From the NCBI GenBank assembly GCA_012798435.1, contig JAAZNF010000118.1, forward strand, positions 1 through 64,000: a DNA stretch of 64,000 nt. Reading direction: 5' to 3'. The stretch's first letter is position 1. Every line of letters starts with the position of its first letter. The translations under genes and the position numbers were made by a program. Shown piece after piece: positions 1 through 64,000 of the stretch. The notes beneath the pieces are model-generated. The model was not told the DNA's origin and searched no databases. It saw nothing but the letters and a program-made list of their open reading frames with translations. This stretch comes from Myxococcales bacterium (GTDB taxonomy: Bacteria > Myxococcota > B64-G9).

Positions 1-134
1 ACTACAAGCCGCGGCTCACCCAGTGCTTCGGAGATGGGCTGGCGCTCCCGGAGCCGGTCCGGCTCACCATCGGGGAGCGAAGCCTGCGCTTCACCGGCCC
101 GACGCTCGCCCTGGAGGGGAGCGACGCGGAGCTG

Positions 135-917
135 GTGCTCGGGGTGATGGGCGCCGTCAAGGATTTCTCCCCCGAGACCCGGCGGGCGCTCGACGTCTTC
201 CTCAAGGGCTTTGCCGACGCCGACGTCGATGTGCTGGTGTTGGCGGGAGACATCGCCGGCAGCGAGTATGAGCAGGCCCAGATCCTGCAGTACGTGGCCC
301 GTGCGGGCCTGCCGGTGTTGTGCCTCATCGGAAACTCCGAGAGCCGCTCGGCCTTCAACCGGGCGGTGCTGGTCGCCTCGAAGGTGGCCCACAACCTGGT
401 GAACTTCGATCTCATTCGTCGGGTGGAGTGGGACCGCGTCACCCTGGTCTCGCTGCCCGGCTACCACGACCGGCGCTTCGTCCACCAGTCCGCCGGCTGC
501 GCCTACCAGGCCGCCGAGTTGCAGGCGCTGCGCCGCATCATGGACCCGCCGCGCGGCACGATGGTCTTGGTGGGGCACGGCCCCCCCAAGGGGAAGGGCA
601 AGCGCGCCCTGGATCTCGCGGTGGAGGCCGGCAACGTGGGGGACCCGGCGCTGCACAAGTTCATGTCCGAGCACGACGTCCGTTTTGGCATCTTCTCCCA
701 CATCCTGGAGGCGGGGGGACAGGCCGTGGATCCCGCTGGTGCCCCGGTCGCGCCCGGCGCCTGGGTCGAACGGCTGTGGCTCAACGCCGGCTCGGCCAAC
801 CCGCTGCCGTGGCAGCTCAACGACGGACGGACCGTATGCGGCTTGGCGGCGGTGGTCCGCTTCAAGGAGGGGCGGGGCTCGTACCGCCTGTTGGAGAACC
901 CCTGCGGCAAGAAGTGA
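135..917 (+). CDS. Calcineurin-like metallophosphoesterase. The reading frame is open to the window start, so the true start may lie upstream.
   Basis: The ORF track gives a 260-aa product. It has a GD/GNxE-like layout (LVLAGDIAG ... LIGNSE ... GHGPP) typical of metallophosphatases. GTG start. Confidence 0.55.
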   Translation: MLGVMGAVKDFSPETRRALDVFLKGFADADVDVLVLAGDIAGSEYEQAQILQYVARAGLPVLCLIGNSESRSAFNRAVLVASKVAHNLVNFDLIRRVEWDRVTLVSLPGYHDRRFVHQSAGCAYQAAELQALRRIMDPPRGTMVLVGHGPPKGKGKRALDLAVEAGNVGDPALHKFMSEHDVRFGIFSHILEAGGQAVDPAGAPVAPGAWVERLWLNAGSANPLPWQLNDGRTVCGLAAVVRFKEGRGSYRLLENPCGKK

Positions 918-961
918 CAGGACCCCTTCGTTTGCACCCGACTACGCGCGTCTCATCTCCT

Positions 962-2233
962 ATGACGCTCGTCATCGACGGCATCTCCGACCGGGCCGAG
1001 GGGGTGGGCCGAGAAGGCGGGCGAGCTGTCTTCGTCCCCTTCGCCATCCCCGGCGAGCGGGTGACGGTGGCCGAAGCGAGCCGTTCCCGCCGGCGTTCGG
1101 CCCGGTTGCTCCGGGTCGATGCGCCGTCTCCGGATCGAGTGACACCGGACTGCCGGGTGTTCGGCGAGTGTGGCGGCTGCCAGCTTCGCCACGTGCGCTA
1201 CCCGGCCCAGTTGGCCCTCAAGGCGCGCATCCTGCAAGACGCGCTGCGAACGGTGGCCCGGCTCGAGGCGGGGCCGATCGAGGTGGCTCCCTCGCCGCGC
1301 ACGCTCGGCTACCGCAATCACGTTCGGGTGCGTGTCGAAGCGGGACCGGACGGAGGCGCACGGTTCGGGTTCTTCGGCGAGGAGAGCCGGCGGCTGGTCC
1401 CCTTCGAGCGCTGCCAACTCATGCCGGAGCCGTTCCTCCCAGCGCTGGAGGCGTTGCGTGAGCCGCTCGGCCGTTTGGCTCGTCGCCGGCGCCTCGCGGG
1501 AGAGGTGTGGCTGCGGCACGCCGAGAATACCGGTGAAACCTTGGTCACCCTGGTCGGGCTTCTCCCCGGTGATGGCGTCGAGGCCTTGGCGGCCGTGCCC
1601 GGGATGTGCGGCGTGCTCCACAAGCCTTCCAGTCGGGAGCGCCCGGCGGCTCGGCCGCTGTGGGGGAAGGATCACCTCGTCGAGGAAGCGCTGGGCGTAC
1701 GTTTCTCGCTGCGCGCGGAGTCGTTCTTCCAGGTGAACACGCCCCAGGCGCGGGCGCTGTTCTCCCGGGTCGTGTCTCTCGCGGGCCGACCCGCGGGGCC
1801 GATAGTGGACGCCTACTGTGGTGTCGGGGTGCTGGCTCGTCTTTTGGCCGCGCGAGGATGGCGGGCGGTCGGCATCGAACTTCAGCATGACACGGTGGAG
1901 TGGGCGCGCCGGGACGCATCCGCCGATCCGCAGCCGGTCGAGTTCATCGCCGGGGCGGTGGAGGAGGCGCTGCCGCGGCTGGTGAAAGAGGGGCTGCGGC
2001 CCGCCGCGGCCATCCTGGATCCGCCGCGCGCCGGCTGCCACGAGCGGGTGCTCGATTCGCTACGGCAAGCCGAGGTCCGCCGGCTCATCATGGTGAGCTG
2101 CCATCCCGGCACGCTGGCGCGCGACCTGCATCGGCTCTTCGGACGCGGCTACCGGCTTGGGGGTATCGAGGCCTTCGACATGTTCCCGCACACCGCGCAC
2201 CTGGAATGCCTGGCAACCCTCGACCTGGGTTGA
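962..2233 (+). CDS. rlmD: 23S rRNA (uracil-5-)-methyltransferase, RlmD/RumA family (TRAM domain, Fe-S Cys cluster, SAM-dependent methyltransferase fold).
   Basis: An internal Met at residue 215 of ORF 320..2233 begins a TRAM-like N-terminus (MTLVIDGISDRAEG...VTVAEA). It carries a CRVFGECGGCQLRH Cys cluster and ends with a methyltransferase fold (DAYCGVGV ... ILDPPRAGC). The 214 aa upstream are Pro/Arg/Gly-rich and look like a high-GC frame artefact. Confidence 0.8.
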   Translation: MTLVIDGISDRAEGVGREGGRAVFVPFAIPGERVTVAEASRSRRRSARLLRVDAPSPDRVTPDCRVFGECGGCQLRHVRYPAQLALKARILQDALRTVARLEAGPIEVAPSPRTLGYRNHVRVRVEAGPDGGARFGFFGEESRRLVPFERCQLMPEPFLPALEALREPLGRLARRRRLAGEVWLRHAENTGETLVTLVGLLPGDGVEALAAVPGMCGVLHKPSSRERPAARPLWGKDHLVEEALGVRFSLRAESFFQVNTPQARALFSRVVSLAGRPAGPIVDAYCGVGVLARLLAARGWRAVGIELQHDTVEWARRDASADPQPVEFIAGAVEEALPRLVKEGLRPAAAILDPPRAGCHERVLDSLRQAEVRRLIMVSCHPGTLARDLHRLFGRGYRLGGIEAFDMFPHTAHLECLATLDLG

Positions 2234-2328
2234 GCCGCGCCGCGGAAATTGAGTATCTTGCGCGACTGCCCCGGCCGGCGAACGTGTGTCCCGCAATGGG
2301 CTCCTGCCGGCCATGGATTCACCCGCTG

Positions 2329-3471
2329 CTACGCCCTCGGCCACGACAGCAGGAACACCGTTCCCGCGGGGGAGAGCTTCTCCACCTTGATGGCCGCGCC
2401 CGCCCGCACCAGGAGATGGAACGCCAGGGCCGGTTCCAGCATGAATGCCATGCGGCCCGAGACCTCCGAGCTGGAAGACACCCGCGGGTCGAATATCCGT
2501 TGGCGCTCCTGCTCGTCTAGCTGCAACGAGTCGTGCTCGATGGCCAGGACGACCGATGGCTCCTGCACGCGGAGGGCGACCCGGGCGACTTGCTGCGGAT
2601 CTTTTTTCAGTTCGATGATGGCTTGTATCAAAAAATAGAGGCCCTCGCGCAGTTCTTCGCTCGAGGACATGACAAGGGCTTCCGGCGGTCGCTCCCACTG
2701 CCAGGCGAAGGAGGAAGACCGCTCCTGCTTGACCTTCTCCAGCACGCTGTCGACGATCCCGGCCAGGTCCAGGCGCTGGCGGGGGGGCGCCAGTTGGAGC
2801 TGCTCCATCTTCGAAAACGCCTGGGTGATACTCTGGATCCTGCGCAGGCCATCATGCATTTCGCCGAGCAGCGCCGGCAAGTCCTCGAAGATCTCCTCCA
2901 GCCGCGCGGAGGGCGACGTCGGATTACCCGGCGGCGCGCCCGCTGCCAGGGACGTCTGGTGGCGGATCTCCGCCACATACTCGCGCAGAGAGTTCGTGTT
3001 GGACATCAAGAAGCCGAGCGGGTTGTTGAGCTCATGGGCCAGCCCGCCGGCCAAGCGGCCAACCAACGAGAGTTTTTCGGCGATGACCAGTTGTTGCTGG
3101 GTGTCTTTCAGGCGGGAGAGGCTGTCAGCGAGCTGCCGGTTGGCCTCGCTCAACTCCCGGGTGCGCAGGGCCACCTGCTCTTCCAGTGTGGCGGAATGTC
3201 TCAAAAGCACTCCGATGACCCTCTTGTTCATGCTCAGGACCAAGGCCACGAAAAACGCGCCCAGCATGAAGATGAGACTGGAGACCTCGATGAGCCACGA
3301 GGTGTTGTCCAGGAACACGAAGACGAGCGTCAGCGCATCACCGACCAGGAAGATGACGATCAGCCCCACCATGGCCGACCAGGATCTCCGGTATCCCGCG
3401 GTGGCGGCGGGCCTCGACATCCCCGCCGCCATCCAGGTCGCACCGGCCATGATCATGGTGCCGATCGTCAA
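2329..3471 (-). CDS. Membrane sensor histidine kinase (HisKA + HATPase_c).
   Basis: N-terminal hydrophobic segments, then an H-box (LAHELNNPLGFL). C-terminal ATPase region. The true start may be an internal Met. Confidence 0.7.
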   Translation of the reverse strand: MTIGTMIMAGATWMAAGMSRPAATAGYRRSWSAMVGLIVIFLVGDALTLVFVFLDNTSWLIEVSSLIFMLGAFFVALVLSMNKRVIGVLLRHSATLEEQVALRTRELSEANRQLADSLSRLKDTQQQLVIAEKLSLVGRLAGGLAHELNNPLGFLMSNTNSLREYVAEIRHQTSLAAGAPPGNPTSPSARLEEIFEDLPALLGEMHDGLRRIQSITQAFSKMEQLQLAPPRQRLDLAGIVDSVLEKVKQERSSSFAWQWERPPEALVMSSSEELREGLYFLIQAIIELKKDPQQVARVALRVQEPSVVLAIEHDSLQLDEQERQRIFDPRVSSSSEVSGRMAFMLEPALAFHLLVRAGAAIKVEKLSPAGTVFLLSWPRA

Positions 3472-3681
3472 GAAAACCAGGTCGAGATGTCTATCCAGCG
3501 GACCTCCTCAGCCTGAGCGTTCGCTCGTGGCCCGCGCTCCTTCCGAAAACGTCCCGGTCGCCGCTGGTGACTGGTGAGGATCGCGGTGAGGATCGCCAGG
3601 GACAGGAAAACGAGTCGATTAATAGTCAAGGATCCCCAGGAGATCAAACCGGAACCCCTCGGGGAGAGTGCGGCGCGCAAG

Positions 3682-5091
3682 TCAACCGAAGTACTGCGCC
3701 CCCGAGGCCACCACCAGCGCCTCCTCGCGGCTGCCCTGGCCCAGCAGGGCCCGGGCGGCGCGCAGGCCCATGTCGACCGAGTGATCCATGTTGTTGTAGC
3801 GGAAGAGCGCCGAGCGCCCGATGGGCAGGAGGTTGGAGATAGAGGCCGCGAAGCGCAGCACCGCCTCCACCCGCTCCTTGTAGCCGATGTCGTAGATGGG
3901 GTAGCACTCGGGTGCGCGGATGGTGCGCACCGCCAGGATCTCCTCGGGGCGGATGGCGGCGAACCCCAGGTTCAGCAGGTCCTGCCGCACCTTGGCGGAG
4001 AGCTCCTCGTCGCCCATGCGCCAGATCTCGTCGCCCACCGCGCAGGTGACCTCGGCGCACACCACGGTCTTCTGCGGCGGCGCGTTGTGCTCGGAGAAGT
4101 TGCGCGACTCGCACAGGCGGTTGGACAGGAAGCGGTTCTCAGGCAGGTAGATCCAGTGGTCGTCGGAGAGGGAAGGCCGGTCCAAGAACAGGTACACGAA
4201 CACGATGGCCCGGAAGGTGAGGGCGGCGGCGGCACGCCGGGCCTCCAACGGGGCCTGCTCGCCGAGGAAGCGTGTAAAGTCGGTAATGGGCAGGGTGGAG
4301 ATCACCTCGTCGGCCGAGAAGCTCTCCCCCCCGGCGCGCACGCTGGTGACCCGGCCATTCTCCAGGCGGATGGCCTCCACCGGGCAGGCGCAGCGCACCG
4401 TCCCCCCGAGGCGCTCGACCTCGGCGGCCATGGTGCGGGCGATGCGCCCGATGCCTCCCGTGCGCGGGTAGTGGAACGAGGAGGCGTAGGTGCGCGGCTG
4501 GTCGCCGCGCTTCCATACCGACTTTACGAAGGTGTCCCACAGCGACAACAGGCTGATGCGCTGGCTGGCCCAGTCGGCGGAGATGGTGGCGCAGGGGATG
4601 CCCCAGGCCTTCTCGGTGTACTGCTGGAAGAAGATGCGGTACAGGGTGGCCCCGAAGCGCGACACCACCCAGTCCTCGAACGAGCGATCGGGGCTCTTCC
4701 GCACCAGGTACCGGGCCTTGGCGGCGCCGTAGTCCAGCAGGATGCGGGCGGTGGTGAGCGGCGGCATGGAGAAGATGGCGTTGCCCACCCGTAGCGGGTA
4801 GTGGAAGAACCGGCCCTTGAGAAAAATGCGGCTGCGTCGATCCCGCTGGGTCAGGTCGCCGCCGAGGAGCTCGCCGAGCTCCCGGATCAGCTCGGGCTGC
4901 TGCGAGAAGAGCCGGTGCGGCCCGAAGTCGAAGGTGAAGCCGTCCTGGGAGAACGAGCGGGCCAGGCCCCCGACCTCGGATTCGCGCTCCAGGACCGTGA
5001 CCCGCAGACCGGCCCGGGCGCACCCGAGGGCGCAGCTCATGCCGGCCAGACCGCCGCCGAGGATGAGGATGTGTTTTCCCATGCGGCGCAT
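3682..5091 (-). CDS. NAD(P)/FAD-dependent oxidoreductase, amine-oxidase / phytoene-desaturase-like superfamily.
   Basis: Rossmann dinucleotide motif at the N-terminus (MGKHILILGGGLAGMSCAL...LERESEVGGL). Start placed at MRRMGKH, residue 133 of ORF 3682..5487. The long Pro/Arg-rich extension upstream is rejected. Confidence 0.7.
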   Translation of the reverse strand: MRRMGKHILILGGGLAGMSCALGCARAGLRVTVLERESEVGGLARSFSQDGFTFDFGPHRLFSQQPELIRELGELLGGDLTQRDRRSRIFLKGRFFHYPLRVGNAIFSMPPLTTARILLDYGAAKARYLVRKSPDRSFEDWVVSRFGATLYRIFFQQYTEKAWGIPCATISADWASQRISLLSLWDTFVKSVWKRGDQPRTYASSFHYPRTGGIGRIARTMAAEVERLGGTVRCACPVEAIRLENGRVTSVRAGGESFSADEVISTLPITDFTRFLGEQAPLEARRAAAALTFRAIVFVYLFLDRPSLSDDHWIYLPENRFLSNRLCESRNFSEHNAPPQKTVVCAEVTCAVGDEIWRMGDEELSAKVRQDLLNLGFAAIRPEEILAVRTIRAPECYPIYDIGYKERVEAVLRFAASISNLLPIGRSALFRYNNMDHSVDMGLRAARALLGQGSREEALVVASGAQYFG

Positions 5092-5184
5092 GCTAGTCGC
5101 GCCGGCTTGCCGAGTCAAACATCGCCGCGCGGGTTTACAGGCTGGGCCGCCTCTGGTATAGGGCGAGGGAGGAGGCGAGCACCC

Positions 5185-5433
5185 ATGTCGCGCCGGGCGA
5201 TGGTGCTGGCGGCTTTTCTTCTGTGGGGGTGCGGTCCGGCCCTGCCCGAGCGGCCCGTCGAGCCCCTGCGCGTCGTGCTGGAGGACGTCCGCATCCAGCG
5301 CAGCCGCGGCACCGAGGTGTTTTTTCGGGGCCGGGCCGATCGCGCGGAGATGGCGCTCGACGGGCAGGGGATCGCGTTCTCGGGTGGGATCCGGGCCTGG
5401 TTTTCCGGCGCCCTGTGGAGGGAGCGGCCGTGA
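5185..5433 (+). CDS. Small LptC-like exported protein (82 aa, signal or lipoprotein-like N-terminus) immediately upstream of lptA.
   Basis: Internal Met of ORF 4801..5433 (MSRRAMVLAAFLLWGCGP...). Sits in the lptC slot of the conserved lptC-lptA-lptB-rpoN order, but is much shorter than canonical LptC. Confidence 0.4.
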   Translation: MSRRAMVLAAFLLWGCGPALPERPVEPLRVVLEDVRIQRSRGTEVFFRGRADRAEMALDGQGIAFSGGIRAWFSGALWRERP

Positions 5434-5942
5434 GAGCCTGTTGGGCCATGTTCGCCGGGGTATGGGCCCTGGCCTCGACCGCCGCATCCACCGCCCAGGA
5501 GAAAAAACTCCCGAAGCAGCCGGTGGAGATCCGCGCCGAGCGGCTGCGGGTCGAGCAGAAGGAGCGCCGGGCGGTGTTCGAGGAGGCGGTGGAGGCGCGC
5601 CAGGGAACTCTGACCGTGCGCTGCCGGCGGCTGGAGGTGAGCTACGCCGGCGAGAAGGACCGCCGCGCCCGCGCGGGCGAGATCTTGTTGATGCAGTTCT
5701 CGGGCGAGGTGGAGATCGAGCAGGGCGAGCGGCGCGGGCACTGCCAGCAGGCCAGCTACGATCGCCCGGCCGGGATCCTGGTGTGCACCGGCGATCCCTG
5801 GGTCACCGAGGGGCCGAACCGCATCGCCGGCGAGCGCATCGAGTACCTGCTCGAGGCGGGCGAGGTGCGGGTGCAACGCCCGCGGGCCGTGATACGGGTG
5901 GAGGACACAGCGCCGTCGCATCCAGAGGGAAAGCGGCCGTGA
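5430..5942 (+). CDS. lptA: LptA / OstA-like periplasmic LPS transport protein.
   Basis: Signal peptide (MFAGVWALASTAASTAQ) followed by an OstA-like beta-jellyroll sequence. GTG start overlaps the stop of the preceding gene. An alternative ATG start is at 5448. Confidence 0.65.
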   Translation: MRACWAMFAGVWALASTAASTAQEKKLPKQPVEIRAERLRVEQKERRAVFEEAVEARQGTLTVRCRRLEVSYAGEKDRRARAGEILLMQFSGEVEIEQGERRGHCQQASYDRPAGILVCTGDPWVTEGPNRIAGERIEYLLEAGEVRVQRPRAVIRVEDTAPSHPEGKRP

Positions 5943-6676
5943 GCGGTGATGCCGTCAGGCTGGTGGCGCGGGAGCTTCGCAAGGCCTTCCGTGGGCGGGT
6001 AGTGGTGGACGGCGTGAGCCTGGAGGTGGCACCGGGGGAGATCGTCGGCCTGCTGGGGCCGAACGGCGCCGGCAAGACCACCTGCTTCAACATGTTGATG
6101 GGCCTGCTGCGGGCCGACGCCGGACGGGTGCTGCTGGGCGAGCGTGACATCACCGGCTGGCCCATGCACCGGCGGGCCCGGGCGGGAATCGGCTACCTGT
6201 CGCAGGACCCATCGGTGTTCCGCCGCCTCTCGGTGCGCGACAACCTGCGCCTGTACCTGGAGGCGGCCGGGGTCGAGGGGGAGGAGGCCGTGCGACGGGT
6301 ACGCGAGGCGCTGCGGGAGTTCGACCTGGAGCGCATCGAGGACAGCCTGGCCCGCGCCTTGTCGGGCGGCGAACGACGGCGGCTGGAGATCGCCCGGGCC
6401 ACCATCCAGCGCCCGAGCTTCTTGCTGCTCGACGAGCCGTTTTCGGGGATCGATCCGCTGGCGGTGGAGGAGATCCGGCGACAGGTGCTCTCCCTCTCCG
6501 CGCGCGGGGTGGGGGTGCTGCTTACCGATCACAACGTCAGGGAAACCTTGTCAACCTGCCAAAGAGCATATATCGTCAAGGACGGCCGCATCATCGAGGC
6601 CGGCCGCCCGGAGGCCATCGCCCGGAGCGAGCGGGCCCGGAGCGCGTACCTGGGAGAGAGCTTCCGCTTGGAGTGA
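5939..6676 (+). CDS. lptB: LPS export ABC transporter ATP-binding protein LptB.
   Basis: Walker A (GPNGAGKTT), ABC signature (LSGGERRRLEIARA) and Walker B (LLLDEPFSGID). GTG start overlaps the lptA stop. Directly upstream of rpoN. Confidence 0.9.
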   Translation: MSGDAVRLVARELRKAFRGRVVVDGVSLEVAPGEIVGLLGPNGAGKTTCFNMLMGLLRADAGRVLLGERDITGWPMHRRARAGIGYLSQDPSVFRRLSVRDNLRLYLEAAGVEGEEAVRRVREALREFDLERIEDSLARALSGGERRRLEIARATIQRPSFLLLDEPFSGIDPLAVEEIRRQVLSLSARGVGVLLTDHNVRETLSTCQRAYIVKDGRIIEAGRPEAIARSERARSAYLGESFRLE

Positions 6677-8223
6677 GCATCGCCATGACCGAGCTCAAGC
6701 AGTCGCTGTCGCTGAAGCAGACGTTGCAACTGGTGATGACGCCCCAGTTGCAGCAGGCCATCAAGCTCTTGCAGCTCTCGCGCCTGGAGCTCTCCGAGGT
6801 GGTCCACCAGGAGATGCTGGAGAACCCCGTCCTGGAGGAGAGCCCGGAGGCCCCGGAGGCTGAGCCCCCGGAGAACACCGCCGAGGCCGAGGCGCTGACC
6901 CCTCCCACCGCCGACGAGCGCGAGGCCTCCGCCACGGAGCGCGTGGCCGAGCGCATGGAGCGCAGCGAGAAGCCCGAGGAGGTCAAGGGCGCCGATGGCC
7001 TCAACCAGGACATCGACTGGGAGAAGTACCTGGAGGACCTCGACTCGCAGCCCGGCCTGCCGGGGACGCGCACTCCGCCTTCCTCGGACGAGCTGCCCTC
7101 GTTCGAGAACCAGCTCGTCCGCCGCACCTCGCTCACCGACCACCTGATGTGGCAGCTGCGCATGTCCAACCTGTCGGAGTCGGATCAGCGCATCGGCGCC
7201 GAGATCATCCTGGAGCTCAACGAGGATGGCTACCTGGTGGCCGACGACGAGGACCGGCTGGCCGGGCGCAGCCCGATCTCGATCATCGCCGGGCGCCTGT
7301 CCGTGCCCGAAGCCGAGGTGGAGCGGGTGCTGTCGCACCTGCAGGGGTTCGACCCGGTGGGCGTGGCCGCCCGCGACCTGCGGGAGTCGCTGCTGATCCA
7401 GGCCCGCCTGCTGGGCATCGAAAACGGGCTGGTGTACGCCATCATCGAATCCCACCTGCCGGAGGTGGAGCGCAAGAACTACCCCGCCATCGCCCGTGCC
7501 CTCAAGGTGACCACCGAGCAGGTGGTGGAGGCGGTGCGCCTGATCGGGCAGCTCGAGCCCAAGCCGGGCCGGGTGTACAGCGAGGACGAGCCGCAGTACA
7601 TCACCCCGGACATCTTCGTGTACAAGCTGGCCGACGAGTACGTGGTGGTCCTCAACGAGGACGGGCTGCCCAAGCTGCGCATCAGCCCCTACTACCGCCG
7701 CGCGCTGCAGAACTCCGGGCCGCGCGGGGAGACCCGGGACTACATCCAGGACAAGCTGCGCTCGGCCATCTGGCTCATCCGCAGCATCCACCAGCGGCAG
7801 CGCACCATCTACCGGGTCACCGAGAGCATCGTGAAGTTCCAGCGCGAGTTCTTCGACAAGGGCATCTCCCACCTCAAACCGCTGGTGCTGCGGGACGTGG
7901 CCGAGGATCTGGGGCTGCACGAGTCCACCATCTCGCGGGTCACCACCAACAAGTTCGTGCACACCCCCCAGGGGATCTACGAGCTCAAGTTCTTCTTCAA
8001 CTCGGGCATCAGCCGGGTGGTGGGCGAGGACGTGGCCTCCGAGACCGTCAAGGAGAAGATCCGCCAGATGTGCGCCGCCGAGGATCCCAAGAACCCGTTG
8101 TCCGACCGAGAGATCGGCGATCGTCTGCGCGAGCAGAACATCAACATCGCACGCCGCACCGTGGCCAAGTACCGGGAGCTGCTGGACATCCTGCCGTCCA
8201 GCAAGCGCCGCAAGCTGTACTGA
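6673..8223 (+). CDS. rpoN: RNA polymerase sigma-54 factor RpoN.
   Basis: Gln/Leu-rich region I (LKQSLSLKQTLQLVMTPQLQQAIKLLQLSRLEL) and an acidic region II. C-terminal RpoN box (ARRTVAKYRE). Confidence 0.95.
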   Translation: MSIAMTELKQSLSLKQTLQLVMTPQLQQAIKLLQLSRLELSEVVHQEMLENPVLEESPEAPEAEPPENTAEAEALTPPTADEREASATERVAERMERSEKPEEVKGADGLNQDIDWEKYLEDLDSQPGLPGTRTPPSSDELPSFENQLVRRTSLTDHLMWQLRMSNLSESDQRIGAEIILELNEDGYLVADDEDRLAGRSPISIIAGRLSVPEAEVERVLSHLQGFDPVGVAARDLRESLLIQARLLGIENGLVYAIIESHLPEVERKNYPAIARALKVTTEQVVEAVRLIGQLEPKPGRVYSEDEPQYITPDIFVYKLADEYVVVLNEDGLPKLRISPYYRRALQNSGPRGETRDYIQDKLRSAIWLIRSIHQRQRTIYRVTESIVKFQREFFDKGISHLKPLVLRDVAEDLGLHESTISRVTTNKFVHTPQGIYELKFFFNSGISRVVGEDVASETVKEKIRQMCAAEDPKNPLSDREIGDRLREQNINIARRTVAKYRELLDILPSSKRRKLY

Positions 8224-8276
8224 AGAGAAGCGAACCGCACCGGGCCTATGCCCATAACCCTTCTGGAGGACATGCC

Positions 8277-8831
8277 ATGCAGATTTCGGTGACGTTCCGC
8301 AACATGGAGCCGAGCGACGCGCTGAAGGCCTACGCCACGGAGAAGATCGAACGGCTCAAGAAATACCTGGACACCCCCACCGACGTCCAGGTGGTGCTGT
8401 CCAAGCACAAGTACAGAAACAGCGCCGAGGTCAAGATGGTGACCCGGGGCATCGTGATGGCCGGCAGCGAGAACACCGAGGACATGTACAGCAGCATCGA
8501 CTTGGTGGTCGACAAGATCGAGCGCCAGGCTCGCAAGTACAAGGACAAGTTGCGCGCCTACAAGCCCACCTCGCTGGGCGAGGAGGTGCGGGTGCGCTAC
8601 GAGGTGCTCGAGCAGGCCCCCGCCGAGGAGGACCGCGGCCCGCGCATCATCGAGAGCCAGGAGATCTCGGCCAAGCCCATGTCGGTGGAGGAGGCCGTGA
8701 TGCAGATGGATCTCATGAACAACGACTTTCTGGTCTTCACCAACGCCGGCACCCGCGACGTGAACGTGGTGTACCGGCGCAAGGACGGCAACATCGGCCT
8801 CATCGAGGCCAAGTCATCACGCGAGGAGTGA
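8277..8831 (+). CDS. hpf: Ribosome hibernation promoting factor, long form (HPF/YfiA N-terminal domain plus C-terminal dimerisation extension).
   Basis: Internal Met (MQISVTFRNMEPSDALKAYATEKIERL...) at residue 377 of ORF 7149..8831. Typical position after rpoN. Confidence 0.9.
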   Translation: MQISVTFRNMEPSDALKAYATEKIERLKKYLDTPTDVQVVLSKHKYRNSAEVKMVTRGIVMAGSENTEDMYSSIDLVVDKIERQARKYKDKLRAYKPTSLGEEVRVRYEVLEQAPAEEDRGPRIIESQEISAKPMSVEEAVMQMDLMNNDFLVFTNAGTRDVNVVYRRKDGNIGLIEAKSSREE

Positions 8832-9337
8832 GGGTCTTCCTGCCGGCGCAAGGAGCGGTGGCGGCCGTGCCCGACATTCGCATCTCGGCCATCCTGGATC
8901 CGCGGGACGTGGTGGACGGCTTGCAGGCTGGCACCAAGCGGGAGGTGCTGGAGGCGCTGGCCGGCCGCTTGCAGCAGAACCACCCCGAACTGGACCGCCA
9001 GCGGGTGCTGGACATCCTGCTGCGGCGCGAGGAGCTGCGCTCCACCGGCATCGAGTCCGGGGTGGCCTTCCCCCACGGGCGGGTGCCGGGGCTGGCCGAC
9101 CTGCGGGCGGCCTTCGGGCGCAGCCGGCAAGGGGTGGACTTCGACGCCTTCGACCAGCGGCCCACCCACTTCTTCGTGGTGCTGCTCATCCCCGAGCACG
9201 GCGAGGGGGTTCACCTGCGGGCGCTGGCCCGGCTCAATCGCATGTTCCAGGACGAGACCTTCCGGCGCCGGCTGCTGGAGGCGCCCGACGAGGCGGCCTT
9301 GTTTTCGGCCATCCAGGATCAGGAACAGAGGTTGTGA
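8828..9337 (+). CDS. ptsN: Nitrogen-PTS EIIA(Ntr) protein PtsN.
   Basis: PTS EIIA type-2 fold with a conserved His region (GIESGVAFPHGRV). The start codon is uncertain, with alternative GTG starts at 8858 and 8867. Confidence 0.8.
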   Translation: MRVFLPAQGAVAAVPDIRISAILDPRDVVDGLQAGTKREVLEALAGRLQQNHPELDRQRVLDILLRREELRSTGIESGVAFPHGRVPGLADLRAAFGRSRQGVDFDAFDQRPTHFFVVLLIPEHGEGVHLRALARLNRMFQDETFRRRLLEAPDEAALFSAIQDQEQRL

Positions 9338-9343
9338 AAGTCC

Positions 9344-10306
9344 ATGGACATCCCGGTGAAAAAGATCCTGGAGGAAGCGGGCGAGACGCTGCGGCTGCGC
9401 CTGCTGGCCGGGGGCGCGGGCCTGGAGCGCAGCATTGGCCACGTGCGGGTGGAGACCCCGGGGCTGGCGCTGGCCGGCCTCAGCCAGTTCGTGGAGCCGG
9501 ACCGGGTACAGGTGCTGGGGGAGCACGAGAGCGACTTCCTCTCGTCCCTGGACGAGGCGCGCCGCGCCGAGGTGATCGCGAGGTACCTCATGGTGCGCCC
9601 GGCCTGCGTGGTGGTGGTGGACGACCTGCCGGTGCCGGAGCCGCTGCGGCTGGGCGCGGAGCGCGAGGGCGTGCCGCTATTTGTAAGCTCGCTGCGCTTC
9701 GGTACCTTTACCGAGCGGCTGACCGACTATTTGCAGGAGCGCCTGGGCGAGACTCGCACCCAGAACGGCGTGCTGGTGGACGTGCTGGGGGTGGGCGTGC
9801 TGATCCTGGGCAAGAGCGGCATCGGCAAGAGCGAGTGCGGCCTGGATCTCGTGCTGCGCGGGCACCGGCTGGTGGCCGACGACGTGGTCGAGCTCAAACA
9901 CCGGCCGCCGGCCACGGTGTACGGTCAGAGCCCGCCGCTCATCCGTCACCACATGGAGATCCGCGGCCTGGGCATCGTCAACCTGCAGGAACTGTACGGC
10001 GTCGCGGCAGTGCGCGATCGCAAGCGGGTGGATCTGGTGGTGGAGCTGGTGTCCTGGGAGCAGATCGAGGAGGCGGATCGCCTGGGCCTGCAGGAAGCCA
10101 CCTACGACATCCTGGGCGTCGAACTGCCGTACCTGGTGATCCCCATCCAGCCCGGGCGCAACGCCGCCACCATCGTGGAGGTGGCGGCCCGCAACCTCCT
10201 GCTCAAGCGCCAGGGCCGTCACTCGGCGCGCGAGCTCCAGGCCCGCCTGGAGAGAAACCTGGCGACCGGCGCGGTGGAGCCGACCCGGGGGGAGGAGAAC
10301 GAATGA
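9344..10306 (+). CDS. hprK: HPr kinase/phosphorylase HprK.
   Basis: P-loop (GKSGIGKSECGLDLVLRGHRLVADD) and the HprK signature region (EIRGLGI). 320 aa. Confidence 0.9.
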   Translation: MDIPVKKILEEAGETLRLRLLAGGAGLERSIGHVRVETPGLALAGLSQFVEPDRVQVLGEHESDFLSSLDEARRAEVIARYLMVRPACVVVVDDLPVPEPLRLGAEREGVPLFVSSLRFGTFTERLTDYLQERLGETRTQNGVLVDVLGVGVLILGKSGIGKSECGLDLVLRGHRLVADDVVELKHRPPATVYGQSPPLIRHHMEIRGLGIVNLQELYGVAAVRDRKRVDLVVELVSWEQIEEADRLGLQEATYDILGVELPYLVIPIQPGRNAATIVEVAARNLLLKRQGRHSARELQARLERNLATGAVEPTRGEENE

Positions 10307-11190
10307 GCGAAGAGCCGTACCCGAGTCGCGAGCTGGAGCTGGTGGTGTTGAGCGGGCTGTCGGGCTCCGGGAAGAGCACCGCCGCCCACGCCCTCGAGGA
10401 TCTGGGGTTCTTCGTCATCGACAACCTGCCGGTGGTGCTGCTGCCGCGGCTGCTGGAGCTGCTGCCGGGGGAGAAGGCCGAGATCGGCGCCCTGGCGGTG
10501 GTGGTGGACGCCCGCGAGGGGCCGTTTCTGGAGGACATTGCGCACGTGCTGGAGACGCTGCGTCGGGAGGGCGTGCGCCTGACGGTGGTGTTCTTGGATT
10601 GCCGCGACGAGGCGCTGCTGCGCCGTTACAGCGAGACGCGGCGCCGCCACCCCATGGCCGGGGGCGGCACGGTGGAGGACGGCATCGGCCGGGAGCGTTC
10701 GCTGCTCATGGCCCTCTCGCAGTCGGCCGACTGGGTGGTGGACACCTCCGACCTCAACCCCCACCAGCTGCGCGAGCTGGTGGAGCACCGCTTCGCGCGC
10801 GGGCGCGTCCAGGAGCACATGCGGGTGGCGCTCATCTCCTTCGGCTACCGCCATGGGTTGCCGACGCAGGCCGACCTGGTGTTCGACGTGCGCTTCTTGC
10901 CCAACCCCCACTTCGTGCCCGAGCTCCGGCACACCCGGGGCACGGACCCCGAGTGTCAGCGCTTCGTGCTGGCGTCGCCGCACGCCCAGGCCTTCCTGGA
11001 CCACGTGCTGGGATACCTGCGGGCCTTCCATCCCCTGTACGACCGCGAGGGCAAGAGCTACCTCACCCTGGCCATCGGCTGCACCGGCGGGCGCCACCGC
11101 AGCGTGGCCATGGTGGAGGCGCTGGCCCAGCGGCTGCCCGAGTTCGCCGGACGGCTGGTAGTGCGCCACCGCGATCTGGATCGCGGCTAG
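10303..11190 (+). CDS. rapZ: RNase adapter / nucleotide-binding protein RapZ (YhbJ).
   Basis: Internal Met at residue 324 of ORF 9334..11190. Walker A (LSGLSGSGKSTA). Conserved RapZ C-terminal region (FGYRHGLP...CTGGRHRSV). Confidence 0.85.
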   Translation: MSEEPYPSRELELVVLSGLSGSGKSTAAHALEDLGFFVIDNLPVVLLPRLLELLPGEKAEIGALAVVVDAREGPFLEDIAHVLETLRREGVRLTVVFLDCRDEALLRRYSETRRRHPMAGGGTVEDGIGRERSLLMALSQSADWVVDTSDLNPHQLRELVEHRFARGRVQEHMRVALISFGYRHGLPTQADLVFDVRFLPNPHFVPELRHTRGTDPECQRFVLASPHAQAFLDHVLGYLRAFHPLYDREGKSYLTLAIGCTGGRHRSVAMVEALAQRLPEFAGRLVVRHRDLDRG

Positions 11191-11204
11191 GCGAGGGGAG
11201 TGGC

Positions 11205-11480
11205 ATGGAGCGACACGCCAAACGATTCACCATCCGCAACCGCCTGGGCTTGCACGCCCGCGCGGCCACCTTGCTGGTGCAGGTGGCCAACCGCTTCCCC
11301 TGCGAGATCCGCGTCCGCAAGGGGCGTCAGGAGGTCAACGCGAAAAGCATCATGGGCGTATTGCAGCTGGCTGCGGCGCGGGGTCAGGTGGTCGAGATCG
11401 CCGCCGAGGGCGAGCAATGCCAGGAGGCGGTCGACGCCGTCGGGGAGCTGATCCGGGACGGGTTCGGCGAGGAGGAATGA
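11205..11480 (+). CDS. ptsH: Phosphocarrier protein HPr.
   Basis: 91-aa product from an internal Met of ORF 10599..11480. HPr active-site region (IRNRLGLHARAATLLVQ) with a His15 equivalent. Confidence 0.85.
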   Translation: MERHAKRFTIRNRLGLHARAATLLVQVANRFPCEIRVRKGRQEVNAKSIMGVLQLAAARGQVVEIAAEGEQCQEAVDAVGELIRDGFGEEE

Positions 11481-11484
11481 CGCA

Positions 11485-13269
11485 TTGAAGTCGAGGAAAG
11501 GCCATCGAGAGTCCAGCAACCGCGTTCTGCGCGGGATCGGAGCGTCTCCCGGGATCTGCGTCGGCACCATCCACCGCATGGACAGCGGCCCGACGCGCAT
11601 CCCCCACCAGCGCTTGGAGGCCAGCCAGGTGGGGCCGGAGATCGCGCAGTTCCGTCGGGCGGTGGCGGCCAGCATCGAGCAGATCCAGGCCCTGCAGCGG
11701 AAGCTGCGCCACCGGCGCGGCCGGGAGGCCCGGGCCATCCTGGAGGCCCACCGGACCATCCTGCGCGACGAGGCCCTGCTCAAGGGGACCGAGCGCATCA
11801 TCCTGCGCCAGCGCATCGGCGCCGAGTGGGCGCTGCAGAAGAACCTGGCCGAGATCCGCACGGTGTTCGACCGGCTGACCGACTCCTACATCCGCGAGCG
11901 CTGGAGCGACATCGAGTTCGTCAGCCAGCGTATCCTGCGCAACCTGAGCGGCCAGCGCGACCTGGTCGATGCGCCCTGGAAGCCCCACCCGGTGGTGGTG
12001 GCCCACCGCATCTCGCCGGCCGACGCGGTCAACCTGGGAAGGCTGGGCATCGAGGGGCTGGTCAGCGAGGCCGGCGGCAAGGAGTGCCACACCGCCATCG
12101 TGGCCCGGGCCCTGGAGATCCCGGCGGTGGTGGGGGTGCGCGGCCTGCTGGACGAGGTGGTGTCGGAGCAGGTGGTCATCGTGGACGGAACCCGCGGCGA
12201 GGTGGTGCTGGATCCCACCTCGGAGCGGATCGAGGAGGCCGTCAGCCGCTCCCAGGGCCAGCGGCGGCGCCTGGACGAACTGGCCGCGGAGCCGGCCCGC
12301 CCGGCCCGAACCCGGGACGGGCGAAGGCTGCACCTCTTCGCCAACCTGGAGATGATCGAGGAGGCCCGGGCCGCCGTCCGCTACGGCGCCGAGGGGGTGG
12401 GGCTGTTCCGCACCGAGTTTTTGGCCATGCGGCGACGGGTGCTCAGCGAGGAGGCGCAATACCGCTGGTACCGCCGCCTGCTGCGCTCCATGGACGGCCG
12501 GCCGGTCACCATCCGCACCTGGGATCTGGGCGGCGAGAAGCGGCTTCCGGGGCTGGGCATGGAGCCGGAGCCGGAGGACAACCCCGCGCTGGGCCTGCGC
12601 AGTATCCGCCTCTCGCTCACGCGCCTTCGCCCACTGTTTTTGGCGCAGCTACGCGCCGTGCTGCGAGCCTCCGTCGAGGGTCGGGTGCGCATCCTGTTCC
12701 CCATGATCGGCTGCGTGGAGGAGCTGCAGGACGTGCTGGAGGCCGTGGCCGAGGCCAAGGCCCAGCTGCGGAAGAAGGGTCAGGCTTACGATCCCCGGAT
12801 TCCGCTGGGCATCATGATCGAGGTGCCCGCCGCGGCGTTGCTCTCCGAGGTGCTGTCGCGGCACGTGGACTTCTTCAGCGTCGGCACCAACGATCTCATC
12901 CAGTTCACCCTGGCCACCGATCGCCACAACGAGCAGGTGGCCTACCTGTACGACCCGCTCCAGCCGGCGGTGCTGCGCCTGTTGCACCGCACCGTGCGCG
13001 CTGCGCACCGGGCCCACATCCCGGTGGGGCTGTGTGGCGAGATGGCCGGCGAGGCGCTGCACCTGCCGGTGCTCCTGGGCATGGGCTTCGACGAGATCTC
13101 CGCCAACCCCCAGGCCCTGCCGCTGTTGCGCCACCTGGTGCGCAACACCTCCTACGCCGAAGCCCGCGCCCTGGCGCGGCGGGTGCTGGCCATGGAGGAC
13201 GTGCGCGCCATCCGCTCGCTGGTGCGCGACTGGATGCTGGAGCGCTTCCCGGACACCTTCGAGTTCTGA
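11485..13269 (+). CDS. ptsI: PEP-protein phosphotransferase Enzyme I (PtsI).
   Basis: Phospho-His domain (GGKECHTAIVARALEIPAVVG) plus a PEP-utilising TIM-barrel C-terminus. The start is tightly coupled to the ptsH stop. About 15 aa of N-terminal extension relative to E. coli EI. Confidence 0.9.
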   Translation: MKSRKGHRESSNRVLRGIGASPGICVGTIHRMDSGPTRIPHQRLEASQVGPEIAQFRRAVAASIEQIQALQRKLRHRRGREARAILEAHRTILRDEALLKGTERIILRQRIGAEWALQKNLAEIRTVFDRLTDSYIRERWSDIEFVSQRILRNLSGQRDLVDAPWKPHPVVVAHRISPADAVNLGRLGIEGLVSEAGGKECHTAIVARALEIPAVVGVRGLLDEVVSEQVVIVDGTRGEVVLDPTSERIEEAVSRSQGQRRRLDELAAEPARPARTRDGRRLHLFANLEMIEEARAAVRYGAEGVGLFRTEFLAMRRRVLSEEAQYRWYRRLLRSMDGRPVTIRTWDLGGEKRLPGLGMEPEPEDNPALGLRSIRLSLTRLRPLFLAQLRAVLRASVEGRVRILFPMIGCVEELQDVLEAVAEAKAQLRKKGQAYDPRIPLGIMIEVPAAALLSEVLSRHVDFFSVGTNDLIQFTLATDRHNEQVAYLYDPLQPAVLRLLHRTVRAAHRAHIPVGLCGEMAGEALHLPVLLGMGFDEISANPQALPLLRHLVRNTSYAEARALARRVLAMEDVRAIRSLVRDWMLERFPDTFEF

Positions 13270-13276
13270 GCCTGGA

Positions 13277-14236
13277 TCACGCCCACAGGCGCTCGCCGAG
13301 CTGCGCCAGCGCCTCCAGCCCGCGGATCACCGTAGGATGGCACTCGACCAGGCGCACCGGGACCTCGCCGGAGATGGCGCGGATGCGCCCGATCTCGCGC
13401 TCGTGAATGGCCCGCCGGGCGGCGCAGTGGGGGCAGGTGTCCGAGGCCGGCTGGAGCATGTTGACGAACAAGGTGCCCAGCGGGATGCCGTGATCCTTGA
13501 GTTGGCGGATGGTCCGCTCGCTCTCCAGCACCGAGATGGCCTCGGGGATGGTGACCAGCGCGAAGTGGGTGCGGCGCGGGTCGGTGAGCGCCGCGCGGGC
13601 CGCCTCCACCCGCTGCCGCGCCGAGGTCAGCCCCGTGTGCAGGGCCTCCTCGCCGGCGCGCCGGCCGGGCAGGATGCGGCGCACGGTGCGCCCCACCCAG
13701 GAGAAGGCGTCGCGCAGCGCCAGCATCTTGCCCAGCCAGCCGTCGAGCATCTGGGGCAAAAAGAGCAAGCGCAAGGCGTGCCCGGTGGGGGCGGTGTCGA
13801 AGATCACCGCGTCGTAGTCTTTCGAGCTCGCGGCCTCGATCATGAGCTCCATGGCCACCATCTCGTCGACCCCGGGGGCCTCCCCCAGCGGGCCCATGGT
13901 GTCGAGCAGGGCGCGTTGCAGGCGGCCCCGGCGGCCGCCCTCCTCGGCCGCGCCCCGCAGCATGCCGGTGGCCGCCGCCCAGCGGGCGCTGGCGTCGATC
14001 TCCAGGGCCCGCAGGTTTGCGGCCAGCTCCGCCCCGCGGTCGCCGATGGTGCGGTCGAACACATCGGCCAGGTTGTGGGCCGGATCGGTGGAGGTGATCA
14101 GCACCCGCCGGCCCCGCCGGGCGAGGTGCGAGGCGGTGGCCGCGGCCAGGGTGGTCTTGCCCACCCCGCCCTTGCCCGAGAAGAAGAAGATGCGCGGCCC
14201 CTCCAGGGCTGGAGCGGATGAGGTGGTGGCGTCCAT
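13277..14236 (-). CDS. ArsA/Get3-family P-loop ATPase (single ATPase domain, C-terminal CxxC).
   Basis: Deviant Walker A (FFSGKGGVGKTTLAA). TDPAHNL switch motif. C-terminal CPHCAARR. 319 aa, i.e. one ATPase domain rather than the pseudo-dimeric ArsA. Confidence 0.75.
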   Translation of the reverse strand: MDATTSSAPALEGPRIFFFSGKGGVGKTTLAAATASHLARRGRRVLITSTDPAHNLADVFDRTIGDRGAELAANLRALEIDASARWAAATGMLRGAAEEGGRRGRLQRALLDTMGPLGEAPGVDEMVAMELMIEAASSKDYDAVIFDTAPTGHALRLLFLPQMLDGWLGKMLALRDAFSWVGRTVRRILPGRRAGEEALHTGLTSARQRVEAARAALTDPRRTHFALVTIPEAISVLESERTIRQLKDHGIPLGTLFVNMLQPASDTCPHCAARRAIHEREIGRIRAISGEVPVRLVECHPTVIRGLEALAQLGERLWA

Positions 14237-14357
14237 CGGCTGGCCACTCTACGTCCCGGCCGGGGTGGGCTGTCAAGATGTTGTGATGCTGACCGTACCT
14301 TACCGTATGACCCATGGGTATGCCCGATTGGCGCGGCATCGTTCGGCAAACCTTCGT

Positions 14358-14487
14358 GTAGCCTCCGCTCGGCTTATGCCGTCAAGGGCCTTCGGTCGCT
14401 GCGCGATTCGCTCTGCTCACCCTTGACGGCAGCCGAGCTGCGGCTCAATCCGCCATCATGAGGAGCATGAAGGCATGCTCCTCCTGG
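14358..14487 (+). repeat. Copy A of a dispersed, structured intergenic repeat of about 130 bp (family: copies A-F).
   Basis: Begins GTAGCCTCCGCTCGGC. Internal inverted repeat GCCGTCAAGGG ... CCCTTGACGGC. Ends in a palindromic hairpin GAGGAGCATGaaggCATGCTCCTC. Coordinates are approximate to a few bp. Confidence 0.7.
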
Positions 14488-14618
14488 TGGACCAGGCCGT
14501 CCAGCTTGTTCGGGTTTTTCCTTGAATCAGCGGGATCAAGTCTTCCCCGAAGAAGATGGAGGTTCGGGTTGCCGGAGGTGCGGTCAGCGAGTCTGGGATG
14601 ATGGGTTTCTGCCCCGCC

Positions 14619-15749
14619 TCACAGCGGGTTGCCGCAGTTGCCGCAGAACTTGGTGCCGGGGGCGTTGTCGGCCTGGCACTTCGGGCACTTGCCGCCGGTC
14701 GCCTGCAGGGGCGCGCCGCACTGGCCGCAGAACTTGGTGCCGGCCGGGTTGGGGGCCTTGCACTTGGGGCAACTCACGCCCGCGGCGAGCGGCGCGCCGC
14801 ACTGGCCGCAGAACTTGGTCCCGGCCGGGTTGGGGTGCTGGCACTTTCCGCAGGCCAGCATGGCGCCCGCCATGGCTCCCCCCGCGGCCGCCCCCGTCCC
14901 CGCCTGGGGCATCATGCCGGCCATCATGTTGGGCATCATCATGCCCATGCCGAAGCCCAGCCCCGCCCCCACGCCCGCGCCGGCCGTGCCGCCCGGCTGG
15001 TTGGCGGCGTCCTGCAGGGCCTGGGCGGCCTTGAACTTCATGTACTGGTCCAGGTTGCCCACCGCCGCCATGGCCGAGCGCTCGTCGATCTTCTTCTGCA
15101 CCTCCTCGGGCGGGGTGATGGCGTTGATGATGAAGTCCTCGCAACCGATGCCGTACTTGGCGAAGTCGTCGCGCACCCGCGCCTTCATGCCGGTGCCGAT
15201 CTCGTCGTAGTAGCGCGGCAGATCGAAGACGCTCTTCAGGTTTTCGCCCAAGAAGTCCGCCAGCCGTCCGATGACGATGCCGCGCAAAAAGTCCTCGATC
15301 TGCTGCGTGCTGTACATGCCCTGGGTGCCCACGATCTTGTTCACGAAGAGCTGGGCGTCCTCGACCTTGAAGGACATGATGCCGAAGGCCCGCAGGCGCA
15401 CCAGCGAGAGCTCGGCGTCGCGGAAGGCGATGGGCTCCTTGGTGCCCCACTTCTGGTTGGTGAAGACCTTGTGGTTGACGAACACCACCTCGGCCTTGAA
15501 GGGCGTGTCGCCCTTGAACACCGCCAGGCCGATGGCCTTCATCAGGATGGGCACGTTGCCGGTGGTCAGGGTGTGCCGGCCGGGGCCGAAGGTGTCCAGG
15601 GCCTTGCCGCCCCGGAAGAACACCGCGCTCTGGCTCTCGCGCACGATCACCTGCGCCCCGAGCTTGAGGTCGGCCTCGCCGCTGGGGGGAAAGCGGCTGC
15701 AGATGAGTTCGCCGGTATCGTCCAACGACTGCACTACTTCGACGAGCAT
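14619..15749 (-). CDS. SPFH/Band-7 family protein (YdjI-like) fused to three C-terminal zinc-ribbon modules.
   Basis: SPFH-like core. After a Gly/Ala/Met-rich linker come three near-identical CxxC-N9-CGxCG units (CGKCQHPNPAGTKFCGQCGAPL, CPKCKAPNPAGTKFCGQCGAPL, CPKCQADNAPGTKFCGNCGNPL). Confidence 0.8.
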   Translation of the reverse strand: MLVEVVQSLDDTGELICSRFPPSGEADLKLGAQVIVRESQSAVFFRGGKALDTFGPGRHTLTTGNVPILMKAIGLAVFKGDTPFKAEVVFVNHKVFTNQKWGTKEPIAFRDAELSLVRLRAFGIMSFKVEDAQLFVNKIVGTQGMYSTQQIEDFLRGIVIGRLADFLGENLKSVFDLPRYYDEIGTGMKARVRDDFAKYGIGCEDFIINAITPPEEVQKKIDERSAMAAVGNLDQYMKFKAAQALQDAANQPGGTAGAGVGAGLGFGMGMMMPNMMAGMMPQAGTGAAAGGAMAGAMLACGKCQHPNPAGTKFCGQCGAPLAAGVSCPKCKAPNPAGTKFCGQCGAPLQATGGKCPKCQADNAPGTKFCGNCGNPL

Positions 15750-15764
15750 GGTATTCCTCCTCGG

Positions 15765-16265
15765 CTAGTTTCCGGCGCCGGGCTCGCCGCCCACCGCCCG
15801 CAGGATGTTCTCCCGCTCGTTGAGCGCGCTGTCCAGGTCGCGGGCGGCCAGGATCAGCGACTCCACCGACGCGCGCACCTCGCTCTTGTCCCCGACGCCG
15901 GGGAGCGCGCGCAGCTGGGTGCACAGCTTCTCGACGCCCTCCGCCAGTTGCTCGTCGAAACGGTGGACCTTCTCCAGCCGCTCGACGTCGATCTTGTCCT
16001 TGCCGAACCAGCGCCCCGTGAAACCATAGTTGGCGTAGCGCAGCCGGTCGGTCACCCGCGACAGCGTCTGGGTCAGCTTCTCGACCCCGGACAGGAGGTC
16101 CAGGTCTCCCTGCTTGGACAGGAAGACGGTGGCCTCGTCCAGCGAGCCGCGCGCCTCCTTGAGCCGGCGCGAAAGGAACTCCCGCAACAACTTGTCGCTG
16201 TTGCGGCTGTCCTCGCGCTCCCGATACCCCTTGTATCCCGGCAGTACCTTCTCCCAGAATCCCAT
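15765..16265 (-). CDS. Hypothetical, predicted alpha-helical/coiled-coil protein (166 aa), co-directional with the SPFH gene.
   Basis: 16-bp gap to the downstream SPFH gene. Charged, helix-prone composition. No recognisable motif. Confidence 0.45.
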   Translation of the reverse strand: MGFWEKVLPGYKGYREREDSRNSDKLLREFLSRRLKEARGSLDEATVFLSKQGDLDLLSGVEKLTQTLSRVTDRLRYANYGFTGRWFGKDKIDVERLEKVHRFDEQLAEGVEKLCTQLRALPGVGDKSEVRASVESLILAARDLDSALNERENILRAVGGEPGAGN

Positions 16266-16290
16266 GGCGCCTCCTCGCGGCCTGGCTCGT

Positions 16291-16620
16291 CTAGCTCGTC
16301 CGGGACGAGCGCGACCGCAGAAATCCCACGATCAGCATGACCACCATCCAGATCAAAAAGATGGGCCAGCTCTTTCCCACCGGGGCGATGGCGCCCAGGT
16401 TGGAGAGCAGCCAGATCACGAACACCCCGGCCACCCCCAGCCCGAGCTCCAGGTAGCCGATGAACGTAAGGCACAGCCCGGCGGCGGCCACGATGGCCGG
16501 CCAGGTGCGGCCGACGCCCACCGAGCCGAAGTTCTGGATGAGGAACACCGCGGCCACGGAGAGCAGCAGCAGCGCGCCCGATATCAGACCCGCCGCCCGT
16601 CCGACCGGTTTTCCGCTCAT
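16291..16620 (-). CDS. Small integral membrane protein (109 aa, about 3 TM).
   Basis: Hydrophobic stretches (LISGALLLLSVAAVFLI; IVAAAGLCLTFIGYL; GVFVIWLLSNLGAI; IFLIWMVVMLIVGFL). First gene of the apparent three-gene unit. Confidence 0.45.
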   Translation of the reverse strand: MSGKPVGRAAGLISGALLLLSVAAVFLIQNFGSVGVGRTWPAIVAAAGLCLTFIGYLELGLGVAGVFVIWLLSNLGAIAPVGKSWPIFLIWMVVMLIVGFLRSRSSRTS

Positions 16621-16706
16621 CGCTCACCTCCCTGGCGACGTCGCCATCCGCGACCCGCACAGGGTACAGGCTTTTTTCGCCCGCCGCAACCGAAAACGGC
16701 GGGCGC

Positions 16707-19700
16707 TCAATGGAAGTCGGGACAGCCCGGCACGGTGGCCGGGCAGACGGAGAGCCGCTGGATGCGGCCGGGGACACCGTCGACGCGGATGCGGGCCAGC
16801 ACGAACCGGCGCTGGGCGTCGGCGCCGAGCAGATCCTCTCGCGGATAGCCCGGAGCGTTCGGATCGAAGATCCCGGTGACCAGGCGGTAGGTTCCCGGGA
16901 CCGCGCCGGCCGGAAGCGAGAGGACGCGGCGCAGCTCGCGGCGCCGAGCCAGGAGGGGCCAGCGCTCGAACGGGATGGCCGGGTCGTAGTCGGCGTTCAC
17001 CACGATGGCATCGTTCTCGTCGACGAGGTGCAAGAAGATGCGGCGGCCGGCGGGGACGGGGCGTTCCAGCCACCACTCGGTCATGGTCTCGAACGAGAGG
17101 TCGCCGGTCTGGCGCAGCAGCACCAGGCGGGGCTCCGCCCGGGTCCGGTCCTCGAAACGCATCCCGTCGCCGCCCTCGATGGTGAGGGCGCCGAGCCGGA
17201 GGGCGTGGTCGGCCCGCTCGGTGACGATGGGCAGGCGGGGCCAGGGCGGGTCGGGATCGAACAGGCCCGCGATCACCTCGAAGGTGCCGCCCTGCGAGAA
17301 GGTCATGAGGTGTGGCCCATCGAGGATGGCCTGGCCGGTCTCCCAGGTCGCGGGCGAGGAGGGCGGCCCGTGATCGGCGTTGCTCACGATCACGCCCCCG
17401 GCGTCCACCCCGTGCAAGAAGACCTGGAGCCCGGCGGGCAGCGTCCCGCGCGGCTCGAGCGAGCGCCATTCCAGCGTGAGCCGCGCCGCGTCCGGGGGCA
17501 AAGGCTCGAACGAGACCACCCGCGCGCTCACCCGGTAGCGCAGGTCGGCGGGCTGCGGCGTCCCTGCGGGGAAATTCTCCGCCTCCAGCGTCCAGGTGTC
17601 GCGGTCGGTGCGGGTGCGCACCCCGCCGGAGAAGTCCGCCTCCTCGCGCATGAATCGGTCGTCGAGGAAGCGGTGGGCCGTCATGGCCTCGGTGGCGACG
17701 GCCTGGTGCAGGCGCGCCTGGCGGTTCGCCGTCCGCCGCGCCAGGGGATCGGCGGCGGCGGTGTCGAGACCGATCATGGGGACACCCGCCGCCAGCCAGG
17801 CGTGCAAGGCCGTCTCGCGCGCCTCGCCTTCCAGCACGGGCCAGGGGACCAGGATGGCATCATGGTATGAAAGTTCGAGGAGCGGCGCCGGGATCCCGAC
17901 CGGGGTGCCGTACACGGAATCGGCCCAGCGGTAGCGCCCGTCCGCCGCCTCGGGATCATAGGTTCGCAAATAGTTCGACCAGTAGATGTGGTCCAGGTGC
18001 GGCACGGCCCAGTCGGCCATCTGCTCGCTGGCGGTGAGGAGGCCGCGGCGGGACAGCTCCGCGAACATCTGCGCGCGGAAGGCCAGGCTCTCGGGGCGCC
18101 TCATGCGGTGGACGGCGTCGAAGCACTGGTCGGCGCTCACCGCCGTGAAGACGTCCAGGTACACCCCGCCCGGGACCACGCCGAGCGCTCCGAGCGCGTC
18201 ATAGTTGCGAATCAGGTACGGCAGCGCCCGGCTGGCGCACAGGATCTGTTGTGGGCCACCGGCCCAGAAGTCGATGACCGGCGGCAGCGAGCCGTCCCAT
18301 TGTTTGATGGCGTCCGTGCCGCCCGCGTACGACGGGGCGTCGAGGTAGAAGTCGCGGTAGTTGTCGTGCAACTCGAGCAGGAAGTCCTGCACCGGAGGGG
18401 TTCGCCCCAGGGCCTCGGCCATGGTGACGAAATCGGCCGTGCCTCCAGCCTGGGCGCACGGCCCGCAGTCCGGCGATCCGTCGGGAGCGGGCCGGCAGGG
18501 CGAGAGAGGATAGATGACGTCCGGGTGGAGGTTGTCGTAGCCGCGTTGTCCCCAGCCGTCCACGTGGACCACGCCGCGCACGATGGGCTCTTCGGCCGCG
18601 CTGGCGATGGCCACGGTCTTGGCCGCTACCTCCAGGAAGGAATCGCCGCAGTACATCCGGCCGCAGGGACACTGCGCCGGGTCGTCCGGCCGCGGGCAGG
18701 GGTGGTGCACGTCGTAGTAGCAGGTGCTGGCGGGGAAGAACACGCCGCCCAGCATCTTTTCGAGAGAGGGTTTGGCGGCTCGTTTTTCCGAAAGGGAGCG
18801 GAACCTCCCCGCTGCGCGGGCGAACTCGCGGTAGCGAAGCGCCAGGGTCGCATGGTCACCGCGATCGAAGGGAACGTACGACAGCTCGCGCCGCCCTCCA
18901 TCCCGGAACAGATCGAGCGCAGCGCGGAAGGTCGGGGTCACCCGCGGCGCCTCGCCGGTCACCTGGTGCACCCGCAGCGAGGCGTCGGCCTCGCCGTGCA
19001 CCACCACCAGCAGCGCCCGGCCGTCCGACTCCACCGCCCCGAACCACGGCATCCCCCATCCGGCGCTGGCTCCCTCCCATTCGGTGTGGAACACCGCCCG
19101 GCCGTCCTCGACGTACGACCAGATGCGGGTGGGAACCACCCAGCCCACCGGCAGCAGCAGGCCGTGCCAAAGCGGCAGCACAGCGTACCCGCTCCCGGGG
19201 ACCGAGAGCCGCGGCGCGTAGGGGAAGTACAGCCGGTCGAGATCCAGGCCGTAGTACTCGCCGTCGTTGACCGAGAGCCGGACGCGCACCTCGTCCGCGC
19301 CGGGCTCGAGGCACACCTCCCAGGTGAGGTCGATGTTCGTGTCCGCCAACGTACCCGGCGTGGCTTCGACGGGCAGCCGGGAGAAGACGGTGCGCGCGCA
19401 GCCGCGGTTCCCCTCCCACAGGGGGTTCTGCAGGATGCTGCGGGCGTCCGCCGGCGCGATGGTGCGCCACGGCCCCAGGTTGTCGCAGCGGCTCTCGCCG
19501 GCCTGGAGGATGCACACGATGTCGTGGTCCTCGGCATCCCGGTCCATGACCCAAGGGACACCGCCGATCCGGCCCACCTCCAGGCGGCCGTCGGGGCAGG
19601 CCCGGGCGAACACGCGGTCGTTCGCCACCCGCAGGCAGTTGCCATCCGCCTCTACGCTGACCCGCGCCACGCAGCGCGCGCGGCCGAGATCGCACGCCTG

Positions 19701-20513
19701 CTCCCGCTCGCAGTCGCCGTCGCTCGCGCAGCCGCAGACCCCGGCGATGCAGGCCTGGCCGGCTTCCGAGCCGCGGCAGTTCAGACAGGCTGGACCGCAG
19801 TGCGAGGCGCTGTCGCAAGCCCGGCACATCTCGGCATCGCACCACTCTCCGCCGGGGCAGGAGGTGCAGATCCCGCCACAGCCATCGTCGGCGCCGCCGC
19901 AGCGGCCCTGACAATCCGGCTGGCAACCGGTGCACCTGGCGTCTGCGCACACCTCGCCGCTCAGGCAGTCGGTGTCCGACAGGCAGCCGCAGGCCGCGTT
20001 CACGCAGGCGCGGTTGTTGCCCTGGACCTGGCAATCGAGACAGGCGGGGCCGCAATGCGCGGCGCTGTCGCAGGCCCGGCATCTCTCGGCATCGCACCAC
20101 TCTCCGCTGGGACAGGAGGTGCAGCTTCCGCCGCAGCCGTCGTCGGCACCGCCGCATCGTCCGCTACAATCCGGCACGCAGGCCTGGCAAGCGTTGGTGA
20201 GACACACCTCGCCGCGCTGGCATTCGGCTTCGCTGGTACAGCCGCAGACGCCAGCCACGCAGGCGCGGTTCGTGAGCCCGAGGGTGCAATCGCGGCAGTC
20301 GGCTCCGCAATGATTTGCCTGATCGCAGCGAAGGCAGCGGTCGCCGTCGCAGAACCACCCCGCCGGGCACCCCTCGCCGCAGCCGCGCGGCACGCAGCGG
20401 CCGTCTACGCAGATCAGCGTGCCGTCGCAATCGGTGTCGACCTCACAGGCCTCATCCTTGGGGCAGGCGGTGAGGAGCACGAGGGGCAATAAGCACAGGA
20501 GTCGTGCGGTCAT
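16707..20513 (-). CDS. Large lipoprotein (1268 aa) with N-terminal Myxococcus-type cysteine-rich repeats and an uncharacterised C-terminal domain of about 950 aa, possibly glycoside-hydrolase-like.
   Basis: Lipobox (LLTACPKDEA). Five or more tandem units of the form C..GCP.G..C....C..C....HCG..C..C. Long C-terminal region contains a VHVDGWGQRGYDNLHPD motif. An antisense shadow ORF (17988..20492 +) is rejected. Confidence 0.75.
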   Translation of the reverse strand: MTARLLCLLPLVLLTACPKDEACEVDTDCDGTLICVDGRCVPRGCGEGCPAGWFCDGDRCLRCDQANHCGADCRDCTLGLTNRACVAGVCGCTSEAECQRGEVCLTNACQACVPDCSGRCGGADDGCGGSCTSCPSGEWCDAERCRACDSAAHCGPACLDCQVQGNNRACVNAACGCLSDTDCLSGEVCADARCTGCQPDCQGRCGGADDGCGGICTSCPGGEWCDAEMCRACDSASHCGPACLNCRGSEAGQACIAGVCGCASDGDCEREQACDLGRARCVARVSVEADGNCLRVANDRVFARACPDGRLEVGRIGGVPWVMDRDAEDHDIVCILQAGESRCDNLGPWRTIAPADARSILQNPLWEGNRGCARTVFSRLPVEATPGTLADTNIDLTWEVCLEPGADEVRVRLSVNDGEYYGLDLDRLYFPYAPRLSVPGSGYAVLPLWHGLLLPVGWVVPTRIWSYVEDGRAVFHTEWEGASAGWGMPWFGAVESDGRALLVVVHGEADASLRVHQVTGEAPRVTPTFRAALDLFRDGGRRELSYVPFDRGDHATLALRYREFARAAGRFRSLSEKRAAKPSLEKMLGGVFFPASTCYYDVHHPCPRPDDPAQCPCGRMYCGDSFLEVAAKTVAIASAAEEPIVRGVVHVDGWGQRGYDNLHPDVIYPLSPCRPAPDGSPDCGPCAQAGGTADFVTMAEALGRTPPVQDFLLELHDNYRDFYLDAPSYAGGTDAIKQWDGSLPPVIDFWAGGPQQILCASRALPYLIRNYDALGALGVVPGGVYLDVFTAVSADQCFDAVHRMRRPESLAFRAQMFAELSRRGLLTASEQMADWAVPHLDHIYWSNYLRTYDPEAADGRYRWADSVYGTPVGIPAPLLELSYHDAILVPWPVLEGEARETALHAWLAAGVPMIGLDTAAADPLARRTANRQARLHQAVATEAMTAHRFLDDRFMREEADFSGGVRTRTDRDTWTLEAENFPAGTPQPADLRYRVSARVVSFEPLPPDAARLTLEWRSLEPRGTLPAGLQVFLHGVDAGGVIVSNADHGPPSSPATWETGQAILDGPHLMTFSQGGTFEVIAGLFDPDPPWPRLPIVTERADHALRLGALTIEGGDGMRFEDRTRAEPRLVLLRQTGDLSFETMTEWWLERPVPAGRRIFLHLVDENDAIVVNADYDPAIPFERWPLLARRRELRRVLSLPAGAVPGTYRLVTGIFDPNAPGYPREDLLGADAQRRFVLARIRVDGVPGRIQRLSVCPATVPGCPDFH

Positions 20514-20668
20514 GACGTCCCTCTCTTTCTAGGGCTAGCGTCGATTCTGCTCCAATTCGAGCACCTTGCGCAATCCAGACGCGCCAGCCGCTGCTATTTC
20601 TCGTGGACCCGCGGTCGATCGCGAGTGTACTTGACAGGGATGACCCCCTTGGGCATGGTCAGGCCGGC

Positions 20669-23113
<2,445 letters not shown>

Positions 23114-23215
23114 AGAAGATGGCCGAAAATCGCCTTGACACTCCCTTCCAAATCTGATTTTGATTCGGTCACGGTGAAGGGTTGGCACACTCCAAATCCT
23201 CCGAAGGTGAAACCC

Positions 23216-24370
23216 ATGAGGAACGTTCTCTCGGTCATGTGGATCGCGGTCCTTGGCGGGCTGCCTGCCGGGGCCCTGGCCTCGGCGTTCGATGACCACA
23301 CCAACTGGCAGCAGGAACCGATGCTGGAGACGGCGAAGCCCTTGTCTCTGGGACGTTCGGTCCTGGAGATGGGTACCGGCCTGCGCTATCTCAACAGTAC
23401 GGAATTTTTCAACTCCGGCGGCAAGATTCAGGAGGCGCCCTACAAGTACAACATCTACACCTGGGACTTCTTCATGCGTTTCGGCTTCACCGAGAACTGG
23501 ACCCTGTGGGCCAACCTGCCGGTGGTGTGGAGCGAGCTTTCCAACTACAAGGCCATCCAGCAGGACCGCCAACGCAAGACGAGCGGCAAGCTGGGCGATT
23601 CCGACGTGGGGGTGTTGTACCAGTTCTTCCACCATGCCGACCCGATGGTTTCCATGGCCTTCCAGATCCGCTGGCGGCTGCCCACCGGCGCCGAGGCGCC
23701 GGGCCAGCACGACGTGAACATCGCCGGCACCGGGCTCACCGACGTGGACATCTCCTACCTGGGGCGCATCCAGCCCTTCCGCAACCTGAGCCTGGGCTGG
23801 GGCCTGGGCTACAACATCCGCTTCCCGGGCGCGGTACAGTACATCAACGACCAGGCGCTGGACAGCTCGTTCACCAACAACAAGCTGGATCCCGGCGACG
23901 AGCTGTACGGCCAGGCCGACGTCACCGCGGCCATCGACTGGGTGTCTCTCCAGGTGCTGTTCCGCTTCATGTACCGGCTGCCCACCCAGATGGCGTCGCC
24001 GGAGTTCAAGTTCCAGACCATGAAGTGGAAACTCCCCAACGGCGAGGAGGTCTCCGAGGAGTACGTGGTGTTCAACGGGGCCACCTACCACGACCTGGAC
24101 GTGCGCGAGAAGCTACAACCGGCCGGCAAGCTGGTGAGCTCGGCCGGATACCTGTTCACCATACAGCCGCGCATCATCGTGCGCCCGGTGGACTGGCTGG
24201 ATCTCACCCTGTTCGCCAAGCTCTATCCCATCGGACAGAACAGCATCTACGTCCACAACAGCGCCGGCGACAACCCCAGCGTGGACAACTTCATGCCCAT
24301 GCAGGCCCTGGGCACCAAAATGGGGATCCTCCTGGGTGAGGTCGGGGGATCGCTGACCTACCGCTGGTAG
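23216..24370 (+). CDS. Outer-membrane beta-barrel protein (transporter-like).
   Basis: Signal peptide (MRNVLSVMWIAVLGGLPAGALASA). Alternating aromatic/hydrophilic beta-strand pattern. C-terminal ...LTYRW. Confidence 0.55.
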   Translation: MRNVLSVMWIAVLGGLPAGALASAFDDHTNWQQEPMLETAKPLSLGRSVLEMGTGLRYLNSTEFFNSGGKIQEAPYKYNIYTWDFFMRFGFTENWTLWANLPVVWSELSNYKAIQQDRQRKTSGKLGDSDVGVLYQFFHHADPMVSMAFQIRWRLPTGAEAPGQHDVNIAGTGLTDVDISYLGRIQPFRNLSLGWGLGYNIRFPGAVQYINDQALDSSFTNNKLDPGDELYGQADVTAAIDWVSLQVLFRFMYRLPTQMASPEFKFQTMKWKLPNGEEVSEEYVVFNGATYHDLDVREKLQPAGKLVSSAGYLFTIQPRIIVRPVDWLDLTLFAKLYPIGQNSIYVHNSAGDNPSVDNFMPMQALGTKMGILLGEVGGSLTYRW

Positions 24371-24397
24371 GCGGCCATCCGGTCAAGCGGAGGAATC

Positions 24398-27300
24398 ATG
24401 CGCAGCCAGAGAATCTTCGCCCTTTGCGCCCTGTTCGGCCTGCTCGCCGCCACGCCCTCGGCGGAGGCGGGCTTCTACAAGCGGGGTCACTGGTACTACG
24501 ACGCCAGCTACCCCGATGTGGAGTGGCTCAGCGTCGACACCGAGCACTTCGTCATCCACTACTACCCGGAGATCGAGTTCACCGCGCGGATGATGGCCAA
24601 GTACGCCGAGATCATGTACCCCAAGGTCACCGGCATGTTCGACTTCCCCCTCAAGGAGAAGGTGCACATCATCCTGCGCGACCAGGAGGAGAACGCCAAC
24701 GGCTTCGCGGTGTACAACAGCGACTGGGTGACGGTGTGGGCCACCCCGCTGTACTACCCGCTGCGCGGGCGCCAGGAGTGGATCCCCGACTGCGTCACCC
24801 ACGAGTTCACCCACATCGTCTCGCTCAAGGCCCAGGACTGGAAGTCCGAGGCCGCCTTCATCGTGCTGGCCTCGGGGCTCATCGAGGACGGCACCCACAA
24901 CCTGGACATCGGGGCCCAGGTGCTGATCGGCTTCAACGAGCCTTACTGGTGGGCCGAGGGCGTGGCCGAGTACGGTGCGCACATGGCGGGCTTCAACTGG
25001 TGGACCACCGCCCGCGACATGATGCAGCGCTCGAGCTTTTTGGAGGACAACTACCTCACCTACCACGAGATGTTCACCCCCGGCAACAAGGACTCGGGCT
25101 TCGACCGCGAGCGCGGCTACCAGCAGGGCTACGCCACCGCGCTCTACGTCATGGAGAAGTTCGGCAAGGAGCAGTTCGCCCAGCTCGCCGTCAACTCGGG
25201 CAAGAAGGGCCACCTGTCCTGGGACAAGAACATCGAGGACGTGCTCGGAATCGACGGCCAGACGCTGTACGAGGGCTGGGTCAAGTGGATGAAGGAGCGC
25301 TACGATCGCCAGGTCGAGCCCATCCGCAAGGCCGAGCACGTGGGGCGCGACCTGACCCGCACCAGCCGCGGCGAGGAGGTCGACGTGGTGGAGCGTCTGC
25401 CGGACGGGCGCTGGAAGATGGAGCTGGGCCGGCGCCACTTCCCCGATCCCCCGCCCCTGGACGAGGAGGAAGCCAAGGCCCAGGAGGAGGACCGCAAGGC
25501 CGAGCAGAAGCCCCGCTACGAGTACTGGGACAAGAAGCGGCGCAAGCGCTTCTTCGAGAAGGACGGCAACTGGAACATGCTGCCCAAGGCCTCGCCGGAC
25601 GGGCGCTTCACCGCTTTCGGAACCCGCAAGGGCATCATGGTGTACCCCATCGGCGCCGACGAGTGGCCGACCTTCTCCGGGCACTACCTCAACAGCAAGC
25701 GCGCCGAACAGGCGGCGGAGAACCTCAAGCTGGTCCCCGAGGCGTCGGTGTTCAACGGCTACGACTTCAGCCCCGACAGCCGCAAGATCATCTACTCCTC
25801 GATCGGGTGCCCGAACAGCTGGGCGCCCTGCGTCAGCATGGACGGCTACTACCGCTACGACCTCTACACCTTCGACATCTTCACCGAGGAGGTGGAGCGC
25901 CTGACCCGCCGGCTGCGGGCCATCGCGCCGGCCTATTCGCCGGACGGCAAATGGATCGCCTTCGTGCGCATCGAGGACGGCCAGAACTGGCTGGGCGTGT
26001 TCCCGGCCGACGCCCGCGACGTGGCCGCGGACGGGACCTGCACCATCAACGGCCAGGAGCGGAAGGACTGCATCACCTGGCTCATCAAGCGGCGCGACGG
26101 CACCCAGCTGGGCGCCCCCAGCTGGAGCCCGGACTCGCAGAAGATCGTCATCGACCTCTATCGCAACCGCCAGCAGGACGTGTGGCTGGTGAACGCCGAC
26201 GGCAGCGGTCTTCAGCCGCTCACCTGGGATCGGGCCGAGGACCGGGACAGCCTGTTCACCCGGGACGGCAAGCACGTTCTCTACATCTCCGACCGCACCG
26301 GCATCTACAACGCCTACATCATGGACCTCGAGACCCGCAAGGTCACTCAGCTCACCAACGTGACCAACGGCGTGTTCACGCCCTTCCTCACTCCCGCCGG
26401 CAACCTGATGTACGCCTACTTCACCTCCTACGGCCTGCGCGTCTACGGGCACCACCGCGACAACTTCTACAACCAGCCGGTCGAGGCGGGCTACGACGTG
26501 ACCCCGGAGGAGGTGGCGCGCTTTTTGGCCTACGAGGAGCCGCTGCCGGAGATCCGCGACAAGAGCTACTCCTACAACCCCTTCTCGCCCAAGAACTGGA
26601 TGCCCATCGAGGGCATCCCGCTGTTCATCTACGAGCGCAAGGGCACCGAGATCGGCGTGCAGACCGTGCTGGCCGACTACCTGGAGAAGCACCGCATGAT
26701 CGCCACGGTGCTACTGGGCCAGCAGATGCTCTACGCCGTCAACTACACCAACAACTTCTGGTACCCGTCGTTCTTCATCGACTGGGCCCACGCGGACTTC
26801 GCCTTCGAGTTCACCCAGCAGATCCCCACCGGCGGGCCCTTCCCCACCAACGTGACGCCCCACTTCGGCGCTCCGCTGGTGTACAAGGGCCGCCAGTCGG
26901 TGGACTGGGGCGAGGCGGGCATGGAGCTGGTGTTCAACGACCTGTGGTGGATCGATCTCATGTACAAGTACCGCTACTACGCTTCCACCGAGGCCACCGC
27001 CAACCAGGCCCGCGCCTCGGCCTTCCTCACCAACAACAGCTATGGCATCGAGATGTACTACAACGGGATCAACCCGTACGCCGCCGAGGGCGACGTGAAC
27101 CCGCGCGGCCGCTCGCTGGCCATCGAGTACTGGTTCACCCGCACCGGTTTGCCCACCCGCCAGTTCGCGGACGTGGAGTGGCTGGGGCGCACCAACCCGC
27201 CGGGGGACTCGTCGGACGACTATACCCTCCACGAGATCCAGGTGGGCTACCGCGAGGCCATCCCCATCATGTGGTGGAACGACCAGGGCGACCACACCCT

Positions 27301-27943
27301 GGAGTTCAACTTCCGCGCCGGCTGGCAGAACCGCAACGTGTTCCGCTGGGACGAGTTCTTCGGCGGCTCTTTGCACCCGCAGCGCTTCGTGCCCACCCAG
27401 TCCACCACCAACGAGTTCGCCGGCTACCCACCCTTCTCCATCTCGGGCGAAACCATGCTGATCTTCAGCATGAACTACCGCTTCCCGTTCTGGCGTAAGA
27501 TCGACAAGATGTTCGGGCCCTTCTACTTCGCCTCGCTGTGGGGCGAGGTGTCGTTCACCGCCGGTAACCTGTGGGGCTACACCGCCGACTACGTGCACGA
27601 TCGCTACGGCAACATCCAGCGCAACGGCGAGAGCTACTGGGATCCGGCGGTCCAGCCAGGGACGGTGCGGCGCGAGGTCCCGTTCGTGGACGTGTCGGCC
27701 AAGAACGGCAACTACATGTTGTACGACGTGGGCTTCACCCTCAAGCTCAAGGCCTACATGTTCGGCTACATCGGCTGGAACAGCTTCATCCGGGTGGCCT
27801 ACCCGTTCAACACCATCAACGGGGCGGTGGACGTCAACAACGACGACGTGTTCGTCGACGCCTTCCCCAACGACGCCTTGAAGGCCGAAGTCAAGCGCAA
27901 GGCCCTGCGCTTCTCCATCGGCATCGGCTCGGACTTCGACTGA
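24398..27943 (+). CDS. Large secreted or outer-membrane-associated protein (1181 aa): N-terminal HExxH (zincin-like) region, TolB-like PD40 beta-propeller repeats, aromatic-rich C-terminal region.
   Basis: Signal peptide (LFGLLAATPSAEA). HEFTH motif. Repeated SPDG.../DG..LY units. Charged KR/E linker. Confidence 0.7.
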   Translation: MRSQRIFALCALFGLLAATPSAEAGFYKRGHWYYDASYPDVEWLSVDTEHFVIHYYPEIEFTARMMAKYAEIMYPKVTGMFDFPLKEKVHIILRDQEENANGFAVYNSDWVTVWATPLYYPLRGRQEWIPDCVTHEFTHIVSLKAQDWKSEAAFIVLASGLIEDGTHNLDIGAQVLIGFNEPYWWAEGVAEYGAHMAGFNWWTTARDMMQRSSFLEDNYLTYHEMFTPGNKDSGFDRERGYQQGYATALYVMEKFGKEQFAQLAVNSGKKGHLSWDKNIEDVLGIDGQTLYEGWVKWMKERYDRQVEPIRKAEHVGRDLTRTSRGEEVDVVERLPDGRWKMELGRRHFPDPPPLDEEEAKAQEEDRKAEQKPRYEYWDKKRRKRFFEKDGNWNMLPKASPDGRFTAFGTRKGIMVYPIGADEWPTFSGHYLNSKRAEQAAENLKLVPEASVFNGYDFSPDSRKIIYSSIGCPNSWAPCVSMDGYYRYDLYTFDIFTEEVERLTRRLRAIAPAYSPDGKWIAFVRIEDGQNWLGVFPADARDVAADGTCTINGQERKDCITWLIKRRDGTQLGAPSWSPDSQKIVIDLYRNRQQDVWLVNADGSGLQPLTWDRAEDRDSLFTRDGKHVLYISDRTGIYNAYIMDLETRKVTQLTNVTNGVFTPFLTPAGNLMYAYFTSYGLRVYGHHRDNFYNQPVEAGYDVTPEEVARFLAYEEPLPEIRDKSYSYNPFSPKNWMPIEGIPLFIYERKGTEIGVQTVLADYLEKHRMIATVLLGQQMLYAVNYTNNFWYPSFFIDWAHADFAFEFTQQIPTGGPFPTNVTPHFGAPLVYKGRQSVDWGEAGMELVFNDLWWIDLMYKYRYYASTEATANQARASAFLTNNSYGIEMYYNGINPYAAEGDVNPRGRSLAIEYWFTRTGLPTRQFADVEWLGRTNPPGDSSDDYTLHEIQVGYREAIPIMWWNDQGDHTLEFNFRAGWQNRNVFRWDEFFGGSLHPQRFVPTQSTTNEFAGYPPFSISGETMLIFSMNYRFPFWRKIDKMFGPFYFASLWGEVSFTAGNLWGYTADYVHDRYGNIQRNGESYWDPAVQPGTVRREVPFVDVSAKNGNYMLYDVGFTLKLKAYMFGYIGWNSFIRVAYPFNTINGAVDVNNDDVFVDAFPNDALKAEVKRKALRFSIGIGSDFD

Positions 27944-28075
27944 GCCAGACCCGCGGACCATCCTTCATCTCCCCCGCCCGCCGGACCGTCATCTCAGACG
28001 GTTGCGATCCGAGTTGACAGCCTCCGACGTCGTTTCCACCGATGCATATCCCCTTTGCTGCGGTTGCTACCAGGC

Positions 28076-28203
28076 GTAGCCTCCGCTCGGCTTGCGCTGT
28101 CAAGGGCCTTCGGTCCCTTCGGGATTCGCTTCGCTCGCCCTCGACGGCGGTCGGGCTTCGGCTGAAATCGCTAATGTGAGAAGCATGCAGGAATGCTTCT
28201 CCT
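28076..28203 (+). repeat. Copy B of the dispersed structured repeat.
   Basis: GTAGCCTCCGCTCGGCTTGCGCTGTCAAGGG ... CCCTCGACGGCGGTCGGGCTTCGGCTGAAATCGCTAatgtGAGAAGCATGcaggaATGCTTCTCC. Confidence 0.7.
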
Positions 28204-28326
28204 TGTCCAGGAAGACCCAATTCATAGGAGGCGATGTGCAGTTCGCAAGCCGCACAGACTCGGCCGAGATGCCGGGTCGCTCGGACGCGGGTTGTGCGCC
28301 GATGCGAGGTGTGCCACGATTCCGAC

Positions 28327-30636
28327 ATGCGCTGCCGGATGCTGATGCTCTCATTGCTCGCCTGCGCGCTCTCCTGGCCGGCGCGGGGGGAAGCACCGTG
28401 GGCGGATCTTACCGCCGGAGCGGGGTTGCGTCTTTCGCTTTCCCGGGCGGCGCCGGAGCAGCGGCTGTCGTTGCTCACCGTGTGGAGCGAGCCGCCCGCC
28501 GATCTGCCCGCCACCTGCCTGGGAAGGGTGTGCCGGGTGGAGGTCGCCGTCCAGGCCGTGTCCAGTCTGCTGCGCCGGCCGGATCTGCTCTTGGCCGACC
28601 GGCCGGCCCGGCGCCGGCCGCGCATGGACCTGGCGGGGGAGATGGTCCGGCTTCCCCAAGCCCGGTTGGAGACGGATCTCGCGGGACGGAATGTTCTGGT
28701 CGCCGTCATCGACACCGGCCTGGACTTCACCCACCCGGACTTCATTGACGAGGAGGGAAGGACCCGGGTGGCCTGGCTGCTCGATCAGAATCGGCCACCC
28801 GAAGGCCGTTATGCTGACCTGGAGGAGCTGGGCGGCGGCGCGGTATACCACGCCTCGGATCTGCAGGCGATCCTGGCGGGCCAGGGCGGGACTGCGCTCG
28901 GGGCGGGCCAGGACGTGGTGGGCCACGGGACACACGTGGCGGGCATCGCCGCAGGCGATGACACGACGTACACCGGCGCTGCGCCGCGGTCGCTCCTGGT
29001 GGCGGTGAAGGCGCTGCGCGAGGACCTGAGCGGGTTCGATGACGATCGCTTGTTCCAGGCGCTGGCCTTCTCGCGGGCCGTCAGCGAGCGGGAAGGCTTG
29101 CCGCTGGTAGTCAATCTTTCTCTGGGAAGCCAGCTCGGCGCCCACGATGGCAGCGAACCGATCGAGCTCGCGCTCGACGAGCTGTGCGCCATGCGGGAGC
29201 CATCCGTCGCCGTGGCCGTGGCCGCCGGCAACGACCGCGGCCGCGGCTGGCACGCGCGCCTCAGCCTCCAGGAGGGAGCCGAGGTACACCTCCGCCTGCT
29301 GCTCCCCTCGGCGTCGGCCCCGAGCCCTACCCGCCCCGCCTCGGTGACGCTGGACCTGTGGGCCGACGGGCCGGGGCCTTTCGAGGCCTGGGTCGAGACG
29401 CCCTCCGGCGAGCTCAGTGAAAGCGTCTCCAGCCGGGGGCCGTTGGGGCTTTCGGCCTGGACTCCGGACGGCCACGTCTCCCTGGTCACCGACAGGCAAG
29501 ACGAGCCGTTCGGCGCGCCGCAACGCCTGCTCGTCGAACTCTCCGACGATCCCGCGGCTCCCTTGCAGACGGGGACCTGGACGATCGGAATTCGCGGCGC
29601 CTCCCGCAGGATCGACGCCTGGGTCGGCGACTACGAGCTTTCGGCCCTGGCCTTGCCGCGCTTCCTGGATCACCTCGACGATGGGAATCTGGTGGGGCCG
29701 CCGGCCACCGCCCGCTGTGCTGTCGCGGCGGGTGCGGTGGTGTCACGGCTGTCCTGGAGCGACGCCGATGGCGGCGCGCACGCGCTGCCGGGCGAGGTGG
29801 GAACGGCGGCCGAGTTCAGTTCGGCCGGCCCCACCCGCGACGGGCGAGCCAAGCCCGAGATCTTGTTGCCGGGGTACCTGGTGGCCGCCGCCATGTCGCA
29901 GGACGCCGATCCACGCTCGGCCTCTTCCATCTTCTATAGCGGTGGCAGGCGGGACCGTGTCATGCCGGATGGCCGGCACGCGCTCTCCGGCGGCACCTCC
30001 ATGGCCAGCCCGCTCGCGGCGGGGCTGCTGGCCCTGGCCTTCGAGGCCGATCCCTTGCTGGCGGCCACGGAGTTGCGAGACCTGTTGGCGGTATCAGGCG
30101 CCAATGATGCACGGCTCGGCGGCCAGGAGGTGTACAGGCCACGGTTCGGATTCGGAAGGGCCGACGCCGTGCGCTTTGTGCGCCTCGCCCGGGGCGAGCG
30201 GGGACGAACGCTCGATCCCACCCAGAGCTTGTGCGGCGTGAGCGTGGAGTGGCTGCCGCCATTCCCCGACGGCGAGGCCCGGGTGTTCGCCGTGCCGCGG
30301 GACGCCGAGGGCTTGCTCCTTGGCGACGACACCCGCGTGGCGTTCTTCGCCGACCCCGGCGTGGTGTACCAGGAAGGAGCCGAGCCAGCGGCGCCGATCC
30401 GCAGCGCCCGCTTCTCGGGTGCCGGCGCCAAGGGTGCGCGGGTGCGCCTCTCCTGCGTGGTGGAGGACACGCTCTTTACCGCCCATCCCGAGGTGGTGCT
30501 GGCCGAGAGCGAAGCGGCGTCCTTTCGTGAAGGGAGCGGCTGCGCCAGCGCGCCAGGGAGCACTGCCCCATTCCAAGGAGCAATGCTCGTCGCCTTGCTT
30601 CTCATCGTGGCAGCTCGCCGGTACCGCTCCGGCTAG
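28327..30636 (+). CDS. Secreted subtilisin-like serine peptidase (S8 family) with a MYXO-CTERM-type sorting tail.
   Basis: Catalytic triad contexts (VAVIDTGLD; HGTHVAGIAAGDD; GTSMASPLAAG). Signal peptide. C-terminal GCASAPGS...MLVALLLIVAARRYRSG. Start at Met32 of ORF 28234..30636. Confidence 0.85.
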   Translation: MRCRMLMLSLLACALSWPARGEAPWADLTAGAGLRLSLSRAAPEQRLSLLTVWSEPPADLPATCLGRVCRVEVAVQAVSSLLRRPDLLLADRPARRRPRMDLAGEMVRLPQARLETDLAGRNVLVAVIDTGLDFTHPDFIDEEGRTRVAWLLDQNRPPEGRYADLEELGGGAVYHASDLQAILAGQGGTALGAGQDVVGHGTHVAGIAAGDDTTYTGAAPRSLLVAVKALREDLSGFDDDRLFQALAFSRAVSEREGLPLVVNLSLGSQLGAHDGSEPIELALDELCAMREPSVAVAVAAGNDRGRGWHARLSLQEGAEVHLRLLLPSASAPSPTRPASVTLDLWADGPGPFEAWVETPSGELSESVSSRGPLGLSAWTPDGHVSLVTDRQDEPFGAPQRLLVELSDDPAAPLQTGTWTIGIRGASRRIDAWVGDYELSALALPRFLDHLDDGNLVGPPATARCAVAAGAVVSRLSWSDADGGAHALPGEVGTAAEFSSAGPTRDGRAKPEILLPGYLVAAAMSQDADPRSASSIFYSGGRRDRVMPDGRHALSGGTSMASPLAAGLLALAFEADPLLAATELRDLLAVSGANDARLGGQEVYRPRFGFGRADAVRFVRLARGERGRTLDPTQSLCGVSVEWLPPFPDGEARVFAVPRDAEGLLLGDDTRVAFFADPGVVYQEGAEPAAPIRSARFSGAGAKGARVRLSCVVEDTLFTAHPEVVLAESEAASFREGSGCASAPGSTAPFQGAMLVALLLIVAARRYRSG

Positions 30637-30811
30637 GAAATTCCTGGCAACAGAGGCCGCGAGATAACTCCGATTTTCGAGATTTCGCGAACGTGTTGGC
30701 TGTGACGCCTCCGAAGGTCCCCGGTAGCTTGATAAATCGCGTCTGGCCGCGCTTGCACTTTGAGCATCGCAGCTAGCAGCACAAATCGTTCTACATAGTC
30801 TTCCTGGAAAA

Positions 30812-30937
30812 GGAAGGCATGCTTGCATGGTCTTCATATTTGCGGATTCAGCCGAAGCCCGACCGCTGTCAATGGTGAGCGTAGCGAATCGCGAAGCGAT
30901 CGAAGACCATTGACAGCGACGGTCGGGCGGAGGCTAC
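30812..30937 (-). repeat. Copy C of the dispersed structured repeat (reverse orientation).
   Basis: The reverse complement reads GTAGCCTCCGCCCGACCGTCGCTGTCAATGG ... CCATTGACAGCGGTCGGGCTTCGGCTGAATCCGCAAATATGAAGACCATGCaaGCATGCCTTCC. It carries compensatory changes relative to the other copies. Confidence 0.65.
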
Positions 30938-31009
30938 GAGAAGGACGCGGCGCACGAACGCACCAGCTCTGGAAGCCCCGCTTTTTTGTTACTCGATGGA
31001 AGGAGGAGA

Positions 31010-31237
31010 TCAGTGGCAGCCGGAGCAGCTCGAAGAGGTGCAGCCGCTGCACGAGGAGCCGCCGCCGCTGCTCGCGGTGAAGCCGGCCTCGCTCTTGTGG
31101 GCGAACACCGAGAGCTTCTTCTTCGCCCTCTTCGACCCGCAGCGGGGACACTGGATCTCCTGGTCCTTCGAGAGCACCAGCTCTTCGAAGTCGGTGTGGC
31201 ACTTCTGGCAGGTGTACTCGTACAGCGGCATGGTCAT
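31010..31237 (-). CDS. FmdB-family zinc-ribbon protein (putative regulatory protein).
   Basis: MPLYEYTCQKCHTDFEEL...CPRCGS N-terminus, characteristic of the FmdB family. Cys/Ser/Gly-rich tail. Start overlaps the stop of the upstream TPR gene (ATGA). Confidence 0.75.
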   Translation of the reverse strand: MTMPLYEYTCQKCHTDFEELVLSKDQEIQCPRCGSKRAKKKLSVFAHKSEAGFTASSGGGSSCSGCTSSSCSGCH

Positions 31238-32580
31238 TCCTCCAGCTTCTGGATGAGATCCGCGATGGCCTGGTTTTCGGGGGCGAGCTTTTGCGCCTGC
31301 GAAAGCAGTCGGCGGGCGCGCTCCAGGCGGGACTTGCGGGTCGCCGGCTCACGCTGGGCCATGACGATCTCCAGGCTGGCCAGGCGGACCATGGCCTCTA
31401 CGTGATCCGGTTGAATGCGCAGGATGTCCCGGTAGGCATCGAGGGCCTCCGGCACCCGATCGGCGCGCACCAGCACCAGGGCTCGGCGCTGGCGCAGCTC
31501 CATATCTTCTCCCGAGAGCAGGATGAGCTTGGCCAGCGCCTGCTCGGTCCGCTCGTCGTCCTGGCGCAGATCGGCCAGGTCCGCCAGGCGCTCCAGTGCG
31601 GCGCGATCGAAGGGATCCAGCGAGAGCGCCCGCTCGTACAGCTCGCGAGCCTTCTGCCAGCGTTCGGTGCGGCGATACACGTCCCCCAGGGAGACCAGGG
31701 CCAGCGGCATGTGCGGAGCCAGCTCCAAGGCGCGCTCGAGGGCCACGATGGCCTCGGAGTTGCTCTCCAGGCGACTGCGCGCGATGCCCTGCAGCGTCCA
31801 GGCCAGCGCCAGGTCCGGGTGGCGCACGCAGAACTGCTCGGCGGCGGCGAGCGCCTCGCCCACCGCTTCCTGCTCGAGCAGGTCGAACACCCGCTGGGCC
31901 TCCTGGCTCAACTCCGAAGACAGCGCCCGGAAAGGATCGTAGATGCGGGCGGTGATGGCCGCGGCCTTCTGGGCCTCCTCCGGGGTGGGCTGCTGCGCCA
32001 TCACCGGGCGCAGCATCTCGATGGCGCCGGCGTCGTCGCCTTGCTGAGAGAGCACGTTGCCGAGGGCCACCCGGATGCCCGCTCGCTCGGGATCGAGGCC
32101 CAGCGCCGACTCGAACTCGCTCCGGGCGCGCGCCAGGTCACCGTTCAGCGCGTACATCAGGCCCGTCCGGAAGGGGATGTCCGCCTCCTTGTGCATGCGT
32201 TCCCGGGCCGCACTCAAGTGCGTCAGCGCCTCCTGCATGCGGCCCGGTCCGGCCGCCATTTCCACCAGGGCCAGGCCGTAGTGCGCCAGGCCGGGGCTGG
32301 GCTGAAGCAGCCGGGTGTAGCGCTGCCGGGCCTCGTCCAGGCGTCCGGCGTAGTAGGCCGCTTCCACGTAGCCACGATGGACCGCCAGGTTGTCGGGTTG
32401 AGCCTTGAGCAACCCCTCGAATATCTGCAGGGCCTCCCCGGCCTTGCCCTGGCGGGAGAGCGATCGCGCCGCGCGCACCTCGTCGCCGGGCCGGTCCTCC
32501 ACCAGCGGGGCGTGCCGGCACCCGGAGGAGGAGAGCCACAGCGAAGGCAGCCAAATCGCGGTAATGATGACCCGCCGCAT
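31234..32580 (-). CDS. TPR-repeat lipoprotein.
   Basis: Lipoprotein-type signal (LSSSGC). Multiple 34-residue TPR-like repeats rich in Ala/Leu/Arg. Confidence 0.8.
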   Translation of the reverse strand: MRRVIITAIWLPSLWLSSSGCRHAPLVEDRPGDEVRAARSLSRQGKAGEALQIFEGLLKAQPDNLAVHRGYVEAAYYAGRLDEARQRYTRLLQPSPGLAHYGLALVEMAAGPGRMQEALTHLSAARERMHKEADIPFRTGLMYALNGDLARARSEFESALGLDPERAGIRVALGNVLSQQGDDAGAIEMLRPVMAQQPTPEEAQKAAAITARIYDPFRALSSELSQEAQRVFDLLEQEAVGEALAAAEQFCVRHPDLALAWTLQGIARSRLESNSEAIVALERALELAPHMPLALVSLGDVYRRTERWQKARELYERALSLDPFDRAALERLADLADLRQDDERTEQALAKLILLSGEDMELRQRRALVLVRADRVPEALDAYRDILRIQPDHVEAMVRLASLEIVMAQREPATRKSRLERARRLLSQAQKLAPENQAIADLIQKLEE

Positions 32581-32692
32581 GACGCCGGAATCTAGGACCG
32601 ACGCCGGCGGATGTCAAACCGCGCACCGCGCGGCTTGACCCCGGAACCCCCACGGCTTACGCTGGCGGCGGACCATCCCCGGGAGGTGCCGA

Positions 32693-34987
32693 GTGGGCGC
32701 AACCACCATGATGCCGGCCGCCGCCATCCAGCGTGCGCTGCGTTTCCGTGAGAAACTCACCGAGCTCATCAACCTCATCCACAAGGCCGAGGACGTCTCC
32801 CAGATTGTGCTCGACCTCAAGAACCGCGTTCTGGAACTCCTCGACTGCGAGCGCGTCACCATCTTCGCCGTGGATGCCCGCACCCAGCAGGTGTACAGCC
32901 TGTACAAGGAGGGCGAGGAGGTGAAGGAGATCCGGGTGGGGCGCAACCACCAGTCGATGGTGGGATTCGCCGCGCTGACCGGGCAGACCCTCAACGTGAA
33001 GGACGCCTATGACGAGGCGGAGCTTCGCGCCTACCACCCCGAGCTGCGCTTCGATCAGAGTTGGGACCAGAAGACCGGGTTTCGCACCCGCCAGGTGCTC
33101 ACCGTGCCCATCCTGTACGAGAAGTACCTGATGGGGGTGCTGCAACTGCTCAACAAGCGCCAGGGCGCGGCCTTCACCGGCGAGGACCTGGTGGGGGCGC
33201 AGGAGATCGCCAAGACCCTGGGCATCGCCCTGTACAACCGGCGGCGCCTGCAGCGAGGGCGCCCCACCCACCGCTTCTCCGCCCTGCTGGAGAAGGGCCT
33301 GCTGTCCGAGAAGGTCTTCCAGGAGGCGCTGGCCCATGCCCGCATGAACAACCAGAAGGTGGCCGAGGTGCTGCTCACCACCTACCGGGTTCCCAAGGCG
33401 GAGATCCTGGCCAGCATGGCCGCCTTCCATAACACCGGCGTGTTCTCCTACGACGGCACCCAGCGCATGCCCGAGGAGCTGCGCGCCCGGCTCAAGCCGG
33501 ACTACCTGCAGAAGATCAAGGTGGCGCCGCTATTGGTACAGAACGGCGTGCTGCGGGTGGCGGTGGAGGATCCCTCCGACCTCACGGTGGTGGACGCGGT
33601 ACGGGTGATGCAGCTCGCCCCGCGCCAGGAGTTCCTGGTGGCGCTGGAGAAGGACATCGCCGATTACCTGGCCGCCTCCTACGGGCTGTCCCTGGTCGAC
33701 GCCAAGGGCCAGATGGCCGACATCCTGGGCGAGCTGACCACGGAAGAGAAGGGCGACACCACCGACGAGGGCCCCGAGCTGCAGGAGACCGACAGCGCCA
33801 TCGTGCGCCTGGCCAACCAGATCATCATCGACGCCTACGGCCAGGGGGCCTCCGACATCCACGTGGAGCCCATGGGGCGGCGCGATCCCTGCCGGGTGCG
33901 CTTCCGGGTCGACGGCGACTGCCGGGTGTACCAGGAGATCCCCGCCAGCCACCGCATGGCGCTGGTGTCGCGCCTCAAGATCATGGCCAACCTGGACATC
34001 TCGGAGCGGCGCAAGCCCCAGGACGGCAAGATCCGCTTCCAGATGAAGAACGGCGCGCTGGAGCTGCGCGTGGCCACCATCCCGACCACCGGCGGCGAGG
34101 AGGACGTGGTCATGCGCCTGCTGGCCGCCAGCAAGCCGCTGCCGCTGGATCAGATGGGGTTCTCGGCGCGCAACCTGGCCGGGTTCAAGGACATCGTCTC
34201 CAAGCCCTACGGCATCATCCTGTGCGTGGGCCCCACCGGCTCGGGCAAGACCACCACCCTGCACTCGGCGCTGGGCTTCATCAACACCCCGGACGTCAAG
34301 ATCTGGACCGCCGAGGACCCGGTCGAGATCACCCAGCCCGGCCTGCGGCAGGTGCAGGTGCAGCCCAAGATCGACTTCACCTTCGCCAACGCCATGCGCG
34401 CCTTCTTGCGCGCCGATCCCGACGTGATCATGGTGGGCGAGATGCGCGACCAGGAGACGGCCCAGATCGGCATCGAGGCCTCGCTCACCGGCCACCTGGT
34501 GCTCTCCACGCTGCACACCAACTCGGCCCCCGAGACGGTGGTGCGGCTCATCGACATGGGCATCGATCCCTTCAACTTCGCCGACTCGTTGCTGGGCATC
34601 CTGGCCCAGCGGCTGACGCGCACCCTGTGCCGCTCCTGCAAGCAGCCCTACACGCCCGGCGAGCAGGAGTTCCAGTCGCTGGTGGAGTCGTACGGACCGA
34701 AGTATTTTCCGCGCACCGGCGTGCGCTACGGCTCCGAGCTCAAACTGTACCGGGCGGCGGGGTGCCCGGACTGCGGCGGCAGCGGCTACCGCGGGCGGAT
34801 GGGCCTGCACGAGCTCATGGTGGGCACGGACGCGGTGAAGCGCCTCATCCAGCAGAAGGCCCCGGTGGAGGAGCTGCGGGCCCAGGCCATCGCCGACGGC
34901 ATGACCACGCTCATGCAGGACGGCATCGAGAAGGTTCTGGCCGGCCACCTGGACATGAAGCAGGTGCGGGCGGTGTGCATCAAGTAG
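32693..34987 (+). CDS. GspE/PilB-family secretion ATPase with an N-terminal GAF domain (GAF-T2SS/T4P ATPase); orphan, with no other T2SS/T4P genes nearby.
   Basis: GAF-like N-terminus. T2SSE N-domain. Walker A (CVGPTGSGKTTTL). Asp box, Walker B and His box (VMVGEMRD ... LSTLHTNSA). Tetracysteine (CRSC ... CPDCGGSG). Confidence 0.85.
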   Translation: MGATTMMPAAAIQRALRFREKLTELINLIHKAEDVSQIVLDLKNRVLELLDCERVTIFAVDARTQQVYSLYKEGEEVKEIRVGRNHQSMVGFAALTGQTLNVKDAYDEAELRAYHPELRFDQSWDQKTGFRTRQVLTVPILYEKYLMGVLQLLNKRQGAAFTGEDLVGAQEIAKTLGIALYNRRRLQRGRPTHRFSALLEKGLLSEKVFQEALAHARMNNQKVAEVLLTTYRVPKAEILASMAAFHNTGVFSYDGTQRMPEELRARLKPDYLQKIKVAPLLVQNGVLRVAVEDPSDLTVVDAVRVMQLAPRQEFLVALEKDIADYLAASYGLSLVDAKGQMADILGELTTEEKGDTTDEGPELQETDSAIVRLANQIIIDAYGQGASDIHVEPMGRRDPCRVRFRVDGDCRVYQEIPASHRMALVSRLKIMANLDISERRKPQDGKIRFQMKNGALELRVATIPTTGGEEDVVMRLLAASKPLPLDQMGFSARNLAGFKDIVSKPYGIILCVGPTGSGKTTTLHSALGFINTPDVKIWTAEDPVEITQPGLRQVQVQPKIDFTFANAMRAFLRADPDVIMVGEMRDQETAQIGIEASLTGHLVLSTLHTNSAPETVVRLIDMGIDPFNFADSLLGILAQRLTRTLCRSCKQPYTPGEQEFQSLVESYGPKYFPRTGVRYGSELKLYRAAGCPDCGGSGYRGRMGLHELMVGTDAVKRLIQQKAPVEELRAQAIADGMTTLMQDGIEKVLAGHLDMKQVRAVCIK

Positions 34988-34992
34988 GCGGG

Positions 34993-35190
34993 CTATCCGC
35001 CGCTCATGAGGTGCAGCACCTGGATCTCGGCGCCGTCGGGGACGACGGTGGTGTCGTACTCGGTGCGCGGCACGTGCCGGCCGTCGACGCTCACCACCAG
35101 CAGCGGAAACACGAACCCCTTCTCGCGCAGCACGTCGCGCACGGTCATGCCCGGCCGGTGCGAGTGGTTCTCGCCGTTCACCCGGATCAA
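34993..35190 (-). CDS. ThiS/MoaD-family sulfur-carrier protein (65 aa, C-terminal GG).
   Basis: MIRVNGE...EIQVLHLMSGG resembles ThiS. Immediately downstream of the AOR gene. Confidence 0.7.
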   Translation of the reverse strand: MIRVNGENHSHRPGMTVRDVLREKGFVFPLLVVSVDGRHVPRTEYDTTVVPDGAEIQVLHLMSGG

Positions 35191-35197
35191 GAGATGC

Positions 35198-37396
35198 CTA
35201 CCCCTTCAGGAAGGGCCGCACCACCTCGACGACCTCGGGTAGGTCCATGCCCAGCTTCTTCAGCGTCTCCAGGGTGGGGACGCCGTCGGAGGTCCAGCCG
35301 CGCCGCTTGTACACCGCGTCGCACAGTTTCTGGTAGCGGTCCAGGCGGTACTCGCGCACGCGGCGGATCTTCTCCTCGACGCTCAAGCCGGACGGCTCGA
35401 CGCCGATCTTCTCCTTGAGCTCCTTGTCGTAGCGCTCGGCGCGCGACTGGTACTCCTCGCGGGTGACCGGCCCGATGGATCGGTAGGGCGGCTGGTCGTG
35501 CTCTCGCCGGCCCTTGCCCATGCGCAGGTTGAACACGCGCTGGAAGTTGTACACCCGCTCCGACATCAACAGGAGATCCTGGACGGTGATCTCGCGCCCG
35601 GTGACGCCGGCGAACAGGTTGAGGTAGTTCTGCACGTGCTCGGGGACCTTCTGCGGCTCGGGCTGTTTGGCGTTGTCGGCGGGCTCGATGTCGTTCCAGG
35701 GCAGCTTGCACAGCCCGCACAGCCCGAACCAGGTGCGAAACAGCGGGAAGTAGTGCAGCGCCTCGGCCTTGTCCTCGAAGGTGGGGAGCTGCTTGTTCAC
35801 CATGTCCATGAAGATGAGCCAGGCCTCGTCGTGCTGCGGGCCCTTGTTGGTCAGCGCGTAGCCGCCCTGCTGGGCCAGCGACTCCTTGGAGTTGTACTGC
35901 GAGTACTCCAGGCCCTTCACCTCCATGCCCATGTCCCGCAGAAGTTGCGCGTCGCCCCAGCCCTTCTCGGCGAAGAGTTTCTTCATGCGGGCCACGCCCT
36001 GCCCGGCGATGGCGCCGAGGCCCTTGCCCTGGGCGAGCTGGTGCAGCATCTCGAGCTGGGCCGCGCCATCTCCGAAGTTGACCGTGAGGCCGCCGGAGCG
36101 CTCCGCGTTGAGGATGCCCCGCTGGAAGCACTCCATCACGAAGGCGCAGATGGTGCCGTAGGAGATGGTGTCCACCCCGTAGGTGTCGCAGTAGAAGTTG
36201 CACTCCAGGAGCCAGTGGGGGTCGAAGATGCCGCAGTTCGACCCCAGGCCGGCGGCGGTCTCGTACTCGGGGCCGTCCACGGTCACGGTGTGGCCCTGGT
36301 ATGGGCCGGTGCGCAGCACGAAGCCGTCGGCGCCCTTGCTGCAGGCCATGGAGCAGCCGTACCAGCAGCCGTCCACGGTGGTCTGGGTGAAGCGCGCATC
36401 CCACACCTTGGAGTTGATCTTGGGGGTGTCCGGGTGGTTGCCGTACTGGAAGTTGTGCACCGGCAGCAGGTCGTAGGCGTCCATGATCTCGACCAGGTGG
36501 GCCGTGCCCTGGCGGCGCATGTGGCACTGCTGGTCGTCGTAGTCGTGGATCTCGAAGTGCATCTTCTCGCCCGCCTTGGCGATGCGCTCCAGGTCGGCGG
36601 GGTGGTTGGCGTCGGCGGTGACGCGCGGGCCATGGACCACCAGGGCTTTGAGCCTTTTATCCCGAAAAACCGTTCCGGTGCCGCCGCGCCCGGCCTGCTT
36701 GATGCGGGTGCATTTGCGCCGGAGGTCGTACCAGGAGAAGTTGAGGCAGCCCACCCGGCAGTGCTCGGAGGCCCGCCCGGCCGCCACCACCGACACATTG
36801 GGCAGATCCTTCTCGTCGGTGGCGTACATGCGGGTGAAGACCTCGGCCGCCACGTGGGAGTCGGGGTTCTCTTGCGGAGCTTCCTCCAGCGTCACCCGAC
36901 CCGCCACGCCGTCGATTACCAGGATGACATCTCGGGCGGCCTTGCCCGAGAGCACCAGGGCGTCGAAGCCGGAGAACTTGAGCAGCGGGCCGAAGTACCC
37001 GCCCACGTTGCTGTCGATGGGGATGTCGGTGAGCGGCGAGAGCGTCACCACCAGGGACTTTCCCGAGCCGGGGTACTGGGTGTTGCCGCACAGCGGTCCC
37101 GGAGAGATGACCAGCACGTTCTCGGGGTCATTCCACCGGGTGCCGGGTTTCACGGCGTTCCACAGGTAATGCAGCCCGTAGCCGCGCCCGCCGGTGAAGA
37201 GTTCACGAACGCGGTCGGGGATCTTCTCCTCGCGGATCTGTCTCTTTCCCAGATCGACCAGCAGCGCGCGGCCCGTGTAGCCGCGCTGGGGAAGCGACGG
37301 AGAGAAGCGGAGTTCGGCCAGGACCTTGTGGGCGGCCTTCTGCCCGGGGAGATCGTGGCACACCTCGGTGCGACGAGTAATGTCGATGGCGCTCAT
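35198..37396 (-). CDS. Tungsten-containing aldehyde:ferredoxin oxidoreductase (AOR family, bacterial type).
   Basis: AOR N-terminal domain (GYTGRALLVDLG ... FTGGRGYGLHYLW ... GGYFGPLLKFSGFDALVL) and C-terminal AOR domains. 732 aa. There is an N-terminal extension of about 35 aa, so the true start may be downstream. Confidence 0.85.
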   Translation of the reverse strand: MSAIDITRRTEVCHDLPGQKAAHKVLAELRFSPSLPQRGYTGRALLVDLGKRQIREEKIPDRVRELFTGGRGYGLHYLWNAVKPGTRWNDPENVLVISPGPLCGNTQYPGSGKSLVVTLSPLTDIPIDSNVGGYFGPLLKFSGFDALVLSGKAARDVILVIDGVAGRVTLEEAPQENPDSHVAAEVFTRMYATDEKDLPNVSVVAAGRASEHCRVGCLNFSWYDLRRKCTRIKQAGRGGTGTVFRDKRLKALVVHGPRVTADANHPADLERIAKAGEKMHFEIHDYDDQQCHMRRQGTAHLVEIMDAYDLLPVHNFQYGNHPDTPKINSKVWDARFTQTTVDGCWYGCSMACSKGADGFVLRTGPYQGHTVTVDGPEYETAAGLGSNCGIFDPHWLLECNFYCDTYGVDTISYGTICAFVMECFQRGILNAERSGGLTVNFGDGAAQLEMLHQLAQGKGLGAIAGQGVARMKKLFAEKGWGDAQLLRDMGMEVKGLEYSQYNSKESLAQQGGYALTNKGPQHDEAWLIFMDMVNKQLPTFEDKAEALHYFPLFRTWFGLCGLCKLPWNDIEPADNAKQPEPQKVPEHVQNYLNLFAGVTGREITVQDLLLMSERVYNFQRVFNLRMGKGRREHDQPPYRSIGPVTREEYQSRAERYDKELKEKIGVEPSGLSVEEKIRRVREYRLDRYQKLCDAVYKRRGWTSDGVPTLETLKKLGMDLPEVVEVVRPFLKG

Positions 37397-37405
37397 GGGT
37401 TCACC

Positions 37406-37810
37406 TCAAACGGGAAGGTTGGCGTGGTCCTGCGCTTCCAGCGACAGGGCCCCGTGCGGGCAGGCCTTGACGCAGTTGCCACAAGACGTGCACTTGAACG
37501 GCGTCGCCGTGCCCGGCACACGGAACATGGCCTTGTGTGGGCAAAAGCCGATGCACATGAGGCAACCGACGCACAGGTCGCGCTGGATGAGCACCGTGCC
37601 GGCCTTGTTGCGCCGCAGCGCTCCGGTGGGACACACCGCGATGCACTCGCCGCACTGGTTGCACACGGTGAAGGCGAAGCCCTGGTGGGTCTTTCTCGGC
37701 CGGATGGCCGAGTGGGCCAGGTCGTCTTTCTTGTTGAGCACCTTGGCGCAGGCATGTACGCAGGCGAAGGCGCCCTGGCATTTTTCCGGATGGGGGGTGA
37801 GCACTTTCAT
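37406..37810 (-). CDS. Poly-[4Fe-4S] ferredoxin (AOR electron-transfer subunit, AorA-like).
   Basis: Four CxxCxxCxxxCP-type motifs. Start placed at the internal Met (MKVLTPHPEKCQ) of ORF 37406..37882. 9-bp gap to the AOR gene. Confidence 0.75.
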   Translation of the reverse strand: MKVLTPHPEKCQGAFACVHACAKVLNKKDDLAHSAIRPRKTHQGFAFTVCNQCGECIAVCPTGALRRNKAGTVLIQRDLCVGCLMCIGFCPHKAMFRVPGTATPFKCTSCGNCVKACPHGALSLEAQDHANLPV

Positions 37811-37934
37811 GAGAAGAACCTCTCGAGTGAACGTTGACTCGTTTCCTACCGCGACGGTATCTTGCCGGGCGATACTTGCCAAGTCAAGGGACGGCTTGGG
37901 GTTCTTGGGCTGCGGCCGAAAGGGCTATACGGTG

Positions 37935-38141
37935 ATGAGGATGCGCATCCGCTTCCAAGGGATCGAGATGTCCTTGCCAGCAGGTACCTGCCTGGACGCC
38001 CTGCTTGTGCGCCAGAACGCTCCCAGACCCGGCGAGGCGGTGTTTCTCAACTGCCGGCGCCTGGGGGCCGACGAGTGGCCGCGTACGATCCTTCGGGAGG
38101 GAGACGAGATCGAGACGGCCCCGCTCGTCGCTGGCGGATAA
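37935..38141 (+). CDS. MoaD/ThiS-family small protein (C-terminal GG), divergent from the ferredoxin-AOR pair.
   Basis: MRMRIRFQGIEMSLPAG...GDEIETAPLVAGG, from an internal Met of ORF 37326..38141. Confidence 0.6.
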   Translation: MRMRIRFQGIEMSLPAGTCLDALLVRQNAPRPGEAVFLNCRRLGADEWPRTILREGDEIETAPLVAGG

Positions 38142-38214
38142 GGCCGCGGTCTCCTTTCCCATTCGCGACAGACTCTGCTACTATTCTGGCATGCGCGGTC
38201 GCGCGGGAGGACCC

Positions 38215-40110
38215 ATGAGAGGAATCGCGCTTGCCCTGACCCTGGTGGTGGCTGGATTCATCCTAGCGACAGGCCCGGTGCGGGCCCAGGTCATCCTGGA
38301 TGTGACTCCCAACCACGCGGCGGCCGGGACCAATCCGCGCCTTACCATCACCGGCGACGCGGGGGTGGTGCTGGGCGCCGATGCCATGGTCCGTTTCTCG
38401 CCGGCCAGCGGCGTGACCTTCAACGAATGCTCCATTGAAGCGAGCAACGTGATCGAATGTTTCGCCATGATCCCCCAGAACACCGCGCCCGATGTGCAGG
38501 ATGTGTTTGTCACCTCTGGTGGCTTCACCTATGTGGGCGAGGACCTCTTCACCATCGATCCCTGCCAGGGGTGCGTCTTCCCGGTCATCACCAAGATCGA
38601 GCCCGCCGCCGGCGACCAGGGCCAGAGCCTGGATGTCAGTGTGACCGGTCAGGACACGCACTTCGCCTCGGGGTCGTCTCTCGCCTTCTCCGGCAGCGGC
38701 ATCACCGTCTCGAACGTGCAGGTCTCTTCCGCCACCCGGCTCTCGGCGCGCCTCACTATCGCCGCCGGCGCGGCCACGGGGAAACGCGACGTCACCGTGA
38801 CCACCGGCACCGAGACCGCCACCGGCGCGGGCCTCTTCGAGGTGCGAAAGCTCACCATCCCCCTCACCATCACCCCGGACCGGGCACCGCAAGGGGCCTC
38901 GCTGGCCCAGGTCTCCATCAGCGGTGGCGCCGGCGGCTACACCGCCCAGACGGCGGTGAGCCTGGGGAGCGGCGTCACCATCGGCTCCGTCCAGAGCCCC
39001 TCCGACACCCAGCTGGTGCTCTCCGACGTCGCGGTGAACGCGCAGGCCCCCATCGGCTGGCGCACGGTCACGGTGGGGTCGGCGTCGTACCCGCACCATT
39101 TCCTGGTGCAACCAGGGCCATCGACCCAGCTCGTGTCCATCACCCCGAACCACGCCGATCGCGGCCACCCGCGGCTGGCGGTGACGCTGGCCGGCCAGAA
39201 CGCCCGCTTCGACGCGGCGGCTCCGGCGATCTCCTCCTCCCCGGCCGGGTTGAGCGGGTTCTACTTCACCGCGGCCGGGCCCGACACGCTCAACTTCAAC
39301 CTGATAGTGTCGGGGGTCATGCCGGAGGGCATGACCGATGTGATCTATTCCTGCTGCTTGCCCGGGGACAATGTGGACTGCCCCAATCTCGTGCTGCACG
39401 GGGCATTCGAGGTCACCGCCCCGGCGGCGGTGACCCTGGTCGAACCCGCATTCCTCAACGTCGGGGCGCACCAGACGCTCGCCGTCACCGCCCCGGGCGG
39501 GGGCTTCGGGCAGGGCGAGACCGAGGCCTTCATCCAGCCGGAGAACGGAGTGACCGTCGAGCAGGTGGCGGTGACCGACAGCGATCATTTGACCCTCACC
39601 GTGACAGTCGACGACACGGTCAGCGGCGGAGCGCACTCCATCGTGGCGATCACCGGGACTGAGCTGGCCGTGGGCAAGGACGTGCTCGATATCTCCAACC
39701 CGCGCATCACCCGTGTGGCGCCGCGGGGTGCCTTCCCCGGCCGGAGCGTGAAGCTCACCGTGGAAGGGGAGAGCATCCCCTTCTCGGCGGCGACCACGGT
39801 CCAGATCTCGGGGGACGGGCTGACGCTGGGGACGGTGGAGTTCGACGCCGGCTATCCCAACCGGGTGCGACTGGACGTGACCGTGGCCGAGACGGCCACC
39901 CCCGGCAAGCGAGACCTCTCGGTCACGGCCGGCGCAGTGAGCGCCTCGGCCAGCGGGGCCTTCAGCGTGTACACGCCCGAGACCCCGGACACCGGTGGCG
40001 GGGGCTGCGGCTGCGGCGGCGCGGCCGGGGCCGGTGGCGGGTCAGTGCTGCTTTCGTTGGTGACCCTGATCGCCATCCGGCGCTTCAGGGGGTCTTCCCG
40101 CCCGCGATGA
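38215..40110 (+). CDS. Secreted protein with multiple IPT/TIG-like beta-sandwich repeats and a MYXO-CTERM tail.
   Basis: Signal peptide (MRGIALALTLVVAGFILATGPVRAQ). Repeated units of about 90 aa (ITPNHA..G..RL...G ... VTVTTG). C-terminus GGGCGCGGAAGAGGGSVLLSLVTLIAIRRFRGSSRPR. An alternative start is at 38191. Confidence 0.7.
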   Translation: MRGIALALTLVVAGFILATGPVRAQVILDVTPNHAAAGTNPRLTITGDAGVVLGADAMVRFSPASGVTFNECSIEASNVIECFAMIPQNTAPDVQDVFVTSGGFTYVGEDLFTIDPCQGCVFPVITKIEPAAGDQGQSLDVSVTGQDTHFASGSSLAFSGSGITVSNVQVSSATRLSARLTIAAGAATGKRDVTVTTGTETATGAGLFEVRKLTIPLTITPDRAPQGASLAQVSISGGAGGYTAQTAVSLGSGVTIGSVQSPSDTQLVLSDVAVNAQAPIGWRTVTVGSASYPHHFLVQPGPSTQLVSITPNHADRGHPRLAVTLAGQNARFDAAAPAISSSPAGLSGFYFTAAGPDTLNFNLIVSGVMPEGMTDVIYSCCLPGDNVDCPNLVLHGAFEVTAPAAVTLVEPAFLNVGAHQTLAVTAPGGGFGQGETEAFIQPENGVTVEQVAVTDSDHLTLTVTVDDTVSGGAHSIVAITGTELAVGKDVLDISNPRITRVAPRGAFPGRSVKLTVEGESIPFSAATTVQISGDGLTLGTVEFDAGYPNRVRLDVTVAETATPGKRDLSVTAGAVSASASGAFSVYTPETPDTGGGGCGCGGAAGAGGGSVLLSLVTLIAIRRFRGSSRPR

Positions 40111-41245
40111 GCGCGAGATCGGGGCGTACCACTGCCTCGGCTCGACGCCGGGCCAGGTAGCGCGCCACGCGATAGTAGTTCTCCTCGCCCTCCGCGGCCA
40201 GGTTGAGGTAGCTCTCCGGCACGTCGATGTCGATGGCGGGTCCCAGCTCGCGCCGCACCACCAGCCGTAGCTGGGCGTCCCCCAGAGCGCTGCCGATGAA
40301 TTCGAGATCGTGGACCGACAAGAACTGCCGGAAGGGCCAGGCCAGTACCCGCTTGCTGCGCATCGCCGCCCGGGCCAAACCCATGGCGATCACCGCGGGC
40401 AGGAAGTTGACCAGGCCCCGGATGAAGCGGCGCTTGCGGCGCGCCTGAGAGGTATAGCGCATGACGGCGCGGGCGATGGCCCACCAGTTGCGGGTGTGGA
40501 CGGAGCCGTCCTGGCGCAGCAACCAGCGGTGACCGTATACGTCCCCCAGCAGGCGATACAGGCTCGGATCGGCCAGCAAGGGGCGGACCAGGAAGAGGTT
40601 GTTGATGCGCACCGGGTGTCGTCGTAGGGGCAGAGCGCCCCACTTCCACTGCTCGAGGCCGGTCTCCTCGCCCAGGTCGCGCTGCATCCGGGTCAGCTCA
40701 CGGTGATCCAGCAGGCCGAGCCCGAGCGCCGCGTCCGGCGGAACCGCGGCGATGAAGTCGTCGATTTCCTGTGGATGGATGAACGGCAGATCCGAGGTGA
40801 GAACCAGGGCTGGCAGCTCTCGAAAGGCCGGCTGCGCCTTCTGCATCGCGCGCAGCTCGAGAGGATCGGGCGAGCTTGAGCGGGGGCAGGGCCCGCCGCG
40901 TCCGGGCAGAACGTGCTGGAAGAAGGCCCGGTAGGCGTTGGTGACGATGTCGTCGGCTTCGGGGACCAGGTGCAGACGCTCTCGTTCGCGAGTCAGAAGC
41001 GGCGCCAGGGCAACCGAGAGCGCCGGGACATCGCCCACCACGTACACGTGCCCGATCCTTGACGCACCCAGCGCCGCCCCGACCGCTCTCTGCACCAGCG
41101 GCTCTCCGCCGAGCTGTAAATATGGTTTGGCCGCGGGTCTGCCATCCAGCAGGAACCGGGTCGTGCCACGGGTGCCGGCCAGTACCACCGCGTCCAGGGT
41201 TTCCCCGACGCCGCTGTCTGGCCTTGCGGAGATCGGCCTTGACAT
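40085..41245 (-). CDS. Nucleotidyltransferase-family protein (MobA-like NTP-transferase N-domain) with a long C-terminal extension.
   Basis: The N-terminal VVLAGTRGTTRF...LQLGGEPLV resembles the MobA-like fold (AGGxGxRxG ... LGG.PLL). 386 aa. The 3' end overlaps the convergent IPT gene by about 26 bp. Confidence 0.5.
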   Translation of the reverse strand: MSRPISARPDSGVGETLDAVVLAGTRGTTRFLLDGRPAAKPYLQLGGEPLVQRAVGAALGASRIGHVYVVGDVPALSVALAPLLTRERERLHLVPEADDIVTNAYRAFFQHVLPGRGGPCPRSSSPDPLELRAMQKAQPAFRELPALVLTSDLPFIHPQEIDDFIAAVPPDAALGLGLLDHRELTRMQRDLGEETGLEQWKWGALPLRRHPVRINNLFLVRPLLADPSLYRLLGDVYGHRWLLRQDGSVHTRNWWAIARAVMRYTSQARRKRRFIRGLVNFLPAVIAMGLARAAMRSKRVLAWPFRQFLSVHDLEFIGSALGDAQLRLVVRRELGPAIDIDVPESYLNLAAEGEENYYRVARYLARRRAEAVVRPDLALIAGGKTP

Positions 41246-41352
41246 CCTTCCTCCCGGGGCACACGATCCCGTCGCGCGCTTGTCCTCCCCCTACCAGAAT
41301 CCGCGGGGGCTGGCAAGGGCGCGACGCAGGTTGGGGAGGCGAGGAGAAGACG

Positions 41353-41550
41353 ATGTCCGTGACCGGCCAGGCCATCCTCATGACCCTGTTCATGGCATAC
41401 TCGATCGGGTTCTTGTTCTTCATCGCGCGCGCCTCGGCGCGGCACGCTCCAGAAGCGGCACCGAAAAAACACACCCGCCTCGTCACCGGCGTGCTGGTGC
41501 TGGGCCTGCCGCTGTGCCTGCTGGTGTTGCTGGCCGGGCTGTTGCAGTAG
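41353..41550 (+). CDS. Small membrane protein (65 aa, 2 TM).
   Basis: Internal Met of ORF 41059..41550 preceded by GAGGAGAAGA 3 nt upstream. Hydrophobic segments (AILMTLFMAYSIGFLFFIA; LVTGVLVLGLPLCLLVLLAGLL). Confidence 0.4.
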   Translation: MSVTGQAILMTLFMAYSIGFLFFIARASARHAPEAAPKKHTRLVTGVLVLGLPLCLLVLLAGLLQ

Positions 41551-41612
41551 CGCCCGGACCATCCCCCCGTCTCCCTCCACGCAGCGGCGCTCGCTTGGTC
41601 ACATTTGCAGGT

Positions 41613-41740
41613 GTAGCCTCCGCCCGACCTTTGCCGTCAAGGGTTTTCAATCGCTTCGCGACTCGCTGCGCTCGCCCTTGACGGTGGTCGGGCTTCGGCT
41701 GAAATCGCTACCATGAAGAGCATGCGGTCATGCTCTTCCT
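41613..41740 (+). repeat. Copy D of the dispersed structured repeat.
   Basis: GTAGCCTCCGCCCGACCTTTGCCGTCAAGGG ... CCCTTGACGGTGGTCGGGCTTCGGCTGAAATCGCTAccatGAAGAGCATGcggtCATGCTCTTC. Confidence 0.7.
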
Positions 41741-41774
41741 CCATGAGGAAGATGAGATGATCCGGCTTGAGAGA

Positions 41775-41808
41775 CTGGCCGCGATGCCGTCAGAGCAAGC
41801 GCGGCCAG
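41775..41808. terminator. GC-rich hairpin between convergent genes (CTGGCCGCG-N16-CGCGGCCAG). Possible bidirectional terminator, with no U-tract.
   Basis: Perfect 9-bp inverted repeat about 35 bp after repeat D and about 220 bp beyond the stop of the LTD gene. Confidence 0.2.
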
Positions 41809-42028
41809 CCGCATTCTGCCTCACCCCCAGGTCTTGATCTCTTCATCCTTATCCCCTCGCTCCACTGTGGGGAGGGGGTCAGGGGGTGAGGTGCAACAAA
41901 GGGGGATGGTTTGATAGCCAGCGCGAACGGCGAAGGGGAGGTGTAGGCGCTCCCTGGGGAGACGCCCGCTCGCGGCATTCAGGGGTCAGGAGAGGGGCAG
42001 ACGGGGAGGAGGGAACGGGGTGCTGGCC

Positions 42029-44926
42029 TCAGGCCGAGCGGCGCCGGCGCAGGCCGGCGAGCGCGCCGAGGAGCAAGCCGAGCGAGGCCAGGGACGCCGG
42101 CCCGCCACCGAAGGAGCAGCCGCAGCCGCCGCCGTCGCCCGAGCCGCAGTCGGGATCCTGCTTGTCGGTGAACCCGTCGCAGTCGTTGTCCAGGTTGTCG
42201 TTGCAGGTGAGCTCGCGCGCCTCGGGCGGTTGCTTGGGCACGCACTGCTGGGGCACGCCCTCCTTGCACTTCTCGACCTCGTTGCGGCACTCGCCCACGC
42301 CACAGGTGTAGTTGCCGGCAAAGTCCTCGTCGGTGGAGCCGTCGCAGTCGTCGTCGATGGCGTTGCACAACTCCTGCTTGCCGCCGGTGGGCGACTCGTC
42401 GCACACGATGCCGTTGCCGGCCCCGTTGCACACGTAGTGCCCCTCGGCGCAGCTGTCCTCGTCGGAACCGTCGCAGGCCTGGCCCTTGTCCGGCCAGTCC
42501 TCGTCGATCAAGGTGTCGCAGTCATCGTCTTGGGAGTTGCAGATCTCTTCCTTGTGGACGGTCTCCTGGCACTCGACGCCGCTGTGATCGGCCTTGCACA
42601 CGTTGGCACCGTTCGCGCACAGATCGGTGTCGTCGCCGTCGCAAGATACGCCGACCGGGAAGCCCTCGTCGATCACGGGCGGGGTGTCGCAGTCGTTGTC
42701 CACCCCGTCGCATATCTCCGAAGCGCCGGGGTGAGTGAGCGGGTCAGCATCGTCGCAGTCGGTTCCACCGCAGGCGTGGTCGGCGAACTGGTCGTTGTCG
42801 CCGTCCTGGCAGGTGTTGTCGCACACGCCGTTCACGCACAGGTACCCTGGGTCGCACACGTGGCCGCAGGAGCCGCAGTTGCTGCGATCGCCCTGGATGT
42901 TCGTCTCGCAGCCGGCGGTGTTCGCGTCGCAGTCGTCCCATCCCGTTTCGCAGGCGCCCATCACGCAGGCGTTGTTCTGGCAGGTGCCGGCGGCGTGCGG
43001 GAACTGGGTGGTGCAGTCGTCGCCACAGGAGGCGCAGTTGGAGTCGGTGCCGAGCTGGGCCTCGCAGCCGTCGGCGGCGGTGGTATTGCAGTCGTACCAG
43101 TTGGCCTCGCAGGCGCCGGAGGCGATCACGCACTGGCCGGCCTGGCAGGTCTGGGTAGTGACGTGGGGGAGGTTGCACACCGTGCCGCAGGCGCCACAGT
43201 TTTGCGGGTCGGTCTGGGTGTTGGCGCCCTCGTCGGTGGCGCCGTCACAGTTGTCGTCCACTCCGTCGCAGTGGGTGTCGGCGGGGCCGGGGAGCACCTG
43301 GCCGTCGCAGGGCCCCCAGGATGTGCCGTCGCAGGTCTGGGTGCCGGCCTTGCAGGGCAGGTGCTGGTCGGTCCCGGCCGGGCCGTCGTAGCAGGGGCGG
43401 GTTTCACCGGCCGTACCGCACAGGCCGTTGATGTCGTTGAGCGAACGCGGGAACACCTGGTAGCCGTTGTTGGGCGGGGTGTCGGTGGAGTACTGCGCCA
43501 CCACCCCGACCAGCCCGATGGGCCAGGTGGGCTCGGGCGAGCCGTCGATGTTGGTGTCGGCGTCGATGCGCATGAGGAGCTTGCTCACCCCGGCGTCATC
43601 GGTGATCTCGATGTTGGCGTTGCGGGTGGCGGTGGGCCAGGTGTCGGGCGTCGAGGGCGTGGTGGTTGGGCTTACGCCGGTGATGCCGACCAGCACGCCT
43701 TCCAGCACCTCGGCGTTGGCCAGGATATCGGCCACGGTGTGGATCTCGGGCACCACCGGTTGGTTCTGGGCGATGCGCACGTACTTGATGCTGGTGATCT
43801 CGAACTTGCCGTTGTACTGCAACGGCTTTCCGGCCACGCGCAGCTCGTCGCCGAGCTGCATGGAGCTGGTCTGGCCGGCGGCGAAGATGAAGATGCCGGA
43901 GGTGGCGTCCTGGATGGCCACCTCGCCGTTGGTGAAGGTGTTGGGCGCAGAGACGACACCCTGCACGGTGAAGATGGCGTTCGGCGTGTTGTCCAGGATG
44001 TCCGGGACGAAGTTGCTGTTGCCGTCGGTGCGGGCCCACAGCATGGGCACGATCCCGAAGTAGAGCTGGATGCTGGTGTTGCTGGGCTGGCCGGCCAGGT
44101 CCTTGACCCCGACCGCGGTGAGCGTGGTCAGGCTCTGGGCGGCGATGCCGGAGATGCCGGTCAGGTGGACCAGGGTGTTGTCGGTGCCGTCGAGGGCGGC
44201 GGTGGTGGGGTGCACGTCGCTGCCGGCGTTGAGGGTGTAGTTGGCGGCCGTCTCGGCCGAGGCGGCTTCCAGCGCGGTGCCGAACCACACGTCCACCGCG
44301 TCGTTGCCGGCGGCCATGACGTGCACGATCTCCGGCCCGAACACCTGGTTGGAGTACACCGAGTTCTGGGCCCGGGGGGTTCCCCGGATGGCGTTGTTGG
44401 CGGAGTCGTGTCCGTTGATGGTCACGCCGTCGTTGGTGCCCCAGTTGGCCGAGTTGTTGCCGGGGAGCTGCGGGTTGCGCCGCTCCATGGTGGCCTTGCT
44501 GCCGGTCGTGGCCGAGCCCGCGTACCAGCCGACGGTGTTGCAGGACACCAGGTCGATGTCGTTGTTGGCGGCATCCTTGAGGACCAGGTCGTCGCCGGTG
44601 TTGGCGAAGGAGATGGTGGTTGCCAGGATATCGGCAGCGATGTCGTTCACCACCGTTTCCGCCTTTTCCACCAGGAAATACCCGTTCGCCGGGATCGTCC
44701 CGGACAGGGTATAGGTGGTGCTCACGTCATCGATGATGGTCCAGCCCGTCAGGTCGATGTCGGAGGCGGTGTTGTTGAGGAGTTCCAGCCATTCGTCGGT
44801 GCCGCTGGCCTCGGTGCCGCCCCAGGCCACCTCGTTGATCACTACATCCAGCGGGTTCGCCGCCAGCGCCGGGGCCGTGAGCGCCAGGGCCATCACCAAT
44901 CCCAGAATCGCCGCTCTCATGTGCAT
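42029..44926 (-). CDS. Secreted lamin-tail-domain (LTD) protein with C-terminal Cys-rich putative metal-binding repeats and a MYXO-CTERM tail.
   Basis: Signal peptide. LTD signature (NEVAWGGTEASGTDEWLELLNN...GWTI.DD). Many CDG.DNDCDG / C..G.C units. C-terminus DGGGCGCSFGGGPASLASLGLLLGALAGLRRRRSA. The antisense shadow ORF 42020..45250 is rejected. Confidence 0.8.
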   Translation of the reverse strand: MHMRAAILGLVMALALTAPALAANPLDVVINEVAWGGTEASGTDEWLELLNNTASDIDLTGWTIIDDVSTTYTLSGTIPANGYFLVEKAETVVNDIAADILATTISFANTGDDLVLKDAANNDIDLVSCNTVGWYAGSATTGSKATMERRNPQLPGNNSANWGTNDGVTINGHDSANNAIRGTPRAQNSVYSNQVFGPEIVHVMAAGNDAVDVWFGTALEAASAETAANYTLNAGSDVHPTTAALDGTDNTLVHLTGISGIAAQSLTTLTAVGVKDLAGQPSNTSIQLYFGIVPMLWARTDGNSNFVPDILDNTPNAIFTVQGVVSAPNTFTNGEVAIQDATSGIFIFAAGQTSSMQLGDELRVAGKPLQYNGKFEITSIKYVRIAQNQPVVPEIHTVADILANAEVLEGVLVGITGVSPTTTPSTPDTWPTATRNANIEITDDAGVSKLLMRIDADTNIDGSPEPTWPIGLVGVVAQYSTDTPPNNGYQVFPRSLNDINGLCGTAGETRPCYDGPAGTDQHLPCKAGTQTCDGTSWGPCDGQVLPGPADTHCDGVDDNCDGATDEGANTQTDPQNCGACGTVCNLPHVTTQTCQAGQCVIASGACEANWYDCNTTAADGCEAQLGTDSNCASCGDDCTTQFPHAAGTCQNNACVMGACETGWDDCDANTAGCETNIQGDRSNCGSCGHVCDPGYLCVNGVCDNTCQDGDNDQFADHACGGTDCDDADPLTHPGASEICDGVDNDCDTPPVIDEGFPVGVSCDGDDTDLCANGANVCKADHSGVECQETVHKEEICNSQDDDCDTLIDEDWPDKGQACDGSDEDSCAEGHYVCNGAGNGIVCDESPTGGKQELCNAIDDDCDGSTDEDFAGNYTCGVGECRNEVEKCKEGVPQQCVPKQPPEARELTCNDNLDNDCDGFTDKQDPDCGSGDGGGCGCSFGGGPASLASLGLLLGALAGLRRRRSA

Positions 44927-44999
44927 CTCCTTTCGCCCGAAGGCAAGAATGAGCTTGGGGTCGCAGCCGGAGCCATTATGCGAGGCGGTTTTATCGCCG

Positions 45000-46370
45000 T
45001 CAAGGCTCGCCGAAGAGGCGCCGCACCCGCTCCGCCCAGCGGTCCAGGTTTACCGGATCGCGCGGGTGGCCCGCGTAGAGGGCCTGGGCGGCCGCCATGC
45101 GCCCAAGGTGCGGGGCGAGTCGCAGGGCGAGCGCGGGTGCGCGCAGCAGGCCGACGCCCAACGTGGGCAGGCGCACGTCGCGCAGCGTGGGGACGCGGTG
45201 CGCAAGAGAGGCTCGCAGGGCGCCCTCGGACACCATCCCGGCGCGGATGACTCCTTCCACCTCGGCACCGGAGAGGGACTGCGTCATGCGGCAGAAGGCG
45301 TCGGCGGCCGCCAGCGTCCCGCCATGCTCGCGCTGGAACGACTCCTGGTAGGCCCAGGCGGCGGCAAGACTCCCCGGGTCGTCGTGGGCGCGGACCGCGC
45401 CGGCCAGCGTCTTTCCCGAGAGCAGGCCATATCCCACGCCACTGCCGTGGGCCGCGAACACCATCGAGGCCGCGTCGCCGATCAGGGCGACGCCCTCCGC
45501 GGCGATGCGCTCGAACGGCCGGCGCAACGGGATGACGCCCGCGCCGCCGAAGAGTCGCTCGCCGAGCCAGCGGTTCTTCTCGACGAAGGCCGTCAGGTGC
45601 TCGGTGGGCGACCGGTGCTGTCCGCCCGCCACCGTCCCGCACAGCAGGGCGGCCCGCTCGGTCGCCTCGTCGATGGTCAGGGTGAGCACCGAGAAGCCGC
45701 CGTCGATGCCGGTCCAGGACAGGGTCTCCCCGGGCCGGCAACCAGACTCCTCCATGAATCGCGCCGCGCCCTTCCGGTCCGAGATGATTCGAACCTCCTG
45801 CTGGGCCTGGCACAGCCGGTCGCCGACGGGGGTGGGGCAGAAGCGTTGCAGAGCCGGGATGTGGCGGCGCAAGGCGCCGGCGAGCCCGCTCGCGTCCACG
45901 AACAGCCGGGCGCGAAAGGTGTGAGCCCTCTCTCCGCCTCGCCGATCGGTCGTGTGCGCCGTCAGGGCCACCGGCCGATCGGCCTCGAAAGAAAGCTCGC
46001 TGGCGCGGCAACGATCGACCAGCCGCGCCCCGGCCGCCACGGCCTCGTCCTGCAGGCGGCGCACCAGGAGCCGCATGTCGCAGAACAGGAGCGGATTCTC
46101 GGGCAACACCACCCGGAACCCGCCGCTCGGGCCGAGCACGGAGAACGGCCCCGGGCCGAAGGTGCGTTCGTCCCCCTGCGGCAGGGCCACGCCGGCCGCC
46201 TCGAACATCCAGGCGGGCACGCCGTTCACCCAACGAGCGCCCGCCTGATCCCGCGCGCGCTCTTCGAGGAGCGCCACCCTGCGGCCGTCCCGGGCCAGAC
46301 AGGCCGCGGCGAAGGCGCCGGCGCTGCCGCCGCCCACCACCACCACGTCGAAGGACATCTGGCGAGGCAT
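45000..46370 (-). CDS. FAD-dependent oxidoreductase (geranylgeranyl-reductase / flavin-monooxygenase-like family).
   Basis: N-terminal dinucleotide-binding motif (FDVVVVGGGSAGAFAAACLARDGRRVALLE). Confidence 0.65.
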   Translation of the reverse strand: MPRQMSFDVVVVGGGSAGAFAAACLARDGRRVALLEERARDQAGARWVNGVPAWMFEAAGVALPQGDERTFGPGPFSVLGPSGGFRVVLPENPLLFCDMRLLVRRLQDEAVAAGARLVDRCRASELSFEADRPVALTAHTTDRRGGERAHTFRARLFVDASGLAGALRRHIPALQRFCPTPVGDRLCQAQQEVRIISDRKGAARFMEESGCRPGETLSWTGIDGGFSVLTLTIDEATERAALLCGTVAGGQHRSPTEHLTAFVEKNRWLGERLFGGAGVIPLRRPFERIAAEGVALIGDAASMVFAAHGSGVGYGLLSGKTLAGAVRAHDDPGSLAAAWAYQESFQREHGGTLAAADAFCRMTQSLSGAEVEGVIRAGMVSEGALRASLAHRVPTLRDVRLPTLGVGLLRAPALALRLAPHLGRMAAAQALYAGHPRDPVNLDRWAERVRRLFGEP

Positions 46371-46452
46371 GACGCTCTTCTACCGCGAGCTTCCCGGGTG
46401 ATTCAAGGCCGAGCCCAACCAGCTCCGGGATCCATAGAGAATGCCTACAAGC

Positions 46453-46938
46453 CTATTCGTGAGAGTGGCCGTCCGAAAGCAGCACCCGCCAGATAAACTC
46501 GACCGCTTGCGGGATGGCCGCGGCCACCGCCGGGGTGCACTCCTCGGAGAAGGTGTAGGGGTCGCACACTCCGATGGCGAACACCCGCACCTCCTCGGGC
46601 ATGGAAAGCTCCATGCGCCTTCCCAGCTCCAGGCAGGTCATGAGCCCCGCGTTGTGGAGCGTGAGCGGCACGCAGGATGAGCCCAGCTCGGCCAGTGGCA
46701 CCTCGCGCACCTGGCCTGGTGGCAGACGCCCCGGCTCCAGCGAGTCCACGATCACTACCCGGCGGAAGCCCTCCAGCTCGTGCAGCAGCTCGACCCCGCC
46801 CACGCAGGCCTCGCGCAAGACGGCCGTCCCCGCCGGCAGGCGCGAGAAGAGCTCGCGGGCGACGAGGTGCCCCACCCGGTCGTCCGAGAGGATCGGGTTG
46901 CCCAGCCCCAGGATCAGAAGCTCGCCCGTGTATGTCAT
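46453..46938 (-). CDS. [NiFe]-hydrogenase maturation endopeptidase (HycI/HybD/HyaD family).
   Basis: Start at MTYTGELLILGLGNPILSDDRVG (Met104 of ORF 46453..47247). The upstream part of that ORF runs through repeat E and is rejected. Alternative ATG starts at 46962 and 46965. Confidence 0.8.
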   Translation of the reverse strand: MTYTGELLILGLGNPILSDDRVGHLVARELFSRLPAGTAVLREACVGGVELLHELEGFRRVVIVDSLEPGRLPPGQVREVPLAELGSSCVPLTLHNAGLMTCLELGRRMELSMPEEVRVFAIGVCDPYTFSEECTPAVAAAIPQAVEFIWRVLLSDGHSHE

Positions 46939-46963
46939 TCGGCTGCCATCTTTGATGCTCATC

Positions 46964-47108
46964 ATAGCCTCCGCTCGGCCTGTACCGTCAAGGGTCTGCG
47001 CGGGCTTCGCCCGCTCCGATCGCTTCGCGACTCGCTCTGCTCGCCCTTGACGGCGGCCGAGCTGCGGCTGGTTGGCTGTCATGAGGGGAAAGGAGCCTTT
47101 CCCCTCCA
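46964..47108 (+). repeat. Copy E of the dispersed structured repeat, located inside the hydrogenase operon between mvhA and the maturation protease.
   Basis: ATAGCCTCCGCTCGGCCTGTACCGTCAAGGG ... CCCTTGACGGCGGCCGAGCTGCGGCTggttggctgtcatGAGGGGAAAGGagCCTTTCCCCTC. Contains an extra GC-rich mini-hairpin (GCGGGCTTCGCCCGC). Confidence 0.7.
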
Positions 47109-47296
47109 CTTTGTCGGGGAAGTCGCAACAGGATGGCTCGGAGAGAATCCCTCCGTAACCAGCTCCCGTCAGCGTGGCTGTCGGTGGACTGGATGCCGGT
47201 TGTTTGCAAAAAGGAATCCGCGAACAGGGCATCTCCATTGGAGGCATACAAGACGAACATCCGAAGAAGGAAAAAACGGAAAAAGCCGAAGCCGGC

Positions 47297-48760
47297 TCAG
47301 TCGCGCTTGAGGTGGTAGCGCACGCTGCCGTCGGCTTCGCGCACGGTGATCTCCAGCGGCATCTGCCCAGGCAGTGAGTGGGTGGCGCAGGAGAAGCACG
47401 GATCGTAGGCGCGGAAGGCCATCTCCACCATGTTGAGCAGCCCCTGCTTCGGCTCCTTGCCCTTGAGCACCTGCTGGGCGGCCTTCTTGACCGACATCGA
47501 GATGGGGGCGTTGTTGTTGGTGGTGCCCACGATGAGGTTGGCCTTGGTCACGATGCCGTTCTTGTCGGTCGTGTAGTGGTGCGTCAGCGTGCCGCGCGGC
47601 GCCTCCACGATGCCCACGCCATCGGTGGGGGTGGCGGTGGGGATGGTGTGCACGTCCTGCGACAGGATCTCCGGGTCGTTGGCGAGCTGCACCCAGCGCT
47701 CGGCCGAGTACAGAAGCTCGACGAGCCGCGCCCAGTGGATGGCCAGGGTGTGGTGCGAGGGCTTGCCCCCGAGGGTCTTGTACATCTTGTCGTACTGCTC
47801 CTGGGCCTTGGGGGTGGCCATGCCGTCGGCGGCGTTGAGGCGCGACAACGGGATGGCGCGGTAGATGCTGCTGTCCGCGCCTTCGACGAAGCCCTTCCAG
47901 CCGCGCTTCTTGAGGAAGGGGTACTTGAGGTACGAGTACGTCTCGACGTGCTCGGCGACGTTGTCCAGGTACTCGGGGGCGCTGTATTTGGCCACCTCGC
48001 GGCCGGCCGCGTCCTTCACCCGCACCTTGCCGTCGTAGAAGTTGACCTTGTTGTTCTCGTCCACCAGGCCCATGTCGCCGACCTCCAGGCGGTAGCCCGG
48101 CGACAGGATGAGATCGAGATAGGCCTTGTTCTTGAGCACCACGTCCTCGAACAGCTTGAGAGAAAACTCGGCGAACTCGACGCACTTCGGGCCCTTCTCC
48201 TTGAGCTCGGCCACGATCTCCTTGGTGATGCCCTTGCTTACCCCGCCGGCGATGCACCACACCGGGTGGGTGGAGCGGCCGGCGATCTTGATCTGGAGAT
48301 CCTGGGCCCAGCGCCGGTGCTCGATGACCTTCTTGCCGATCTCCAGCCCCACCTTCTCGATCACCCCCAGCACGTTGCGCTTGTCGGCCGGAGCGTCGGG
48401 CCCCACCACGAAGTCCGGCGCGCCCAGGTAGTAGAAGTGCAGGGTGTGGTCGTAGAAGTAGTACACGCCTTCATAGAAGAGCTGGCGCAGTTTCCGCGCC
48501 GCCGGGGGGATCTCCACGTGGTACACCGCGTCTACCGCCTTGGCCGCGGCCATGTGGTGGGCCGCCGGGCACACCCCGCAGATGCGGGTGACGATGCGCG
48601 GCACTTCCTCCACCGGGCGCCCCACCACGAAGCGCTCGAAGCCGCGCAGCTCCGGGATCTGCAAGTAGACGTTGCCCACCTCGCCCTTGTCGTCGAGGAA
48701 GATCTCGATCTTGCCGTGGCCTTCCAGGCGGGTGATGGGATCGATGCTCACGCTTTTCAT
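47297..48760 (-). CDS. mvhA: [NiFe]-hydrogenase large subunit, Mvh/F420-non-reducing type (MvhA-like).
   Basis: N-terminal RICGVCPAAHHMAAAKA (RxCGxC) and C-terminal DPCFSCATHSL (DPCxxCxxH), followed by a cleavable tail. 487 aa. Confidence 0.9.
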   Translation of the reverse strand: MKSVSIDPITRLEGHGKIEIFLDDKGEVGNVYLQIPELRGFERFVVGRPVEEVPRIVTRICGVCPAAHHMAAAKAVDAVYHVEIPPAARKLRQLFYEGVYYFYDHTLHFYYLGAPDFVVGPDAPADKRNVLGVIEKVGLEIGKKVIEHRRWAQDLQIKIAGRSTHPVWCIAGGVSKGITKEIVAELKEKGPKCVEFAEFSLKLFEDVVLKNKAYLDLILSPGYRLEVGDMGLVDENNKVNFYDGKVRVKDAAGREVAKYSAPEYLDNVAEHVETYSYLKYPFLKKRGWKGFVEGADSSIYRAIPLSRLNAADGMATPKAQEQYDKMYKTLGGKPSHHTLAIHWARLVELLYSAERWVQLANDPEILSQDVHTIPTATPTDGVGIVEAPRGTLTHHYTTDKNGIVTKANLIVGTTNNNAPISMSVKKAAQQVLKGKEPKQGLLNMVEMAFRAYDPCFSCATHSLPGQMPLEITVREADGSVRYHLKRD

Positions 48761-48778
48761 GTTCGCTCTCCTCGCGCC

Positions 48779-49750
48779 TCAGCGGTCGCCCAGGTGGCGG
48801 CGGTGCAGCAACGACAGCGGCAACCCGAAGCGGTAGAAGTACCCCGCCGGATCCGGGATGCCGTCCAGGATGCGCTCCACCTCCTCGGGATCCTCGGAGT
48901 CGATGTGCGAGGCGATGGCGGCCAGGATCTTGGCGCCCTGGTCGGTGACGTTGGGCAGCGGGCCGTAGCAGCCGCGGCAGGGCATGTTGGAGCCGATGCA
49001 GCGCCAGCCGCAGCCGGCGCGGGTGGCAGCGCCCAGGCACACGATGCCCTGCTCCATGAAGCAGATCTCGGGGTCGGGGTGGGTGAGGTGCCGCCGCTGG
49101 AACTTCTTGAACTTGAGTTCCTTCTTCTTGCGCGGGCAGTCCTCGCACATGGCCTTGTCCGAGGCGCCCACCACCGCCCCCTTGGCGGGCAGCTTGCCGG
49201 AGGCCACCGCGCCCAGCACGATGGCGATCTGCTCCGGGTTGGGCGGGCAGCCGGGCACGGTGTAGTCGACGTCGATGGTCTGGGCCAGGGTGCGCACGTT
49301 CTCGTAGAGCTCGGGGATCTTCAGCGTGCCCTCGGGGACCTTGGTCTCCACCTGGGGTACGATCTTCTGGAGGTTTTCGGTCGAGGGGCTCTCCAGGTAG
49401 GCCGAGGCGAAGATGTCCTTCTTCGACCAGAAGTTGGCCAGCCCCGGGATGCCGCCCATGTGGGCGCAGGCGCCAAAGGCCACCATGAGCTTGCTCTTCT
49501 TGCGCAAGAGGCGCGCCACGTGCTCGTTCTCACTGTTGCGGATGGCGCCGTTGAACAGGGTGATGTCCAGGTACCCGTCGGGGTAGCCCTCGACGTCCTT
49601 GTACTTGAAGTCCATGGCGCAGGGCCAGAACTTCACCTCGGCCACCTGGATCACGTCCAGGATCTTCTCGTGGATGTCCAGGAAGGCCACGTCGCAGCCG
49701 CCACAGCTCGCTCCCCAATACACGCCCACCTTCAGTTTGGCTTGGCTCAT
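48779..49750 (-). CDS. mvhG: [NiFe]-hydrogenase small subunit, MvhG-like.
   Basis: N-terminal VYWGASCGGCDVAFLDIHE, the proximal-cluster motif typical of F420-non-reducing hydrogenase gamma subunits. Additional Cys clusters (CPPNPEQ; CEDCPRKK; CLGAATRAGCGWRC). Confidence 0.85.
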   Translation of the reverse strand: MSQAKLKVGVYWGASCGGCDVAFLDIHEKILDVIQVAEVKFWPCAMDFKYKDVEGYPDGYLDITLFNGAIRNSENEHVARLLRKKSKLMVAFGACAHMGGIPGLANFWSKKDIFASAYLESPSTENLQKIVPQVETKVPEGTLKIPELYENVRTLAQTIDVDYTVPGCPPNPEQIAIVLGAVASGKLPAKGAVVGASDKAMCEDCPRKKKELKFKKFQRRHLTHPDPEICFMEQGIVCLGAATRAGCGWRCIGSNMPCRGCYGPLPNVTDQGAKILAAIASHIDSEDPEEVERILDGIPDPAGYFYRFGLPLSLLHRRHLGDR

Positions 49751-49766
49751 GAATTCCTCCAGGGTG

Positions 49767-50297
49767 TCAGGCGGTGGCCTGGCTCTTTTTCGGGAGCGCC
49801 TTGCGCACCTCGAGGTTCAGCGGTCCCAGGGCGCGCACTTGCTCCACGAACTCGTTGATCACCCGCTGGTAGCGCTCGCCTTCCGAGGCGGAGATCCACT
49901 CCAGGCGCAGGCGGCCCTCCTCGATGCCCATGTCCTTGAGAAGGCGCTTGAGCAGCGGAATGCGCCGCAGGGTCTTCATGTTGCCGCTCTGGTAGTGGCA
50001 GTCACCCGGGTGGCAGCCGCCGAGGAGCACCCCGTCCGCGCCCTCGCGGAAGGCCTTGAGCACGAACGTCGGGTCCACCCGGCCGCTGCACATCACCCGC
50101 ACCACCCGCACGTTGGGGGCGTACTTCATGCGCGAGGTGCCGGCGAGGTCGGCCCCGGTATAGGTGCACCAGTTGCACAAGAACCCCACGATTTTCGGTT
50201 CGAAGCTCACGGCGCGGATACCTCCTTCTAGGCTGGTTCGCTCCCACCGATCCAGGAAGCCGGAAGATCCAATACCCAAACCGGTAGAGGTTTTCAA
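49767..50297 (-). CDS. mvhD: MvhD-like hydrogenase iron-sulfur subunit ([2Fe-2S], couples the hydrogenase to HdrA).
   Basis: FLCNWCTYTGADLAG ... VMCSGRVDP ... LGGCHPGDCHY motifs, characteristic of MvhD. The true start is probably an internal codon. Confidence 0.8.
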   Translation of the reverse strand: MKTSTGLGIGSSGFLDRWERTSLEGGIRAVSFEPKIVGFLCNWCTYTGADLAGTSRMKYAPNVRVVRVMCSGRVDPTFVLKAFREGADGVLLGGCHPGDCHYQSGNMKTLRRIPLLKRLLKDMGIEEGRLRLEWISASEGERYQRVINEFVEQVRALGPLNLEVRKALPKKSQATA

Positions 50298-50304
50298 ATA
50301 GTTT

Positions 50305-52302
50305 CTAGAGGCTGAGCAACCCCTCGATTTCCGAGAAGATTTGCCGGTCGCCGAAGTGCCGCGCCAGGATGGCCGAGCTGGGGCAGGCCGCCACGCAGGT
50401 GCCGCAGCCCTTGCACAGGGCGTCGTTCACCGCGGCACGCTTGCGGGCCTCGTCGAAGGTGATGGCGTTGTAGGGGCACAGCCCGATGCAGGTGCGGCAG
50501 CCCGAGCACAGCTCGTCCTGGACGTGGGCGGTGGTGGCCTCGATCTCGATCTCCTTGCGGGTGATGAGCGAGAGCGCCTTGCTGGCCGCGGCCGAGCCCT
50601 GGGCCACGGTGTCGGGGATGTCCTTGGGGCCCTGGCAGGCGCCGGCGATGAACACCCCCTCGTTGGTGGTGGACACGGGCGCGAGCTTGGGGTGCTGCTC
50701 GAGGAAGAAACCGTCCGCGCCGCGGCTGACCAGGAAACGGCGGCCCACCTCCTCGGCGTCGAAGCGCGGCTCGAAGGCAGGGGTGAGCACCACCATGTCC
50801 ACCGGCACGTGCAAGACTTGCTGGAGCAGGGAGTCCTCGGCCACCACCACGAGCTGATGGTCCTCGAGACCCTCGGGCACCGCGGCTGCGGGCACCATGG
50901 CCTTCCACTCGGCCCCGCCCCACACCTGGGCGCCCTTGCCGCGCACGAAGCGCACCCCTTCCTCCTGCAGGCGCTTGTAGAACTCCTCGTAGCCTTTCCC
51001 GAAGCAGCGCATGTCGATGTAGAAGTTGTACACCCGCGCCTCGGGGAGCTTCTCGCGGAGGAGGTGGGCGTACTTCAGGGCGTACATGCAGCACACCCGC
51101 GAGCAGTAGCGGTGATGGTTCTCGTCACGGCTGCCGGTGCAGTGCAGGATGGCCACGCTGCGGGGCGCGCGCCCGTCGCGGGTCTGGATGACGCCGTTCG
51201 TCGGCCCGGCGGCGTTGTTGAGCCGCTCGAACTCGAGCGCGCTGTACACCCCCGGCAGGCGTCCGTACCCCAGCTCGGGGATGCGCCGGCCGTCCATGGC
51301 CTGGAAACCGGTGGCCAGCACGATGGTGCCCACCGTCACCTCCTCGACGCGGTCCTGCTGCGTAAAGTCGATGGCCGCTGCCTCGCAGAACTTCACGCAC
51401 ACCCGGCACTTGCCGTTCTTGAGGTAGGCGCAGGCGTTCTTGTCGATGATGGGCTTGTTGGGCACCGCCTGGGCGAAGGGCAGGTAGATGGCCTTGCGCT
51501 TGGCGAGCCCCTGCTCGAACTCCGAGTCGGCCTTGTAGGGGCACTTCTCGATGCACAGGCCGCAGCCGGTGCACTTGTCGTGGTCCACGTAGCCCGCCTT
51601 GCGGCGGATCTTGACCTTGAAGTTGCCCACGAAGCCCGAGACCTCCTCCACCTCGGACCAGGTCATGAGCTTGATGTTGGGGTGCGAGCCGGCCGCCACC
51701 ATCTTGGGCGTCAGGATGCAGGCGGCGCAGTCCAGGGTGGGGAAGGTCTTGTCGAACATGGCCATGTGGCCGCCGATGCTGGGCTCGCGCTCCACCAGCA
51801 CCACCTGCACGCCGGCGTCGGCGAGATCCAGCGCCGCCTGGATGCCGGCGATGCCGCCGCCCACCACCAGGGCCGAGGGGGTGATCTCCACCCGGCGCAT
51901 CTCGAGCGGCTGGTGCTCGCGGGCCCTACGCACCGCGGCCGCCACCAGCGCCTTGGCCTTCTCGGTGGCGGCGCCCTTGCCCTCGGTCACCCAGGAGCAC
52001 TGCTCGCGGATGTTGGCGATCTGTACCAGGAAGGGGTTGAGCCCGGCCTCCTGGGCCGCCCGGCGGAAGGTGCGCTCGTGCATCAGTGGTGAGCAGGCGG
52101 CCACCACCACCGCGTCCAGCCCGTTCTTGCGGATGTCCTCCTGGAGCAGCGCCTGGCCCGGATCCGAGCACATGAACTTGTAGGTGCGCGAGAGCGTCAC
52201 GCCGGGGATGCCGCGGGCGAAATCGGCCACCTCCTCCACGTTGACCATCCCCGCGATGTTGGTGCCGCAGTGACACACGTACACGCCAATCTTGTATGGC
52301 AT
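50305..52302 (-). CDS. hdrA: Heterodisulfide-reductase subunit A-like flavoprotein (HdrA; FAD + multiple [4Fe-4S]).
   Basis: N-terminal YVCHCGTNIAG. FAD-binding GxGxxG (VVGGGIAGIQAALDLADAG). Ferredoxin CxxCxxCxxxCP motifs. C-terminal Cys cluster. 665 aa. Confidence 0.9.
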   Translation of the reverse strand: MPYKIGVYVCHCGTNIAGMVNVEEVADFARGIPGVTLSRTYKFMCSDPGQALLQEDIRKNGLDAVVVAACSPLMHERTFRRAAQEAGLNPFLVQIANIREQCSWVTEGKGAATEKAKALVAAAVRRAREHQPLEMRRVEITPSALVVGGGIAGIQAALDLADAGVQVVLVEREPSIGGHMAMFDKTFPTLDCAACILTPKMVAAGSHPNIKLMTWSEVEEVSGFVGNFKVKIRRKAGYVDHDKCTGCGLCIEKCPYKADSEFEQGLAKRKAIYLPFAQAVPNKPIIDKNACAYLKNGKCRVCVKFCEAAAIDFTQQDRVEEVTVGTIVLATGFQAMDGRRIPELGYGRLPGVYSALEFERLNNAAGPTNGVIQTRDGRAPRSVAILHCTGSRDENHHRYCSRVCCMYALKYAHLLREKLPEARVYNFYIDMRCFGKGYEEFYKRLQEEGVRFVRGKGAQVWGGAEWKAMVPAAAVPEGLEDHQLVVVAEDSLLQQVLHVPVDMVVLTPAFEPRFDAEEVGRRFLVSRGADGFFLEQHPKLAPVSTTNEGVFIAGACQGPKDIPDTVAQGSAAASKALSLITRKEIEIEATTAHVQDELCSGCRTCIGLCPYNAITFDEARKRAAVNDALCKGCGTCVAACPSSAILARHFGDRQIFSEIEGLLSL

Positions 52303-52311
52303 GGCTTCCTC

Positions 52312-53457
52312 CTACAGGGTCTCGGCGACCAGCTCGGCCAGGTCGCGCACTTGGATGGCGTCTTCCCGCTCCAGGCCCAGGCGGCTGTCCTCGAACATGT
52401 TGACGCAGTACGGGCAGCCGGTGGCGAGCACGCTCGCCCCCACCGCCATGGCCTCGGGCAGGCGCAGGTCGGAGAAGCGCTCGCCACGCTTGGTCTCCAT
52501 CCACATGCGGCCGCCGCCGCCGCCACAGCACAGGCTCTGCTTCTTGTGGCGGAACATCTCGCGGAAGGTCACACCCGGCAGAGCCGAGAGCACCGCCCGC
52601 GGCGCGTCGAAGATGTCGTTGTGGCGGCCGAGGTAGCACGGGTCGTGCCAGGTGACGGTGCGGTCGAGCTTCTTGTGTGGCTTGAGCTTGCCCTCGAAGA
52701 TCAGCCGCTGCATGATCTCGGAGGCGTGGTGCACCTCGACCTTGACGCCGAAGGCGGCGTATTCGTTCTTGAAGGTGTGGTAGCAGTGGGGCGAGAGGGC
52801 GATCACCTTGCGCACGCCGGCCTTCTCGAAGGCCGCGGCGTTGCTCTTGCCGAGCGAGGTGAACGTGCCCTCGTCGCCGATCTTGCGCACCGCCTCTCCG
52901 CAGCAGCTCTCCTCGGGCCCCAACACGCCCGCGCGCACCCCGCCGGCCTGGAGCACCTTCCACAGCGCGTCGGCGATGCGACGGCTGCGCTTGTCGTAGG
53001 ACGGCATGCAACAGGCGGACAGGAGGTACTCGTGCTTCTTCGGATCGAAGCGCGGGATCCCCGCCGACTCGGTCCAGGCGTTGCGCTCCTCTCGCTTGCC
53101 GTTCCAGGGGTTGCCCTCGCCCTTCACCGAGCCCAGCGCCGAACGCAGGCTCTGCGGGATGAGGCCCGTCTCGCCGATCATGGCGCGGGTGCTGCGCACC
53201 AGGTCCACGATGGCCACGCCGCGCGGGCAGCGCACCTGGCATGAGGCGCAGGTGGTGCACTTCCACAGGTCCTCGCCCTCGTAGCCCGGCAGCCCGAGTT
53301 GGGCCAGCCGGATGAGCCGGCGGATGTTGAGGGGCTCGACGAAACTCCAGGGACAGCTCCCGGTGCAGGTGCTGCACTGGTAGCACAGGTCGAGGTCGTG
53401 CGCTCCGTACTCCTTGAGCGCATCGGCCACCTCCAAAAACGGCGTCGCGGCAGGCAT
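52312..53457 (-). CDS. HdrD-like protein (fusion of an HdrC-like 2x[4Fe-4S] domain and HdrB-like CCG domains).
   Basis: CYQCSTCTGSCP and CTTCASCQVRCP ferredoxin motifs followed by two CCG-type Cys-rich domains (SCCGE ... CCGGGGG). 10-bp gap to hdrA. Confidence 0.8.
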   Translation of the reverse strand: MPAATPFLEVADALKEYGAHDLDLCYQCSTCTGSCPWSFVEPLNIRRLIRLAQLGLPGYEGEDLWKCTTCASCQVRCPRGVAIVDLVRSTRAMIGETGLIPQSLRSALGSVKGEGNPWNGKREERNAWTESAGIPRFDPKKHEYLLSACCMPSYDKRSRRIADALWKVLQAGGVRAGVLGPEESCCGEAVRKIGDEGTFTSLGKSNAAAFEKAGVRKVIALSPHCYHTFKNEYAAFGVKVEVHHASEIMQRLIFEGKLKPHKKLDRTVTWHDPCYLGRHNDIFDAPRAVLSALPGVTFREMFRHKKQSLCCGGGGGRMWMETKRGERFSDLRLPEAMAVGASVLATGCPYCVNMFEDSRLGLEREDAIQVRDLAELVAETL

Positions 53458-53595
53458 GGCTCCTCCTTGGTTTGCGATCGCGTCTCGATTGTAGGAGCGT
53501 GCCGAGCCGGACTGCCAAGTGAAAAACAGCGCTGTATGAATCCGCTGTACGCGGCGCGAGGTCTTTTTATACAGTCGAGGGGGTGGCCGGGACCA

Positions 53596-55176
53596 TTAAC
53601 GTCGGTGGCTGCGGCCGGAGCTACCGCTGGAGCTGGAGGAGCCGGAGGACTTGCCGCTCGAGGACCCGGACGAGCCGGACGATCTGCTGCCGGATGACCC
53701 CGAGGAGCCGGACGACCTGCTCCCCGACGGTGAGCTGGACGGCCGCGGCGACACCGATGGGCTGATGGAGTGCGAGGGAGAAGAGGACTTCATGCTGGGG
53801 GCGTGGTGTGGGGTGATCGGCGCGACCGGCGCGACCGTGCGGGAGCCGCCGGGCGAGGAGCGCTCCATGGTCGGCCGCTCTCGCGACGGCTGCGCCCGGG
53901 GCTCGACCGCGCTCGCCGGCGGCTGCTGGAGCGCGGGACCGAGGCGTTCCAGATCCACCGAGTTGCGCGGCATGTTACGCGGCCGCATGGCTGGCTGGCG
54001 CGGCTGGATGCTCTCGCCAGCCTCGGGGAATCGCATGGGGGACTGACCCGGATCGATCCGGTTCATCGGCTCGTCCTGGCCTTCCGGCAAGGGGCGCGGA
54101 CGTTCCACCTCGCGGGCGTTGGGGATGATGCCCAGGTCGCGGACCCGGGGCCGATCGCCGAAGACGGGTTGGGCCGGCCGGGTCGTGGTCGCAGGACGTG
54201 CGGAGGGCAACACGCTCGCCTTCTGGAAGCGCGGCCGGAACACCTGTACCTTCCCGTCCTGGACCTTGAGGCTGCCGACGTACCGAGGGGAAGTGTCCGC
54301 CATCCGGTACTTGGGGACGTCGCTCTTGGCATGCCGCGCCACGAAACGCTCGGTGAAGCCCTTCTGGCAGTTGCGGTGGGCCGAGTCGCGGCACCCGCGC
54401 GGATAGTGGGAGCGCCGAAAGTCGTCCTGGCAGTGCCGCCGGTGACGGTAGTGATGGTATGGGTGGGGATCCCAGAAGAATCCCCAGTCGATGAACACCC
54501 AGCCGTCGTAGAACACCGGGTAGTAGCCCCAGCCGTAGCCCCAGGCGTAGCCGGGAGGGATGGGGGCCCAGCCCAGGTAGCCGTCGGTGTAGCGCCACAT
54601 GACCCAGGCAGGGCCCCACACCGTGCTCGGCACCCACACCCAACCCAGCATGCTCATGAAGGCCCAGTTGCCGTAGTGGAACGGCGCCCAGCCCCAGGAC
54701 CAGTAGGAGTGCCAGTACCATCCGGCATCGGTGTAGAGCCAGCGGCCGTAGGTGTAGGGCCGCCAGTTGGCGCCGGTGCCGTTCGGACGCCACACCCAAC
54801 CGTACTGGTCGGTCCACAGCCACTCGCCGTAGGGAGAGAGCTTCTCGATGAAGAAATCGAGATCCACTTCCTGCCCCGGCGAAACCAGCGCGCCCTCGTC
54901 GGGGATGGGTTGGACCTCGGACGAAGCCTCCTCGCCGTCATCCGCGTACACGATGGCGGAATGCGGCGCGGCCGGCTCCGTTCCTTGGTCGTCCTCCGCT
55001 GTGCCCTCCGGCGCGTCCGGAACGGTCGGGCCTTCCGCCGGGTCTCCCGGCGGCGGCACCCATTCCTCGATGGCGTCGTCGTCGTCGAGGTTCTGGGCGA
55101 GGCCGGTAAGCGGGAAAATCAGCGAAATCGATATGATCCAGAAGATCGTGCTTTTTCGGGTATTGAGAGTGGTCAT
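53596..55176 (-). CDS. Secreted Trp/Tyr/Gly-rich repeat protein with a Ser/Gly/Pro-rich low-complexity C-terminal tail. Uncharacterised.
   Basis: Start moved to the second Met (MTTLNTRK...), which has a GGAGG Shine-Dalgarno 5 nt upstream. Signal peptide (IFWIISISLIFPLTGLAQ). A 110-aa block is packed with YGWVW / WSWGWAP / GWVWVP / YAWGYGWGYY units. The tail runs ...SPSVSPRPSSSPSGSRSSGSSGSSGSRSSGSSGSSSGKSSGSSSSSGSSGRSHRR. Confidence 0.6.
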   Translation of the reverse strand: MTTLNTRKSTIFWIISISLIFPLTGLAQNLDDDDAIEEWVPPPGDPAEGPTVPDAPEGTAEDDQGTEPAAPHSAIVYADDGEEASSEVQPIPDEGALVSPGQEVDLDFFIEKLSPYGEWLWTDQYGWVWRPNGTGANWRPYTYGRWLYTDAGWYWHSYWSWGWAPFHYGNWAFMSMLGWVWVPSTVWGPAWVMWRYTDGYLGWAPIPPGYAWGYGWGYYPVFYDGWVFIDWGFFWDPHPYHHYRHRRHCQDDFRRSHYPRGCRDSAHRNCQKGFTERFVARHAKSDVPKYRMADTSPRYVGSLKVQDGKVQVFRPRFQKASVLPSARPATTTRPAQPVFGDRPRVRDLGIIPNAREVERPRPLPEGQDEPMNRIDPGQSPMRFPEAGESIQPRQPAMRPRNMPRNSVDLERLGPALQQPPASAVEPRAQPSRERPTMERSSPGGSRTVAPVAPITPHHAPSMKSSSPSHSISPSVSPRPSSSPSGSRSSGSSGSSGSRSSGSSGSSSGKSSGSSSSSGSSGRSHRR

Positions 55177-55217
55177 GGCAACCTCCATAAGAAAGAGGCC
55201 GTTCGCAAGTATATTTT

Positions 55218-55233
55218 AGCAACTGGCGTGCCA
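55218..55233 (-). promoter_or_regulatory. Sigma-54 (-24/-12) promoter reading toward the Trp-rich protein gene.
   Basis: The minus strand reads TGGCACGccagTTGCT, an exact match to TGGCAC-N5-TTGC, about 40 bp upstream of the ATG at 55176. It sits in a locally AT-rich tract, directly downstream of the sigma-54 EBP gene. Confidence 0.6.
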
Positions 55234-55351
55234 CGGGCGTGCAACACGATTGTACATAAATATCAAAGAGATGGAAATACACGCTTTGCCGCGGTTCCCC
55301 AAAACGGAATACCGGACGATTCCAGATTGACCTTGCCCTCCGTGAGCCCAA

Positions 55352-58081
55352 TCACAACTTGCCGTAGGATTTGAGCTTGCGCCACAGGGTGTTGTAGCCG
55401 ATGCCCAGCTCCTCGGCGGCGGCCTTCTTGTTGCCGTGGTGCTTGTCCAGCACGGCCAGGATGTAGGCCCGCTCCACCTGCTCGAGCGTCATGTTCTTCT
55501 CCAGGCCCTGGACCACACAGGGAAGATCCTTCTCGTCGACGGAGAGCTGGAAGTCGTCGAGGCGCAGGGTGTCGCCGAGCGCCCGGATCACCGCGCGCTC
55601 CACGGCGTTCTCCAACTCGCGCACGTTGCCGGGCCAGCGGTACTCCAGCAGGAACTTCTCGGCCTGGGCGTCCAGGGCCAGCAAGGGTTTCCCCTCGCGC
55701 TCGCACACCTGCTGGATGAACTGGGCGCACAGCGGCAGGATGTCCTCGCGGCGCTCCCGCAGCGGAGGCACGCGCAGCGAGATGACGTTGATGCGATGGA
55801 AGAGATCCTCGCGGAAGCGGCCCTCGCGGATGAGCGCCGGCAGATCCTGGTTGGTGGCGGCGATCATGCGCACGTCCACCTTGACCACCCGGGTGCTGCC
55901 CACCGGGACCACCTCGCCCTCCTGGAGGGTGCGCAGCAGCCGGCTCTGCATGGAGAGGCTCATGTCGCCGATCTCGTCGAGCAGCAGCGTGCCGCCGTCG
56001 GCCGCCTCGAACAGCCCCTTGCGGTCGGCGTTGGCCCCGGTGAAGGCACCCTTCACGTGGCCGAAGAGCTCGCTCTCGAGCAGGTTCTCGTTGAAGGCGG
56101 CACAGTTGACCTTGAGGAACTTCTGTTCGCGCCGCTGGCTGTTGCGGTGGATGGCCTCGGCCACGCGCTCCTTGCCGGTGCCGTTCTCGCCCAGGATGAG
56201 CACCGTGGCCGAGCTCGCTGCCACGCGGGCGATCTCGGCGATGAGCGTTTTCATGGCCGGGCTCTCGGCGATGATCCCCTGGAAACTCGCGCGGGCCACC
56301 TGCTGCTGCAGCTCCTCCAGCTCGCGCTGGATCTTGTGGCGCTTGTCACGCTCGGCCTGCAGCAGCTTGTGCTGGGTCTCGCGCAGCTCCTGGTTGGCCT
56401 GGGACAGCTCGGCGATGTTGCGCCGCAGGGCACCGGTCATCTCGCCGAAGGCGCGTCCCAGGTCGCCGATCTCGTCGCCGCCCGGCTCGGGCAGGGGCGT
56501 GGCGAGGTCTCCGCCGCCGATCCTGCGGGCGGCGGCGGCGAGCGAACGCACCGGCCGCACCAGCCAGCGGGCGACCAGGCCCGAGAGAATCGTGAGCAAG
56601 AGCAGCGATCCTGCGAAGATCCACAGGAACATCCGCCGCAACTCCCCCGTGCCCCGGGCGATCCCGGCCGACAGGCCCTCTAGCTGGCCGATGAAGCGAT
56701 CGGCGCGGGTCCCCAGCATCACCCCGCCGAAAATGCCGTGCTCGGCGTACGGCCCGGTGTCGTAGAAGATGGGGCTGTACACCCGTGTGCACAGGACGCC
56801 GGCCAGGTTCTGCGCGGTGGCGATGCCGGTGCGGCCGGCGCGGGTCTCCAGCACCAGGCGGTGGTACCCCTCGCCCAGCTTGAAGTCGAGGTGCAGCAGG
56901 TTGAGCGGCAGATGGCCGACCAGCGCCTCCGCCAGGAGGGACTTCTCGCCGTAGGGCAGCAGCGGCCGGCCGGTACGGTCCAGGCCGCGCACGTTCCACA
57001 GCTTGGGGTGGGCGATGACCCAGCCCTGGTCGTCGAACAGGAAGGTGTAGTCGGCGTCGCGATAACCCGCGAACACCGTGGCGTCGTCGTCCATGGCCTT
57101 GATGTGTTGCACGAACTGGAAAAGGTGCAGCGCGTCCAGGGCCAGCACCAGCAGCCCCTGCCGTTCCCCGTCGCTGTCGATGGGCATGGCGAAGCGCAGC
57201 ACGCCGTCGTAGGCCGTGCCTTCGACCACGTCCTCGGGGGCGAACTGGTTGAGGAAGGTACGCAGCTCGAGCTCGCGGGCGCGCGCCTCCTCCTGGCTGA
57301 GATCCGGTGGCACCTCCACCAGGATGCGCGTCTCCTCCCCGGGGACGCCGTACACCTGCACCCGACGGTCCTTCTCCTCGAAATCGGCGCTCTCCTCGAC
57401 CTCTCCGCCCGCGCGCAGCATCTCGTAGAGCAAGAAGCGGTACACGGCCCGATCCCGTGGCGAGCGGTCCTTGAGCTGGGTGATGAGTTTCTCGATACCC
57501 AACGCCTGGATTCGGTTCACGTGGAAGCCGGTGAGGTGCGACACCCATATGCTACCCGCCGGCAGGCGCATGGCCTCGGCGAAGTAGCTCTCGCCGCGGT
57601 AGGTGGTGTTCTTGGGTTGGGAGACGTCGCGGCGCTGCTCCTCGGGCACCGGCTGGCCGCGCCAGATCAAGATGCGCTCCCGGCCGCCGGGTTCGACCCA
57701 GGCGACCTCCTTGTAGAGCGGGATCTCCATGCGCTCCTCGCGCGGCTGCGCGTTGGTCCCGGCGCGGAGCCAGACCTGGCGCTTGCGCTGGCGGGCGAAC
57801 TCGGCGAAGGCCTCCTCGGTGCGCGGCCGGCTCGCCAGCTCTCTCAGATCCCGTTCGCAAGAATGCAGAAAATCCGCGATGCGCCGCGCCACGGCCTGGG
57901 CGCGCAGCTCGTAGGCCCGGCTGGCCTGCAGGGCCTGGTCGCGGATGTTTCCGGCCTGGACGGCCACCGCCACGCCCAGCATGACGAGCGGGATTCCCGA
58001 GAGCAGCACGAAGGCCAGCCACAGCTTGCCGGCGACGGAGCGCAGCCGGAAGGGCGCGAAGAGGCGTGGCCCGGAGGACAT
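55352..58081 (-). CDS. Membrane-bound sigma-54-dependent transcriptional activator (periplasmic sensor region, HAMP, AAA+ sigma-54 interaction domain, Fis-type HTH).
   Basis: Start at MSSGPRLF, Met45 of ORF 55352..58213. Two TM segments flank a periplasmic domain of about 420 aa. HAMP domain. Walker A (GENGTGKE). GAFTGA motif ([10 protein letters not shown]). Arg fingers. C-terminal HTH ([17 protein letters not shown]). Confidence 0.85.
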
Positions 58082-58234
58082 GTTCACCGCCTCCCGCGAA
58101 GCCGCGCCCGGCCTTCCGGCGCCAGCCAGCACGCAAGCCAGCTCGCGCGACCGCCCGCGCTGGCGCTGTCGGCCCCGCGGTCGTCCGCGCACATGGGAAG
58201 CTGCGATGGGCACGCTCGCACTGGCAACAAATGT

Positions 58235-59931
<1,697 letters not shown>

Positions 59932-59935
<4 letters not shown>

Positions 59936-61398
59936 TCCTTGGGCTCCGAGGAGCGGTCCAGATCCATGATGCGTTGCCCCCCGACGTAGGACTTGGTCTC
60001 GTAGCGGGTGAGGTGGCCGATCTTGCGCACGATCTCCGCCATGCGCTCGGTCTCCTGCACGATGATGTCCAGGATGCGGCGGCACTCGTCGGCGTTGCCG
60101 AGCTTGCGGCGGGCCAGCTCGGCGTAGCCCAGCACCGAGGTGAGCGGCTGGTTGAGCTCGTGGGCGGTGGCGCCGGCCAGCTCGGCGATCATGGCCTGCT
60201 TCTCGGTCTTGAGCAGCTTCTCCTGGGCCTGGGAGAGCTTGCGCTCGATGCCCAGGCGCTCGCGCAGGTCCTGGAAGGTGCCCGCCGTGCCCACCTCGCG
60301 GCCGTTCTCGAAGAGGATCCAGGCGGTGAGCTGGATGGGGATGACCTCCCCGTTCTTGGCGATGATCTCCTTGCGAGACGAGGTCAGCCGCCCCGGCCCC
60401 TGGCGCAAGGTGACCATGATCTCCTTCGCCACCCCGGGCGGGTAGAGCCGGGTCACCGGGATGCGCCGGATCACCTCCTCGGCGGTGTAGCCCAGGATGC
60501 GCTCGGCGCCCTTGTTGAACAGGATGATGTTGCCCTTGGTGTCCACCGCGATGATGGCATCGACCGAAGTGTCCACCAGCGTCTCCAGGAAGGTGCGGGT
60601 CTGCTGAAGCTCGCCGATCAGGCGCCGCTCCTTGGAGACGTCGCGCAGGATGACGGCCCTTGCTTCACCGGCGCCTTCCCCCAGTTGGCAGAAAGCGGAA
60701 AGCTCGATGGTCCCGCCGCCGGGACGAATCACAGTGAGGTCGCCTTCTACGCGCGTGCCGGGTCGGGCGGCGTCGAGCGAGGCCAGGAAGGCCCGCGCGC
60801 TCTCCCCCGGCAGCGCCTCCTGCGCCGAAAGACCCGGGAGCGAGGCTGCCTCCCGCCCCAACAGCTCGCACGCCCGGCGGTTGGCCATCTGGATGCGGCC
60901 GTCCCCGCCGACGAGCAGGAGGCCGTGGGGTAGCATCTCCCACAGCTGACGCATGGCCTCGGTCGAGTCCTGGGCGGGCGCCGGCCCCGCCGAAGACGGT
61001 TCCTGGCGTCGACCCCGCACCCGCGCCGCGATTCTCGCCTTGAGTTCCCGGCTCTCGAAGGGTTTTCGCACCCAGTCGTCGGCGCCGGCCTCCAGGGCTT
61101 GCTGAATCAAACCGGGGTCGGAGGAGACCGACAGCACCACGATGGCGACGGAGGCGAGCGACGGGTCTTCGCGGACCTGGCGGCACACCTCCGCGCCGGA
61201 GAGCCCCGGCAGCATCCAGTCCAGCAGCACCGCGTCGGGCCGCTCGCGCCAGATGGCCGCCAGCCCCTCCCGGCCGTCGGCGGCGAGCGTGAGCTCCAGG
61301 TGCGGGTCGTCCAGGCAGGCGCGCAGGTACTCCCGGGTATCGGGGTTGTCCTCGATGATCAGCAGCCGGATGGGGCGTTCCTGGGCCTCGGTGCTCAT
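59932..61398 (-). CDS. Response-regulator receiver, two PAS domains and a HisKA dimerisation/phosphoacceptor domain, with no recognisable HATPase_c domain.
   Basis: Receiver domain (IRLLIIEDNPD...DAVLLDWMLPGLSG). PAS domains. H-box (ATAHELNQPLTSVLGYAEL). The protein ends about 60 aa after the H-box. Confidence 0.75.
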
Positions 61399-61519
61399 GC
61401 GGCCGTCAATGTACCATCGGCGCATCGCCCCTGCAACCCTGACAATCTCAGAGCATGCGGGAGATTTGACTTCCCCAATGGCCGAAGGCTAGACTGCGCC
61501 GCGCCGCTGGAGGCTCACC

Positions 61520-62419
61520 ATGAAATGTCCCAAGTGCGGCCACGACAACCCCGCCGGCACCGCCATCTGCGCAAAGTGCGACAACATCCTGGACAAGTCC
61601 TTCTTGGGGGACGGCTTCACCGATGAACCCGAGGGGTCCGGAGAGGCGGTGGACTTCGGAGACAACACCGACCGTTCCGCGCCGCCGCCGTCGGAGGCCG
61701 GCCAGACCGAGATCGCCCCGCCGCCCACGCGCCGCTCCAGCCGCCGGCCCAGGCCGGCCACCGATCCCGGCCTGCTGGCGGCGAAGACCGCGCGCAAGGC
61801 CGCCTCGCTCGGCGAGGAGCCGACCGAGCACAAGGCCGAGTCCCTCCCCGATGCCCGCAAGCAGAAGCGCTCCGCCCAGGACACGCCGGTGGAGTCGGCC
61901 TTCGCCCCCGAGGAGAACGAGTCCTTGAAGGCCGAAAGCCAGCGCATGGCGGCGGAGATCCGGGTGCAGGTGCGCAAGGGCTGGTCCTTCTACCAGTCCC
62001 TGCGCCTGCCCGAGAAGATCGCCCTGGGGGGTGCGGCGGCGACCTTCCTGTTCTCGTTCTTCCCCTGGGTGCGCTTTCCCCCGCTGGACGCCATCTCCGG
62101 GGTGGACCTCGGCGGTTTGTTCGGCGTGCTGCTTGCAGTCGGCTGCGGGGTGGTGTTGTACCTGCGCATGCGCCCCGAAAACGCTCCCCGCGCCCGCTAC
62201 CTTCTGTTCGCCCAGCTCGGCTGCGCGGCGCTGTGCGCCATCTTCATGCTCACCCGGGTCAGCGCGGCCCGGGGCTACACGCTGTCGGAGGAGGAGCTGG
62301 CCCTGGCCGAGGGCGGCGGGTCGCTGCTCCAGCCCGGCCTGTTCCTCGCCATCCTGGGGAGCCTCGCCATGCTGGGCGGCACCCTGATGCACCACCGCAC
62401 CCTGCTCAACAAAGACTGA
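61520..62419 (+). CDS. Zinc-ribbon, Pro/charged linker and 4-TM membrane-domain protein. Hypothetical.
   Basis: MKCPKCGHDNPAGTAICAKCDNIL zinc ribbon. Low-complexity linker. C-terminal hydrophobic helices. Confidence 0.5.
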   Translation: MKCPKCGHDNPAGTAICAKCDNILDKSFLGDGFTDEPEGSGEAVDFGDNTDRSAPPPSEAGQTEIAPPPTRRSSRRPRPATDPGLLAAKTARKAASLGEEPTEHKAESLPDARKQKRSAQDTPVESAFAPEENESLKAESQRMAAEIRVQVRKGWSFYQSLRLPEKIALGGAAATFLFSFFPWVRFPPLDAISGVDLGGLFGVLLAVGCGVVLYLRMRPENAPRARYLLFAQLGCAALCAIFMLTRVSAARGYTLSEEELALAEGGGSLLQPGLFLAILGSLAMLGGTLMHHRTLLNKD

Positions 62420-62564
62420 TCCCGCGCGGCCGCCGGCCGCAACCCCAAGGAGCACCCGGCGCCGCTGGCCAGGCGGGGACGTGCGGCCAGTTGCTCCAGC
62501 CCAACCTGCTTCTCCCATCATCGAAGATCGGATAGGGCCATGGTGCTTCACGGACTAGCCTGCG

Positions 62565-62820
62565 CTCGGCTTGAGCAGGCAAGGGCCTTCACGGGCAAGC
62601 CCGCTCCGGTCCCTACGGGACTCGCTTCCCTAATCCCCGGATAACGCGAACGGGTCCTGCCGCCTCTTTCCCCGGCTCTCTCCCGAAAGATCGTTCGCCG
62701 GGGGCCCCATCCGCGTCACCCCTTCGCGTACAAAATCCATCGAGGAATCATTGGAGCCGAGTCTTATCTGAGGATTAGGGTCGCTTCGCTCGCCCTTGAC
62801 TGCTGAGGTTGCAATCATGG
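62565..62820 (+). repeat. Copy F of the repeat family. Degenerate/composite: about 165 bp inserted into the core, bounded by a short inverted repeat. The 3' hairpin is missing.
   Basis: CTAGCCTGCGCTCGGCTTGAGCAGGCAAGGGCC ... CGCTTCCCTAATCC[insert]GGATTAGGGTCGCTTCGCTCGCCCTTGACTGCTG. The insert is bounded by CCCTAATCC / GGATTAGGG. Confidence 0.45.
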
Positions 62821-62865
62821 GCCGCGTGGGGATCGGGAGAGGTTCTTTCCAGCAGGCGATTTTCG

Positions 62866-63483
62866 TCACCGCGTGGAGGGGAGGAGGTGGTCGAGGAACT
62901 CGACGGCGCGCGGGTGGGACCAGGCCTTCGGCCCCACGAAGCGGAAGCGCACGCGGCCTTCCGGGTCGATGAGAAAGGTCTCGGGATACTTGAAGGTGCC
63001 GAAGGCCCGGGCCGCCTTCTCGTCCGGGTCGCGCGCCAGCACCACCCCGGGGATGTCGCCGCGCAGCAGCCGGGCCGCCGCGAGGAGCGACGGATCCTCG
63101 GCGCCGCGCTCGGCGAGCGTGGCGGCCAGCCGGTCCACGGCGGCGAAGTCCTCGTCGACGCTGACCAGCACGAGGCGCAGCTCGCGGTTGCGCAGAAGGC
63201 GCGCCAGCGCGGCCAGGTGGGGTAGCTCCTCGATGCACGGGGCGCACCAGCTGGCCCAGAAGTTTACAAGCAGGTGGCGTCCGCTCGCTCCGGAAAGCGC
63301 CAGGCTCGTACCGTCGCGAAGCAAAAGCGAGACAGGGGGCGCCGGCTCGTCGCGGCGCTGGGGCTCGAGGAGCGCCCGCCCCGGATCGGCCAGGCCGGCC
63401 GACGGACCGAGACGCTGGAACAACACCAAACCGATGAGCGAAAGGCTCACAAAGAAAAACACCGTGCGGCCGGTGCGGCTCAC
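62866..63483 (-). CDS. TlpA/ResA-like thiol:disulfide oxidoreductase (thioredoxin fold, membrane-anchored).
   Basis: N-terminal TM segment. WASWCAPC active site. 205 aa. Confidence 0.75.
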   Translation of the reverse strand: MSRTGRTVFFFVSLSLIGLVLFQRLGPSAGLADPGRALLEPQRRDEPAPPVSLLLRDGTSLALSGASGRHLLVNFWASWCAPCIEELPHLAALARLLRNRELRLVLVSVDEDFAAVDRLAATLAERGAEDPSLLAAARLLRGDIPGVVLARDPDEKAARAFGTFKYPETFLIDPEGRVRFRFVGPKAWSHPRAVEFLDHLLPSTR

Positions 63484-64000
63484 GCGGGCCCTCCTTCACG
63501 CGAGAGGAAGTCCTCGGCGAGCCGGCGGCCTTCCCGCCCGGCGCGCAGGGCGTCCTCCAGGGTCTCCCCGGCCAGCTCCGGCAGCCGCGCCATCGCGTCG
63601 GCAAGGAGTGGCAGGATGCGCGCGAAGGGCAGGTGGCCTTCCCGAAACGCCTCGACCGCCGCCTCGTCGGCCGCCGCCAGGGCCGCCGGCGCGCCGCCGC
63701 CGCGCCGCAGCGCCTTGCGGCATAGCCCGAGCGCCGGGAAGCGCGTCTCTTCGCCCGGGGAGAAATCCAGCCGCGAGAGCGCGACGGGGAGCGGCGGGGA
63801 AGAGTCCAGCCGGTCTAGCGGCAAGCGCTCCGGGCCGGCGAGCGCCCAGGCGATCGAGAGGCGCATGTCGGGCGGGCCGAGCTGGGCCAGCGTCGAGCCG
63901 TCACGCAGCTCGAGCATGCCATGCACGACGCTCTGGGGATGGATGAGCACCCCGATGCGCTCCTCGGGCAGATCGAAGAGCCAGTGGGCCTCGATGATCT
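63480..64000 (-). CDS. dxr: 1-deoxy-D-xylulose-5-phosphate reductoisomerase, C-terminal part. The gene continues beyond the window end.
   Basis: LIHPQSVVHGMLELRDGSTLAQLGPPDMRLSIAWALA matches the conserved Dxr C-terminal region. The reading frame is open to position 64000. 4-bp overlap with the thioredoxin gene start. Confidence 0.8.
   Translation of the reverse strand, partial: IIEAHWLFDLPEERIGVLIHPQSVVHGMLELRDGSTLAQLGPPDMRLSIAWALAGPERLPLDRLDSSPPLPVALSRLDFSPGEETRFPALGLCRKALRRGGGAPAALAAADEAAVEAFREGHLPFARILPLLADAMARLPELAGETLEDALRAGREGRRLAEDFLSREGGPA

Follow-up and report, generated by a model that had tools for sequence, protein, structure and literature searches.

A structured, non-coding repeat is present in five full copies and one truncated copy in the window, that is, the whole 64,000-nucleotide stretch analyzed here, and about 38 copies are found overall when those in a related metagenome-assembled genome (MAG) and in metagenome contigs are included. 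It is the fold of this element that is selected, and the element is probably not an RNA gene but a non-coding DNA repeat dispersed within one lineage, of the REP/REPIN/BIME kind although larger and more elaborate in structure.

On the strand read in the first-pass annotation (hereafter the annotated strand), the element starts with a (G)TAG head, which is followed by P1, a helix interrupted by a 3x3 internal loop, with 3-4 bp on one side of the loop and 8 bp on the other; together with the 11-bp P2 it forms a long closing stem. This stem leads into a perfect four-way junction with zero unpaired junction bases, the remaining three arms of which are the mini-hairpins P3, P4, and P4b. A linker then connects the core to a 10-bp hairpin, P5, whose 3' arm can pair instead with a downstream purine run (P6), and the two hairpins are mutually exclusive in about 18 of 28 copies. 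The unit is 134-152 nt long, the P1-closed core measures 86-104 nt, and the inverted arms of 19-22 nt lie ~72 nt apart. Within the head, T-A-G is invariant in 30/30 copies, while the base before it varies (G, 20 copies; C, 5; A, 3; T, 2); the tag bases A3 and G4 pair with the P1a 3' strand (AU in 23/27 and GC in 30/30, respectively). The 5' box, internal inverted repeat, core, complementary 3' segment, and terminal hairpin described earlier were all seen again by direct reading and alignment, but the three stems proposed at that time are in fact six or seven helices.

Copy A is full length (14358-14492, plus strand; covariance model score, 149.5 bits); its core spans 14360-14445, with P2 at 14378-14430, P3 at 14389-14395, P4 at 14396-14406, and P4b at 14407-14419, and its P5 hairpin is at 14460-14483 on the plus strand. 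It is flanked by an ArsA-type ATPase gene (13277-14236) and an SPFH/zinc-ribbon gene (14619-15749), both on the minus strand, and the z-scores of its folds, as RNA and as DNA, range from -4.9 to -6.7. Copy B (28076-28210, plus strand; 134 bits; core, 28078-28163; P5, 28178-28201), located between a PD40 gene ending at 27943 and a subtilase gene with its ATG at 28234, is full but hybrid, because a CTCGGC-type 5' strand and a GGTCGGG-type 3' strand in its P1 give three G·T pairs; the MAG carries its ortholog (L002), inside which the contig breaks. Copy C, on the minus strand (30804-30937; 137 bits; core, 30935-30850), is full with a decayed P5 (30835-30813) and occupies the convergent spacer between a subtilase gene (end, 30636) and a zinc-ribbon gene (end, ~31012). 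Its rare subtype markers, TCAATGG/CCATTGA and GCTACGCTC, are both also present in the MAG (L041:2628-2760), and the TCAATGG marker is readable at L044, where the copy is cut by the contig end. Copy D (41613-41747, plus strand; 147.7 bits; core, 41615-41700; P5, 41715-41738; alternative hairpin P6, ~41733-41752) is full and lies between two genes that are both on the minus strand. Copy E (46964-47115, plus strand; 122.9 bits; core, 46966-47069; P5, 47083-47106) is also full, with P3 lengthened by a GCGGGC-TTC-GCCCGC hairpin, and is situated within a hydrogenase operon, between the large-subunit gene, whose stop is at 47297, and the gene for the maturation protease. Copy F (62555-62640, plus strand), recognized by sequence reading, is a 3'-truncated relic: the 5' box (one mismatch) and the 5' strand of P2 (degenerate) are retained, as are an extended P3, P4, and part of P4b, but the 3' strands of P1 and P2 and the P5 hairpin are lacking. 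All six copies previously proposed in the window therefore exist, although the sixth starts at 62555 instead of 62565 and is a truncated copy of ~85 nt.

The 5' box TAGCCTCCGCYCGRC matched at 14359, 28077, 41614, and 46965 on the plus strand, at 30936 on the minus strand, and, with one mismatch, at 62556 on the plus strand; 1.68 matches were expected in the window, and six were reached in 0/100 shuffles. Similarly, the core CGCTTCGCGAYTCGCT gave five matches in the window against 0.23 expected. A covariance model search of the window recovered the known copies and none beyond them, copy F not being among the matches listed at E <= 1. Among 185,579 GTDB species genomes, only the MAG GCA_964561025.1 was positive, with 25 pattern matches, many of which are at contig ends, and the repeat had no match in any other of these genomes. 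The repeat breaks the assemblies of these MAGs, many contigs ending inside it. Seven further copies were found on metagenome contigs and others at orthologous sites, bringing the number beyond the window to 30 or more; the family is thus dispersed well outside the 64 kb in which it had been noticed. In contrast, blastn searches against 72,556 plasmids and 50,697 phage records gave no match to the repeat.

The model comprises 42 base pairs in 7 helices. In an alignment of 30 copies, 97.6% of the 1246 paired cells were complementary, compared with 88.3% in column shuffles and 30-43% with slid partners, and two-sided changes occurred in 19/42 pairs (136 cells); no measure was reached in any of 500 shuffles, and a 21-copy MAFFT alignment agreed with this result. 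Even the pairs that define the junction vary on both sides: pair 32-56 is CG in 16 copies and UA in 14, pair 59-66 is GC in 15 and CG in 14, and pair 69-82 is CG in 17 and UA in 11. Because 42/66 combinations of covarying pairs showed all four states, with changes reassorted among helices, the covariation is not an artefact of two subfamilies. An orthologous pair, copy C of the window and L041, differs by T-A to C-G at 68-81 (columns of the 21-copy alignment). The compensatory differences reported earlier (CTCGGC/GCCGAG in copies A and E, CCCGACC/GGTCGGG in C and D, TCAATGG/CCATTGA in C, and the variants of the terminal hairpin) were confirmed, and covariation far above the shuffled and slid controls bears out the selection on structure that they had suggested.

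The loops of the element differ between the two strands. On the annotated strand, T-N-C loops are found in the P1 internal loop in 30/30 copies on both sides, in P4 in 28/30, in P4b in 23/30, and in P3 in 20/30, and T-N-C on this strand is G-N-A on the complement. Canonical X-C-GNA-G-X' heptamers in the 30 cores numbered 70 on the complement versus 1 on the annotated strand; those on the complement include GCGAAGC, GCGCAGC, and CCGAAGG, of which each element has two or three at the tips of P3, P4, and P4b, and the closing pair is C·G in most mini-hairpins. A G-N-A loop closed by C·G is the sequence rule of unusually stable DNA mini-hairpins: d(GCGAAGC) melts at 76.5 °C, as does the related 8-mer d(GCGAAAGC), whereas r(GCGAAAGC) melts at 39 °C (PMC13037366). 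In addition, folding with DNA parameters favored the complement by 0.6-3.1 kcal/mol in 4/4 copies tested. The 70 to 1 ratio and the T-N-C loops indicate folded single-stranded DNA, and the folding strand is most likely, judging from these loop sequences, the complementary DNA strand and not the annotated one. Strand assignment from wobble pairs was also attempted and gave no signal; the 21-copy alignment held 10 G·T and 7 A·C cells, five of the ten G·T cells being supplied by copy B, and wobble pairs made up ~1% of cells on either strand.

A functional RNA, either an independently transcribed small RNA family or a 3'-UTR/intercistronic module that stabilizes, terminates, or regulates the neighboring mRNA, as has been proposed for REP, ERIC, and bcr1 elements, seems to us an unlikely account of these observations. 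Strong single-strand folding (z-scores of -4 to -6.7 for most copies) and extensive covariation would fit such an RNA, as would the switch-like alternation of P5 and P6, and at copy E the complement of the 5' box gives GGAGG and in-frame ATGs just upstream of the protease start codon. Furthermore, 22/24 copies lie downstream of at least one gene and would be transcribed by read-through; in many contexts the element is certainly part of the read-through RNA of upstream genes, and such RNA could be relevant. However, Rfam 15 gave 0 matches at the gathering score in the whole window, and at E <= 10 copies D and E gave only chance-level matches, at least 30 bits below gathering, and a known RNA family was rejected on this basis. 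The triloops follow the DNA mini-hairpin rule and are not RNA-favored tetraloops, wobble pairs show no strand-specific G·U excess, and most copies have no U-tract after their hairpins. The choice between a transcribed RNA and a protein-recognized DNA structure, both of which the first-pass annotation had offered, is thereby narrowed towards DNA. The covariation of such an element could easily be mistaken for that of a new RNA gene in structure-based screens.

The genomic context of the copies is typical of REPs. The spacers of 24 copies comprised 9 convergent, 13 co-directional, and 2 divergent ones, indicating that divergent (promoter) spacers are avoided, and in the co-directional spacers the two orientations were found 7 and 6 times, with no bias relative to transcription. 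A first tally had suggested an orientation bias (16/20), which became 7 versus 6 when convergent sites were excluded and more copies were added. On the P5 side, the neighboring gene converges on the element in 18/27 cases. Pfam searches showed the neighboring genes to be functionally unrelated (ArsA-type ATPase, SPFH, subtilase, TPR, LTD, and hydrogenase). In the window, A, B, D, and E (the last in an operon) lie between co-directional genes and C and F between convergent ones; the divergent context listed earlier was not found among the six. A riboswitch or 5' leader, an idea prompted by the Shine-Dalgarno-like purine arms and the alternative P5/P6 pairing, was rejected: in most copies it is the 3' end of a gene that faces the element, and the genes on either side are unrelated. 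An integron attC array is ruled out by the spacing of the window copies at 3-15 kb among housekeeping genes of both strands and by the lack of an integrase, and an intrinsic terminator by direct reading of P5 and P6, which have no T run in most copies (exceptions, L006 and L027).

Comparison of close relatives revealed turnover of the copies. Copy E was gained in the window lineage: distant relatives have just 4-15 nt in this spacer, and in relatives whose protease is 89-91% identical it is occupied by another hairpin module, without a core. Among the latter, the spacer of L034 is 175 nt long, and the contig of L046 breaks 70 nt upstream of the protease gene. At site A, the core has been deleted in the MAG, where only its first 10 nt survive together with the linker, P5, and P6, and in L051 it has been replaced by a 169-nt segment that has no repeat in the window or the related loci. 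Copy F and the copy in L012 are truncated. In-place inversion was found at two of the three sites with comparable orientation (B, C, and D): copy C lies at the same site in opposite orientation in L041 and L044, and copy D is opposite relative to the same flanking genes in L009 and L034:16389-16523. Another relative has near-identical copies at three different loci (L028, L029, and L034). A clean empty site was not found at the orthologous sites, where gain, deletion, replacement, and inversion were seen instead. These events between close relatives imply that single copies are dispensable, and they also speak against a functional RNA, since copies are lost, replaced, and inverted while the neighboring genes remain unchanged. 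Orthologous copies of the window and the MAG are identical at 194/213 positions, compared with 87-92.5% for third codon positions; conservation that is not clearly above third codon positions gives no sign of constraint on individual loci.

These data also bear on whether the element could be a DNA site kept for chromosome function instead of a selfish one. Candidates of this kind would be signals for single-strand initiation or for primosome loading, sites bound by gyrase or by a nucleoid protein, as for BIMEs, and targets of a site-specific invertase. GCGAAGC/CCGAAGG mini-hairpins are indeed a hallmark of single-stranded DNA priming signals and occur in the phage G4 origin and in ssiA of RSF1010 (PMC13037366), and the in-place inversions at two of three sites would also fit a host-serving site. 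Five of the six window copies share one orientation, but this is not significant. Because copies are gained, deleted, and replaced between genomes whose flanking genes encode 89-97% identical proteins, because the distribution is confined to one narrow clade, and because no copy lies in the 20-kb syntenic loci examined in relatives whose proteins are ~60% identical, we regard a host-serving site as very unlikely.

Some copies are accompanied by additional modules. Beside copy D, a left arm of a long inverted repeat of ~50 nt (CCATCCCCCCGTCTCCCTCCACGCAGCGGCGCTCGCTTGGTCACATTT...) is located at 41559-41612 on the plus strand, and its partner, a palindrome plus GGGGTCAGGGGGTGAGGTGC, at 41853-41894. 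Homologous arms lie beside the copies in L005, L009, L010, L017, L019, L022, and L024; the long inverted repeats (GCACCTCGCCCCCTGAC..CTCCACAGTGGCTGTCTCTTGGTCACATTT and complement) are complete in L005 and L017, whereas the other six, including copy D of the window, are one-armed, and copies A, B, C, and E have no long arm. A different hairpin module, H (CTGGCCGCG-N16-CGCGGCCAG), was identified by regular expression 3' of copy D (41775-41808, plus strand) and 3' of copy C (30743-30776, minus strand), and related hairpins with different but complementary stems occur downstream of many copies and in arrays at L034:16180-16390 and 16758-16860. Direct reading of L005, L017, and L019 also showed short ORFs after P6 (M-F/L-x-R-L-V-A...PARPG); a small peptide was nevertheless rejected, and the ORFs were judged incidental, since they fall on the H hairpin and are interrupted in the C, D-type, and L022 copies.

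The long arms raise the question of whether the element is a classical MITE, the real unit being ~300-340 bp with ~50-nt terminal inverted repeats and mobilized by a DDE transposase; the structured 135 nt would then be an internal passenger, and copies lacking the long repeats decayed remnants. The inverted repeats around the core in L005 and L017 and the single arms at six other copies would be explained in this way, recombination between arms would account for the in-place inversion of copy D, and the inner part of the long repeat resembles the Tn5 mosaic end. We nevertheless consider a MITE quite unlikely. Any part of an arm is present in only ~8 of ~38 copies, and the well-preserved copies A, B, C, and E have none; homology ends sharply at the (G)TAG head; no target duplication is visible at L005 or L017; and 19 covarying pairs are unexpected for passenger sequence. 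Moreover, the window and related loci hold no related transposase, and the plasmid and phage searches described above were negative. An IS4/Tn5-type MITE in particular was set aside because the Tn5-like stretch (CTGTCTCTT...CACAT) lies inside the longer inverted repeat, away from its tip, and is carried by a minority of copies.

As regards a mobilizing enzyme, Pfam analysis of the 39 ORFs of the window detected no transposase and no integrase, in agreement with the first-pass annotation, which had reported no RAYT or IS200-type transposase. When E. coli RayT and an IS200-like sequence served as tblastn queries against 419 kb (the window plus related loci), no RAYT/IS200-like gene was found (best E-value, 0.35), and no transposase gene was located beside any copy in the window or the related loci examined. 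In the sequence examined, the element thus has no transposase attached to it, as the terminal repeat of a known IS would have, and the earlier likening to REP/MITE-type dispersed families is supported, although any enzyme is conjecture given this lack of a transposase in the window and the 419 kb of related DNA. In the REP-like reading that we prefer, the element would spread, or would once have spread, as a non-autonomous unit, with single-stranded DNA as its active form; an enzyme whose gene lies elsewhere in the genome would recognize the folded single strand in trans, the obvious candidate being a HUH/Y1 transposase of the RAYT or IS200/IS605 type. If propagation were restricted to copies with an intact fold, this would explain why paralogs carry matched double substitutions, yet single copies are decayed, deleted, and flipped. 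The sequence signature, which points both to the folding strand and to DNA rather than RNA as its chemistry, provides a concrete substrate for finding the enzyme that recognizes it. We assign a small probability to another interpretation, in which the element is an unrecognized class of chromosomal single-stranded DNA structure, a G-N-A-tipped four-way junction, which a dedicated non-RAYT enzyme (possibly another HUH nuclease, a junction-specific recombinase, or a primase-like protein) copies and flips in place. If so, it would represent mobile or recombinogenic DNA of a new type and not an oversized REP.

REP and REPIN sequences are among the commonest bacterial non-coding repeats and are known almost only as short hairpins in Proteobacteria and a few other phyla; the present family would extend this kind of repeat to uncultured Myxococcota. 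Like the REPINs of Pseudomonas fluorescens SBW25, the family is non-coding, extragenic, and multi-copy within one lineage, with two inverted arms ~70 nt apart that can form a long hairpin in single-stranded DNA or RNA, frequent compensatory changes on both sides, decayed as well as intact copies, and mostly vertical inheritance with occasional gain (PMC3116915, PMC3337134). Unlike those of REPINs, the arms here are not themselves short GTAG-tagged palindromes, there is a single (G)TAG head, the spacer consists of three conserved mini-hairpins in a perfect four-way junction and not of a loosely conserved hairpin, and a P5/P6 hairpin module is appended. In REP/REPIN-RAYT systems, a cognate RAYT (Y1/HUH) gene is present in the genome, typically flanked by repeats, whereas no RAYT gene was found here in the 419 kb of the window and loci. 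The family also shares with GTAG-tagged REPs a G+C-rich palindrome that bears a GTAG-like motif at one end, a division into sub-families that differ by complementary changes in the stems, a location mainly in convergent and co-directional spacers, and, as in REP/BIME mosaics, clustering with other palindromic modules (PMC3733652). Indeed, the H hairpins and the GGGGTCAG-containing palindrome fit the GGGGWSAS motif of Di Nocera et al. 2013, whose survey reported no Myxococcota member (PMC3733652). GTAG REPs, however, consist of one stem-loop of 20-40 bp, in which the stem has 6-13 bp and the tag is unpaired (PMC3733652), while the element described here measures 105 nt, or 135 nt when P5 is counted, is three to four times as large as described REPs, and has six or seven helices and a partly paired tag.

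A similar size class (100-170 bp) is that of the structured MITE-like repeats, such as bcr1 of the Bacillus cereus group, ERIC, and Correia/NEMIS, which have a non-conserved distribution in close relatives and gradual loss of structure in some copies, as seen here; bcr1 also has a cruciform-like predicted fold maintained by compensatory base changes (PMC3184786). Those elements end in inverted repeats, are flanked by short target duplications (5 bp in bcr1), and are discussed as RNA structures (PMC3184786), whereas in the present family no target duplication was seen, long inverted repeats are limited to a minority of copies, and the loop signature points to DNA. The element has exact heptamers in common with the d(GCGNAGC) DNA mini-hairpins of single-stranded DNA origins and initiation signals; the known occurrences of such hairpins are in origins and promoters of phages and plasmids and not in a dispersed chromosomal family or around a four-way junction (PMC13037366, PMC3201870). 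Compared with these systems, the family would show that a REP-like repeat can hold a complex and precisely maintained fold.

The 5' box of the repeat, TAGCCTCCGCYCGRC, was matched six times in the window against 1.68 expected, a count reached by 0/100 shuffles, and the core, CGCTTCGCGAYTCGCT, five times against 0.23 expected, so the motifs reported by the first-pass annotation are present at their places far above chance. When the six sites (copies A to F) were read and aligned, every feature and compensatory difference listed there was recovered. Copies A (14358), B (28076, a hybrid), C (30804-30937, minus strand), D (41613-41747) and E (46964-47115) are full and scored 123-150 bits with a covariance model, whose E-values are rough and which found no further copy in the window. 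The sixth copy also exists, but only as a fragment truncated at the 3' side, with its start at 62555. Among the dispersed repeats of the window this family is dominant, the other reported repeat families being coding repeats. We also noted three tandem zinc-ribbon units of ~81-84 nt in an SPFH protein gene (14622-14861), a 235-nt duplication in a 1268-aa ORF (19691-20180) and tandem repeats of ~165-174 nt in an LTD/MopE-motif protein gene (42160-43270).

A 23-position pattern run against 185,579 species-representative genomes gave 25 matches, many at contig ends and all in one MAG, "uncultured Myxococcales bacterium" GCA_964561025.1. This MAG is closely related to the window organism (locus L002 is 94% identical to window 20122-28125), and locus L009 is 91% identical to window 41862-46384. 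A looser pattern recovered seven more real copies and two chance matches from metagenome contigs, and no copy was present in the syntenic 20-kb loci examined from relatives with ~60% identical proteins. Therefore, the family is real and dispersed beyond the window, as had been proposed, and is limited to a narrow clade.

The fold was derived by hand from an alignment of 21 full copies and then tested. Helix P1a (3-4 bp) is separated by a 3x3 internal loop, which we take to be tandem sheared G·A, from P1b (8 bp), which is followed by a 3-nt bulge on the 5' side and by P2 (11 bp). P2 leads to a four-way junction with zero unpaired nucleotides, where (21-copy numbering) pair 31-82 closes P2 and pairs 32-56, 57-67 and 68-81 open P3, P4 and P4b, respectively. 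P3 is a 2-bp triloop hairpin with a G+C-rich hairpin extension in 7/30 copies, P4 is a 4-bp triloop hairpin, and P4b consists of the closing pair, a 2x2 internal loop and a 2-bp triloop hairpin; the 10-bp hairpin P5 follows after a 14-nt linker. The outer stems were supported by thermodynamic folds. With 30 copies placed on the model, pairing held in 97.6% of the 1246 cells, compared with 88.3% for shuffled columns and 30-43% for slid partners. Two-sided changes occurred at 19 pairs (136 cells in all), and 0/500 shuffles reached any of five measures; the compensatory changes first read from the window copies thus lie above chance. Although this alignment was fitted to the model, an independent MAFFT alignment gave the same picture (97.4% of cells paired, 17 pairs with two-sided changes). 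Covariation was cleanest at the junction pairs. With one extra P4-loop column in the 30-copy alignment, 59-65 and 68-81 become 59-66 and 69-82, and the states were CG 16/UA 14 with zero exceptions at 32-56, GC 15/CG 14 at 59-66 and CG 17/UA 11/UG 1 at 69-82. All four state combinations were found in 42 of the 66 combinations of covarying pairs, and therefore the covariation is not an outcome of two sub-families. At junction pair 68-81 (21-copy numbering), copy C and its ortholog in L041 differ by a T-A to C-G change. Two independent truncated copies, F (62555-62640) and L012:7324-7385, both stop within or just after P4/P4b with only the 5' half left; their shared end point could be a coincidence or a preferred breakpoint.

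The first-pass annotation had left a choice between a transcribed RNA and a DNA structure. A functional RNA would also fold through covarying stems, but it is unlikely, because several results argue against a strand-specific transcript: no Rfam family matches the element, wobble-type cells are few and show no strand asymmetry (10 G·T, of which hybrid copy B supplies five, vs 7 A·C), orientations in co-directional spacers are unbiased (7 vs 6), and the neighboring genes share no common function. The small loops read T-N-C on the strand on which the element was first written and G-N-A on its complement (P1 internal loop, 30/30 on both sides; P4, 28/30; P4b, 23/30; P3, 20/30). Heptamers of the form X-C-G-N-A-G-X' numbered 70 on the complement of 30 cores and one on the other strand, the commonest being GCGAAGC (24), CCGAAGG (13) and GCGCAGC (10). 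These are known "mini-hairpin" sequences, found in single-strand DNA origins such as those of phage G4 and ssiA; d(GCGAAGC) and d(GCGAAAGC) each have a melting temperature of 76.5 C, compared with 39 C for r(GCGAAAGC) (PMC13037366). Their stability rests on the C·G closing pair (PMC3201870). Folding with DNA parameters also favored the complement, by 0.6-3.1 kcal/mol in 4/4 copies tested. The loop signature thus argues for the DNA side of the choice, and we infer that the complementary strand, as single-stranded DNA, is the one whose fold is selected.

The gene content of the window is that of an ordinary chromosomal region, with rpoN, HPr kinase, PTS enzyme I, methionine synthase, an Mvh/Hdr-type hydrogenase cluster and two-component systems, and no transposase or integrase was found among its 39 ORFs, in agreement with the initial reading. 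The spacers of 24 copies with both neighbors called were convergent in nine cases, co-directional in 13 and divergent in two, the same distribution as reported for REPs (PMC3733652). Genes outside annotated loci were called by third-position G+C, a filter that missed a conserved ORF of ~65 aa at about 41250-41550 (minus strand), between copy D and a MobA-like gene, so that spacers near D are shorter than first tabulated. This ORF was also called in L034 and L035 (75% identity at the DNA level). The hydrogenase cluster (46453-53457), with HdrB- and HdrA-like iron-sulfur flavoproteins, FlpD/MvhD, NiFe hydrogenase small and large subunits and a maturation protease, is syntenic in several uncultured Myxococcota contigs and adjoins a sigma-54 activator.

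Further modules accompany the core. A hairpin, P6, which re-uses the P5 3' arm, occurs in ~18/28 copies, and a separate hairpin module, H, lies ~40-60 nt downstream of many copies, with a conserved loop and stems that vary and stay complementary. H forms a second repeat family of ~40-nt hairpins with a GGGGCCGCAAGGAGCCAGCG-like loop and stems of 9-11 bp (GCGCGAACGC, GCGCGAGGCC, CCTGGTCGCG, CTGGCCGCG), located at window 41775-41808 (plus) and 30743-30776 (minus) and at L034:16180-16390 and 16758-16860. In a relative, four or more H units stand in tandem and the core can be absent (L034:16180-16390). Inverted repeats of ~50 nt bracket a minority of copies; their outer part is a palindrome followed by GGGGTCAGGGGGTGAGGTGC, seen as CCCCTC.CTCCAC(T/A)GTGG.GAGGGG followed by GTCAGGGGGTGAGGTGC at window 41853-41894, L034:16715-16755 and L042:110-150. 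A stretch in their inner part resembles a Tn5 end. Such repeats would suit a TIR-bounded MITE, which is nevertheless quite improbable, as at least two results conflict with it; consistent terminal repeats and visible target duplications are lacking. The palindrome region also contains GGGGTCAG, whose agreement with the GGGGWSAS motif described from inverted repeats around RAYT-like (TIRYT) transposase genes (PMC3733652) may offer a lead. In the metagenome copy L031:1459-1694, ~110 nt with two short hairpins, each followed by a T run (GGCACACCGGAGTGTGCC, CCAGGCTGTGCCTGGTTTTT), replaces most of the P2 3' strand.

Individual copies turn over between relatives. At site E, a spacer of 4-15 nt separates the genes for the hydrogenase large subunit and the protease in distant relatives; it contains H and no core in relatives with an 89-91% identical protease (175 nt in L034), and reaches 358 nt with copy E in the window. 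The complement of the copy E 5' box (46930-46975, minus strand) reads GGAGGCTATGATG, which puts a perfect Shine-Dalgarno sequence and a pair of in-frame ATGs 24-27 nt ahead of the annotated protease start, and therefore the insertion may have altered translation initiation of this gene. In the MAG (ArsA 97% identical), site A still has P6, P5, the linker and the first 10 core nucleotides but not the remaining core or ~80 nt beyond, while in L051:696-864 (ArsA 93% identical) an unrelated G+C-rich segment of 169 nt, not repeated in the window or the related loci compared, replaces the core between the retained P5 hairpin and downstream spacer. In L044:898-1052, the site B spacer of a relative whose subtilase is 83% identical, there is a canonical intrinsic terminator, AAAGCCCTCCCGG..CCGGGAGGGCTTTTTT, and no full core; GACTCGCCGTCAAGGG in this spacer may be what remains of two core segments now joined. 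A relative whose subtilase is 72% identical has no copy at site C, and the two genes overlap there. At sites C and D, orthologous copies share rare subtype markers, and the same genes flank them, but their orientation is reversed (window 30804-30937 vs L041:2628-2760; window 41613-41747 vs L009:5715-5770 and L034:16389-16523). Inversion in place thus occurred at two of three comparable sites (not B) between genomes ~90% identical; recombination of flanking inverted repeats, excision and re-insertion, and template switching are candidate mechanisms. Another relative has near-identical copies of one subtype at three loci (L028, L029 and L034), and the spacer that holds the L029 copy has another subtype in the MAG (L016). 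Orthologous cores were identical at 194/213 positions, not clearly less diverged than third codon positions (87-92.5%). Taking gain, loss, replacement and inversion together with this lack of clear extra conservation, each single copy behaves like dispensable DNA, whereas the fold is preserved across the family. A DNA site serving the host could account for a maintained fold, yet this reading is very unlikely, as two or more of the results conflict with it.

The pattern fits a non-autonomous element that requires the fold for its own propagation: only intact copies would give rise to new ones, such descent would keep the pairing among paralogues, and each copy would drift after insertion. We infer that the element is mobile. 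The loop signature of single-stranded DNA, the REP-like context, the (G)TAG head and the absence of both visible target duplications and terminal repeats common to the copies point to a putative HUH/Y1 transposase (RAYT or IS200/IS605 type) that would act in trans; no such gene was found in the 419 kb of window and related loci.

Our full-text searches brought up no description of REP- or MITE-type repeats in myxobacteria, and a survey of GTAG/CGTC repeats lists none from this group (PMC3733652). The element resembles bcr1 in size and compensatory cruciform-like folding (PMC3184786) but differs in having no demonstrable target duplication, and its modules (core, P6, H and long inverted repeats) are arranged as a mosaic, like BIMEs. 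In its working it would be most like a REPIN, with inverted arms ~70 nt apart, a single-stranded-DNA hairpin and frequent compensatory changes (PMC3116915), although its size, arm structure and single, partly paired tag set it outside the REP/REPIN definition.

Follow-up and report, generated by a model that had tools for sequence, protein, structure and literature searches.

An interspersed hairpin-forming repeat family of uncultured Myxococcales and its copy between a hydrogenase large-subunit gene and the adjoining maturation protease gene

The intergenic spacer between mvhA and the gene of a HycI-type maturation protease in a Myxococcales hdr-mvh operon contains one copy (copy E) of a structured repeat, here termed E145. 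Copy E is a real addition of the ordinary REP/REPIN/MITE-like kind. On balance, it appears to be a member of a previously undescribed, REPIN/BIME-like family of interspersed, hairpin-forming intergenic elements of uncultured Myxococcales that was added to a tight gene junction and is retained in a near-neutral state. The sequence itself does not show that E145 controls the hdr-mvh operon. To our knowledge, REPIN/BIME-like structured repeats are essentially undescribed in Myxococcota, and the E145 family adds an example from this phylum. The stretch of DNA that was analysed, 64 kb in length, is referred to as the window (Table 1).

Table 1. Positions of E145 copies, of the parts of copy E and of the hdr-mvh genes in the window.
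Feature	Position	Strand	Basis
E145 copy between two minus-strand genes, antisense to them	14357-14502	+	covariance model
E145 copy between two plus-strand genes, sense	28075-28220	+	covariance model
E145 copy between convergent genes, then REP-like unit (~30745-30785)	30794-30938	-	covariance model
E145 copy, then REP-like unit (41775-41815)	41612-41757	+	covariance model
HycI-type hydrogenase maturation protease, 161 aa, N-terminus MTYTGELL	46453-46938	-	Pfam PF01750, identical NCBI protein P0001, homologue alignment
Stretch between E145 5' end and annotated protease start, 26 nt	46939-46964	-	read from sequence
E145 copy E, whole unit, TAGCC to end of third hairpin, antisense to hdr-mvh	46965-47121	+	covariance model R1, alignments
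Long imperfect hairpin, ~104 nt	46966-47069	+	folding, covariation
Small extra hairpin GCGGGC-TTC-GCCCGC	47000-47014	+	alignments
HP2, GC-rich 10-bp hairpin GAGGGGAAAG-GAGC-CTTTCCCCTC, earlier "terminal hairpin"	47083-47106	+	folding, covariation
HP3, alternative hairpin TTCCCC...GGGGAA	47099-47121	+	shuffle test
Unique spacer, lower GC (0.48-0.63), repeat-free	47122-47269	.	blastn, GC
Intrinsic-terminator-like hairpin overlapping mvhA stop, GAGCCGGCTTCGGCTT then TTTCCGTTTTTT, outside E145	47270-47298	-	terminator scan
NiFe hydrogenase large subunit, MvhA-type, 487 aa	47297-48760	-	Pfam PF00374; 97% identity to L037 orthologue
Hydrogenase small subunit	48779-49750	-	Pfam
MvhD	49767-50297	-	Pfam
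HdrA	50305-52302	-	Pfam
CCG/HdrBC-like protein	52312-53457	-	Pfam
Truncated, diverged E145 copy: 5' arm, 18-nt insertion and apical region only	62556-62633	+	repeat search, alignment

An earlier note on this DNA had placed a repeat copy, oriented against the operon, in a gap of about 360 bp between mvhA and the protease gene. The gap measures 358 nt (46939-47296), and copy E was recovered within it by repeat search, nhmmer and a covariance model, with the element on the plus strand and the operon on the minus strand. The distances of 8-20 bp given for the other genes of the module require one correction, as about 94 nt would separate hdrA from mvhD if translation of MvhD began at the GTG that serves in relatives. 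The E145 unit of about 145-165 nt has three parts: a long hairpin, HP2 and HP3. The covariance model R1 matches copy E at 46963-47125 (129.8 bits, E = 2e-28) and the third hairpin carries the conserved element to about 47121, beyond the end first set at 47108. In the long hairpin, the foot is formed by AGCC/GGCT, the middle stem by GCTCGGCC/GGCCGAGC and the inner stem by ACCGTCAAGGG/CCCTTGACGG; both strands fold equally well, at -82.3 (plus) and -83.1 (minus) kcal/mol with z = -5.7 and -6.7. The small extra hairpin is the core of an 18-nt apical insertion that defines an E145 subfamily and is shared, according to the alignments, by the truncated copy at 62556 and by copies at the loci L004, L017, L018, L023, L051 and L079. 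HP2 lies 189-191 nt past the mvhA stop, in agreement with the roughly 190 bp previously noted for the terminal hairpin. HP3 is built with the 3' arm of HP2, and the two hairpins therefore exclude each other. In shuffle tests, HP3 reaches p = 0.06 in copy E and p <= 0.05 in 52% of 44 distinct copies, with differing compensated sequences. The adjoining spacer at 47122-47269 matches only itself in blastn comparisons with all loci and bears no likeness to the L037 spacer.

Within the window, five full copies of E145 and a partial one are found, all of them intergenic; a recurrence of this kind is far beyond chance. They are spaced at 2.7-15.6 kb in both orientations, with about one for every 10 kb of sequence. 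A related, fragmented MAG contains at least 23 loci as judged by a strict 23-base pattern, and about 40 further loci are present in metagenomes. Since many copies in this MAG are located at contig ends, E145 is taken to break assemblies, and the covariance model R1 could be used to mask the element during annotation. The build of the family is mosaic: copies occur with or without the 18-nt insertion, a 5' extension, a 3' REP-like unit and a G-rich motif, and hairpin-only and truncated forms exist as well, including a symmetric hairpin-only variant in L011, while REP-like units form tandem arrays in L037. REP-like repeats typically avoid divergent promoter regions. Among the 16 E145 copies for which both neighbouring genes are known, a single one is flanked by divergent genes, six by convergent genes and nine by co-directional genes, to which the element is antisense in six cases and sense in three. 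The 3' end points towards the stop codon of a gene in 13 of 17 cases, a weak hint of selection on orientation. A search of the whole window against Rfam at the gathering threshold returned no match, a permissive search of 46900-47320 gave chance-level snoRNA matches only (E = 7-9), and nothing relevant was found in the literature on Myxococcales REP or MITE families.

The secondary structure is conserved throughout the family. Across 50 distinct copies, 96% of the pair cells are standard pairs and compensatory changes in which both sides are altered affect 19 of the 40 pairs, a level that none of 500 shuffles reached; as a control, shifting the pairing partner leaves only 30-48% paired. The pairing of the 5' arm, TAGCCTCCGCYCGRC..GTCAAGGG, with the inverted 3' arm, CCCTTGAC..GYCGRGC..GGCT, likewise holds in 96% of the cells of these 50 copies, and all 10 pairs of HP2 covary. 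Mismatches of the G.U and A.C types are about equally frequent in the same set; neither strand of E145 is therefore favoured, which fits a palindrome that is maintained at the DNA level.

The history of the junction can be followed in orthologous operons. In those whose protease is 56-60% identical, mvhA and the protease gene overlap by 14 nt or are separated by 7 or 10 nt. The closest relatives (97% identity for MvhA, 89-91% for the protease) have a spacer of 175 nt that cannot be aligned to that of the window, shows no E145 remnant by covariance model or blastn and holds a different, REP-like repeat unit. Taken together, the tight junctions of distant relatives and the E145-free spacers of close ones identify copy E as having been added to a junction that was tight at first, and as lineage-specific at this site. 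This supports the insertion considered in the earlier note; an E145-free spacer of the same length, named there as evidence to the contrary, was not found among the orthologous operons compared. The suggestion that the insertion is recent is not supported, as copy E and its nearest paralogues share only about 80-83% identity and other copies occupy orthologous sites in the MAG. The exact insertion boundaries and the target are undefined because the spacers of close relatives are unalignable, and there is no clean empty site for copy E, a situation that fits both an insertion in this lineage and an older presence followed by replacement in the sisters. In the latter case, copy E would be ancestral to the clade of the window, L037 and L028, and sister lineages would since have lost it through deletion or overwriting, which is rather unlikely. 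E145 does persist at orthologous sites, such as that of copy 28075, whose counterpart lies at the end of the MAG contig L002, and it decays by deletion, as at the orthologous site of copy 14357 in the related MAG, where 158 nt including the long hairpin have been lost. The divergence of copy E from its paralogues also indicates that it is not young, and the sister lineages share an expanded spacer. However, no trace of E145 is left in these sister spacers, which hold a different, REP-like unit in its place, whereas the MAG site of copy 14357 has kept HP2 and HP3. E145 copies combine with other repeats, and in the intergenic region of copy 41612 the relatives carry an E145 copy that lies elsewhere and is inverted. 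Outside the spacers, the window and its relatives share their gene order.

The favoured course of events, insertion of copy E into an expanding junction, would start from genes that overlapped slightly or stood no more than 10 nt apart. The junction would then have opened in this clade, and that of the window lineage now contains the terminator-like hairpin, about 150 nt of unique sequence and an antisense E145 copy. We infer that E145 most likely arrived by non-autonomous spread at the DNA level, either through a hairpin-dependent reaction catalysed in trans or through recombination, and that its copies probably persist near-neutrally. Passive consequences would be that mvhA and the protease gene are no longer translationally coupled, that any read-through transcript contains a hairpin of about -80 kcal/mol and that expression of the protease requires transcription either to pass the mvhA terminator or to start at another promoter. 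The locus is thereby a specific instance of a hydrogenase-protease gene pair, once tightly coupled, that repeat-driven spacer growth may have pulled apart.

A role of the element as terminator or attenuator, considered in the earlier note, attaches to the wrong feature. E145 resembles Rho-independent terminators and attenuators in its GC-rich hairpins, in the mutual exclusion of HP2 and HP3 after the manner of a terminator/antiterminator pair and in the T-rich tail that some copies have on the plus strand. Yet no U-tract follows either hairpin of copy E on the operon strand, where the HP2 complement runs into AUGACAGCC and the long hairpin into GGCUAUGAUG, and the terminator-like site of the spacer is a separate, non-repeated hairpin 3' of mvhA. 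This site (47298-47273, minus strand) is the sole match in a terminator scan of 46700-47500, and of the 16 T5+ runs that the minus strand of the window contains, two fall at 47298-47270. The earlier note had overlooked this hairpin with its two T-runs directly 3' of the mvhA stop. No sigma-70-like promoter was found in E145: on inspection, the conserved TTGACG lacks, whether read outward or inward, an acceptable -10 element at a distance of 16-18 nt, and only copy E has a TATGAT, at 19 nt. A sigma-54-like GG-N10-GC at ~47215 was rejected on account of four mismatches to the consensus.

The element also disturbs gene calling, since E145 yields false N-terminal extensions. As previously pointed out, the open reading frame at 46453-47247 (264 aa) runs through copy E and misreads it as part of the protease. 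The start at 46938 gives a protein identical to the 161-aa NCBI entry, and the comparison with homologues that had been suggested supports it, with nine of them starting 4-9 residues before the motif LILGLGN. This annotated ATG is preceded by a weak Shine-Dalgarno-like GATGG only, and the window lacks GGGAG, the native Shine-Dalgarno sequence of the relative L028. A further ATG in the frame of the protease, at 46962, lies 5 nt past a GGAGG of the element (46972-46968, minus strand), and the resulting extension, MSIKDGSR, has no counterpart among the protease homologues aligned. As a general donor of Shine-Dalgarno sequences the GGAGG of E145 was discarded, because the 5' ends of other copies are not regularly followed by start codons.

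These features bear on an unlikely alternative, in which copy E has been co-opted as a cis-acting RNA and the transcribed reverse complement of E145 modulates protease expression. It could do so as an RNase III/E processing site, as a stabiliser of the mvhA 3' end, as a roadblock to read-through or by donating a Shine-Dalgarno sequence; in this last version, GGAGG and the ATG at 46962 would produce a protease that is 8 residues longer. Influences of REP, ERIC and Correia elements on mRNA stability and processing are known and count in favour of the idea. In addition, the long hairpin is very stable on the minus strand, the mutual exclusion of HP2 and HP3 is switch-like, and GGAGG-N5-ATG is ideal in comparison with the weak GATGG that serves the annotated start in the window. 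That no U-tract trails either hairpin in the direction of the operon speaks against such a role, as do the partial pairing of GGAGG within the hairpin foot, the inconsistent occurrence of a start codon next to the 5' end of other copies, the lack of the N-terminal extension in homologues, the mixed orientation relative to neighbouring genes with antisense outnumbering sense copies, and the balance of G.U and A.C mismatches, which carries no signal of an RNA strand. A more far-reaching scenario is quite improbable: E145 would be a vertically lasting, structure-selected, REPIN-like replicator of three hairpins that is common to Myxococcota and unrelated soil bacteria (possibly Rokubacteria) and has been co-opted as a modular insulator or switch, so that, together with the adjacent terminator, it uncouples and down-tunes the protease relative to the structural hydrogenase genes while possibly providing a new ribosome-binding site and start codon. 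If E145 or the adjacent terminator did set the ratio of protease to hydrogenase expression, the locus would illustrate on a small scale how mobile repeats rewire operon stoichiometry.

The assignment of E145 to the REPIN/BIME-like elements rests on comparison with known systems. REPINs are hairpin-forming doublets of REP sequences that are mobilised by RAYT transposases in Pseudomonas and Enterobacteria (PMC3116915, PMC3337134). In a similar way, E145 is composed of two inverted units of about 31 nt with a variable spacer between them, forming a hairpin of about 100 nt that is retained although the spacer varies among copies. Further likenesses are the many extragenic copies (six in 64 kb, all intergenic), the G-TAG at the 5' foot of most copies, vertical inheritance at orthologous sites with 80-90% mutual identity in place of near-identity, and more complex clusters with other repeats. 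Unlike those of REPINs, the two arms of E145 differ from each other, and a 3x3 internal loop interrupts the foot. Every REP unit characteristically holds a short imperfect palindrome; in E145, alignments inspected by eye place a palindrome, GCCGA-GCT-TCGGC, in the 3' arm and no comparable one in the 5' arm (GCCTCCGCTCGGC). E145 also possesses an extra 3' module beyond the doublet, the overlapping HP2 and HP3, its host belongs to Myxococcota and its sequence is unrelated to known REPs. A REPIN system has a cognate, single-copy RAYT gene with repeats at its flanks. For E145, no RAYT (HUH-Y1) or other transposase gene was found near any copy in 635 kb of sampled DNA; a tblastn search of this DNA with a RAYT query gave nothing at E < 0.5, and a weak match beside the L022 copy proved not to be an open reading frame of that kind. 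When all open reading frames around E145 copies were clustered all against all, only paralogues of the LTD/MopE type and sigma-54 activators recurred.

In the BIMEs (bacterial interspersed mosaic elements) of Escherichia coli, REP/PU units are combined with linker motifs. The optional 5' extension, 18-nt insertion, 3' REP-like palindrome and G-rich motif make E145 a comparable mosaic, and its copies are likewise located between operon genes and at gene 3' ends. The likeness is architectural only, as the sequence families are unrelated and the E145 unit measures 145 nt as compared to about 35 nt. Classical bacterial MITEs, namely Correia/NEMIS, ERIC/IRU and RUP, share with E145 a length of 100-170 nt, long inverted repeats that can fold in RNA, a location within operons with co-transcription with neighbouring genes, and a presence or orientation that differs among close relatives. 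In contrast to MITEs, E145 lacks target-site duplications: among 41 copies, a comparison of the 14 nt upstream of the element with 95 nt around its 3' end yielded direct repeats of 6-8 nt that were only parts of flanking REP-like units, without a consistent offset. The inverted repeats of copy E are confined to 46966-47069 and are therefore not at both termini, with the HP2/HP3 module (47083-47121) lying outside at one end. E145 copies are also diverged and not burst-like, and neither the window nor any of 85 loci contained an autonomous or parent IS whose ends correspond.

Like E145, integron attC sites and the chromosomal cassette repeats exemplified by VCRs form imperfect palindromes, about 100 nt long, that conserve structure better than sequence. 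A further parallel comes from soil contigs, where an E145-like long hairpin directly follows a small open reading frame at a synteny break beside a toxin-antitoxin pair. Here, the hairpin is 91-99% identical, the upstream flanks are 72-92% identical and the downstream sequences are unrelated between groups, so that the hairpin sits exactly at the break; the region carries accessory or defence-type genes (MqsR/MqsA, Mrr_N, HATPase_c_3). The excess of hairpin over flank identity, like the strong compensatory conservation of the family, could mean a selected function in place of neutrality. These observations, together with the structure kept on both strands and with contents that differ completely in close relatives both between mvhA and the protease gene and downstream of the LTD gene, would accord with E145 being a DNA-level recognition site, for instance for recombination or attachment or as a single-stranded DNA hairpin bound by a dedicated protein. 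Its copies, that in the mvhA-protease spacer included, would then mark points at which DNA segments are exchanged, a reading that we consider very unlikely. Pfam scans of the genes neighbouring E145 copies revealed no IntI or other integrase, and no recombinase gene adjoins any copy in the window or the Myxococcales loci. E145 also has no attC-type R''/R' core sites (RYYYAAC...GTTRRRY), its ends being TAGCC...GGCTGA, and it does not form cassette arrays of uniform orientation at a spacing of about 0.5-1 kb; its orientations are mixed, the intervals in the window are far longer, and gene order is conserved outside the spacers. In the soil contigs, a hypothetical RHH-like protein ends at the TAG of the hairpin. 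It was rejected as a defining partner, as homologues with 52-58% identity have no hairpin, and gene and hairpin thus represent a lineage-restricted juxtaposition.

Least probable of all is that E145 is a plus-strand sRNA gene, or a multi-copy family of such RNAs, with its end at HP2/HP3 and with an RNA from copy E antisense to the spacer: a T-rich stretch follows HP3 in some copies (L006, GGGGTTTTTATC; L020; L023), the predominance of 3' ends facing convergent gene stops would suit an independent transcription unit, and copy 28075 folds better on the plus strand because of its G-U pairs, but conservation is missing upstream of TAGCC, the promoter scan gave no candidate site, a T-tract is lacking in the majority of copies and also in copy E (CACTTTGTC), A.C mismatches are at least as frequent as G.U across the 50 copies, Rfam offers no match, and the density of copies, with truncated, rearranged and mosaic ones among them, is what repeats typically show, unlike sRNA genes.

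Between mvhA and the HycI-type maturation protease gene of the hdr-mvh module, which is located on the minus strand of the window (68% GC) and whose genes were assigned by Pfam, 358 nt (46939-47296) harbor copy E of the hairpin-forming intergenic repeat E145. The repeat was recovered by repeat finding, by an nhmmer profile and by the covariance model R1, derived from 19 copies, and the window contains five full copies and one truncated copy, every one of them intergenic. The presence of a repeat copy in this gap, opposite in orientation to the operon, had been noticed from the sequence alone and is borne out by all three methods (R1 score for copy E 129.8 bits, E = 2e-28). A mechanical ORF of 264 aa (46453-47247) runs through the gap, and the suspicion of the earlier note that the repeat had been misread as an N-terminal extension of the protease is confirmed: sequence comparison places the true start at the ATG at 46938 (MTYTGELLILGLGN). 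From this ATG the protease is identical to P0001, an NCBI-annotated 161-aa protein of a Myxococcales MAG, its start agrees with nine homologues that begin 4-9 residues ahead of the LILGLGNP motif, and the closest homologues open with MNWKGELL at the same start codon. In relatives, the protease and FAD oxidoreductase genes are separated by an oppositely oriented AAA_14/DUF4143 ATPase gene (L037 10505-11620, L009 1-1164); it is absent from the corresponding site of the window (46380-46452).

Coordinates of E145, its companion repeats and the hdr-mvh genes (window positions unless a related locus is named)
Feature	Coordinates	Strand	Remark
E145, full copy	14357-14502	+	
E145, full copy	28075-28220	+	
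E145, full copy	30794-30938	-	
E145, full copy	41612-41757	+	
E145, full copy (copy E)	46963-47125	+	
E145, truncated copy	starts 62556	+	
Copy E, long imperfect hairpin	46966-47069	+	
Copy E, HP2	47083-47106		10-bp GC-rich hairpin
Copy E, HP3	47099-47121		reuses 3' arm of HP2
REP-like unit	41775-41815	+	
REP-like unit	~30745-30785	-	
REP-like units, related locus L037	16180-16385, 16760-16860, 9900-9960		
Third intergenic motif	~41830-41900		
CCG/HdrBC-like protein	52312-53457	-	
HdrA	50305-52302	-	
MvhD	49767-50297	-	mechanical ORF, TTG start
NiFe hydrogenase small subunit	48779-49750	-	
MvhA, NiFe hydrogenase large subunit	47297-48760	-	
HycI-type maturation protease	46453-46938	-	

Copy E has a sharp 5' edge at TAGCC (46965), a motif preceded by G in most E145 copies. 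Its long hairpin is built on an AGCC/GGCT foot followed by a 3x3 internal loop, the stems GCTCGGCC/GGCCGAGC and ACCGTCAAGGG/CCCTTGACGG, and an apical region of small hairpins, where an 18-nt insertion (hairpin 47000-47014) places copy E in a subfamily. A linker of ~13 nt leads to HP2 and HP3, the two overlapping hairpins of the 3' end, which are mutually exclusive since they share one arm. Both strands of copy E are predicted to fold stably, with -82.3 kcal/mol (z = -5.7) for the plus and -83.1 kcal/mol (z = -6.7) for the minus strand. Among 50 distinct copies from the window, a related MAG and metagenomes, standard pairs fill 96% of pair cells and changes on both sides occur in 19 of 40 pairs, including all ten pairs of HP2, figures that overstate independence, given the relatedness of the sequences and an alignment fitted to the model. 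None of 500 shuffled controls reached the observed pairing and covariation, pairing fell to 30-48% when the partner column was shifted by 1-3 positions, and a natural MAFFT alignment gave the same picture of conservation. HP3, scored in 44 distinct copies each taken singly, outperforms shuffled tails in 52% (p <= 0.05), and its compensated sequences include TCTTCCTC/GAGGAAGA, CCTCTTC/GAAGAGG, CCTTCATC/GATGAAGG and TTCCCC/GGGGAA. Wobble mismatches (G.U 18-43 vs A.C 38) favor neither strand and provide no evidence for one functional RNA strand; it is therefore as a palindrome that the structure has been conserved.

Orthologous operons, found via protease homologues, allow the history of the junction to be traced. 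In distant orthologues with protease identities in the 56-60% range, mvhA and the protease gene overlap by 14 nt (L032) or are separated by 7 nt (L034) or 10 nt (L035), while in close relatives (L025, L026, L027 and L037; protease 91%, MvhA 97%) the spacer measures 175 nt; the ancestral junction was therefore tight and the spacer grew within the clade. This 175-nt spacer shows no similarity to that of the window, yields no E145 match and holds a degenerate REP-like unit in place of E145; a third close lineage (L028-L031, protease 89%) resembles L025 over 70 nt upstream of the protease. No equally long spacer lacking E145 was found among the junctions compared, which upholds the proposed insertion into the operon, and E145 at this site is confined to the window's lineage among these relatives. 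Because the spacers are unalignable, copy E represents either a fresh insertion or an older copy that was later overwritten in sister lineages. The possibility of a recent and neutral insertion had also been raised; copy E is only ~80-83% identical to its nearest paralogues and is therefore not a very recent copy. Other sites show different fates: the copy at 28075 is common to the window and the related MAG, and the MAG orthologue of the 14357 copy (window 14237-14618 vs L090 2263-2500) retains HP3, HP2 and the linker but has lost 158 nt, made up of the long hairpin plus 76 nt of flanking sequence, and is a natural deletion derivative of E145. Downstream of the LTD/MopE gene, relatives carry E145 at another position and in opposite orientation, with REP-like arrays on both sides (window 41290-42029 vs L037 16124-16885, a region bounded by the LTD/MopE gene and a small membrane ORF).

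The REP-like unit is a second palindrome (x-CGCG-GGGCCnnAAGAGCCAG-CGCG-x') located ~15 nt downstream of about half of the E145 copies; CGCG clamps enclose its conserved loop (GGGCCnnAAGAGCCAG), and its stems vary among copies. Within the window this family occurs only joined to the 3' side of E145. A sister lineage has amplified it in tandem arrays, and E145 is usually embedded between REP-like units there. Some E145 variants carry a 45-nt 5' extension or a third, G-rich motif downstream, one copy consists of the long hairpin alone and several are truncated. A third recurrent intergenic motif, a hairpin CCCCTC..CCACnGTGGnGAGGGG followed by GGGGGTGAGG, is often found downstream of E145 and also adjoins it in L005, L019, L039, L045, L078 and L080.

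Among 185,579 species-representative genomes, an exact 23-base pattern taken from the 5' arm of E145 hit 23 loci of a single MAG (uncultured Myxococcales, CAZLNM01; 90-94% identity to the window in syntenic stretches) and the extreme end of a 50-kb Armatimonadota-binned contig (L010 1-84, GC 67%). The latter, a 5' portion of E145, could reflect either wrong binning or an occurrence across phyla. Metagenomes yielded 48 loci with the pattern, with high-scoring full copies from two samples carrying a sister lineage. Weaker matches (55-81 bits) derive from soil contigs, mostly from one orthologous locus (L038, L042, L043, L047, L049, L062, L064, L067, L069, L072, L075 and L085), in which an E145-like long hairpin starts at the stop codon (TAG) of a gene for a 151-aa hypothetical RHH-like protein whose single named relative is from a Rokubacteria MAG. 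Between these contigs the hairpin is 91-99% identical, upstream DNA 72-92% identical and downstream DNA unrelated between groups, so that the hairpin marks a synteny break beside an MqsR/MqsA pair, with Mrr_N and HATPase_c_3 genes as further neighbors; homologues of the RHH-like protein with 52-58% identity carry no hairpin. Judged by these matches, the family extends beyond one lineage, its occurrence outside Myxococcales being based on unclassified contigs.

REP-like repeats usually avoid divergent regions and are otherwise of mixed orientation. E145 agrees with this: among 16 copies with both neighbors known, one is divergent, six are convergent, six co-directional antisense, as copy E, and three co-directional sense. 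Several candidate classes can be set aside, namely attC sites, known RNA families (no Rfam match to E145) and classical MITEs, as the inverted repeats do not reach both ends of E145 and no target-site duplication was found around the copies. With REPIN/BIME-type repeats (REPINs as defined in PMC3337134), E145 shares an inverted doublet forming a hairpin, a variable yet hairpin-preserving spacer, the G-TAG foot, many diverged extragenic copies, vertical persistence and mosaic clusters. It differs in its asymmetric arms, its extra 3' module and the lack of a RAYT-like match in 635 kb of sampled DNA (searched with one RAYT query), and no recurring ORF family was seen beside the copies as a transposase candidate. 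E145 hence behaves like a repeat of REPIN/BIME type with incomplete REPIN membership.

On the operon strand, the mvhA stop codon is overlapped by a terminator-like GC hairpin (GAGCCGGCTTCGGCTT) with two T-runs (47298-47270), which together look like a canonical intrinsic terminator. Then come unique sequence of lower GC content (~150 nt), HP3 and HP2 in reverse complement, the long hairpin, 26 nt and the protease ATG. The terminator-like site, which is no part of E145, is the sole scan match in 46700-47500 and contains two of the minus-strand T5+ runs, of which the 64-kb window has 16, such runs being rare in this genome; no sigma-70-like promoter was detected in the terminator/promoter scan. 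No U-tract follows any hairpin of copy E on this strand; E145 is not a terminator there. The earlier note was right on the observation and on the insertion, and the terminator or attenuator role that it suggested is better assigned to the neighboring feature at mvhA. Should transcription be attenuated ahead of the protease gene, the sequence implicates this mvhA-proximal site rather than E145. The presence of the site suggests that the protease is transcriptionally apart from the structural genes whatever E145 does. In any read-through RNA, E145 would introduce a very stable predicted hairpin that could serve as an RNase target or a 3' stabilizer, on the model of REP, ERIC and Correia elements.

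Copy E might also affect translation. Its terminal GGAGG (46972-46968) lies 5 nt ahead of an in-frame ATG at 46962. The SD-like sequence at the annotated start is weak, and the GGGAG that a relative has upstream is gone from the window; protease translation might thus begin eight codons earlier, at 46962. Against this stand the partial pairing of the GGAGG and the absence of the GGAGG-ATG arrangement from other E145 copies. Elsewhere in the module, the reported contrast between a long mvhA-protease gap and distances of 8-20 bp holds for the former and not throughout for the latter: MvhD of relatives starts at a GTG (VSFEPKIVGF) that is also present in the window, and MvhD probably starts there rather than at the TTG, leaving a gap of ~94 nt to hdrA (50210-50304). 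Further internal repeats of the window are located inside genes: a 1274-aa ORF carries a tandem duplication of 235 nt (19691-20180), the Band_7 protein three C-terminal zinc-ribbon repeats (14622-14861) and the LTD/MopE protein Cys/Asp-rich repeats (42160-43270).
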